Below are positions 1 through 36,980 of a DNA stretch of 36,980 nucleotides, in pieces (within the stretch, counting starts at the first letter, position 1; the number at the start of each line of letters is the position of its first letter). Position numbers and translations under genes: made by a program. The DNA is from an uncultured Pseudomonadota bacterium (GTDB taxonomy: Bacteria; UBA10199; JADFYH01): the NCBI GenBank assembly GCA_964595045.1, contig CAZQOW010000003.1, forward strand, positions 1 to 36,980. Reading direction: 5' to 3'. Under the pieces are notes generated by a model. The model searched no databases and was not told where the DNA came from. It saw nothing but the letters and a program-made list of their open reading frames with translations.

Positions 1-1
1 T

Positions 2-424
2 GGTTACTCTTTTATCGATAGCGATCGGGAGATTGAATCACGAGAAGGTAGAACCATTCATATGATTTTTGAAAGTGAAGGGGAAAAATATTTTAGAAAT
101 CTTGAACGAGAAACGATTGCCCGTTTGTCTCAAAATTCCAAATGTGTTCTTTCCATCGGGGGTGGGGCGATCTTAGATCCTGAAACGTTCGAAAGAATTC
201 ATCAGGCTGGAACGGTGATTCTTCTGAAAGCCGAGGTGAGTGAAATTGTGGGCCGACTCGGTCATGAAAATGAACGACCACTCCTTGCCGGTAAAGACCG
301 GAAAAAAACCATTCAAAAACTGGTGAAAGAGAGGGAGCCGGTTTATTCGAAGGTGGGAATTCAAATTGATACCACTGGGCTTGCGGTCGATGAGGTAGTT
401 CAAAAAATTTTAAAAAAGATTTAA
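2..424 (+). CDS. aroK: shikimate kinase, 5' end outside the window
   Basis: Frame 2 is open from the window edge and reads GYSFIDSDREIESREGRTIHMIFESEGEKYFRNLE..., the shikimate kinase core pattern (G..F.D.D..IE, IF...GE..FR..E). The listed ORF 62..424 is only the part after an internal Met. aroB starts 4 nt after the stop. Confidence 0.9.
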   Translation, partial: GYSFIDSDREIESREGRTIHMIFESEGEKYFRNLERETIARLSQNSKCVLSIGGGAILDPETFERIHQAGTVILLKAEVSEIVGRLGHENERPLLAGKDRKKTIQKLVKEREPVYSKVGIQIDTTGLAVDEVVQKILKKI

Positions 425-428
425 ATGA

Positions 429-1508
429 ATGAAATCGATTATTCTTTCCTTAAAAAATAAAAAATATCCGATCTACTTTTCTGATTCGAAAAATCGACTC
501 GGTCAAATTCTTTCAAAAAATTTTCGATCTTCCAAATGGATTGTTGTCACCAATCCAACCGTTGATAAACTTTATGGATCAAAGATTCGCAAAGAGCTGA
601 AAGGTTTGGGAGAGGTCGCGACTGTTTTAATTCCAGACGGCGAACAATTTAAAACTCTTCAAACCGTCGAGAAAATCTACCAGCAATTTTCAAACAATAA
701 AGTCGATCGAAAAACTCCTATCGTTGCGCTTGGAGGAGGGGTTGTTGGCGATGTGGCTGGTTTTGCTGCGGCGACTTATTTGAGAGGAATTCCACTCATC
801 CAAATTCCAACCACTTTGCTTTCACAGGTCGATTCGAGTGTCGGCGGAAAAACCGGAGTTGATTTATCGTTCGGGAAAAATTTGGTCGGAGCTTTTTATC
901 AACCGCATTTAGTTTGGATTGATACCGAATATCTTTCCACACTTCCTCGTCGTGAAATATTAGGTGGAGCGGCCGAGGTGATCAAGTATGGTGCGATACG
1001 AAGTCCATCGCTCTTTGCCCTTTTAGAAAAAAGAATAGAAGATTTTTTGGATCTGAATCCCTCCCTCATCCAAAAAATTATCCATGAATGTGTGCAGATC
1101 AAGGCAGAGGTAGTCGAAGAGGATGAAAAAGAGACCAAAGGGGTTCGGGAAATTCTCAACTTTGGACACACTTTGGGTCATGCGATTGAAACAGTTTCCA
1201 ATTACAAAATTTACAATCATGGAGAAGCGATCTCGATTGGAATGGTTTTCGCTGCAGAGCTTTCGGAACAGCTCGGCTTGTTGGGTCGAGAAAGTTCTGA
1301 CCGGTTGAAAGATCTTCTCCAAACTGCAGCGCTTCCCAGTAAGGTTCCCGATTATCCTCTCAAAAAATATCTGGAGGCGATGAGTCTTGATAAAAAAATG
1401 AATGCTGGAAAAATACGGTATGTATTGTTGAAAAAAATTGGAGCGACACAAGTCAAAGAATTAGAGTTAAAAGAGGTTGGAAAAGTATTAACCCGATTTT
1501 TAAAATAA
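429..1508 (+). CDS. aroB: 3-dehydroquinate synthase
   Basis: 359-aa ORF carrying GGGVVGDVAGFAAATYLRGIPLIQIPTTLLSQVDSSVGGKTGV, NFGHTLGHAIE and HGEAISIGM, the standard DHQ synthase nucleotide and metal motifs. It is adjacent to aroK. Confidence 0.95.
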   Translation: MKSIILSLKNKKYPIYFSDSKNRLGQILSKNFRSSKWIVVTNPTVDKLYGSKIRKELKGLGEVATVLIPDGEQFKTLQTVEKIYQQFSNNKVDRKTPIVALGGGVVGDVAGFAAATYLRGIPLIQIPTTLLSQVDSSVGGKTGVDLSFGKNLVGAFYQPHLVWIDTEYLSTLPRREILGGAAEVIKYGAIRSPSLFALLEKRIEDFLDLNPSLIQKIIHECVQIKAEVVEEDEKETKGVREILNFGHTLGHAIETVSNYKIYNHGEAISIGMVFAAELSEQLGLLGRESSDRLKDLLQTAALPSKVPDYPLKKYLEAMSLDKKMNAGKIRYVLLKKIGATQVKELELKEVGKVLTRFLK

Positions 1509-1509
1509 T

Positions 1510-4500
1510 TTATCCGCCATCTTGATCTCGATAAATATGAATTTGCCGATCAGGAAAAATATTTTCAAGATCGATGGACGGAAAAGGCTTTTCCTGATGA
1601 TGTTTTCCATCGGGTAAATAAATTTCTTCATTAGGAATTTGAAGACTTATTCCATCTAAGCGAACTGCTTGTTGCAACCATTCACCAAATCGAAGTTCAT
1701 CTGAATAAAGATTGTCTCCTCGAAGACTGATGCGATTTCTCCTTTTTCTTTCTCTTCCTTTGTTGAATCCGAGTTCTATAATCATTCGGCCACCAATTCT
1801 CTTCTCGCCTGCTTGTGGTAGCACCAAATTCGCAATTAAAAACTGGCCATAGATCATCGGGTTTACTAATTCTCCAGAGGTATTATTTGTAGTTGGCTCA
1901 GTGGGGCGTTGACAGGTGAGAGTTGGATAAAGTCCGCGAACCATGAAAACAGTTGGGTCTGCAGTAATCTCTACGTGTCCATCTGGAATCATAGTTTTCT
2001 TTGCCTGATTGATTTCTTCCAAAGATTTAATCAGAGTTTTGAAGAGAGGAATCAGTTCAAGATAAGTCTCTGGAAGAAGAGTCCTTAAAAGTGAAGCATG
2101 ATCTGAAAAAAAACGGATGATCCCCTGAACTGATTGTTGATTGACCGGTTTTTCCTCATGCATCATTACTAAAGTGTTCGCAAAAAGGGACAGTACTCTT
2201 CGAAAGTCAGGGAGTTTTGGTTTTAGAGCCTCTGCCACTTTGTCAGTTAACCATTGTTGATGCAGAAGACGTTCAACCTCTTTCAAAGAGGTTGGAAAAT
2301 AAGTAGTAAAAGCGCCACTCGGTAATGCAAATGCCCCTTGTAATTTTTTTAAAGTCTGCTGATAAGCTCCGCGACGGCGTTGTTCGGGGGTGACGATTCC
2401 TAAACTTTCAACAATTTCTCTGAGAGAGTATCTTCTTGTTTTTCCCCACTTCTCGATGAGTGAAGGAGGAACTCCCATCGATTGTAAATAATCATATCTT
2501 TCTTTTATCACTACCTGTCCTTCTTCAATTCTCGCTCCAAGGAGTTGATCGGTAAAAATTTGCAAAGCGGAAAGACCGGTTTCGTCGGAGAATTGTGCGG
2601 CAATTCCCAGATAGTGAAAAAAATTATTTTGGGCAAACAGCTCAGAATTATTTCGATAAATTTCTAGTAATTTTTCTTTTTCCGAATCTGAAAGCTCCAA
2701 TGTTGTCATCAATGGATCGAGTAGTCTTTTGCTAAAACTGTCTCGTAAACGGTGAATTTCTTCTTCAATAACCCTTTCTTCCAATTGAAAATGGTTCATT
2801 GTATCGATTGCTACTTCGTGTGCGGCACCGAACTCACTCATTAATCCTTGAAATAAAACCCATCTCTTTCGAGTTTCCTTATTCTTATGTTCCGCAACAG
2901 GAAGACGTTCGACAAGATCTGAAATGAGTCTTCCAGATTTTCCATCTCTTTTTACCATAAAGCAGATGACATAAGTCGAGCGAAGAAAGTCAAGAGAGTG
3001 CCGATAAACTGAAATTGCGTTTTTTAATTTGTCACTTGTTTCACTTGGCAGTTCGTCGGTCTGGGCAATCACGTCATCCAAACGTTCCTGAGTTAAATGC
3101 TCTTTTGAGCCTAAAATAGTTTTGAGGAGCGAGGAGGCAATCATCGGAGTTTTTGGAATCGAAAAAGCGGCCGGAACATCTTTGGCAATTAACTCGTAGG
3201 CAGCCTTAATAATGGATCCATAACTTTCGGATTCAAGAAAATCTTCGAGAATGGCGAAATCTCTAAAGTGTAATTCGGATGTCTCAATAATCTCAGCGAC
3301 TATTTGAATGATTTCTTTCGGCGGCTTTTCTCTTTTGTAATGATCGATTTCTCTTTTGAAAGTTATAAAAAATCCCCAACTCAAAAGAGCTTCTCTGTTC
3401 GGAGATAAACTGGCAAGTTCACCTAGGAATTGGCTCATTCGTCTGAGTAGGCGAAAGTTTGCTATCTGTTCTTGAGGCGAATCAGAACACTCAATGCGAA
3501 TAGCAAAAAGGGAAAATTTATCCCCAATGCGAGCGTCTTGATAAGCTGGATCTTGTTTTTCCAATCCTTTTTTAAATTCTTCAAAAAACGGAGCATTTTC
3601 ATTCTGTCTAAACATTTCTTCAATAATGTCGACTGCTTCGGTTTCTTCTCGACGACATAAAATCCTCAATTGGTCTTCAATAGAAACTGCCTGAATCACC
3701 CGGTGAAACCATCTTGGGTCAGCCATTTCTTCGTCCATAATTTTATGCATGAGTGAGCTGTCATAACTCTTTAATTCATGTGTCTGACTGATATCTTCTT
3801 GTTGATGTTCCTCAAAATATTCGTCAAATTTTTCTTTAACTCCAGATCTCCAGGTAAAATCGAAACCGTGTTCTACTTCAAATCCCAAGATGTTCTGAAC
3901 AAAATGATCAAAAATTTTATGGTACTTTTCTCTTTTTCCAATTTTCTTGGCGGTTACTTTAGGAGCCGGCGTGACTTTGTGTTGCTGAGTAAATTGACAG
4001 AGAATCGCAAGGGATGGATCGGAATTTAAATCGGCCCAAAACGGTTCTGTGGCAGGAATTCTTTTAAGAGCGGCAGCGATAAAACTCTTCATTTGCTGAT
4101 CTTGAAAGCGATCAGAATGAGTCTCTGCCATATGTTTCAGAAGTTGTGGAAGATCAGAAACAGGAATTTTCCCCAATCCTAAAAATGCACCCATCCAATC
4201 TCCTTTTGAAATTTGGGTCAGAATAGGATGATTTGAAAAGCTACTTTCTTCTCTTGCTCCACCCCCTTTTGTAAAACAGGCTTGAGCTTTTTGATGAACT
4301 TCTTCTCGAATTTCAGAAAATACGACCCCTTCAGGAGTGGCTAATTCCTCCATTCCGTAAAATAAGGATCGGCGAGGAATCCGAGGTTTATGATTGGAGA
4401 AATTGGTTTTATATAATTCTTTCTTCAAGGAGAAAATTGCCTGATTCTCGACCACTCCCGGAATAAAATGACAAATCTCTCCGCTGATATGCATCTGAAA

Positions 4501-5034
4501 AGCTACAGCGCGTGCATGCATCCATCTTTCCGTTATTCCAATATTCTGAACTTCCCGGAGTTGTAGGGTTTCAAAGGTGAAATCGACCCCCATGACTGCA
4601 CAATCTTGGGCAATCCAACTGACGATTAAATTGGAATGGGTATATTTTCCTACGACACGAGAGAGACCGATCACCAAAGCTCCATGTCCTGTTCCAATTC
4701 CAAAGGTAGAAAATGATCCCCCCTCTTGAATCATCGGGAATCCGGCAAAAAATCCCCCTTCCGTGAGGATACCAGCGAGAGAAGAGAGATGAGGAACTGC
4801 TTGGGCAAAACGGGAGGTCGAAAAGGTGGTGAGAGAGGTAAGAGATCGAAAACAGGTAAGTTCGACTGTTCTAGCAACTGCACCACCAGCGACTAAACTA
4901 AATAATGTTAGAGGGTTGCACGCTTCGCTCAACACACTTTGAATCATTTGAGAACAGGAAAGTTGCAGAGCGGTGAGTCTATATTCCTCTTCTTCTTGGA
5001 TTGAAAATATTTCAGAACGAATTGAAAACACCAT
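1510..5034 (-). CDS. large hypothetical protein (about 1,174 aa), no recognisable domain
   Basis: Uninterrupted ORF 1510..5127. The GTG at 5127 has no SD, and the first 31 codons (MIKPFFCFLATFFKNLRFIII...) look like translated spacer. The in-frame ATG at 5034 has AAGGA 11 nt upstream, so I place the start there. I found no P-loop, HExxH or GxSxG. Residues about 60-200 are Gly/Ala/Ser/Thr-rich and hydrophobic (LVAGGAVARTVELT, GGFFAGFPMIQEGGSFSTFGIGTGHGALVIGL). Confidence 0.75.
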   Translation of the reverse strand: MVFSIRSEIFSIQEEEEYRLTALQLSCSQMIQSVLSEACNPLTLFSLVAGGAVARTVELTCFRSLTSLTTFSTSRFAQAVPHLSSLAGILTEGGFFAGFPMIQEGGSFSTFGIGTGHGALVIGLSRVVGKYTHSNLIVSWIAQDCAVMGVDFTFETLQLREVQNIGITERWMHARAVAFQMHISGEICHFIPGVVENQAIFSLKKELYKTNFSNHKPRIPRRSLFYGMEELATPEGVVFSEIREEVHQKAQACFTKGGGAREESSFSNHPILTQISKGDWMGAFLGLGKIPVSDLPQLLKHMAETHSDRFQDQQMKSFIAAALKRIPATEPFWADLNSDPSLAILCQFTQQHKVTPAPKVTAKKIGKREKYHKIFDHFVQNILGFEVEHGFDFTWRSGVKEKFDEYFEEHQQEDISQTHELKSYDSSLMHKIMDEEMADPRWFHRVIQAVSIEDQLRILCRREETEAVDIIEEMFRQNENAPFFEEFKKGLEKQDPAYQDARIGDKFSLFAIRIECSDSPQEQIANFRLLRRMSQFLGELASLSPNREALLSWGFFITFKREIDHYKREKPPKEIIQIVAEIIETSELHFRDFAILEDFLESESYGSIIKAAYELIAKDVPAAFSIPKTPMIASSLLKTILGSKEHLTQERLDDVIAQTDELPSETSDKLKNAISVYRHSLDFLRSTYVICFMVKRDGKSGRLISDLVERLPVAEHKNKETRKRWVLFQGLMSEFGAAHEVAIDTMNHFQLEERVIEEEIHRLRDSFSKRLLDPLMTTLELSDSEKEKLLEIYRNNSELFAQNNFFHYLGIAAQFSDETGLSALQIFTDQLLGARIEEGQVVIKERYDYLQSMGVPPSLIEKWGKTRRYSLREIVESLGIVTPEQRRRGAYQQTLKKLQGAFALPSGAFTTYFPTSLKEVERLLHQQWLTDKVAEALKPKLPDFRRVLSLFANTLVMMHEEKPVNQQSVQGIIRFFSDHASLLRTLLPETYLELIPLFKTLIKSLEEINQAKKTMIPDGHVEITADPTVFMVRGLYPTLTCQRPTEPTTNNTSGELVNPMIYGQFLIANLVLPQAGEKRIGGRMIIELGFNKGRERKRRNRISLRGDNLYSDELRFGEWLQQAVRLDGISLQIPNEEIYLPDGKHHQEKPFPSIDLENIFPDRQIHIYRDQDGG

Positions 5035-5155
5035 TGTATTTCTTTTCCTTTTTCTAATCGGTTGAATAATGATAAATCGGAGGTTTTTAAAAAAAGTTGC
5101 GAGAAAACAAAAGAATGGTTTAATCACTCATCTGAAATTATTATAAGGAAATCCT

Positions 5156-5425
5156 ATGAGTTTTAATCTCGATTCAATTTTTCATACCAAAACCATGGTC
5201 AAAATCTTGAAAGATCAAGGTCATCTACGTTATGCCGAAAAAATTTGTCAGGAAGTTCTGGAGAAAAACCGCTCCGATCAAGAATCAGAAGAGTTGTTAA
5301 AATCGATTCAAGCTTTGCTAAATCAAAATAGAAATCCATTTATTTCAAATCAGGAAAAAACGGTTTCTTCTTCCTCTATTTCTGAAGAGAAAAAAGATTT
5401 TGAAGAAGAGGAACCGACGGTTTAA
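5156..5425 (+). CDS. small hypothetical protein (89 aa), acidic C-terminus
   Basis: ATG preceded by AAGGAAA 6-7 nt upstream. It ends 6 nt before aroQ, suggesting coupling. It has one helical TPR-like stretch (LRYAEKICQEVLEKN) and no recognisable family. Confidence 0.5.
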   Translation: MSFNLDSIFHTKTMVKILKDQGHLRYAEKICQEVLEKNRSDQESEELLKSIQALLNQNRNPFISNQEKTVSSSSISEEKKDFEEEEPTV

Positions 5426-5431
5426 GACAAT

Positions 5432-5887
5432 ATGCCAACTTCGAAAAAGAAAAAAATTTTAGTGATTCATGGACCCAATCTAAATCTTTTGGGAGAGAGA
5501 GAAAAAAATATCTATGGCTCTTTATCGCTAAAAAAAATTAATTCGGAGATTGAAAAGTTGGCAAAAGAGTTAAAACTTGAGGTTGAGTTTTTTCAGGATA
5601 ACTCCGAAGGAAATATCGTTACAAAAATCCAAGAATCCCGAAAAAATTTTGCTGGAGTGGTGATTAATCCAGCCGCATTTACCCATACGTCAGTTGCGAT
5701 TCGGGATGCGATAGCGGCGATTGAAATTCCGGTCATTGAAGTTCATCTGAGCAATATCTATTCCCGAGAGGCTTTTCGACATCATTCTTATGTTGCTTCG
5801 GTAGCAAAAGGTCAGATTTCAGGTTTTGGATTAGATAGCTATCTGCTTGCTTTGAGAGCAGTTTCTTCTTTTTTAAAATCTAGGTGA
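5432..5887 (+). CDS. aroQ: type II 3-dehydroquinate dehydratase
   Basis: Carries [34 protein letters not shown] and [17 protein letters not shown], the classic type II dehydroquinase signatures. Confidence 0.95.
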
Positions 5888-5914
5888 TGGTTTAATTGTA
5901 CCTCTGCTTCCAGA

Positions 5915-5935
5915 CCTCTCCCTCCAGGGGAGAGG
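5915..5935. repeat. REP-like GC-rich hairpin, family B (CCTCTCCC / GGGAGAGG)
   Basis: 8-bp perfect stem CCTCTCCC (5915-5922) / GGGAGAGG (5928-5935) with loop TCCAG, just downstream of aroQ. It has the same core as the element at 6924-6946, in the same orientation. Confidence 0.6.
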
Positions 5936-6044
5936 GAGAATAAAAATAATAAATCTTCAAAATTATTCAAAAAACTTGATTAAACCTGATAAGGAGAATC
6001 AACGTTATAGAGGGTTTGCTTAGAGTTAATTAAAACTGTCTCCA

Positions 6045-6073
6045 TTGTAGGGTTGAGAAAATATCGCTATAAT
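6045..6073 (+). promoter_or_regulatory. candidate sigma70-type promoter (TTGTAG-17-TATAAT) abutting the TPR gene start
   Basis: -35 TTGTAG at 6045-6050, a 17-nt spacer, and a perfect -10 TATAAT at 6068-6073. The ATG at 6081 lies 7 nt after the -10 and has no SD. Confidence 0.35.
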
Positions 6074-6080
6074 TTGGTTT

Positions 6081-6875
6081 ATGAATCCTCTTCATATTTC
6101 AAATTTATCGCTGGAAAATTCGAAAGAGTTGAATCTCATGCAACAATTCAGAAATCTTTTTAAGCCGAATCGATTTGATAAAGAGTTAGAAGAAGCTTTG
6201 TCTGCGAGTGAAGAAACTCCTAACGATCTTCGATTGAAAATAAAAATCGGTGAAATTTATTTTAAAAAACGGGAGATCGCTAAAGGGGTTTCTTATTTTA
6301 GTAGCGTGGCAGAAAGTTTTTTAGAATCTGGTTTTATTTTAAAAGCGATTGCAATTTATAAAAATATCATCCGAATGCTTCCGGGATCGGTTGAATATAA
6401 TGAAAAACTGGCAGAACTTTATCATCAAATTGGAATGAACAAAGATGCGATTATCCAATATCTGATTGTCGTGAACTATTATCAAAATCACCAAAACAAG
6501 GAAAAAGTCTTGGAGTCGGCGCGAAAGATGGTAGCGCTTGATCCGCAAGATATTCAAAACCGAATGCGACTTGCCGAGATTTATTATAATCAGGGATTAC
6601 AAAATGAAGCGTTGGCAGAATATGAAGAAATCGGAAAACAGCTAAAAAACAAGGATGAAAAAGAGATCGGTTTATTGATTGATGTTTTGGAGAAAGTTTT
6701 CTTTCGGAGGCCGAAAGATAAACAACTTTTGCATGAAATTTGTTCTCTTTATTTAAAGAATAACGATCCACAACCGGCGATGAGAAAGATTGAAAAAAAT
6801 AAGCTGATTGATGATCTTGAGTTTAAATCGCTTTATGAAGAGGCAAGAAAATTGTTTGAGGAGAGTAAGAAGTAG
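6081..6875 (+). CDS. tetratricopeptide-repeat (TPR) protein
   Basis: 264-aa helical repeat protein with TPR-like units (AIAIYKNIIRMLPGSVEYNEKLAELYHQIGMNKDAIIQY; RLAEIYYNQGLQNEALAEYEEIGKQL). An alternative start at ATG 6138 has AAAGAG 9 nt upstream. Confidence 0.7.
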   Translation: MNPLHISNLSLENSKELNLMQQFRNLFKPNRFDKELEEALSASEETPNDLRLKIKIGEIYFKKREIAKGVSYFSSVAESFLESGFILKAIAIYKNIIRMLPGSVEYNEKLAELYHQIGMNKDAIIQYLIVVNYYQNHQNKEKVLESARKMVALDPQDIQNRMRLAEIYYNQGLQNEALAEYEEIGKQLKNKDEKEIGLLIDVLEKVFFRRPKDKQLLHEICSLYLKNNDPQPAMRKIEKNKLIDDLEFKSLYEEARKLFEESKK

Positions 6876-6923
6876 AGAGTTTTTAATTTCATCTCTTTTC
6901 CCAACTCTGCCTTCTCACCCCAG

Positions 6924-6946
6924 CCCTCTCCCTCATAGAGAGAGGG
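6924..6946. repeat. REP-like GC-rich hairpin, family B
   Basis: CCCTCTC (6924-6930) / GAGAGGG (6940-6946) with a 9-nt spacer. The shared core CTCTCCCTC...GAGAGGGA matches 5915-5935. It generates the spurious ORF 6808..7035 (..SHPSPLPHRERE..). Confidence 0.55.
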
Positions 6947-7015
6947 AATACAAGAGCGAATCATTTTATGAAACCACTGGATTTTTAATTCCAATCCGTT
7001 CTATCTTTCCACCCC

Positions 7016-8269
7016 ATGAAAATTCACTCAATTAAAGGAATGCGGGATATCGGTCCTGCGGAAATCGAAATCTGGCAAGCGATTGAAAGTATCGCTCGCG
7101 AAGTTTTTGAAACGGCCAATTTTTCAGAACTACGAACGCCGGTTTTAGAAGAAGAGGCGCTCTTTACCCAGAGCATCGGAAACTCCACCGAAATTGTCGA
7201 AAAAGAGATGTATCGTTTTCCCGATCGTCATGAAAAGATGTTGGCACTTCGTCCAGAGGGAACTGCCTCTGTCGTTCGCGCCTATATTGAAAATTATCTT
7301 TCGAAGGGAGAACAGTTTCACCGCTTTTATTATATCGGGCCGATGTTTCGATATGAACGTCCGCAAAAAGGGAGATATCGACAATTCTATCAAATCGGAG
7401 CCGAGGTTTTTGGCTTAAATAGCCCCTTTGCCGATGCCGAGTTGATTCATCTCGTCGATGAAATTTTTCGAAAACTCGGTCTTCAAAAGGTTCAACTTCA
7501 AATCAATTCACTTGGCTGCAAAAAATGTCGTCCGATATTTCGAGAGGCGTTGCTTCAATTTCTTCAACCGCTTGCTCCAAAACTTTGTGAAGATTGTAAT
7601 CGTCGTTTAACAAAAAATCCGCTTCGGATTCTCGATTGTAAAAATGAGAAATGCAAAGAGGCGATTGTGGATGCCCCTTCCTCAATCCAATACCTAGATG
7701 AAGAATGTTTGACCCATTTTGAATCGGTTCAAAAATGGCTTCGTTCCTTTTCCGTTCAATATCAAGTCAATCCTCGCATTGTGCGAGGGCTAGATTATTA
7801 TGAGAGGACTGCGTTTGAGTTTTTAAGCAATGATTTAGGTTCTCAAAACGCGGTGGCAGGGGGTGGAAGATATGATGATCTTGTTCATTCTCTCGGTGGT
7901 CCTCCCACTCCGGCAGTCGGATTTGCCTTGGGGTTAGAAAGATTGGTCAGTCTGGTTTCTGAGAACTCTTCGCTCAAGAAAAAAAGAAGAAATATCTACT
8001 TTGCTTGCCTCGGAGAAGCGGCCCAAATGAGAGTTCTCCCATTTTTACTTCCACTTCGGCAAGCCGGAAACATTGTTTACATTGACTCTGAAGGAAAATC
8101 ACTCAAATCGATGCTCCGCTATGCCAATCGTTGGGGCGCAGATTATGTGGTGATTCTCGGCGAGAATGAGTTGAATCAAGGAATTGTCCAACTCAAAGAG
8201 ATGAAAGATCAAGGAGAGCAGAAAGAGGTTCCGATCGATTCATTGATCGCCTATTTTCAGAATCGATAA
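7016..8269 (+). CDS. hisS: histidine--tRNA ligase
   Basis: Class II aaRS motifs MFRYERPQKGRYRQFYQIGAEVFG, AVAGGGRYDDLV and AVGFALGLERL, plus a C-terminal anticodon-binding domain. It contains a Cys-rich insertion (CKKC...CEDC...CKNEKC). Confidence 0.95.
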   Translation: MKIHSIKGMRDIGPAEIEIWQAIESIAREVFETANFSELRTPVLEEEALFTQSIGNSTEIVEKEMYRFPDRHEKMLALRPEGTASVVRAYIENYLSKGEQFHRFYYIGPMFRYERPQKGRYRQFYQIGAEVFGLNSPFADAELIHLVDEIFRKLGLQKVQLQINSLGCKKCRPIFREALLQFLQPLAPKLCEDCNRRLTKNPLRILDCKNEKCKEAIVDAPSSIQYLDEECLTHFESVQKWLRSFSVQYQVNPRIVRGLDYYERTAFEFLSNDLGSQNAVAGGGRYDDLVHSLGGPPTPAVGFALGLERLVSLVSENSSLKKKRRNIYFACLGEAAQMRVLPFLLPLRQAGNIVYIDSEGKSLKSMLRYANRWGADYVVILGENELNQGIVQLKEMKDQGEQKEVPIDSLIAYFQNR

Positions 8270-8343
8270 ACAGTTTTACAATTTTTAAAAAATGGGTATC
8301 TTACTCCTGCCTTTTAATAAAAATCATTCAATGAGATAAACTT

Positions 8344-9255
8344 ATGATCCGACCCTCTCCTCTTCGAAAAGGAGATCTGATTGGAATCGCTGCTCCTGCA
8401 AGTTCTTTTGACCCGATTGAATTTCAGAAAGGGGTTCAAAAGCTTGAGTTGCTTGGATTTCGTGTCCATTTTCGGGAAGATATCTTTTCAAAAGAGCGTT
8501 ATCTTGCTGGTTCTGATGAGCGGCGAGCCGAAGAGTTGAATGAGCTTTTTGGAAATCCAAAGATCAAGGCGATTTTTTTCGCGCGCGGTGGGTATGGAAC
8601 GCAAAGAATTATTCCTCTTTTAAATCCTGATCTTATTTCAAAAAATCCGAAAATTGTGATGGGATATTCCGATATCACCACTTTACTTATCTATTTGTAT
8701 CAACGTTTTTCATGGGTCACTTTTCATGGTCCGGTTATTGCCAAAGCGATGGGGGATTCTTTTCAGGAAAGAGGTCAACGTTCTTTGGTGAGAACTTTGA
8801 TGAATCCCGATCGACTGGGAGAAATCAAACCGGAGGGGATGATCTATATCCAAGAAGGAAAAGCGAGAGGGATTTTGGTGGGGGGTTGTCTTTCGCTGAT
8901 TTTATCCAGTTTAAAAACCTCTTATGAGCTGGCATTCAGCGACAAAATTCTTTTTTTTGAGGATGTGAATGAGCCGCTTTATAAAATTGATCGAATGTTT
9001 ACCCAACTTCGAATGAGCGGAAAATTGTTAAGAGTTCGTGGGATTGTTTTTGGCCCATTTTCGGGAAGTGGCGAAAAGAATCTCGAGGTTCAAGAACTGT
9101 TGCTCGAGGTTTTAAAAGGGTTGGAAGTTCCAATTATTTTTGGATTTCCTTCGGGTCATCTTGAAGATATGATGACGATTCCATTGGGGGTTGAAGTCGA
9201 GCTAGATTCAAAAAAAGGATCGATTAATTTTTTAGAAGGTGGTGTGGCAATTTAG
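8344..9255 (+). CDS. ldcA: LD-carboxypeptidase (muramoyltetrapeptide carboxypeptidase, peptidase S66)
   Basis: S66 catalytic triad context: GYSDITTL (Ser), FEDVNE (Glu), FPSGH (His). Length of 303 aa is typical. Confidence 0.85.
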   Translation: MIRPSPLRKGDLIGIAAPASSFDPIEFQKGVQKLELLGFRVHFREDIFSKERYLAGSDERRAEELNELFGNPKIKAIFFARGGYGTQRIIPLLNPDLISKNPKIVMGYSDITTLLIYLYQRFSWVTFHGPVIAKAMGDSFQERGQRSLVRTLMNPDRLGEIKPEGMIYIQEGKARGILVGGCLSLILSSLKTSYELAFSDKILFFEDVNEPLYKIDRMFTQLRMSGKLLRVRGIVFGPFSGSGEKNLEVQELLLEVLKGLEVPIIFGFPSGHLEDMMTIPLGVEVELDSKKGSINFLEGGVAI

Positions 9256-9277
9256 GGGCGAACGTTGTGTTCGCCCT
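9254..9277. repeat. REP-like hairpin, family A (TAGGGGCG...CGCCCCTA)
   Basis: AGGGGCGAACGTTGTGTTCGCCCT with stem GGGCGAAC/GTTCGCCC and loop GTTGT. It overlaps the ldcA stop codon (TAG 9253-9255). An inverted partner lies at 9322-9345. Confidence 0.7.
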
Positions 9278-9321
9278 AAAAATGTTGGCGAAATATAAAA
9301 TTTGGGATGATCCACGCAGTC

Positions 9322-9345
9322 AGGGTGAACACAACGTTCGCCCCT
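9322..9345. repeat. REP-like hairpin, family A, inverted copy
   Basis: AGGGTGAACACAACGTTCGCCCCT is the reverse complement of 9254-9277 with one mismatch. The two form a BIME-like inverted pair 44 nt apart. Confidence 0.7.
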
Positions 9346-9364
9346 AAGCATCAGATTGGGGTAG

Positions 9365-10465
9365 ATGCCAATGAGCTCTCAACCAAAAATCAACGTGGCG
9401 ATGCAGGAAGCTTTGAAAGAGGGAACTTTTCCCGGAGCAACTCTCGGGGTTGGAAACTCTAGCAAAACTCTCTTTCAAAAATGTTTTGGATTGGCTGAAA
9501 AAATTCCGGTTGAAAGAAAATTAACACTCAAAACCTATTTTGATGTTGCTTCACTGACAAAACCAATTTGTACAGTGATGATCGCGATGGTGCTGGTCGA
9601 AAAAGGGAAACTTGATTTAACTTCTCCTGTTTCACAGTTTTTCTCTGAGTTCAAAAAAGATCCCAAATCACAAATCACGATTCGTCATCTGCTTCAGCAC
9701 ACCTCTGGGCTTTTTGCCTGGCAACCTTATTACGAATCATTTACCGCCGATTATTTAAAAGGGAAAAATCTTCCTCAGGTTGAAAAAGAACTGATTCAAA
9801 AAATAGCGAAAAGTCCTTTAGAGGGAGAGGTAGGTGGACCTAAAAATTACAGCGATTTGGGATTTATTCTTCTCGGAAAAATTCTTGAAGAGATTGGGAA
9901 AAAACCGCTCGATCAGCTTTTTAGTGAATTGGTGGCTAAACCGCTCAAGTTAAACCAGACTTTTTTTGTTCGAACCTCGAGTAAAGCGAAAAAACTTCCA
10001 CGAATTGCGTTTGCTTCGACTGAAAAATCTTCTTGGCGTCGAAAAATTCTTGCCGGTGAAGTTCATGATGATCATGCGGCGATCCTTGACGGCGTTGCCG
10101 GACATGCAGGACTTTTCTCGACGATTGACGATCTCTCAAAAATTGCGCAAGAAATTCTGAAAATTGATGCCGGAAAAAGCAAGTTTCTGAAAAAAGAGAC
10201 TTTTCGAAGTTTTGTAAACCCAAAACCTCCACTCGGATTCGATACCCCTTCACCCCAGAATTCACAGGCAGGAGAATTTTTTTCCAAAGATACGATTGGT
10301 CATCTTGGGTTTACTGGCTGTTCCATCTGGATCGATCTTACCAAAAAATTTTTTGTGATTCTTTTATCTAACCGGGTTCATCCTCACCGGAACAATGAAT
10401 CGATCAAGCTATTTAGGGCAAAAATTCATGATTTGGTCATTAAAACTCTCAAATTAAATCGATAA
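9365..10465 (+). CDS. serine hydrolase, beta-lactamase/AmpH/PBP4*-like family
   Basis: Carries SxxK (ASLTKP), a YxN-like motif (YSD in NYSDLGF) and an HxG box (GHLGFTGCSIW) in the order and spacing typical of class C beta-lactamase-fold penicillin-binding hydrolases. Confidence 0.8.
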   Translation: MPMSSQPKINVAMQEALKEGTFPGATLGVGNSSKTLFQKCFGLAEKIPVERKLTLKTYFDVASLTKPICTVMIAMVLVEKGKLDLTSPVSQFFSEFKKDPKSQITIRHLLQHTSGLFAWQPYYESFTADYLKGKNLPQVEKELIQKIAKSPLEGEVGGPKNYSDLGFILLGKILEEIGKKPLDQLFSELVAKPLKLNQTFFVRTSSKAKKLPRIAFASTEKSSWRRKILAGEVHDDHAAILDGVAGHAGLFSTIDDLSKIAQEILKIDAGKSKFLKKETFRSFVNPKPPLGFDTPSPQNSQAGEFFSKDTIGHLGFTGCSIWIDLTKKFFVILLSNRVHPHRNNESIKLFRAKIHDLVIKTLKLNR

Positions 10466-10658
10466 TAATTGAGGCATTCTTTCTCCACATTTTGAGAAAG
10501 TTGGAGTTTATAGCAGTCAAAAGGATCGTTTAACTTGCATCAACTCTTCGCTTTTATAAACGAATCTTAATAAGAGACCACATCTTTTCCTATAAATTAT
10601 CAATAGTTATCAGTTGTATGCTCCTGAGCCGTCTTTTAATTTTCTTCTTTTTTAAATT

Positions 10659-10674
10659 TGGCCTCCCATTTGCT
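10659..10674 (+). promoter_or_regulatory. candidate sigma54 (-24/-12) promoter TGGCctcccatTTGCT
   Basis: GG at 10660-61 and GC at 10672-73 have the exact 12-nt offset of the TGGCAC-N5-TTGCW consensus. The site lies 56 nt upstream of the ATG at 10730. This is a single-site pattern match only. Confidence 0.3.
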
Positions 10675-10729
10675 TATTTCCTTAAGAGTTGCCGATTTAA
10701 AAAACAGATCTAACCGAAGGAGATGACTG

Positions 10730-11398
10730 ATGAAATCCACCAAGAAAAACCAATTACAAACCCGAGAAGTGGTCTCTGATTTTGAAAGTAAAATTCAGAC
10801 AATTCAGCTTCAACTTGAAAAGATCAGGGTAAAAGGGGAAACTATTTTGTCGAACCCAAAAGCTGCTTATCTTCTTCCCGCATTAAAAGAATTAATTATT
10901 CAAAACAGTCTTCATCCTGAAAAACTCAAAGAGCTTGATCAAAATTTTTTGGAAAAAGAATGCAAAGAAAATTATCTTTCGCTTTATTTCCAAGACCTGA
11001 TTGAATTGGCAAAAGTGGCGGATCAAAAAGAATTTTCATTTGAAGCCGATTGGCTTTTAAAAATCACCGAAGAGCAGAGCCGATTTTTCGCCAATCGCGC
11101 ACCGTTCTGGCTCGGCATTGCAAATCTGTTTGCACGAATTTATCTACAGGCAACGATCGAGGATTTTATGGAGCAGTCGACTCAAGAGCTGCAAGAGATG
11201 GTGAGAAACAGTCCCAATGCTTATCATCCAATTCTTTGGCATATTCTTTTTACCGATTATATTCAGCAGAAAACGGAGTTTTTGGTTTCGAATTTGGCAA
11301 AGTTGGAAACGCAAGAGGCGGGGTTGAATCCTCAGGGGATCTATTATACTTTGAGGGAGTTAAGGCTTGCGATTCCAATTTTTAGTTTGGTTCGATGA
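10730..11398 (+). CDS. hypothetical protein (222 aa), all-helical by composition
   Basis: ATG preceded by GAAGGAG. Codon usage resembles the housekeeping genes here (TTG, TCG, GCG, CGA). No recognisable family. Confidence 0.65.
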   Translation: MKSTKKNQLQTREVVSDFESKIQTIQLQLEKIRVKGETILSNPKAAYLLPALKELIIQNSLHPEKLKELDQNFLEKECKENYLSLYFQDLIELAKVADQKEFSFEADWLLKITEEQSRFFANRAPFWLGIANLFARIYLQATIEDFMEQSTQELQEMVRNSPNAYHPILWHILFTDYIQQKTEFLVSNLAKLETQEAGLNPQGIYYTLRELRLAIPIFSLVR

Positions 11399-11628
11399 AG
11401 AGGTGGTTTCATGCATATCGGTATTTATGAAATTCAAAAGGGTTAAAAAATGTATTTTTCTTACCAAGGTCGGACAGTTATTTTTTTCCAAATCCTAGAC
11501 TCTTGAGGAGAGGAACCAGGGGGATGGGATTTCTAGTGACGAATTATGGCTTATTTTTAAAGAAACTTTTGAGGCTAAGGGCCGATAATAAAAACATATG
11601 GTAAATCCATTTAAAAAAGGGAAATTTT

Positions 11629-12954
11629 ATGACAGATATTAATAAAATACTTTCCGATTGGCACAATGATGTAACTCAGAAATCCTCTCCAGGAGGCACC
11701 CAAGTTACTCCTGAAGAAATCGATAAACTTGCTAAGCAATTTGTCTCTCAGGGAATTCCAGATGAAAAGAGTTTAGATCAATATTTACGAACTTACTCCA
11801 CACAAACTGACTTATATTTAGAAACATCTCCAAGAGGAGAAGATGAAGTACTTTCAATTAGACATTCCGATTTCATTCAGGAAGCAATTCAAATAGCTAG
11901 AGGAAGTAAACAAATTCCTTTTTTAAGAGGAAATATTGTACAAGCAATTCAGTCAGCAAAATTAGAAGAATTTGGTATGACTCGCGGCAGAGATACTTGG
12001 TATCTTCTGACAAGCCAAGATGGACAAATTAAAATTAAGGTGACTCCTTTTGCGACTTATAATGAACACGGAACCGCATCAGAAGATGGGTTTTTGGTAA
12101 GAGCTTATGAACAAGGAAGTCTACGCAAACTTTCTTCAGAAGCACTCTCAGCACTTGCTCAAAAAGTTAATATCGACCAAGCAGAACTCAAGCAAGATTC
12201 TGATGTTTCTCACCCTGCTCATTATACTTGGTATGTTGGTTATTCTGCTTTATGGAGACCTCAAGTTTCTAAACTTCAAAATAACATTCATCAACTTGAT
12301 GCTAAATCTGCTCAAAAGCAGTATCAAGCTCTTTTAAGTGAACATGTTAAACGAACTTCTGTAATAGAGCTTCCTTCAATAATTTACCAATTAGGAGAAT
12401 TAGCGGGACACTCTAGAAGTTATGTCAACCAAGAGTTCGGACGACAAAGAAAAGCTAATAATGGACAAGTTGCGAATCAAATTACCACAGACATCCAGCA
12501 GGGTAAAATCGCTTCTTACGAGATTCTACATGCCTCTCGCGAGGCTCTACGTGCAGTTCCGGTTGGAATTTATCGTGCCGCAATTTTAGCTAATGTAGAA
12601 AACGCAAAATCTTTTTCAGCTCTAAGTTATTCTCTTCAAAGCGGAATGTATGCAGGAGATATCATTAACCTTGTTCACGTATTAAAAGAAAATGGAGTAA
12701 TGTCTGATTTCAGTTTTATTCTTACTTCTAAAAAAATGTGGAGTGCCATTGAAGAGGCTCTCAAATCAAAAGAGAGAGACCAAGTATCTAATGTCGCCGG
12801 TGTAATAGAAGGACTAAGAGAAATTATAGGAATAAAAAAATTAGAAAAAGATTCGAACTTTCAAAAAGTGAAGTCTATAGCAAGAGAACAGGATTCCCAG
12901 GTAAGTGAATGGGAGACTTCTCTTAAAAGTGCGTACCAATTAATTTTAAATTAA
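11629..12954 (+). CDS. hypothetical protein (441 aa), compositionally foreign
   Basis: Long uninterrupted ORF. Its codon usage is clearly different from the neighbours (GCT/GCA, TCT/TCA, AGA, ATA, GTA, TTA versus the neighbours' GCG/GCC, TCG, CGT/CGA, ATT/ATC, GTT/GTC, TTG). No recognisable motif. Confidence 0.75.
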   Translation: MTDINKILSDWHNDVTQKSSPGGTQVTPEEIDKLAKQFVSQGIPDEKSLDQYLRTYSTQTDLYLETSPRGEDEVLSIRHSDFIQEAIQIARGSKQIPFLRGNIVQAIQSAKLEEFGMTRGRDTWYLLTSQDGQIKIKVTPFATYNEHGTASEDGFLVRAYEQGSLRKLSSEALSALAQKVNIDQAELKQDSDVSHPAHYTWYVGYSALWRPQVSKLQNNIHQLDAKSAQKQYQALLSEHVKRTSVIELPSIIYQLGELAGHSRSYVNQEFGRQRKANNGQVANQITTDIQQGKIASYEILHASREALRAVPVGIYRAAILANVENAKSFSALSYSLQSGMYAGDIINLVHVLKENGVMSDFSFILTSKKMWSAIEEALKSKERDQVSNVAGVIEGLREIIGIKKLEKDSNFQKVKSIAREQDSQVSEWETSLKSAYQLILN

Positions 12955-12955
12955 T

Positions 12956-12977
12956 TTTTGGTACACTTTTGGTACAC
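12956..12977 (+). repeat. perfect tandem direct repeat 2 x TTTTGGTACAC (11-nt period)
   Basis: TTTTGGTACAC at 12956-12966 is repeated exactly at 12967-12977, immediately after the stop codon of the 441-aa gene. Confidence 0.6.
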
Positions 12978-13018
12978 ATAGAAAAGATTGAAAAATAAAG
13001 AAGTATTTTGAAAAAAAG

Positions 13019-13077
13019 TTCTTTTTTACTCCTCTCCAACTTTCAATTTAAAAAAATCCAAAGATCAGTTAATCTCC
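13019..13077 (+). repeat. copy A of the mpl upstream region (segmental duplication)
   Basis: TTCTTTTTTACTCCTCTCCAACTTTCAATTTAAAAAAATCCAAAGATCAGTTAATCTCC matches 14936-14994 with 2 mismatches. Confidence 0.85.
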
Positions 13078-13205
13078 TAAAACTATAAACTAGTACCCTA
13101 TCCATTTATTCTCACATTAGGGTCACGGCACAACTGTTTGTCATCCATTTAATATTTTTAGATAGGACAGCTGAAATTAAATGGAACAAGCAGTAGGAGA
13201 TTTCT

Positions 13206-13800
13206 ATGTCTTTTCATGTTCATTTTATTGCGATCTGCGGAACCGCGATGGCAACTTTGGCCGGAATGCTGAAAGAAAAAGGTTTTCATGTGACCGGAAG
13301 CGATCAAAATGTCTACCCTCCGATGAGCGATCAGTTGAAGAAATGGGGGATTGAGATCGAGCAAGGATTCCGAGCCGAAAATCTGAATCCTCTTCCCAAT
13401 TTGGTTATTGTCGGGAATGCGGTTTCGAAAACAAATCCTGAAGTTGAAGCGCTTCTCCAATCCAAAATTCGCTATTTATCTCTTCCTCAAGCGATCGGAG
13501 AATTTTTTTTAAAAGAGAAAAAGTCGCTTGTGGTTGCGGGGACTCATGGAAAAACGACTACCACTTCTTCTTGCCTGGATGCTGTATTCTCTCCAATCCG
13601 ATCCAAGTTTTTTGGTCGGGGGAATTCCTGAAAATTTTCATTCCTCCTACCGTTTGGGAAATGGAGAGCTTTTTGCGATTGAAGGGGATGAATATGATTC
13701 AGTTTTTTTTGATAAGGGGCCGAAGTTTTGGCATTATCAGCCGAATCAGGCGATTATCACCGGAGTTGAGTTTGATCATGCCGATATTTACCGCGGTTTA
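13206..13800 (+). pseudogene. mpl: truncated, frameshifted 5' fragment of mpl (first ~198 codons)
   Basis: Aligns base for base with 15019-15615. I count about 40 substitutions by eye, plus a 2-nt deletion near 13567 (CCACTTC--TTCTTGCC versus CCACTTCACTCCTTGCC). The deletion splits it into ORF-track frames 13206..13631 and 13528..13929. Homology ends abruptly at 13800. Confidence 0.9.
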
Positions 13801-13992
13801 CACTTTTTTTTGGTGCCAGGCACGCATAGAAGAGATTGCAATCGGAATATAAAACGGCTGATATTCGATAAGGCTAGGTTTGCAGCCGGTTCATTCAAAG
13901 TTTGTCTAAAAGCAAATTGTGAATTGTAGATTTTTTGTATCTTCAAATTTATTTGTTCTTAAGAAAACGACACTTCTTGACTGGAGAGAACG

Positions 13993-14607
13993 ATGAGCAG
14001 AATTCTAGACCTTTATTCCCAATTGACCTTGTTCTACAAAGAAAATGCCCCCTCCATTTTTGATGAGGACTATATTTTTCCTCCGGCGACCGAGGAAGAT
14101 CTAAAAGCGATTGAAACCATACTGGTTGAGAAAATTCCTCAGGACTATCGAGAATTTTTACAAATCAATACCATTCCTTTTAGCTTTGACGGTAGCTTCA
14201 CATGCTTATCGGCCAAAGCCGTTTTAGGATACTACAAAAGCATGACAGAAATGTTGCAGGAAGGGGTTTTTGACGATGGTCGCGTTCAATATCATAAAGA
14301 AAACGGTTTTGGAAACTGGGAGAAAGGCTACATCCAGGAGGTATGGTGGAGCGAAAAGTGGCTCCCGATCTCGGCAGATAGTTGTGGCAACTTAAAGTGC
14401 ATCGATTTTGCTCCGACAAAGAAAGGTAAAAAATATCAAATCTTGTCCATGGAAGTGCAAGATGGTCAGGGTCCATTTATTTCCAATTATAAAAACTTTG
14501 AGGAGTATTTGTCAGAACACTTATTTCTATTACAAAATAATAAATACATGTTTGAAGAAGACTGGAAAGGCCGGCAGATGATTTCACCGAATCGCTATAA
14601 AAGTTAG
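13993..14607 (+). CDS. SMI1/KNR4 (SUKH-1) family protein, immunity-protein type
   Basis: Has both hallmark blocks: ATEEDLKAIETILVEKIPQDYREFLQINT near the N-terminus, and WLPISADSCGNLKCIDF. SD GGAGAG lies 6 nt upstream. C-ending codons (GAC, TAC, ACC, AGC, GGC) are commoner than in neighbouring genes. Confidence 0.85.
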   Translation: MSRILDLYSQLTLFYKENAPSIFDEDYIFPPATEEDLKAIETILVEKIPQDYREFLQINTIPFSFDGSFTCLSAKAVLGYYKSMTEMLQEGVFDDGRVQYHKENGFGNWEKGYIQEVWWSEKWLPISADSCGNLKCIDFAPTKKGKKYQILSMEVQDGQGPFISNYKNFEEYLSEHLFLLQNNKYMFEEDWKGRQMISPNRYKS

Positions 14608-14633
14608 AAAAATAAGTCTATAGAAGGGATATC

Positions 14634-14670
14634 AACTAAAGTGATTTTGGATTTCATGTTCATATTACAT
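14634..14670 (+). other. eroded relic of the mpl RBS/start region
   Basis: AACTAAAG-tGATTTTgga-TTTCATGTTCAT aligns with AACTAAAGaataggaGATTTTatgtctTTTCATGTTCAT at 14998-15036. The match consists of an exact 8-mer, 6-mer and 12-mer in the same order. Confidence 0.5.
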
Positions 14671-14884
14671 GGATAAAATATTACTCAAGAGATGGTGATG
14701 AGTTTGAAGGAGACGCGGACTATCATTAAATTTCGAAGAGACCCTTGGCTTGGGATAAAATGAGCTTACTTTTTAAGTTACATTCTGATCTATCCATTCA
14801 GCCAACGTTGTTAGCGGCAACTTATGTATAAATCTTATCTTAGAAAGTTAATTCTAATCCTTACTTTAATTTTGATAATTAAAT

Positions 14885-14898
14885 ATCAGTTAATCTCC
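14885..14898 (+). repeat. isolated copy of the 14-nt core ATCAGTTAATCTCC
   Basis: Exact copy of 13064-13077 and 14981-14994. The following ~30 nt (TACTAAAAAATTAGTGCC) resemble the sequence after copy A (TAAAACTATAAACTAGTACC). Confidence 0.5.
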
Positions 14899-14935
14899 TA
14901 CTAAAAAATTAGTGCCTGTGAATAATAAGAAAAAC

Positions 14936-14994
14936 TTCTTTTTTCTTCCTCTCCAACTTTCAATTTAAAAAAATCCAAAGATCAGTTAATCTCC
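14936..14994 (+). repeat. copy B of the mpl upstream region (segmental duplication)
   Basis: Matches 13019-13077 and lies directly upstream of the intact mpl gene. Confidence 0.85.
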
Positions 14995-15018
14995 CAGAAC
15001 TAAAGAATAGGAGATTTT

Positions 15019-16428
15019 ATGTCTTTTCATGTTCATTTTATTGCGATTTGCGGAACTGCGATGGCAACCTTAGCTGGAATGCTGAAAGAAAAAGGGTTTC
15101 ACGTGACCGGAAGCGATCAAAATGTTTATCCGCCGATGAGCGATCAGTTGAAGAAATGGGGGATTGAGATCCAGCAAGGATTTCGAGCTGAAAATCTGAA
15201 TCCTCTTCCCAATTTGGTTATTGTCGGGAATGCGGTTTCGAAAACAAATCCTGAAGTTGAAGCGCTTCTGCAATCCAAAATTCGCTATTTATCTCTTCCC
15301 CAAGCGATCGGGGAGTTTTTTTTAAAAGAGAAAAAGTCTCTCGTGGTTGCTGGAACGCATGGGAAAACGACTACCACTTCACTCCTTGCCTGGATGTTGT
15401 ATTCTCTTAAATCCGATCCAAGTTTTTTAGTCGGTGGAATTCCAGAAAATTTTCATTCTTCCTACCGTTTGGGAAAGGGGGATTTTTTTGCGATCGAAGG
15501 GGATGAATATGATTCTGCTTTTTTTGATAAGGGACCAAAGTTTTGGCATTATCAACCGAATCAGGCGATTATCACTGGGGTTGAGTTTGATCATGCCGAT
15601 ATTTACCGCGATTTAGATCATCTGATGAATTCGTTTCAAAAGTTTGTCGAACTGATTCCACCCAATGGAAAACTTTTTCTCTCGTCAGATAATGAGAATG
15701 TTTTGAAGCTAAACTCTTATGCGCGATGTCCGATCATTACTTACGGATTAAACCATGAATCGGATATCCGCGCTGAACAGATTGTTTTTGATCGGGATGG
15801 AGTGGAGTTTGCGTTGTTTGAAAATAGAAATAAGTTGGGAGTTTTCCGCTCTCCGCTCTCCGGAAAACATAATCTTCAAAATTTGCTGGGAGTTCTCGCC
15901 TTATGTTTGAATTTAGGATTTGCTCCTGAAACATTGCAGGCTCCGATCCTCGAATTCAAAGGGGTAAAGCGTCGCCAGGAGATCCGCGGTGTGGTAAATG
16001 GGATCACAGTCATTGATGATTTTGCACACCATCCAACGGCGGTTTTAGAAACGATTGATGCGATTCGAAATCGTTATCCAAACCAAAAAATATGGGTCGT
16101 TTTTGAACCGAGATCGAATACGAGCCGTAGAAGTATCTTTCAGAATGATTTTGTGAAAGCGTTTCTACATGCCGATGAGACGATTATTGCGGATGTTTTT
16201 ATGCCGGAGAAAGTGAAAGATGTTCCATTGCTCAATGTGAATCAGCTGATCCAAGAGATTCATCAGCAAGGGGGCAAAGCAGTGGGTGGAATGAAAGTCG
16301 AAGAGATTGTTTCTTATTTGGGAAAAAATGTGAAAAGTCATGAGGTGATTTTGATTATGAGTAATGGGGGATTTGAGAATATTCATGAGAGATTGCTTGA
16401 GAGATTGCAACAAAGCTCCTCCTCTTAA
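15019..16428 (+). CDS. mpl: UDP-N-acetylmuramate:L-alanyl-gamma-D-glutamyl-meso-diaminopimelate ligase (murein peptide ligase)
   Basis: 469-aa Mur-ligase protein. The N-terminus [36 protein letters not shown] matches the Mpl-specific pattern (ICGTFMGGLA...GSDANVYPPMS in E. coli, from memory). It also has the P-loop [11 protein letters not shown] and DDFAHHP. Confidence 0.92.
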   Translation: MSFHVHFIAICGTAMATLAGMLKEKGFHVTGSDQNVYPPMSDQLKKWGIEIQQGFRAENLNPLPNLVIVGNAVSKTNPEVEALLQSKIRYLSLPQAIGEFFLKEKKSLVVAGTHGKTTTTSLLAWMLYSLKSDPSFLVGGIPENFHSSYRLGKGDFFAIEGDEYDSAFFDKGPKFWHYQPNQAIITGVEFDHADIYRDLDHLMNSFQKFVELIPPNGKLFLSSDNENVLKLNSYARCPIITYGLNHESDIRAEQIVFDRDGVEFALFENRNKLGVFRSPLSGKHNLQNLLGVLALCLNLGFAPETLQAPILEFKGVKRRQEIRGVVNGITVIDDFAHHPTAVLETIDAIRNRYPNQKIWVVFEPRSNTSRRSIFQNDFVKAFLHADETIIADVFMPEKVKDVPLLNVNQLIQEIHQQGGKAVGGMKVEEIVSYLGKNVKSHEVILIMSNGGFENIHERLLERLQQSSSS

Positions 16429-16446
16429 GATTAAGAGGAGGTTTTA
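16418..16446 (+). terminator. REP-like hairpin family C acting as a likely intrinsic terminator of mpl
   Basis: Perfect 10-bp stem CCTCCTCTTA (16418-16427) / TAAGAGGAGG (16432-16441) with loop AGAT, followed by TTTT. The stem contains the mpl stop codon (TAA 16426-16428). Confidence 0.5.
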
Positions 16447-16460
16447 GAGGAGTTGTGAAA

Positions 16461-16482
16461 AACGTTGCAGATCTCCAACGTT
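16461..16482. repeat. hairpin AACGTTG-N8-CAACGTT
   Basis: 7-bp perfect stem with an 8-nt loop (CAGATCTC), lying between the two family C hairpins. Confidence 0.5.
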
Positions 16483-16497
16483 CATAACGCCCCCTAA

Positions 16498-16520
16498 CCC
16501 CCTCTTACCTTAAGAGGGGG
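16498..16520 (+). promoter_or_regulatory. REP-like hairpin family C whose 3' arm is the tamB Shine-Dalgarno region
   Basis: Perfect 10-bp stem CCCCCTCTTA (16498-16507) / TAAGAGGGGG (16511-16520) with loop CCT. The purine run GAGGGGGG ends 6 nt before the TTG start at 16528. Confidence 0.55.
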
Positions 16521-16527
16521 GACTTCT

Positions 16528-19500
16528 TTGGGAAACTATTTGAAAAAATCATACAAAAAATTGTGGATTGTTTTTTTCGTTCTATTGGCGATTACCTCGA
16601 GTTTCCTTTACTGGTCTCTTTATACCAAACATGGTTTTCAGAGTACTTGGGGGAGATTGGCCCGTCTTGTTCCCGGTTCGCTTCGATGGGATGATTTGAA
16701 TCTGGATTTGGCTCATCAATCGATCGAGGTGAAAGGTTTAAGTTATACTTTGCCGGAAGGAATAAAGCTGGTTGATCTGCATCATTTTAAGGCCCAGATC
16801 CGGTTAAGCTCGGTTTTTCGATTGAAAGCGATTTTTAAACTTTTTGAAATCGATGGGCTTTCGTTTGATCTTTCGAATGTTCAACCGAGAAAAGAGGGAA
16901 AGTTTCCCTCCGATCTGATTCGCGAATTGAGTAAAAGAATTTCGATCAATCAAGGAGAAATTAAAAATATTTCCATCCAATTGAAAAATGGAACCGTTCG
17001 CTTTCCTTTAATCCGTCTGTATTATCAGTCGCATACGCTTGGAAATCATTGGATGAAATTTTCCCTATTGAATAGTGAGGGAGAATTGGCTCATCAACCT
17101 TTGTCAGTCGATGAAATAAGTTACGAAGGGGAGTTTTCATTTCCGCAAGAAACCAAAAATTTTTTCTCTCTCAAACATGCAACCGGTAAATTGAATTTAA
17201 AAGGGGCACATTTTGGGAAATGGAATTTATCCGATTTTTCTACTCAAGCCGTTTTTGATGGTGAGGAGATTGATTTTAAGGGGATCGATTTAAAAATAGG
17301 AGAAAATCGTTATCAGTTGAAATTGAAGTTTGCCCCGATCGCTCAAAGGGCAAAAGGGGAATTTTCCTCCGTTGATTGGGTGAAGGTTGAACAACTTCCC
17401 GGCTTGAATGAGCACGCTCGAAGCACTTTCGAAAAAACAAAATTTTCTCTCCAATTTAATCTAGTCGGTTTCACTCCGCAGGAGATGCAGGGAACTATTG
17501 CTCTCGATTTGAAAGCGAATAATAATTATTTAAACCCTAAAACACCCAACCTCTCTATCCAACTTTCTTCCAAAATAGAAAAAGGGAGATTTGATTTAAC
17601 CAAATTTCAGATTCAGAGCGAAAAAACTTTACTCACCGGAAAAGGTTTTGTCGATTTTGCGAAGATGGAATTGAAAGTTCCCATCGAAGGAAAAGCGATT
17701 GATTTGAAAACGCTGATATCTTTTTTCTCCGATCAGGAGATTGTCGGTTACGCGGATGTGACCGGAGAAATAGCCGGAAAATTGACACTTCCAGATTTTA
17801 AGTTTCATGGAAAAGCGTCAGAAGCAGGATATAAGTTTCTTAAATTTGGTGAAATCGTTGGCGACTTCGATATTTTAAAAGGGGATATGCATTACAAAGG
17901 AAAAACTCCTCCCAATTCCCCTTTTGTGGGAGATGTTGATGTCGCAGTAAATGGAATTTTCGATAATGATAAAAGACATGCGATATTGAAAGTGAACTTC
18001 AATAATCTCGATGCAACTACATTGCTTGAAAATACAGATATCCAAGGAAAAATCAGCGGATTTTATGAAATGGATGTTTTTCACGACAGCAAAAAAGGGA
18101 AACTGGTTACTCATGTAAAAGATTTTAAGATGTATCAATTTCATGTCGGCGATATGGAAGTTGAAGGAGATCTAAAAAATAATGATTTCATCTTTCCAAA
18201 AATTAATTTTCAACCACCCAATTATCAAAAAATTTCCATGCCTCGTCCGGTTGAATTTCATTTCAGTGATCAGGGATTCAAATTCAAAGGTTCTCCTTTT
18301 CAGGGGATGGATACCGAAGGGGGATATGTTTATACTCGACAAAACGTTTTAAATATCCAAACGAAATGTCACCAATGTTCTATTGCTCCACTTCTCGCTG
18401 CGCTTGATCAGAAACCAATCGAAGGAATTATTAATGCGAAGATGGATATGGATCTTTTGATCGGGAATTTTCAAAATTCCAAAATGTTGACTGAGATTGA
18501 TTTTTTCGAAATTCCGATCGGAGACAATAAGTTAACCAATTCCGGAGTTCTCAAAATTGGTTATCGCCAAGGTTCTTTTCATTTTGACCAAGTGAGTTTG
18601 GCTTTGAATGAGCAAATATTAAAAATACAGGGTTCTTTTTCCACAGAAGGGGCTCTGAATCTGCAGGTCAATGGTTCTCCTGACCTTGCGATTTTGAAAA
18701 TGTTTCCTCTCTATTTTCGGGATGCCGGAGGGGCCACCCAAGCAGATCTTTCCGTGAAGGGAAATATGAAAGAGCCGCTGGTCTCTGGTGCGATTACATT
18801 TAAGGGAGGATTCATTTTGCCTCGAGCCCTAGGAAATACCATCGAGAACTTAAAAGGAAAAATCGCTCTCGATTCTCAAAAGATAAATTTTGAAAATCTC
18901 GAAGGGACCATTTTGGATGGGGATGTGAAAGTTTCAGGGAGTTTGTGGCATGAGCAGTTCAAAATTAAAAAAGCTGATTTGAAAGCTGAGTTTCAAGAGA
19001 TTGCGTATACGGAACCTGCAGTGTTGAAACTGACTTTTTCCGGAAAAATGACTCTGACAGGAAGCGACCCACATCTGCTTCTAGCAGGAGATCTTGATAT
19101 AACGCAGGGAAGATATATCAAAAATTTTGATATCAAGAATTATATTATTAAGCCGGCCCCTGTTCCGTCGTCTCAGGACGTGGGAAATTTATTTGAGAAT
19201 ATTAATATTGATCTTCGAATCAAGAGTCCGGGAGAGTTTTTGATTAGAAATAATATCGCCGAGATTTATCTGAAAAGTGATCTTCATATTACTGGTAACA
19301 AATCGAATCCAAAATATGAGGGAGCGTTAGAAGTTCTTGATGGAAGTTTTCACTATTTTAAGATCAATTTTAGTAATGCAAAAGGGGTGATTGACTTCAG
19401 AGATGCATCAAGAAAAGATCCCTATGTTGATATCACGGCGCAGAATCTTTTTGAACGTCCTTCCGGTGATTATGTGGTGATTGCCCATGTTCAAGGATTT

Positions 19501-19926
19501 GCAGAAAATTTACAAACAACATTTAGCTCAAATCCACCCCTAGAAAATCGGGAGATTTTGGCTCTGGTTTTTACGGGAGCACTTCCGTTTGAAAACCAAA
19601 AACTTTCTGGAACGGATATAGCGGGTTCGGTTTTGGCGAGTCAATTAACCGGTTTGATTGAGCAACCGCTGACTGGTTTTACACATCTGGATATTTTTCG
19701 CTTAGAGGCATCGGATCCCGATTCAAAAAGTTTAACTTCTCTCGTTGTTGGAAAAAGGGTGACAGAACGTTTGACTTTGGAGTTTAAAACCGATCTTTCC
19801 GTAGAAGAAACTGCCAATTATATTCAGGCCGAATATTTGTTGTTCGATAATGTTTTGCTCAAGGCTTCTCGAAGTTCACTCGCACGATATAAGCTAGATC
19901 TTACTTTGAGGTTTAAGGGGTATTGA
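16528..19926 (+). CDS. tamB: translocation and assembly module protein TamB-like (DUF490 family)
   Basis: 1,132 aa. TTG at 16528 is the only start codon between the in-frame stop at 16495-97 and the N-terminal anchor helix LWIVFFVLLAITSSFLYWSLY. The body is long and beta-rich, and the gene sits directly upstream of an Omp85 gene, the standard TAM arrangement. Confidence 0.75.
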   Translation: MGNYLKKSYKKLWIVFFVLLAITSSFLYWSLYTKHGFQSTWGRLARLVPGSLRWDDLNLDLAHQSIEVKGLSYTLPEGIKLVDLHHFKAQIRLSSVFRLKAIFKLFEIDGLSFDLSNVQPRKEGKFPSDLIRELSKRISINQGEIKNISIQLKNGTVRFPLIRLYYQSHTLGNHWMKFSLLNSEGELAHQPLSVDEISYEGEFSFPQETKNFFSLKHATGKLNLKGAHFGKWNLSDFSTQAVFDGEEIDFKGIDLKIGENRYQLKLKFAPIAQRAKGEFSSVDWVKVEQLPGLNEHARSTFEKTKFSLQFNLVGFTPQEMQGTIALDLKANNNYLNPKTPNLSIQLSSKIEKGRFDLTKFQIQSEKTLLTGKGFVDFAKMELKVPIEGKAIDLKTLISFFSDQEIVGYADVTGEIAGKLTLPDFKFHGKASEAGYKFLKFGEIVGDFDILKGDMHYKGKTPPNSPFVGDVDVAVNGIFDNDKRHAILKVNFNNLDATTLLENTDIQGKISGFYEMDVFHDSKKGKLVTHVKDFKMYQFHVGDMEVEGDLKNNDFIFPKINFQPPNYQKISMPRPVEFHFSDQGFKFKGSPFQGMDTEGGYVYTRQNVLNIQTKCHQCSIAPLLAALDQKPIEGIINAKMDMDLLIGNFQNSKMLTEIDFFEIPIGDNKLTNSGVLKIGYRQGSFHFDQVSLALNEQILKIQGSFSTEGALNLQVNGSPDLAILKMFPLYFRDAGGATQADLSVKGNMKEPLVSGAITFKGGFILPRALGNTIENLKGKIALDSQKINFENLEGTILDGDVKVSGSLWHEQFKIKKADLKAEFQEIAYTEPAVLKLTFSGKMTLTGSDPHLLLAGDLDITQGRYIKNFDIKNYIIKPAPVPSSQDVGNLFENINIDLRIKSPGEFLIRNNIAEIYLKSDLHITGNKSNPKYEGALEVLDGSFHYFKINFSNAKGVIDFRDASRKDPYVDITAQNLFERPSGDYVVIAHVQGFAENLQTTFSSNPPLENREILALVFTGALPFENQKLSGTDIAGSVLASQLTGLIEQPLTGFTHLDIFRLEASDPDSKSLTSLVVGKRVTERLTLEFKTDLSVEETANYIQAEYLLFDNVLLKASRSSLARYKLDLTLRFKGY

Positions 19927-19962
19927 TCATCATCCAATGTCATGGGTTATGAGTAATGAGTT

Positions 19963-22656
19963 ATGCGTTTAAAATCTTTTTTTCTAATTTTTATCTTTCT
20001 TTCTCCGACTTTTCTCGGAATTCCATCTAGCTTTGCTGCTGAAAAAATCCGCTCGATTAAAATTGAAACAGAGGTTCCAGAACGAAATGAGACGGTTTAT
20101 GCCATTATCCGAATCAAAGAAGGGGATAATTTCGATCCCGAAAAAGTAGAGAATGCAATTTACGATCTTCGAAAGTGGGGAGTTTATAAAAATGTTGAAG
20201 TTCTTGTGGAACATGAACAAGGAGATGTTTCTCTGGTTTTTCAACTTCAAGATGCCTTTCTCATTAAAACGGTCGATATCAGTGGCAATTATCCGATCCT
20301 CGAAAAAGATGTAAAGAAAGCGATTTTTATGACTCCGGGAGATGTTTATCAGCCGGAGAGAATCCCAGAGCAGGTTGCCCGGCTGATCGCTTTTTATGAA
20401 AAGGAAGGTTATCGACAAACCTCCGTGACGATCGAAGAAAAAAAAGATTTATCTCATCGAATGATTGCTCTGAAGGTGAAAATAAAAAAAGGGAAAGATT
20501 ATCGGGTTGGGGATATTACGGTGAAAGGAAATAACGTTTTTTTGGAGAGCCGAATCAAAAATAAAATCACCCGAATTTTTGGATTCAGCCCGAAAATTTT
20601 GAAGAAAGATGTAGAGTCGATTGAAAAACTTTATCACACAAATAATCATCCTCGTGTGAGAGTTAAGGCAACGGTCCAATTTGACGAAGAAAAACGGAAA
20701 GCGAACATCACTCTCGAAATTCGAGAAGGGAAAAAAGTGATTGTTGTTTTTGATGGGAATGCCCATCAGTCTTCCACTCATCTGCGAAAGATCGTCGGAG
20801 TGACCGATACCGGAGATTATGATGAATTTGAGCTCGATCATTCAAAAAGCCAACTCATCGAACATTACCATTCTTTGGGATATGAAGGGACTGAAGTTAC
20901 CGCTGAGAAAAAGGAGCTGAATTCTCAAACCGTTCAGGTCCTTTTCAAAATTCAGGAAGGAAACAAAAGAGTAATCAAATCGATTGATTTTGAAGGAAAT
21001 AAGGCCTTTTCCGACAAAAGACTAAAAGCTCAAATGCTCACAGAACCTGAAGCGATTTTGACTCCAGGGGTTTTTTCAGAAGAGGCTTTCAAGCAAGATT
21101 TACAGACGATTGAATCTTTTTATCAGGCAAATGGGTTTATTGAAGCAAAAATCGATCACTGGAAAAAAGATCTGATCCCAACCCAAGATAAATATCGGAT
21201 TCAAATCCAATTAACTGAAAAAAGTCAGACGAAAGTTGAAAATGTTGATTTCGAGGGTTTAAAACTGTTTACCCCGGTGCAAATCAAAAAACTTTTGAAT
21301 GTGAAAGAGGGTAATCCTTATTCCGTCGTTCGTCTAGAGGATGATGTTCGGGCAATTCTTGTTTATTATGCCAATCATGGTCACCCTTATGCTGAAGCGA
21401 AAACAGAAGTAGAGGAGGTTGCTCCTTATCAAGTAAAGATTCATTATAAAATCCTCGAAGGGGCCGAAGTTCGCATTGGTAAAACACTTTTAGTCGGTAA
21501 TTTTATTACTCAAGACTCCACCATTCGTAAAACTGTGCAGTTTAAACAGGGAGATTTATTTAATCCTCAAAAAATCTTGCAGAGCCAGACTTTTTTGAGA
21601 AAGTTAGGGGTTTTTGATGCTCTTTCTCTAGAAACACTCGGATTAAAAGGGAAAGAAGAAGTAATTCACGTCGTTGTTCGAGTCGAAGAGAAAAAAATTC
21701 GAACCGTTGATATGGGGTTTTCTTACGATACCGATACGAAGTTTAAAGGAACTCTCAATTATACCCACCTGAATCTTCTCGGTTGGGCAAAACAGTTTTC
21801 ATTAAAGTTGACCGGTGGAAATCAGTTCAATCGTGCGGAGATTGATTATACAGATCCACGACTTTTTGGATCGAGCTGGCAATATTTGAACAGCCTCTTC
21901 GCCCAATTTGAAAGAAGACCATATTTCCAAGATGTCCAAACAGGAGGATCAACCGCCTTGATCCGAGAATTAACAAGAAAACTTTCAGTTCTTTTGAAAT
22001 ATGAATTGATTCAAACGACTTTCAACGATGAAAAGACCGATTTTTCCCAACTTCGTCCAGGAACAAACAATAACACGACCGGCAAATTTCAATTTTTGAT
22101 TACGTATGATGGAAGAGATAATTTTGGTGATCCCCACTCAGGTATTTATGCTTCCGGAACGACTGCTTTCGGAACAGAGTTCACCAATGCGACAGCTAAA
22201 TTTTTTAAACTCAATACTCGAACCGGTCATTGGTGGTCTCCATTTCGTCGTTTCACCATTGCCAATGCGCTTCGCTTATATGCGGTTGTTCCGGTGACGG
22301 TGAACGATCAAGTTCCTCCTCAAGAGCTTATCTTTTTGGGAGGTGATGATACACTTCGTGGTTTTAGAGAAGATGCTTTAAATCCTGGAGGAGGAAAAGT
22401 GGCCTTTGTCCACAATCTTGAATTCCAAATGCGACTTTTTAAAGGAGTAGAGGTAGTTCTTTTTATGGATACAGGAAGTTTAATTAATAATTTGGATCAA
22501 ATCAGTCTTTATAATGTTCGACATTCGGCTGGAGGAGGAATTCGATATATTACGCCTGTCGGTCCCGTTCGATTAGATTATGGAGTTATTCTCAATAGAC
22601 AGCCGACTGATCCAAACAGAACACGATTGCATTTCACCTTTGGATATTTCTTCTAA
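19963..22656 (+). CDS. Omp85-family outer membrane protein assembly factor (BamA/TamA family)
   Basis: Signal peptide MRLKSFFLIFIFLSPTFLGIPSSFAAE, multiple POTRA-like repeats (I..I.I.GN... units), and a C-terminal barrel ending in the aromatic signature HFTFGYFF. Confidence 0.85.
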   Translation: MRLKSFFLIFIFLSPTFLGIPSSFAAEKIRSIKIETEVPERNETVYAIIRIKEGDNFDPEKVENAIYDLRKWGVYKNVEVLVEHEQGDVSLVFQLQDAFLIKTVDISGNYPILEKDVKKAIFMTPGDVYQPERIPEQVARLIAFYEKEGYRQTSVTIEEKKDLSHRMIALKVKIKKGKDYRVGDITVKGNNVFLESRIKNKITRIFGFSPKILKKDVESIEKLYHTNNHPRVRVKATVQFDEEKRKANITLEIREGKKVIVVFDGNAHQSSTHLRKIVGVTDTGDYDEFELDHSKSQLIEHYHSLGYEGTEVTAEKKELNSQTVQVLFKIQEGNKRVIKSIDFEGNKAFSDKRLKAQMLTEPEAILTPGVFSEEAFKQDLQTIESFYQANGFIEAKIDHWKKDLIPTQDKYRIQIQLTEKSQTKVENVDFEGLKLFTPVQIKKLLNVKEGNPYSVVRLEDDVRAILVYYANHGHPYAEAKTEVEEVAPYQVKIHYKILEGAEVRIGKTLLVGNFITQDSTIRKTVQFKQGDLFNPQKILQSQTFLRKLGVFDALSLETLGLKGKEEVIHVVVRVEEKKIRTVDMGFSYDTDTKFKGTLNYTHLNLLGWAKQFSLKLTGGNQFNRAEIDYTDPRLFGSSWQYLNSLFAQFERRPYFQDVQTGGSTALIRELTRKLSVLLKYELIQTTFNDEKTDFSQLRPGTNNNTTGKFQFLITYDGRDNFGDPHSGIYASGTTAFGTEFTNATAKFFKLNTRTGHWWSPFRRFTIANALRLYAVVPVTVNDQVPPQELIFLGGDDTLRGFREDALNPGGGKVAFVHNLEFQMRLFKGVEVVLFMDTGSLINNLDQISLYNVRHSAGGGIRYITPVGPVRLDYGVILNRQPTDPNRTRLHFTFGYFF

Positions 22657-22699
22657 TTTTTCTGTCGTTTCTCAATTAAAATATCTATAAAATGAAAAT

Positions 22700-23437
22700 A
22701 TGGAAAAGTTTTTACGCAAGATGATGCAAAAATTGGGAGGGGTGGTTGAAAAAATAGCAGCGAGTTCTCATCAAGCCAAGACAAAAAAACGGTTTTCTCC
22801 GACTATTTCTAAACCGGAAGCAGTTCTCTCCAAGGCAAAAATCCAAAAAATCTTAGAGATAATCGAAGTGGAAAGTATTACCCCACTGATTACAAATCTC
22901 TCCGGTAAAAAAACGTTGCATGCCTCTGCCACCGGAAGTGCCAAATGGGATCTTCTTTTGGAAAAAGGGGCAGAGAAGATTATCGACTTTGAGGTCGGAA
23001 TTTCCACCCGAAGCCGAGCGATCGTTGAAAACTCGCAAGGAATCTTATTTGCGAGAGGAAATTTGATGCAGGCTCCGTTTCTAGAGAAAAGTTTTGATTT
23101 TCTAGTTCTGTTCGCTGCCCGTCTCGATAAAAAGGATTTTACTAATTCGTTTTCAGAAATCGCCCGCATTCTTCAAGACGGTTCTCGAGTCGTCATCTCA
23201 TTCACTCATCCCTATCTTGAATATGCACTGAATCCGAAAGCTGGCTTTTTAAATCGTATCGATCAATATTTTATGTTGCTCCGAAAAGCAGGGATTTATG
23301 TCGAACAAATGAGAGAAATTTTTGTGACTCCCCATCTTCTTTCTTTAGTGAAGCCATCCATTGATCCGATCGAATTGGGTTCGCTCGAAAAAATCCCATT
23401 TGTTGTTTTTTTCAAAGGAATTCGGCTAAGAAGATAA
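22700..23437 (+). CDS. class I methyltransferase-fold protein with degenerate SAM motif I
   Basis: Post-motif I architecture resembles Methyltransf_11 (IIDFEVGIS; ARGNLMQAPFLEKSFDFLVLF; FSEIARILQDGSRVVISF). Where the GxGxG box is expected the sequence is TLHASATGSAKW. Confidence 0.5.
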   Translation: MEKFLRKMMQKLGGVVEKIAASSHQAKTKKRFSPTISKPEAVLSKAKIQKILEIIEVESITPLITNLSGKKTLHASATGSAKWDLLLEKGAEKIIDFEVGISTRSRAIVENSQGILFARGNLMQAPFLEKSFDFLVLFAARLDKKDFTNSFSEIARILQDGSRVVISFTHPYLEYALNPKAGFLNRIDQYFMLLRKAGIYVEQMREIFVTPHLLSLVKPSIDPIELGSLEKIPFVVFFKGIRLRR

Positions 23438-23508
23438 ATATTTAGCTCCTTATATGTTTGAACTTTTTGGACGCTCCAACATTAAGCAGCTCGATATCTC
23501 CTAAAATT

Positions 23509-23982
23509 ATGAAACCTACAGAAAATTCTCCAGAAGCTAAATTAAAAGAGCTGAAAATCCATCTTACCGAACCGGTTCCTTCCGAGGGAAATTATGTTCC
23601 CTGTGTTAGAACCGGTTCGCTTCTTTTTATTAGCGGACAACTTCCAAAAGTCGGCCCACAACTTGCCTTTAAAGGAAGATTAGGGAAAGACGTTTCGATG
23701 GATAATGGTCAAAGAGCTGCCAAGCAAGCATTGGCAAACGCTCTTTCGATTGTGAAGTATGAATTAGGTTCACTCGACAAAGTCAAAAAGGTGGTTCGCC
23801 TGACCGGTTATGTGAATAGTTATCCTGGATTTTGCGATCAGGTAAAAGTGATGGATGCTGCCAGTGAGCTTTTGGTTCAGATTTTTGGTCCAGCAGGAAA
23901 ACATAGTCGAGTCACCGTCGGAGTGACAGATTTGCCAGGCTTTGCAACTGTTGAAATCGATCTAATTCTGGAAGTGAGATGA
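23509..23982 (+). CDS. RidA/YjgF family protein
   Basis: LKELKIHLTEPVPSEGNYVPCVRTGSLLFISGQLP and the C-terminal TVEIDLILEV are typical of the RidA family. The ORF is open back to TTG 23458. ATG 23509 gives the usual ~157-aa length. Confidence 0.85.
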   Translation: MKPTENSPEAKLKELKIHLTEPVPSEGNYVPCVRTGSLLFISGQLPKVGPQLAFKGRLGKDVSMDNGQRAAKQALANALSIVKYELGSLDKVKKVVRLTGYVNSYPGFCDQVKVMDAASELLVQIFGPAGKHSRVTVGVTDLPGFATVEIDLILEVR

Positions 23983-23985
23983 GTT

Positions 23986-24378
23986 TCAGGGAGTTTTCTT
24001 CTTCTCAAAAATATATTCAATTTTGCGTGCTAGAGAGGCGATGTGAAATGGTTTGGTGAGATAGTCATCGACCCCCATTTCAAAACATTTTCTGCGATCC
24101 ATTTGGCTATCTTTAGCTGAGAGCACCAAGATCATGATCCGTTGACTTGGAAAGTTCTCTTTTATTTTTTTGCTGACATCGAGCCCGCTCATTCCGGGCA
24201 TCATTAAATCTAAAATTACTAAATCAGGTTTTTCCTCTTCAATTTTTTTGAGTGCGTCGTATCCATTTGAAGCCGAAGTTACATGATATTTCTTTGAGTT
24301 AAGAAGACGAAAAATAATTTTAAAAATTTGAGGATCATCATCCACGACTAAAATTTTATGCTTTTCAACGTCGGACAT
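23986..24378 (-). CDS. single-domain (CheY-like) response regulator
   Basis: ILVVDDDP, DLVILDLMMPGMSG, LSAKD and DDYLTKPF give a complete receiver domain with no output domain (130 aa). Confidence 0.9.
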   Translation of the reverse strand: MSDVEKHKILVVDDDPQIFKIIFRLLNSKKYHVTSASNGYDALKKIEEEKPDLVILDLMMPGMSGLDVSKKIKENFPSQRIMILVLSAKDSQMDRRKCFEMGVDDYLTKPFHIASLARKIEYIFEKKKTP

Positions 24379-24683
24379 TGGGGTTGTATTATTTAAAAAT
24401 TTGAATGAATGTTTTCAATTTGTATAAAAATAGAATTTTAGATTACAGAAGATAAAGTCGAAAGGTCAACGAATAACTCCGCGGGAGATTTTTATAAAAA
24501 TTTTTTTATTTTGGTAACGCATTGCACAAGAATTTCTTGACACTTAGAGTCAGTCCATGTACTTAATAAAGATTAATATCCATTCGATAATGAAACATAT
24601 TTGAAATATTGTTCTTCATTTAAAAATCATTTTTTCTTTGAAGCTTTTCTTGGGTTTTGCAAGAAACACTAAAATTAAAATTC

Positions 24684-24711
24684 TTGACTTATAATTATAT
24701 ACACTTATTAT
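24684..24711 (+). promoter_or_regulatory. candidate sigma70 promoter TTGACT-16-TATTAT for porin 1
   Basis: -35 at 24684-24689 and -10 at 24706-24711. It is followed immediately by the palindrome TTGAAAA-TTAT-TTTTCAA. It would give a leader of about 265 nt. Confidence 0.4.
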
Positions 24712-24984
24712 TGAAAATTATTTTTCAATGAATGATTGAAATTTTCATCACATTCGAAAGTTAATTCACATTTTTAATTATAAAAATTTTTCATCTTCTG
24801 AGAGTATGGAGTCCCTGGGTAAGAAAGGGAGAAAGGGGGAAGTAATTTCCAGAGAAGTTGTTTAGAAATAGTAAAATAGTTTTTATCTAAATTATTATTC
24901 AAATAGTGGTAGAAGTTTTTTAATTTTATATTTTGAATGCATTGAAACTAAAAAATTCTTAAACGAAAAAAAGGAGAGGAAAAC

Positions 24985-26256
24985 ATGAAAAAACTAGGTT
25001 TAGTTGCTTTAGTGGCAACGCTTGTTTTGTCAAGCGCTGTCTCACTGAAAGCTGCAGACAAAAAAGGATCTCCAGGTGGTTTGGAGCTCAGTGGTAACGT
25101 CGATGTGGTCACCGGTTGGCAGCATGATAGTAAAAATGCCGATACATTCGTCGGAACCAATGGAACGAATGCTATCGTCAGTACTATTAACGATGCTGAT
25201 AACGCAGGCTTGCTTGGAGAAGGTCAATTGGGCGACTTTAGAGGTCTTGGTTCTCCAAGAAGAGATACATTCAACTTCTACCTTGATCAAGTGGAGCTCG
25301 ATCTTAATAAAACTTTCGGAGAAAACATTCGATTAAGAGCAGATCTTGATTTTGGTCGTTTCTTGTCGGGTTCTCAGCGGGTCACAGGAAGCAATAATTT
25401 CCTTTTAGAGCAAGGTTATGTGACTGCCAATATTCCTCTCGGAAATGGAGTTGAGTTCTTGATTGGTCGTTATAATGTCCCTCTTGGTCTTGAATCAGTC
25501 GATCGTGCAGAAAACATTACACTTTCATACACCAATCTTTATCGCTTCATTCGCCCACATAACGTCACAGGTGCAAAAATCTATTATGCATTTAGTGATG
25601 TTTTTGATTTGCATATTGGTGTAGTAAACAATCTTTATGATAGTATTTTTGGTGTTGGAACTTCAAATGCCAATAATGACACTCCTGTTCCTTCTTATCA
25701 TGCTCGATTCGGTTTCACTTGGGGAGAAAAAGGAAAAGAGCATGTTGTTGGTCTTTCCTATGCGGGTGGACCAGAAGGTGTTGTTCCTCATTTAGTGGGC
25801 GGAACATTAGTTTCTCAAAACCTAGAAAGACATTTTACTCACATTGCTGATATCGATTATTCCTTCCATGTTACCGATGCATTCGTTATCGCAGGTGAAG
25901 CAATCTACAGACAAGATAATAAAAACGGTGGAGCTTGTAATTCGCTCACCAAAAATTGTAAATCATGGGCTGGTCAAGCAACCTTTGCTTACAATTTTAA
26001 TGAAACTTGGAATGGATATTTCCGATATGAATATCTCCATGATTTCCAAGGAAACTACACAAACGTAGATCAGCAGATTCATGCGTTTAGTTTAGGTGCA
26101 GGTTATCAAATTGCAGATGGCGCAAAGATGAAATTAGAGTATCAGTTAGATCTTGGCCTTCCAGCAAGAAATATTGCAAAGCAAACAGCCTATTCTACCT
26201 ATGGTAGAACTTATTGGAATAATGCTTTCGCACTTGAATTTGCTTATAATTTCTAA
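24985..26256 (+). CDS. outer-membrane beta-barrel porin (uncharacterised family), paralogue 1
   Basis: Signal peptide MKKLGLVALVATLVLSSAVSLKA, strong SD AAGGAGAGG, amphipathic beta-strand periodicity, and the C-terminal signature FALEFAYNF. It is clearly paralogous to 26848..28074 (GLE[LI]SG.VD.V[TS]GWQHD, SP.RDTF..YLD.VE[LI]DL.K[TS]FGENIRLR.DLDFGR). Confidence 0.8.
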   Translation: MKKLGLVALVATLVLSSAVSLKAADKKGSPGGLELSGNVDVVTGWQHDSKNADTFVGTNGTNAIVSTINDADNAGLLGEGQLGDFRGLGSPRRDTFNFYLDQVELDLNKTFGENIRLRADLDFGRFLSGSQRVTGSNNFLLEQGYVTANIPLGNGVEFLIGRYNVPLGLESVDRAENITLSYTNLYRFIRPHNVTGAKIYYAFSDVFDLHIGVVNNLYDSIFGVGTSNANNDTPVPSYHARFGFTWGEKGKEHVVGLSYAGGPEGVVPHLVGGTLVSQNLERHFTHIADIDYSFHVTDAFVIAGEAIYRQDNKNGGACNSLTKNCKSWAGQATFAYNFNETWNGYFRYEYLHDFQGNYTNVDQQIHAFSLGAGYQIADGAKMKLEYQLDLGLPARNIAKQTAYSTYGRTYWNNAFALEFAYNF

Positions 26257-26284
26257 GCTTATTTGAATTGAAAGTTGTTAGTAA

Positions 26285-26320
26285 TAAAAAAACCCTGTCG
26301 AAAGACAGGGTTTTTTTATT
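26285..26320 (+). terminator. rho-independent terminator
   Basis: Stem CCCTGTC (26293-26299) / GACAGGG (26304-26310) with loop GAAA, flanked by an A-run upstream and TTTTTTT downstream. Confidence 0.85.
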
Positions 26321-26780
26321 TGTGGTATTTAATTTAAATGAATTTTACTCATTTCTCAAATTTTGTTGAAAGTTTTTAGAATTTCTCCGTTGAGTAAAAG
26401 TTTAACAAGCTGAATCTTCAATCCAGTTAAAGACAAACTCAATCCAACCTAAATTTAGATGTATAAAAAGCACTCGAATGTAAATTTTTTATTCGAAATT
26501 AGCACTGTTTTAGACTCCCAAATTTAGCAAAATATTATAATTTTTGTGTGATTGGACTTCACTTCGATCATGAAATACCACAGTCATCCAACGCAATAAA
26601 GATTCATTGATTTTACTCATGAGATCGAAGCGTGGCACCCATTTACAGTTTCTTTTTTAAGAACAATTGCGAATGCATCAGTAAAATGCAATTGCTTAAA
26701 AAATAATCTCTCCAAAAAATTATCAATTAATCAAAATTCTGTAAGTGATTGAAAAAAAGAGTGGAAATAATATTTCAAAT

Positions 26781-26796
26781 TGGTACAAGAGTTGCT
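26781..26796 (+). promoter_or_regulatory. candidate sigma54 (-24/-12) promoter TGGTACaagagTTGCT for porin 2
   Basis: GG at 26782-83 and GC at 26794-95 have the exact consensus spacing, and 13 of the 16 positions listed match TGGCAC-N5-TTGCW apart from C4->T. The site lies 52 nt upstream of ATG 26848. Confidence 0.4.
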
Positions 26797-26847
26797 CTTC
26801 ATTTCAGAAAATTTTCTAACCCACTTTTTAGTTAAGGAGTTTGTACG

Positions 26848-28074
26848 ATGAAAAAATATCTCTTTCTTCTTTTTTCTTTTTTGCTTTTAACCATTCCTCA
26901 ATTCTCAAAAGCCGAAGAATCTAAGGCGAAAGGATTAGAGATTTCTGGATTTGTTGATGCAGTAAGCGGATGGCAACATGATGATCATAATGCCTACGGT
27001 AATCCAATTGGTGGACAACTTGGTTGGTTTCGAGGAACCACTTCTCCTGGTCGAGATACTTTTGATACTTATCTAGATGTAGTAGAAATAGACCTCGATA
27101 AAAGTTTCGGAGAAAATATTCGTCTTCGAGTAGATCTTGATTTCGGTCGTGCTCTTTCAGGAACTGGAAGAACAACCGATTCAGGTGGAACTGGAATATC
27201 CAATTTCGAAGTTGAGCAAGCGTACATGACAGCGAATTTAAAGGGAGCTGAGTTTCTCATTGGTCGATTTACTGTTCCAATCGGATACTATGTTTGGCAT
27301 CGTATCGATAATCCATCCATTTCCTTTTCAACTATTTTTAATTACATCACTCCTGCCAATGATACAGGGGCAAAAATATTTTATGCTTTCAAAGAGCATT
27401 TTGATTTCCATATTTATGTCGTGAATAGCTTAGCTGACTCTGCTCCTTTTGGAGTTCTTGCACCCGGCGCAACTCCTGGAACAAAAGGTAATTCCATTAG
27501 TGGAACGACAGTGAATCCGGGAGGATTAACCAATGGTGCATATAGTGCGATTCCCTCCTACGGATCTCGCTTTGGATTTAACTGGGGTAGCGATGCGACC
27601 AAAAGCACAATCGGTATTTCTTACGCAGGAGGACCTGAAAGATATGGATGCAATGAAGCGACCACCGGAATCACCTCTTGTAATAGACATTTAACTCATA
27701 TCGTTGATTTAGATTATGCTGTGAAATTTACCCCAAAATTACTTTTTGCGGGTGAAGGGGTATTTCGTCAGGATAATTCTGATGTCCCGGGAATTCGAAA
27801 TGACCGATCATGGGGAGGATTTGTCCTATTAAATTATGACTTTACGGATGTGTGGAGAATGTTTTTCCGAGGTGGTTTTCTGCAAGATCAAACCGGGTTT
27901 TATACTGGTGCCAATGAAAACATCATAGATTTTGCTTTAGGAGCCGGATATCAAATTACCGATAAAGCAAAATTGAAGATTGAGTATAGTCCGATGATTT
28001 TTGATTCGAGAGTCCCAGGAGTAAAAACTTCTATCTCGAATGGATTTGCGATGGAATTCGGTTATTATTTTTAA
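26848..28074 (+). CDS. outer-membrane beta-barrel porin (uncharacterised family), paralogue 2
   Basis: Signal peptide MKKYLFLLFSFLLLTIPQFSKA, SD AAGGAG, C-terminal FAMEFGYYF. Paralogous to porin 1. Confidence 0.8.
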   Translation: MKKYLFLLFSFLLLTIPQFSKAEESKAKGLEISGFVDAVSGWQHDDHNAYGNPIGGQLGWFRGTTSPGRDTFDTYLDVVEIDLDKSFGENIRLRVDLDFGRALSGTGRTTDSGGTGISNFEVEQAYMTANLKGAEFLIGRFTVPIGYYVWHRIDNPSISFSTIFNYITPANDTGAKIFYAFKEHFDFHIYVVNSLADSAPFGVLAPGATPGTKGNSISGTTVNPGGLTNGAYSAIPSYGSRFGFNWGSDATKSTIGISYAGGPERYGCNEATTGITSCNRHLTHIVDLDYAVKFTPKLLFAGEGVFRQDNSDVPGIRNDRSWGGFVLLNYDFTDVWRMFFRGGFLQDQTGFYTGANENIIDFALGAGYQITDKAKLKIEYSPMIFDSRVPGVKTSISNGFAMEFGYYF

Positions 28075-28103
28075 CTTAGCTTTTTCCTCTCCTATTCAGA
28101 TAT

Positions 28104-28136
28104 AAATAGCCTCGATTGATCGAGGCTATTTTTTTG
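28104..28136 (+). terminator. rho-independent terminator
   Basis: 10-bp stem ATAGCCTCGA (28106-28115) / TCGAGGCTAT (28120-28129) with loop TTGA, followed by TTTTTT. Confidence 0.85.
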
Positions 28137-28194
28137 TTTAAATTTTTTGGGATAAGGTTGACGAGAAAGAAATGAGAAAAATAAAAATTGAATG

Positions 28195-29568
28195 TTAACT
28201 GTTTTTCCAATGCCACGCTTTGGGTTGGGTAAATGCTTCAATTCCTAGGCTTGAGAGAGTCGAGCCGATTCCAGAATGCTTTCTTCCTGACCAAGGAAGT
28301 CTTGGGCTTACCCGATCACAACAGTTGAAATAAACTGATCCTGCGTTGATTTGAGAGAGAATTTTTTTCGCGCGAACTTCTTCTTTTGAATAAACTCCGG
28401 CGGTGAGACCATAATCGGTATCGTTCATTAATTCGATTGCTTCCTGATCATTCTTTACTTTTTGAACTCCGATCAACGGACCAAACGTTTCCTCTTTCAT
28501 CAAACTCATTGAATGATTCACATCGATAAAAACAGTCGGTTCAAAATAAGAACCCGATCGATCGATTTTTTTGCCGCCGCAGAGAAGTTTTGCACCTTTT
28601 TGAATTGCATCGTTTACCTGATTTTCTAAATAAGAAAGATGTGCTTTGCGGGTGAGAGATCCAATATAGGTTTTTTCATCGGTTGGATCGCCAACGACAA
28701 AACTTTTCACGGTTGAAAGAAAGAGTTCAATAAATTGATTATAAATTTTTTCATGAACATAAATTCGCTCGACTGAGCAGCAACTTTGCCCAGTATTATA
28801 GAATGCGCCATCTGCAATTCCAGGAGCGACAGTCGCTACATCGACATCCTCACAAACATAGATCGGATCTTTTCCTCCGAGTTCTAACTGGACTTTCATC
28901 AACTGTTTGGAGGCAGACTCGGCAATTTTTTGTCCGGTTAGATAAGATCCGGTGAAAAAGATTCCATCGAGTGGTTGTTTAAGAAGTTCTGCCCCTACAT
29001 TTCCTCCTCCAATCACCGAAATAAAAGCATCTTTCGGAATTCCTGATTGATAGAGAAGATCAGTGATTGCAATTCCAGTGAGCGTTGCAAATTCAGATGG
29101 CTTATAAAGAACCGTATTTCCGGTTAATAGAGCTGGAATGAAAACATTTGATCCAACAAAATAGGGATAATTCCAGGCAGAAATATTTCCGATGACCCCT
29201 AAAGGTTCAAAGGTGATCGATTCTTTTAAATGCTGAGAGGGATCATTCAGCACAACTTCTTCTTTCAAAACCTTTTCTGTATTTTCCAAGAAAAAATCGA
29301 TTCTTCCCAAAACTCCACTTAACTCATTGCGGGATTGAGCAATCGGCTTTCCCACTTCTGACGTGAGAGTTTGGCTCAAACTCTCTTTGTTTTTTACTAG
29401 TAATTCTCTGAAATTTTTAATCGATTGAAGTCGACTTTGAAGAGAACTGTTTTTCCATTCGGATTGAAATTTTTTCGCGCGATGAAATTTTGTCTGAATG
29501 GAGTCAGAATTATCTTCTTCAATTTCTTTGAGGATCGCTTCGGTAGCGGGATTGATAATTTTTAACAT
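28195..29568 (-). CDS. NAD(P)-dependent aldehyde dehydrogenase
   Basis: ELGGKDP (catalytic Glu) and GQSCCSVER (catalytic Cys). SD AAGGAG lies 7 nt upstream of the ATG. Confidence 0.92.
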   Translation of the reverse strand: MLKIINPATEAILKEIEEDNSDSIQTKFHRAKKFQSEWKNSSLQSRLQSIKNFRELLVKNKESLSQTLTSEVGKPIAQSRNELSGVLGRIDFFLENTEKVLKEEVVLNDPSQHLKESITFEPLGVIGNISAWNYPYFVGSNVFIPALLTGNTVLYKPSEFATLTGIAITDLLYQSGIPKDAFISVIGGGNVGAELLKQPLDGIFFTGSYLTGQKIAESASKQLMKVQLELGGKDPIYVCEDVDVATVAPGIADGAFYNTGQSCCSVERIYVHEKIYNQFIELFLSTVKSFVVGDPTDEKTYIGSLTRKAHLSYLENQVNDAIQKGAKLLCGGKKIDRSGSYFEPTVFIDVNHSMSLMKEETFGPLIGVQKVKNDQEAIELMNDTDYGLTAGVYSKEEVRAKKILSQINAGSVYFNCCDRVSPRLPWSGRKHSGIGSTLSSLGIEAFTQPKAWHWKNS

Positions 29569-29646
29569 CGTAAACTCCTTGAGAATATGGGGATTGTAAA
29601 CATTGGCCGACCTATCAGTTTTGGAAGACTGAGGTCGATAATCTAT

Positions 29647-30426
29647 TTACTTCTTCCTATTTCGAGCAGCGGCCAAAAAGTCTTTTAGAATAGGCTGACT
29701 ATCCAATACCGACTTGTTGTTGGGATCATGAAATTCGGGATGCCATTGAACACCCAAAATATACGAATCTCCGGCATACGAAACTGCTTCGACGATTCCA
29801 TCTTCGGGAGAGCAGGCTTCGACTTTCAGATCTTTTCCAATCTGTTTTAAGGCTTGATGATGAATACTGTTGATTTTCGTCGATTGAGTATTCGGGTAAA
29901 GTTTTGAAAGTTTTGAACCAGGTTCGAATTGAATATCATGGAAATGTTGATCATAAACTTCCCAATTGCGATGATGGCTAGATTCGGGAAGTTCGTGAAC
30001 AATATCTTGATAAAGAGTTCCACCAAAAGCAACATTGATTAGTTGAGCACCGCGACAAACCCCCAACACCGGTTTCTTTTGCGCTACAAACTCATTTAAT
30101 AATTCAATTTCATAACGATCACGAATTGCATCACCGCTCCATTCCGGTTTCATCGGGTCTTGGTGATAACTCTTCGGGGAAACATCGGCTCCCCCTTGTA
30201 AGACAAGACCATCCAGTTCGGAAACGAGATCTTTCAAACGAATTTTTGACTCACCTGCAACAGAAGGGATCATAAACACTAAAGCTCCTTCCGACATGAT
30301 CCAGTGGGCGAGCGATTGTTCGAGATAAAGGAGTGTTTTTCCTTTGAAAATTTTTCTTTCAGGATCACTATGGAAAAAACAGGCAGAGGCTCCAATTTTA
30401 AGTGGTTGCATGGATAATTTGATCAA
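29647..30426 (-). CDS. gamma-glutamyl-amide hydrolase, peptidase C26 / class I glutamine amidotransferase-like (PuuD-like)
   Basis: PVLGVCRGAQLINVAFGGTL (nucleophile Cys), SIHHQA and GVQWHPEF. The track start is TTG 30426; an alternative ATG lies at 30411 (MQPLKIG...). Confidence 0.88.
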   Translation of the reverse strand: MIKLSMQPLKIGASACFFHSDPERKIFKGKTLLYLEQSLAHWIMSEGALVFMIPSVAGESKIRLKDLVSELDGLVLQGGADVSPKSYHQDPMKPEWSGDAIRDRYEIELLNEFVAQKKPVLGVCRGAQLINVAFGGTLYQDIVHELPESSHHRNWEVYDQHFHDIQFEPGSKLSKLYPNTQSTKINSIHHQALKQIGKDLKVEACSPEDGIVEAVSYAGDSYILGVQWHPEFHDPNNKSVLDSQPILKDFLAAARNRKK

Positions 30427-30511
30427 TTAAATGTTATTAAATTTGAAACTAGAATTTTGATAATCTATGTCATTATCATAAGTCAACTTCTGGAATCTAG
30501 GTTTAAATAAA

Positions 30512-31357
30512 ATGAAAAATAGTTCATTAAAATCATCCCTTTCATTCAATATTGAACGGGTAAAAAAAGCGATTCAATTTTTTAAACCAATTTTAAAATA
30601 TTACTTTCGTGCAGAGGTTCGAGATCTTCAAAACATTCCAAAAAAACAGACTGTTTTAATTTCAAATCATGATGGAGGGATGCTTCCAATTGATACCATT
30701 CTTTTTCTTTCCCGTTGGCATGAACATTTTGAGTATTCTCGTCCTATCTTTATACTGGTGCATGATATTGTCTTTCAGCTGTTTGGCCCTTGGAAAAACA
30801 TTCTTTATGAGGTTGGATGTCTTCCAGCCGATCAAGAGAATTTAAAGAAGGTTTTAGAGAAAGGGTATGATCTCTTCATATATCCAGGAGGGGCTCGAGA
30901 AACTTTTCGAACTTTTTGGGATCGAAAAAAAATTACTTTAGGAAATCGAAGTGGTTTTATTCGTCATGTGCTCGAAAATAAAACACTTCTCACTCCTCTC
31001 GTTTCGGTAGGAGTTCATGAAACTTTTTTCGTTCTTTCTCAAGGCGAATGGATCGCAAAAAAATTAGGTCTTTATAAACATCTTCGTGCTGATGTCTTTC
31101 CTTTAGTGGCGGGATTTCCTTTTGGGGTATGGATTGGGGCAGGCATTCCACAATTTCCACTCCCTTCAAAAATCGTGATGAAAGTGCTTCCTTCGCTCAA
31201 TCTTTCTCAAAAGAAAAAGAAAAGTGAGTTAAACCAGGCGATTCAATCACCTAAAAACTCTCCACTTATTTCAAAGCTCTTCATTCAAATTAGAAATAAA
31301 ATGCAAAAAGAACATTCAAAACTTTATGCCGAGCGAAAAATTCCAATCATCGGATAA
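30512..31357 (+). CDS. LPLAT/MGAT-like acyltransferase
   Basis: SNHDGGMLPID and IYPGGARETF blocks in the order seen in lysophospholipid/monoacylglycerol-type acyltransferases. The product cannot be inferred. Confidence 0.7.
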   Translation: MKNSSLKSSLSFNIERVKKAIQFFKPILKYYFRAEVRDLQNIPKKQTVLISNHDGGMLPIDTILFLSRWHEHFEYSRPIFILVHDIVFQLFGPWKNILYEVGCLPADQENLKKVLEKGYDLFIYPGGARETFRTFWDRKKITLGNRSGFIRHVLENKTLLTPLVSVGVHETFFVLSQGEWIAKKLGLYKHLRADVFPLVAGFPFGVWIGAGIPQFPLPSKIVMKVLPSLNLSQKKKKSELNQAIQSPKNSPLISKLFIQIRNKMQKEHSKLYAERKIPIIG

Positions 31358-31370
31358 ATTTTAAAAATAT

Positions 31371-32513
31371 TTACATCGCTTCTGAGAAAATTTTCACGAA
31401 ATCTTCTCTTGAACAAGGGGCAGGATTGTTCTGATGACAAACATCCTGAAACGCAACATTGACCAACCCATCGAGCTGTTCTTTTTTAACCCCTGCAGCA
31501 GAAAGTTTGGCTGGAATTCCGATTTCTGTTTTTAACATCTCGAGCCAATTTAAAAATCCTTCACCACTCTGGTTTTTTAATCCAACAGTAATCGCCATAT
31601 TTCTGAATCGATCGGGAACTGCGGAAACGTTCATTTTCAAAGCATGATTGATCATAATTCCATTGGCAAAGCCGTGATGAAGATCGGCAACAGTTGAAAG
31701 AGCATGGGCGCAGGAGTGAGTGACTCCAAGCCCTTTTTGAAAGGCGACTGCTCCCATGAGAGAAGACATCATCATTAAACTTCTCGATTCAATATCTTTC
31801 GGATTGTGAACCGCTTGAGGTAAACTTTGGGCGGCGAGACGTAATCCCTCTAACGCAATCCCGTCGCACATTGGGTGAAATCCTTTTGCGAGGTACGATT
31901 CGACGCAATGGGTGAGTGCATCCATTCCGGTTGCGGCGGTGACCTTCGCCGGAAGATCTAAGGTCAGTTCTGGATCCGCAAAAACCGCTTTTGCAAGCAA
32001 GCGGGGTGAAAAAATGATTTTCTTTAGATGGGTTACATCGTCCGAAACAACGGCGCTTCTTCCGACTTCAGATCCGGTTCCAGAAGTGGTCGGAAGTGCA
32101 ATCCAATGAGGAATTTCTTTATCGATTGGAAGTGCGCCCGGTTTGTCATCTTCGTAATCAAACAAATCTCCCGGATGATGAATCATCAGAGCGATCGCTT
32201 TTGCGACATCGAGAGCCGCTCCACCCCCTAGTCCAATAATACAATCCGCGTTTGAATTGCGATACGCTTCAACTCCCGCTTTCACCTGGCTTTTTACCGG
32301 ATTTCCCCAGATCTCTGAAAATGTCTCAACCTTTAATCCGCTTCGTGAAAGAGAATCCTGAAGGTTTTTGAAAAATTCGAGACCGATAATTCCGCGGTCG
32401 GTGACGATCAGGGGATGAGAAAGTTGATTTGCCTTGAGATGATCTGCCACTTTTGATCGGCTGTTGGCACCGAAATGGATGAGAGTGGGAAAACTGAATT
32501 GATAGAGGGGCAT
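31371..32513 (-). CDS. iron-containing (group III) alcohol dehydrogenase
   Basis: IGLGGGAALDVAKAIAL, DALTHCVESY and GVTHSCAHALS (metal-binding His residues). SD AGGAA lies 8 nt upstream. Confidence 0.92.
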   Translation of the reverse strand: MPLYQFSFPTLIHFGANSRSKVADHLKANQLSHPLIVTDRGIIGLEFFKNLQDSLSRSGLKVETFSEIWGNPVKSQVKAGVEAYRNSNADCIIGLGGGAALDVAKAIALMIHHPGDLFDYEDDKPGALPIDKEIPHWIALPTTSGTGSEVGRSAVVSDDVTHLKKIIFSPRLLAKAVFADPELTLDLPAKVTAATGMDALTHCVESYLAKGFHPMCDGIALEGLRLAAQSLPQAVHNPKDIESRSLMMMSSLMGAVAFQKGLGVTHSCAHALSTVADLHHGFANGIMINHALKMNVSAVPDRFRNMAITVGLKNQSGEGFLNWLEMLKTEIGIPAKLSAAGVKKEQLDGLVNVAFQDVCHQNNPAPCSREDFVKIFSEAM

Positions 32514-32544
32514 AAATAATTCCTGTGAAAATAGTCATCGTGCT

Positions 32545-32574
32545 GGGAGGGGGACCCGCCGGGTCGCCCCTACG
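32545..32574. repeat. REP-like hairpin, family A (degenerate)
   Basis: GGGAGGGGGACCCGCCGGGTCGCCCCTACG with stem GGGGGACCC/GGGTC(G)CCCC, one bulge. It lies in the 85-nt spacer between the GS-like and Fe-ADH genes. Confidence 0.55.
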
Positions 32575-32598
32575 TATGACGAAATGGTTTTAGTTTAG

Positions 32599-33963
32599 CT
32601 AAATAATTTCGAAATATCTCTGCAGCTCCCAATTGGTCACTGCATCCTGAAACTGTCGCCATTCCCAGTTTCTCGTTCTAACAAAGTGATCGACAAAAAC
32701 TTCTCCGAAAATTTCTCGGGCGATTTTCGAATCGGAAAGTTTTTGGGTCGCTTCTTGCAAGTTTTTTGGAAGTCTCTTCGATTCTTGATCTTGATAACCG
32801 CTTCCGGTTACCGCTTTAGTATCGAGTTTCAGGTTTTTTTCAATGCCATAAAGCCCTGCAGCAAGGCAAGCAGCAATTGCAAGATAAGGATTAATATCCG
32901 ATCCACAAATTCTGGCTTCGACTCGGGTTGATTTTGAACTTCCCGGGATGACGCGATAGGCAACGGTTCGATTGTCGATTCCCCACGAAGCTTTGGTGGG
33001 GGCCCAATAGCCGTCGACGAGTCTTTTGTAACTATTCACCGTTGGCGCGACGAAAGGGAGAATCTCTGGAAGACATTGAATTTGCCCGGCGAGATAACTT
33101 TTAAAAAGATCGCTCATTTTATTCGGATCTTTTTCATCGTAGAAAAAATTCTTTTCACTGTTTTTATCCCATAAGCTCTGATGGGCATGTCCGCTGCATC
33201 CGGGAAGGGTGGTATTCCACTTCGCCATAAAACTTGGCATGATTCCAAATCGGTAAGCGATCTCTTTGGCGGAGGATTTGAAAAGGACCGCTCGATCAGC
33301 CGCTTCCAGCGCGTCGGAGAAAAGGATTGCGGCTTCGAAAACTCCTGGGCCGGTTTCGGTATGTAATCCTTCGAGAGGAACTCCAAACTTCAGAAGTTCG
33401 TCCATTAACGCTTCAAAATAAGGTTGATTGAGACTCGAGCGGAGAATCGAGTAACCAAACATTCCAGGTGTGAGTGGTTCGAGCGAATTAAACTTTTTTT
33501 CTGCAATCGATTGAGGAGTTTCTTTAAAATTGAACCATTCAAATTCCAATCCGAATTTAGGAAAGAATCCCAAGTTTTCTGCTTTGGCGATTGTTTTCTT
33601 CAAAAGCTGTCTGGGACAGATTTCCAAAGGTTTTCCGGAACTCTCTTCAAAATTTCCCAAAAAGAACGGGATATTTTTATCCCATGGAACTTGACGATAG
33701 GTGGCAGGATCAATTTTGACCAACGCATCCGGATAACCGGTATGCCAGCCGGTGAAGGTGGCGTTGTCGTAGCAAACATCGGCTGAATCCCAACCGAGAA
33801 CGACATCGCAAAACCCAAATCCGCTATCGAGTGCCGATAAAAATTTGTCTTTATGAAGATATTTTCCGCGCAAAACTCCATCGATATCGGTGACGGCAAC
33901 TTTTACTTTTTGATGTTCTGATTTTTTGATTTCTTCTTTGATTGTTTCAAGATTTTTTTTCAT
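32599..33963 (-). CDS. glutamine synthetase-family gamma-glutamyl-amine ligase (PuuA/GlnA4/IpuC-like)
   Basis: GS fold motifs DIDGVLRGKY, GLEFEWF, GCSGHAHQSLW, NSYKRLV and ARICGSDINPYL. The 454-aa size and genomic context fit the gamma-glutamylating paralogues rather than GlnA. Confidence 0.9.
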   Translation of the reverse strand: MKKNLETIKEEIKKSEHQKVKVAVTDIDGVLRGKYLHKDKFLSALDSGFGFCDVVLGWDSADVCYDNATFTGWHTGYPDALVKIDPATYRQVPWDKNIPFFLGNFEESSGKPLEICPRQLLKKTIAKAENLGFFPKFGLEFEWFNFKETPQSIAEKKFNSLEPLTPGMFGYSILRSSLNQPYFEALMDELLKFGVPLEGLHTETGPGVFEAAILFSDALEAADRAVLFKSSAKEIAYRFGIMPSFMAKWNTTLPGCSGHAHQSLWDKNSEKNFFYDEKDPNKMSDLFKSYLAGQIQCLPEILPFVAPTVNSYKRLVDGYWAPTKASWGIDNRTVAYRVIPGSSKSTRVEARICGSDINPYLAIAACLAAGLYGIEKNLKLDTKAVTGSGYQDQESKRLPKNLQEATQKLSDSKIAREIFGEVFVDHFVRTRNWEWRQFQDAVTNWELQRYFEII

Positions 33964-33986
33964 GGGGGATTTCCATATTCATAAAT

Positions 33987-34014
33987 GTAGGGGCACACGG
34001 CTGTGCGCCCCTAC
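33987..34014. repeat. REP-like hairpin, family A
   Basis: GTAGGGGCACACGGCTGTGCGCCCCTAC with outer stem GTAGGGGC/GCCCCTAC plus an inner CAC/GTG. It lies between the permease and GS-like genes. Confidence 0.65.
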
Positions 34015-34021
34015 GAAAAAA

Positions 34022-35413
34022 CTAAACAGTGGCTGGGAGTTCATCCTCTAAACTTTCTTCAGAGTTCATTCCTTCTTCTGGAATGAGATGAAATTCTCTT
34101 TTTCGAATATTATGTGGAACTCTCAAATAGAACCAACCGAATCCGGCGGCGAGAATTGCTCCATAAATTAAAGCGAGTTTTTGATTATAATAAACCATCG
34201 CTCCTAAACAGAAAGCAGAGAGGATAAGAGAAATAATCGGCGTAAAAGGATAGAATGGAACTTTATAAGGACGAGGTAAATTTGGCTCTTTCTGTCTCAG
34301 TCTGAGTAAGGAGATCGTTGAGAGGAGATAAAGTGTTAAAGCACCGAAAACGGAAATCGTAATAATATCTCCGGTTTTCCCTGTGAGTAAAGCAATTCCT
34401 CCTAAAACAAGATTGACTAAAAGAGCTGCCGCAGGGGTTTTTCGATTTTTAAGGGTAGTTCCCAAAATTTTTGGGGCGTAACCGACTCGACCGAATTCGA
34501 AAATCGCTCTGCCGGCAACTAAAATGATTCCATGGAAAGAGGCGAGTAGACCGAAAATTCCGATATAAATTAAGAGATGATAAAGGATATTGTTTTGTCC
34601 AAAAACCGCTCCCAAAGCTAATGGGAGAGGGGAGTCAGAGGTTTCTTGAGATCCGGGAGTTTTATAAACAATCGCTTCCCAACCATGAACTCCAATGGAG
34701 GCAAAGAAAACAAGAACAGCTAAGGCAACTAAAGTAAACATCGCCCAACCAAATCCTTTGGGTAAATCTTTTTGCGGATTTTTGGTTTCTTCGGCAACAT
34801 TGGCAATTCCTTCAATCGCCAAATAAAACCAAATCGCAAAAGGGATTGCCGGTAAAATTCCTGTCCAACCATGGGGAAGAGGGTTAGAAGAGAAGCTTTG
34901 CCATGAAAAACTGGGGAAAGTTGCTCCAGCAAAAATTAAAAGTTCGACAACTGCTAAAATGGTAATAAAAAGTTCAAAAATCGCGGAATGTTTTACGCCA
35001 TAAATATTGAGAGCGGTAAAAAGTGCGTAAGAAACAAAAGCAACGGTTAAAGGATGAAATTGTGGATAAAGATTATTAAAGTAAGCGCCAATTGCAAAAG
35101 CAATCGCAGGAGGGGCGAAAACGAATTCGATACATTGAGCGGCCCCGGCCAAAAACCCCAGATTAGAGCCAAGTGCCCGATTTCCATAGACAAATGCTCC
35201 GCCCGCTTTCGGAATTGCACAGGAGAGTTCGGCGTAACTCAGAACAAAGGTTATATATAGGATACTGACAAGAACCAGAGCGGCGAGCAATCCATAAGGT
35301 CCTCCTTCGGGAAGGCCTAAATTCCAGCCGAAATACATCCCAGAAATCACGTAACCGACTCCGAGTCCCCATAACATGATAGGGCCGAGTGTTTTTTTCA
35401 GTTGATGCGACAT
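34022..35413 (-). CDS. APC-superfamily amino acid/amine permease, ethanolamine permease (Eat)-like
   Basis: 12-TM-type hydrophobic profile. The N-terminal LWGLGVGYVISGMYFGWNLGL and AELSCAIPKAGGAFVYGNRALG resemble the ethanolamine permease subfamily as I recall it. The track start GTG 35419 sits only 2 nt after the SD. ATG 35413 sits 8 nt after AGGAG, so I use it. Confidence 0.8.
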   Translation of the reverse strand: MSHQLKKTLGPIMLWGLGVGYVISGMYFGWNLGLPEGGPYGLLAALVLVSILYITFVLSYAELSCAIPKAGGAFVYGNRALGSNLGFLAGAAQCIEFVFAPPAIAFAIGAYFNNLYPQFHPLTVAFVSYALFTALNIYGVKHSAIFELFITILAVVELLIFAGATFPSFSWQSFSSNPLPHGWTGILPAIPFAIWFYLAIEGIANVAEETKNPQKDLPKGFGWAMFTLVALAVLVFFASIGVHGWEAIVYKTPGSQETSDSPLPLALGAVFGQNNILYHLLIYIGIFGLLASFHGIILVAGRAIFEFGRVGYAPKILGTTLKNRKTPAAALLVNLVLGGIALLTGKTGDIITISVFGALTLYLLSTISLLRLRQKEPNLPRPYKVPFYPFTPIISLILSAFCLGAMVYYNQKLALIYGAILAAGFGWFYLRVPHNIRKREFHLIPEEGMNSEESLEDELPATV

Positions 35414-35612
35414 AGGCACCGCTCCTTTCGGATTTTTTTAAAATAAAAACTCTGAACGGAAAAAATTCGAGTTCAAAGGTTTTACTTCAATTAAATTTGG
35501 ATTATTTGATGATTTGTCCTATTTACTTTTTTGAGAATACTCAAGTATTTATTCCATCTCTCATAAAAAAAGTTGCGATCTTTTTGAGATAAATTCCAAA
35601 ATCGGAGAAGTT

Positions 35613-36293
35613 TTGAAATCAAAAAAAACAAAACTGAAAAAACCTTTTTTCATCACGTTCGAAGGAATCGAGGGTTCAGGTAAAAGTACCCAAATTAAAC
35701 TTCTGGCTGAGTTTTTCAAAAAACAAAAATTTTCTGTTCTTTTGACAAGAGAACCGGGAGGGACAGAAATCGGAAATCAAATCCGGGAAATCCTTCTCCA
35801 TTCCAAAAATAAAAAGATGGTTTCCTTGTCTGAACTTTTTCTTTATGCCGCTGATCGTGCTCAACATGTTGAAGAGGTGATTCGTCCCGCTCTGAAAAAA
35901 AGAGAGATAGTTCTTTGTGACCGTTTCACCGACTCGACCATTGCTTATCAAGCGGAAGCGAGAAAAATTTCCAGAAAAGTAATTGAGCAGTTGAACGAAT
36001 TGGCAACTTCCGGATTGAAACCGGATCTTACTTTTTTGATCGATTGCCCCGTTTCTGTTGGACTCAAGCGGGCGAAGAAAAGAATTTTGAGGCAGATCCA
36101 TAAAGAAGAACGGTTTGAAAAAGAAAAAATCTCGTTTCATGAGAAGGTTCGGAAAGGATTTTTGAAAATTGCGAAAGAAGATCGATCGCGGGTGGTGGTG
36201 ATCGATGGGATGAAATCTCCGGAGGAGATTCATCGTGAGATTTTAAGACAATTGAAAAATATAAAATCTCCCCCTTTGAAAAAGGGGGATTAA
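35613..36293 (+). CDS. tmk: thymidylate kinase
   Basis: FITFEGIEGSGKSTQ (P-loop), LTREPGGT and CDRFTDSTIAYQ. TTG start with GGAG 5 nt upstream. The last residues SPPLKKGD are encoded by a REP hairpin. Confidence 0.93.
   Translation: MKSKKTKLKKPFFITFEGIEGSGKSTQIKLLAEFFKKQKFSVLLTREPGGTEIGNQIREILLHSKNKKMVSLSELFLYAADRAQHVEEVIRPALKKREIVLCDRFTDSTIAYQAEARKISRKVIEQLNELATSGLKPDLTFLIDCPVSVGLKRAKKRILRQIHKEERFEKEKISFHEKVRKGFLKIAKEDRSRVVVIDGMKSPEEIHREILRQLKNIKSPPLKKGD
36269..36289. repeat. REP-like hairpin, family D (CCCCCTTTGAAAAAGGGGG)
   Basis: 8-bp stem TCCCCCTT/AAGGGGGA with a 5-nt loop, inside the 3' end of tmk. It is followed by a second GGGGGAT copy at 36294-36300. Confidence 0.65.
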
Positions 36294-36428
36294 GGGGGAT
36301 TTATTGCGAGGAGTAAAGAAGAGCATTTATTTTTTCACGTTCCCAGCAATAAATTCCTCCCAACCTCGCTCCGTCGGCCTGCTTCGCCAGAGCTTCAGCA
36401 AGGCAAGCATAGCCTTTGGCGACGCTGA

Positions 36429-36443
36429 CCCTTTTTCAAAGGG
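36429..36443. repeat. REP-like hairpin, family D, inverted shorter copy
   Basis: CCCTTTTTCAAAGGG matches the reverse complement of the core of 36269-36289. Its 3' arm runs into the holB SD (AAAGGGAGGAG). Confidence 0.5.
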
Positions 36444-36463
36444 AGGAGTGATTATTTGAAAAT

Positions 36464-36980
36464 ATGAAAATCATCGGTCATGAAAAAACATTTCAATGTT
36501 TAAATCGACTAGTCGAATCGAAAAAGATTCCGCACGCGATGCTTTTTACCGGTCCGCAAGGGATTGGTAAAAAAATGGTAGCGAAATTTTTTATTCAGAA
36601 ACTTTTTTGTCTGGAGAAAGAAAAACCGTGCGAAAAATGTTCTTCTTGTCTAAAACTTGAAAAGCTGGAACATCCTGATCTCTTCTGGATTGAGCCTGAA
36701 TCGGACAATATCAAAATTGATCTGATTCGAAATTTGAAAAAGAGTTTGAGTTTAGCACCGTTTGAATCGGCTTATAAAGTCGCGGTTTTGGTCGATGCAC
36801 ATCATTTGAATTTGGCTGCTTCGAACGCGCTTTTGAAAACGCTTGAAGAGCCACCTCCAAACACTTTGATTATCTTAATCAGCTCGCTTCCCCATTTTTT
36901 TCTGAAGACGATTTTGTCGCGATGCCAGAAGGTTTATTTTTCTCCTTTAAATTCTTCCGAAACAGAGGAAGTGTTAAAGC
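36464..36980 (+). CDS. holB: DNA polymerase III subunit delta', 3' end outside the window
   Basis: Not in the ORF track because there is no stop before the window end. ATG 36464 is preceded by GGGAGGAG. The translation MKIIGHEKTFQCLNRLVESKKIPHAMLFTGPQGIGKK..CEKCSSCLKLEKLEHPDL..NALLKTLEEPP carries the delta' signatures. It follows tmk, as in many bacteria. Confidence 0.85.
   Translation, partial: MKIIGHEKTFQCLNRLVESKKIPHAMLFTGPQGIGKKMVAKFFIQKLFCLEKEKPCEKCSSCLKLEKLEHPDLFWIEPESDNIKIDLIRNLKKSLSLAPFESAYKVAVLVDAHHLNLAASNALLKTLEEPPPNTLIILISSLPHFFLKTILSRCQKVYFSPLNSSETEEVLK

Follow-up and report, generated by a model that had tools for sequence, protein, structure and literature searches.

Diverged copies of the mpl 5' end on either side of a SUKH gene in a variable gap upstream of mpl

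The mpl locus and its repeated parts

mpl is a cell-wall recycling gene whose product, the housekeeping ligase Mpl, is UDP-N-acetylmuramate:L-Ala-gamma-D-Glu-meso-DAP ligase (TIGR01081). The window, the whole 36,980-nucleotide stretch of DNA analysed here, holds an intact mpl and, 1.8 kb upstream of it, a frameshifted copy of its first 597 nt (Table 1). The full-length product scores 413.9 bits on TIGR01081 (cutoff 388.7) and 333.4 bits on the MurC profile, under that profile's own cutoff of 335.1, which places it in the Mpl family. All three Mur ligase domains are found.

Table 1. Features of the gap upstream of mpl and of its borders.
Feature	Position	Strand	Description
p222	10730-11398	+	222-aa gene bordering the variable spacer on its left; conserved in the species-level clade
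p441	11629-12954	+	strain-specific ORFan cargo, inserted after the p222 stop codon and ahead of spacer M
M1	12955-13012	+	first copy of the native spacer start; degenerate, palindrome deleted
U1	13013-13085	+	mpl promoter/leader region, copy 1; 93% identity to 14930-15002
108-nt indel	13086-13193	+	between U1 and the RBS of copy A; no counterpart in copy B
Copy A	13194-13800	+	RBS and mpl codons 1-198; pseudogene; residual 141-aa ORF at 13206-13631
J1	13796-13800	.	illegitimate junction of mpl nt 592-597 to the left edge of spacer M
M2-left	13801-13841	+	second copy of the native spacer start, with palindrome GTGCCAGGCAC
SUKH/SMI1_KNR4 gene	13993-14607	+	204 aa; cargo inside spacer M; cargo block 13842-14920
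Relic 2	14634-14670	+	eroded end of U and mpl nt 1 to ~22-29; 27 nt past the SUKH stop codon
U3	14863-14910 (about)	+	further, eroded copy of the U region, tandem to U2
U2	14930-15002	+	upstream region of intact mpl; short-U type as in L018
Intact mpl	15019-16428	+	469 aa; copy B is nt 1-597
Recombination mosaic	15586-16653	+	15586-15977 (392 nt) and 16283-16653 (371 nt) identical to L018

Pairwise alignment of 13194-13800 with 15008-15615 gives 92.28% identity over 609 columns and 44 substitutions. This refines the estimate of an earlier note on this DNA (about 40 substitutions, about 93% identity) and moves the start of the repeat to 13194/15008. The frameshift in copy A, put near 13567 in that note, is a 2-nt deletion directly after 13566. 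The divergence had been described as mostly synonymous and at third positions, and 38 of the 44 substitutions do fall at codon position 3 (4/2/38 at positions 1/2/3; binomial P = 5e-13 against one third). An even spread over codon positions, which would have spoken against the note's reading, was not found. The dN/dS comparison that it proposed returned dN = 0.015, dS = 0.36 and dN/dS = 0.042 (Nei-Gojobori), in keeping with purifying selection before the copies were joined. Only four substitutions are private to copy B, all synonymous, and copy A has a private change, A167V, at a near-invariant residue. A dN/dS of 0.04 at a dS of 0.36 implies that both copies diverged under purifying selection, and the sequences thereby show that copy A and copy B stem from different lineages and are not a duplicate decaying in situ.

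The repeat extends into the upstream region U. The 59 nt at 13019-13077 and 14936-14994, already reported as duplicated with 2 mismatches, differ at exactly 2 positions and lie within the longer repeat formed by U1 and U2, which includes a perfect 48-nt block at 13030-13077. By eye, the right part of M precedes U2 at about 14921-14929. The 108-nt indel has a predicted hairpin fold (z = -3.0); no Rfam match was found for it, nor a second occurrence elsewhere in the sequences compared.

Shorter remnants lie between the two copies. In relic 2, proposed earlier as a third copy of the start region, the core TTTCATGTTCATATTA (14652-14667) agrees with mpl nt 7-22 at 15 of 16 positions (P about 0.001 against shuffles) and is flanked, by eye, by matches to AACTAAAG and GATTTT; we regard this copy as plausible but eroded. 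The local alignment of U3 scores 38, compared with a mean of 18.9 and a maximum of 31 for shuffles (0 of 1000). U3 is a fourth relic that the earlier note had missed.

Homology between copy A and copy B stops at 13795-13800, and GTGCCAGGCAC occupies 13813-13823, so that the abrupt end at 13800 and the nearby palindrome both stand as first described. The only microhomology at J1, read off the alignments, is G/TTTA. On the far side of J1, M2-left aligns with spacer M of the close relatives L018, L001 and L025 and with M1 of the window. M1 in turn aligns with the sequence 3' of the p222 stop codon in L018 and L025, in which the site is empty. The stretch 13801-13841 copies the beginning of the native spacer, so the inserted DNA is chromosomal, a piece of the same locus from another haplotype, and on this alignment no element bounded by ends of its own.

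The palindrome, part of the native p222-mpl spacer, was considered as an element end or recombination site and rejected, being degenerate or deleted in three of five copies. M2-left and L025 have it in perfect form and L018 with 1 mismatch, whereas the L001 copy is broken and M1 has a deletion in its place.

Contents of the gap and mosaicism of its flanks

The four close relatives have one intact mpl each. In these and in more than 10 distant relatives the order ldcA-ampH-(p222)-gap-mpl-tamB-bamA is constant. The contents of the gap vary across 16 lineages: some gaps are empty and others hold toxin-antitoxin pairs, a SUKH gene or ORFans, none with a recombinase. At the site of p441, L001 has an unrelated 359-aa gene (p359) and L018 and L025 have nothing. 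In the wider clade the gap is empty in L002, L003, L012, L013, L020 and L023, and elsewhere it holds a ParE toxin-antitoxin pair (L010), a Mut7-C gene with an HTH gene (L009) or with a 297-aa gene (L021), an MNT/HepT pair (L022) or DUF4160/DUF2442 (L008 and L016). Cargo occupies at least two positions in the spacer. Given the variable contents and the lack of a recombinase, the gene content identifies the ampH/p222-mpl gap as an MGE-free accessory-gene hotspot.

The cargo of the window fits this pattern of unrelated genes. No homologue of p441 was found in 5.8e9 proteins, nor by exhaustive phmmer on 1.84e9 representatives, and no flanking repeats were found around p441 or p359. L019, an independent Logan contig, is 100% identical to the window over 11257-13059. 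The SUKH gene product matches PF09346 at 1.2e-15, and L001, L018 and L025 lack the gene; the homologues nearest to it (43-64% identity) stand alone in housekeeping contexts, none of them beside mpl. The border gene p222 has 90-92% amino acid identity in L001, L018 and L025. It has no Pfam or NCBIfam family, and its AF2 model is unusable (pLDDT 39). A match of p222 to TnsD is below threshold (16 bits, cutoff 32) and was taken as noise.

Pfam scans of the 26 largest ORFs of the 37-kb window found no recombinase, integrase or transposase domain, which bears out the absence of a recombinase gene stated in the earlier note. Three ORFs carry no recognisable domain (p222, p441 and one of 1205 aa), and any of these could be a novel enzyme.

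L009 has a relic of its own, with 27 of 30 nt identical to the mpl start (score 45, shuffle maximum 32). The relic encodes an MTQH N-terminus, as in other lineages, and ends at mpl nt 29; L009 also has a perfect 20-nt direct repeat around about 570 nt. Relics in the window and in this independent lineage imply that such scars recur. The endpoints of relic 2 and of the L009 relic almost coincide in mpl (nt ~22-29), three junctions share the left edge of M (p441|M, mpl'|M and, in L001, p359|M), and both endpoint contexts in the window look like TTAYYGCGATTT by eye. This recurrence hints at a preference for certain sites, which random illegitimate joining does not predict.

The earlier note had cast the mpl 5' end as a recurrent cargo-insertion hotspot and had suggested looking there for alternative cargo in relatives. 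The mpl 5' regions of relatives do hold unrelated genes or empty sites, not one identical arrangement, and relics recur. The hotspot is nonetheless the whole ampH/p222-mpl gap, with mpl relics in just 2 of about 8 occupied gaps.

The note had also proposed comparing the fragment with the mpl genes of relatives, and this comparison separates two haplogroups at 8 sites: long-U, with copy A, L001 and L025, and short-U, with copy B and L018. The window thus holds one copy of each. Copy A sides with L001 and L025 at mpl nt 30, 108, 111, 114 and 345, and several of its variants, including Q52E, are common to L025, three of which had looked private. It is also collinear with the arrangement of L001 and L025, including the 108-nt segment that marks the long-U haplogroup (91% identity in L001) and is missing from L018 and copy B.

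The right flank is a mosaic. Between the two L018-identical tracts (Table 1) the divergence from L018 is 8.5%, with 7-10% around them, and a stretch of 392 nt without a mismatch has a probability of 7e-13 at the local divergence. The right flank also has incompatible site patterns. On the left, divergence is an even 9-10% against all relatives, with no L018-identical tracts.

Proposed event and its alternatives

We think that the window probably holds a partial merodiploid scar in an MGE-free hotspot, left by one homologous exchange and one illegitimate joint. Two diverged haplotypes of one locus would have been joined: haplotype P, with the order p441 - M - long U - mpl, and haplotype Q, with M - SUKH cargo - short U - mpl. 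At the illegitimate joint, P would contribute mpl nt 592-597 and Q the left edge of its spacer M, with 1-5 nt of microhomology between them, and the copies would differ by 7% because donor and recipient had diverged. The collections, with only four close relatives, yielded no parental haplotype, be it a P whose A-type mpl is intact or a Q that lacks the fragment.

Two routes could give this product. The earlier note proposed Campbell-type integration, and the layout does fit a single crossover with a circularised 1.8-kb fragment (M-SUKH-U-mpl 1-597). The identical product would arise if a linear fragment with its anchor in a flank had entered by homology-facilitated illegitimate recombination (HFIR). 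The note further took copy A for an mpl 5' end imported from a relative. The different lineage stands, and the direction is possibly the reverse: import could have run either way, and with the L018-identical tracts adjoining copy B, the intact side may be the imported one.

Either way, the event would have been tolerated because an intact promoter and mpl were retained, and the displaced 5' copy would later have gained its frameshift and at least one damaging substitution. The shorter, presumably older relics (14634-14670 and about 14863-14910) and the 30-nt relic of L009 suggest that one-sided events recur as by-products of cassette turnover, which may otherwise proceed by ordinary homologous recombination in the flanking genes.

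One alternative is a tandem duplication in situ of the unit M-U-mpl 1-597 by illegitimate sister-strand exchange, followed by allelic replacement in which DNA of a diverged strain overwrote one copy, with the cargo and the 108-nt indel changing separately. The population mosaic, with its 392-nt and 371-nt L018-identical tracts amid about 7-10% divergence, is compatible with this, as is the microhomology-only junction, and U3/U2 resembles an old local tandem duplication. This route takes more steps, however, as along their whole length the two units are set apart by 44 substitutions, the 108-nt indel and a 1.08-kb SUKH block that only one of them has; conversion must swap one whole unit exactly; and initially identical 600-nt repeats would be very unstable. 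We consider it unlikely.

The arrangement could also be a mis-join of two co-occurring strain haplotypes during metagenome assembly. The window resembles a MAG contig, both haplogroups exist in nature, and L019 stops at 13059, an exact k=31 graph branch point on the way into the 48-nt block common to U1 and U2. A stop at this position fits two strains and a true repeat equally well. At mpl nt 597/M, however, about 5 nt are shared, which offers no k-mer for a false join, so a real molecule with truncated mpl fused to M must exist. The 2-nt frameshift and A167V in copy A are as expected of a real pseudogene, and an analogous relic occurs in L009, an unrelated assembly. An artefact is quite improbable.

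Very unlikely is the remnant of a site-specific integrative element at the mpl 5' end that supplied a new promoter and 5' end and whose integrase was lost or acts in trans: the topology is that of dusA islands (PMC4482086), with the original 5' end outermost and the new one fused to the gene, nested relics are typical of repeated site-specific integration, and the like ends of relic 2 and the L009 relic and the direct repeat of L009 would agree with it, but there is no integrase in the 37 kb or, by synteny, near the L009 gap, the far end consists of native spacer M, which the empty sites of L018 and L025 also have, the endpoints are unequal (nt 592-597, ~22-29 and before the ATG in the window; nt 29 in L009), the duplicated stretch, at 600 nt, is no short att site, and the cargo positions in the spacer vary. 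In the collections searched, no Mpl N-terminal fragment was found in IMG/VR and no mpl 5' fragments on phages or plasmids. A joint between two haplotypes of the same locus remains the reading that we prefer.

Comparison with known systems

SXT in prfC is an island that supplies a replacement 5' end. The dusA-specific GEIs likewise replace the 5' end of the gene into which they insert (PMC4482086). The window shares with both the succession of an original promoter and 5' fragment, cargo, and a new promoter and 5' end on the remainder of the gene. In those islands a tyrosine integrase adjoins the junction, the att site is short (about 21 bp) and its position fixed, and the far end is made up of element-specific DNA. 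The window shows none of the three, and its far end is native spacer M.

Sequential displacement at T6SS effector-immunity, rhs and cdi loci, for which a mechanism of the HFIR type has been put forward (Kirchberger et al., 2017; PMC5361080), also leaves nested gene-end remnants beside an intact gene, with a SUKH-type (immunity-family) gene among them. What moves away in those arrays is a 3' toxin tip with its cognate immunity gene, and the orphans are retained for the immunity that they give. In the window it is the 5' end of a housekeeping ligase, and the displaced piece is a pseudogene without evident function. The earlier note saw the locus as a mirror image of rhs/cdi displacement, a likeness that finds no functional support: no toxin domain was found in the window, the displaced fragment is frameshifted and the SUKH homologues are solitary.

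The 'minimal mobile elements' of Neisseria embody the concept of cassette exchange between conserved flanks. Like these, and like MGE-free hotspots (Oliveira et al., 2017; PMC5635113), the gap has conserved flanks around unrelated cassettes or none, no integrase, IS or att site, and a mosaic flanking core gene in which some tracts match another lineage exactly. MGEs are missing from many hotspots, and recombination is raised in the core genes beside them (PMC5635113). The window differs from MGE-free hotspots in two ways: one exchange fell short of a clean double crossover and duplicated part of the right-hand flank (670 nt), and the mosaic tracts lie on the right flank only.

In junction structure the locus resembles products of HFIR (de Vries and Wackernagel, 2002; Prudhomme, 2002; Meier and Wackernagel, 2003; as cited in PMC5361080) and of single-crossover insertion-duplication (Amarir-Bouhram et al., 2011; PMC3240628). 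HFIR is experimentally rare and has been invoked for nested effector remnants and immunity arrays (PMC5361080). In an HFIR screen, 56 of 60 recombinants carried duplications of 109-950 bp that arose by single crossover of a circular molecule (PMC3240628). The window likewise pairs one homologous junction, with 670 nt of duplicated homology, with one of minimal microhomology, only G/TTTA at J1; its duplicated segment of about 600 nt is within the experimental range, and foreign cargo is trapped between the copies. Donor and recipient can be told apart by the haplogroups of the two copies and by the SUKH block that L001, L018 and L025 lack. Unlike the experiments, this is a natural case inferred from sequence only, and the 'vector' would be a same-locus chromosomal fragment of another haplotype. 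The mpl scar is a clear example of a known process and not a new system.

Structure of the mpl duplication

The duplication of the mpl 5' end is real and far above chance. Copy A (a frameshifted fragment) and copy B (the start of the intact gene) are 92.3% identical over 609 alignment columns. Their upstream repeats, U1 and U2, are 93% identical, and the two mismatches that the earlier note counted over 13019-13077 are exact. The intact gene is mpl by its TIGR01081 match (413.9 bits, exceeding the cutoff and MurC). Over mpl nt 1-597 the copies differ by 44 substitutions, distributed 4/2/38 over codon positions 1/2/3 (dN = 0.015, dS = 0.36, dN/dS = 0.042; Nei-Gojobori), and the perfect blocks they have in common are at most 80 nt long. 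A cargo gene encoding a SUKH/SMI1_KNR4 protein lies between them. The first reading missed two features: 108 nt separating the upstream repeat from the RBS in copy A, and a further, eroded duplicate of the upstream sequence, which scores 38 against a shuffle maximum of 31. The third copy of the RBS/start region that it did propose (relic 2) has modest support, with a 16-nt core identical at 15/16 positions (P about 0.001).

Positions of the features discussed (in the window unless a relative is named)
Feature	Position	Remark
Strain-variable segment, 3.6 kb	1492-5155	between aroB and next conserved gene
1205-aa ORF	1510-5127	minus strand; no Pfam domain
Stretch 100% identical to L019	11257-13059	L019 is a Logan contig
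p441 (441-aa cargo gene)	11629-12954	
Spacer M, first copy	12955-13012	palindrome deleted
U1 (upstream repeat)	13013-13085	
108-nt indel	13086-13193	
Copy A	13194-13800	
133-aa ORF	13528-13929	
Frameshift in copy A	immediately 3' of 13566	2-nt deletion
J1 (junction)	13796-13800	
M start, 41 nt	13801-13841	3' of truncated copy; includes palindrome
Palindrome GTGCCAGGCAC	13813-13823	perfect
SUKH block	13842 to ~14920	
Relic 2	14634-14670	
Eroded upstream-region copy	~14863-14910	
U2 (upstream repeat)	14930-15002	
Copy B, part aligned with copy A	15008-15615	
Intact mpl	15019-16428	
Tract identical to L018, 392 nt	15586-15977	
Tract identical to L018, 371 nt	16283-16653	
BBP2/OmpL-like porin genes	24985-26256; 26848-28074	tandem paralogues
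38-nt palindrome	26283-26320	directly 3' of first porin gene
~95-nt palindromic element	36271-36367	CCCCCTTTGAAAAAGGGGGATTAAGGGGGATTTATTGCGAGGAG ... GCAATAAATYCCTCCC
The same element in L001	L001:3136-3228	
Part of the element in L010	L010:3751-3829	within mpl coding region
L009 relic CATGACCCAACACATTCACCTTATTGCTAT	L009:9407-9436	19 nt 3' of Mut7-C cargo gene
L009 mpl start	L009:10000-10029	

In the mpl leader, copy A and the close relatives L001 and L025 carry the 108-nt indel, which copy B and the close relative L018 lack. Its folded form is a long imperfect hairpin (-28.8 kcal/mol, z=-3.0), and the indel may represent either a structure with a leader or regulatory role or a small insertion. 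No further copies were found in the sequences examined, and we rejected a mobile repeat on that ground. An Rfam search of 11300-15100 gave no match, the indel included; a promoter and terminator scan gave counts equal to the shuffle expectation and is uninformative. The 133-aa ORF, which uses copy A's shifted frame and continues past the junction into spacer sequence, is most likely meaningless. Given U1 and this ORF, transcription from the displaced mpl promoter could reach the SUKH gene.

At J1 the common sequence is G/TTTA only. The 41 nt beyond it align with the start of the native spacer M. In L018 and L025, whose sites are empty, this spacer lies directly 3' of the stop codon of p222, the 222-aa left-border gene. 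M also occurs 3' of p359, a 359-aa gene of L001, and a second time in the window. Since these 41 nt are the start of M, mpl nt 592-597 are joined to the left edge of this locus as carried by a different haplotype, M-SUKH block-short U-mpl. The palindrome lies where the earlier note placed it. Its meaning had to be revised: it is perfect in L025 as in the window, has one mismatch in L018 and is broken in L001, and such variation among M copies marks a native, poorly conserved spacer, not the end of an element. We also rejected it as a repeated site, as it occurs once in the window, at a frequency not above chance. The SUKH block sits within M; the p441 and p359 cargoes were inserted between the p222 stop codon and M. 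Flanking repeats are absent around both of the latter cargoes.

Origin of the two copies

Five sequences fall, by their bases at mpl nt 30, 108, 111, 114 and 345 and also at 78, 324 and 333, into a long-upstream group (copy A, L001, L025) and a short-upstream group (copy B, L018). The window thus has one mpl 5' copy from each haplogroup. Three seemingly private changes of copy A, Q52E among them, are in common with L025; others, including K153N and D155E, give residues found in orthologues. A167V alters a near-invariant residue, and the apparent D198G is the breakpoint itself. dN/dS is 0.011 5' of the frameshift and 0.08 3' of it, against 0.00 for functional genes over the same post-frameshift segment. 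The low dN/dS and the orthologue-type and L025-type changes show that copy A gained most of its divergence while still functional, in a different lineage, and that its decay since then has been slight. The foreign origin claimed for one copy holds: dN/dS is low and the copies fall in separate haplogroups.

Which copy arrived is a different matter. The locus is strongly mosaic. Copy B and L018 differ at 39/567 sites, and two tracts of 392 and 371 nt identical to L018 stand amid 7-10% divergence (P about 7e-13 for such a mismatch-free run). These tracts are direct evidence of recent homologous exchange between lineages at about 90% ANI. The left flank shows 8-10% divergence among all genomes and no identical tracts. 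With four relatives, the evidence leans towards the right side (SUKH, short U, copy B and the 3' part of mpl) being a segment recently exchanged with an L018-like lineage. On that reading the imported part would be the 5' end of the intact gene, and the fragment would be what the resident gene lost by displacement, the opposite of the direction first proposed. The identity tract between copy B and L018 begins some 30 nt short of the boundary of the duplication, at mpl nt 568. We judged this proximity unremarkable: given 4-5 tract boundaries within 2.7 kb, its chance is roughly 1 in 10 by estimate, and clustering of crossovers beside a hotspot is expected.

The ampH-mpl gap and its cargo

The window is housekeeping DNA (aro genes, hisS, ldcA, ampH, mpl, tamB, bamA, glnA-like, tmk and others). 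Domains of recombinases, integrases or transposases are absent from its 26 largest ORFs, as the earlier note had said of recombinases. We recovered four close relatives (Mpl about 95-98% amino acid identity), none with a second mpl fragment. L018 has an empty site with a short upstream region (p222-150 nt-mpl), and L025 an empty site with a long upstream region that includes the 108 nt (p222-spacer-mpl). L001 carries p359 between p222 and a spacer, long upstream region and mpl; the fourth is L019.

In distant relatives (Mpl 45-68% identity) the order ldcA-ampH-mpl-tamB-bamA is kept and the ampH-mpl gap is variable. It is empty or near-empty, from ampH overlapping mpl to about 200 nt, in L002, L003, L012, L013, L020 and L023. 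Elsewhere it holds a ParE toxin-antitoxin pair (L010), a Mut7-C gene with an HTH gene (L009) or a 297-aa gene (L021), an MNT/HepT pair (L022), or DUF4160/DUF2442 (L008, L016). Variable contents within a conserved gene order make this gap a clade-wide accessory-gene hotspot without mobile-element genes. A cargo hotspot near mpl had been proposed correctly, with its location now moved from the mpl 5' end to the gap.

p441 is a complete ORFan: it has an identical copy in an independent Logan assembly (SRR23447887) and no relatives among 5.8e9 clustered proteins or, by exhaustive HMMER (phmmer), 1.84e9 representatives. p359 belongs to no family and is unrelated to p441. Neither the SUKH protein nor a 141-aa ORF has an exact-protein record, an absence that is uninformative as Logan rarely has this strain's exact proteins. 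A toxin-immunity island is unsupported for SUKH, whose homologues are solitary, in housekeeping neighbourhoods, and not beside mpl or toxins. For p222, the sole match (TnsD) is sub-threshold and was treated as noise; its AF2 single-sequence model has pLDDT 39.

Other variation was seen outside the gap. L001 has only about 60 nt in place of the 3.6-kb segment next to aroB, which looks like a second strain-specific insertion site. The ~95-nt palindromic element occupies differing genomic places in the window and L001. In the Mpl orthologues P0003, P0006, P0008, P0014, P0015 and P0020, a linker position that is the same in all carries a P/S/G/E-rich insertion of about 10-40 aa. Repeats of this type, inserted in frame, may be the source, which recalls the Rickettsia palindromic elements. 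The two porin genes have a common 53-nt stretch at 85% identity, and the 38-nt palindrome is probably a terminator.

An mpl relic also occurs in L009, an independent lineage (Mpl 63% identical to that of the window). It matches L009's own mpl start at 27/30 positions, with a score of 45 against a shuffle maximum of 32 (0/500). The first 12 nt of the relic specify MTQH, the N-terminus seen in L021 and L010, while L009's own Mpl begins MSPH. The last 20 nt of the relic equal the true mpl start, so that a perfect 20-nt direct repeat flanks an interval of about 570 nt in which an HTH/XRE gene lies. No relics were seen in the remaining occupied gaps. Together, the two older relics in the window and that of L009 show that one-sided events ending in the mpl 5' end recur, as a minority outcome.

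Proposed recombination routes and known systems

To arrive at this product from haplotypes P (p441-M-long U-mpl) and Q (M-SUKH cargo-short U-mpl), one homologous exchange plus one illegitimate joint is required. A circularised fragment, M-SUKH-U-mpl 1-597, could have entered by a Campbell-type single crossover; alternatively, a linear fragment could have entered by homology-facilitated illegitimate recombination (HFIR), anchored in mpl/tamB or in p222/ampH. Both routes yield an identical structure. The event would have been tolerated because an intact promoter and mpl were kept. Given perfect blocks of up to 80 nt between the copies, the merodiploid arrangement should be metastable, and recombination could delete the cargo.

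In-situ duplication followed by allelic replacement is possible in a population as mosaic as this one, at the price of more steps. A chimera assembled from two strain haplotypes is improbable: assembly could not create the mpl-to-M joint, where there is no common k-mer, and the frameshift would be left unexplained. L019 stops at the very point where a k=31 graph would split upon reaching a 48-nt block common to U1 and U2; this fits two strains and a true repeat equally well.

The endpoints of the L009 relic (nt 29) and relic 2 (about nt 22-29) nearly coincide, and TTAYYGCGATTT-like sequence is present by eye at both window endpoint contexts, so we retain a small probability for a site-preferring process. 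The mpl promoter and first codons would then serve small non-autonomous cassettes as a portable targeting arm, or as an att-like site near codon 10 (CAYATTCAYYTTATTGCKAT / TTAYYGCGATTT); such cassettes would integrate via a trans-acting or host recombinase and re-supply the 5' end. We consider this very unlikely. If true, it would explain why two lineages with Mpl only 63% identical both have relics, and islands targeting tRNA genes or dusA would have an integrase-less equivalent at the 5' end. A site-specific island of the dusA/prfC type itself fails: dusA-type islands have the same topology (PMC4482086), but here there is no integrase, fixed short att site or element-specific end, and IMG/VR, phage and plasmid searches gave no mpl 5' fragments, their matches being full-length mpl or murC in mislabelled chromosomal records.

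Recombination between diverged strains, by one homologous and one illegitimate crossover, probably trapped the SUKH gene and left a dated scar. The synonymous-only divergence of a 5' pseudogene shows its foreign origin, and the locus is a clean natural example of accessory genes entering a chromosome without mobile-element machinery. In uncultured populations, one-sided recombination events can be counted by means of such scars. The loci they mark are metastable, as an exchange between the 600-nt repeats would remove the cargo. Scars like this also call for care when MAGs are annotated and binned: a partial gene duplicate at 92% identity can be genuine, and such duplicates break short-read graphs.

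The mechanism revealed by the scar is not new, and the analogy first drawn with rhs/cdi loci is corrected here. The locus is of a known kind, well resolved in this case: an MGE-free hotspot like those of Oliveira et al. (PMC5635113), marked by a homologous-plus-illegitimate recombination scar. The single-crossover-type product proposed earlier stands, and for both routes there is experimental precedent. In an Escherichia coli HFIR screen, 56/60 recombinants had 109-950 bp duplications of the homologous locus through single crossover of a circular molecule (PMC3240628). HFIR has further been put forward to explain the nested effector remnants and immunity arrays of Vibrio T6SS loci and of rhs loci (PMC5361080).
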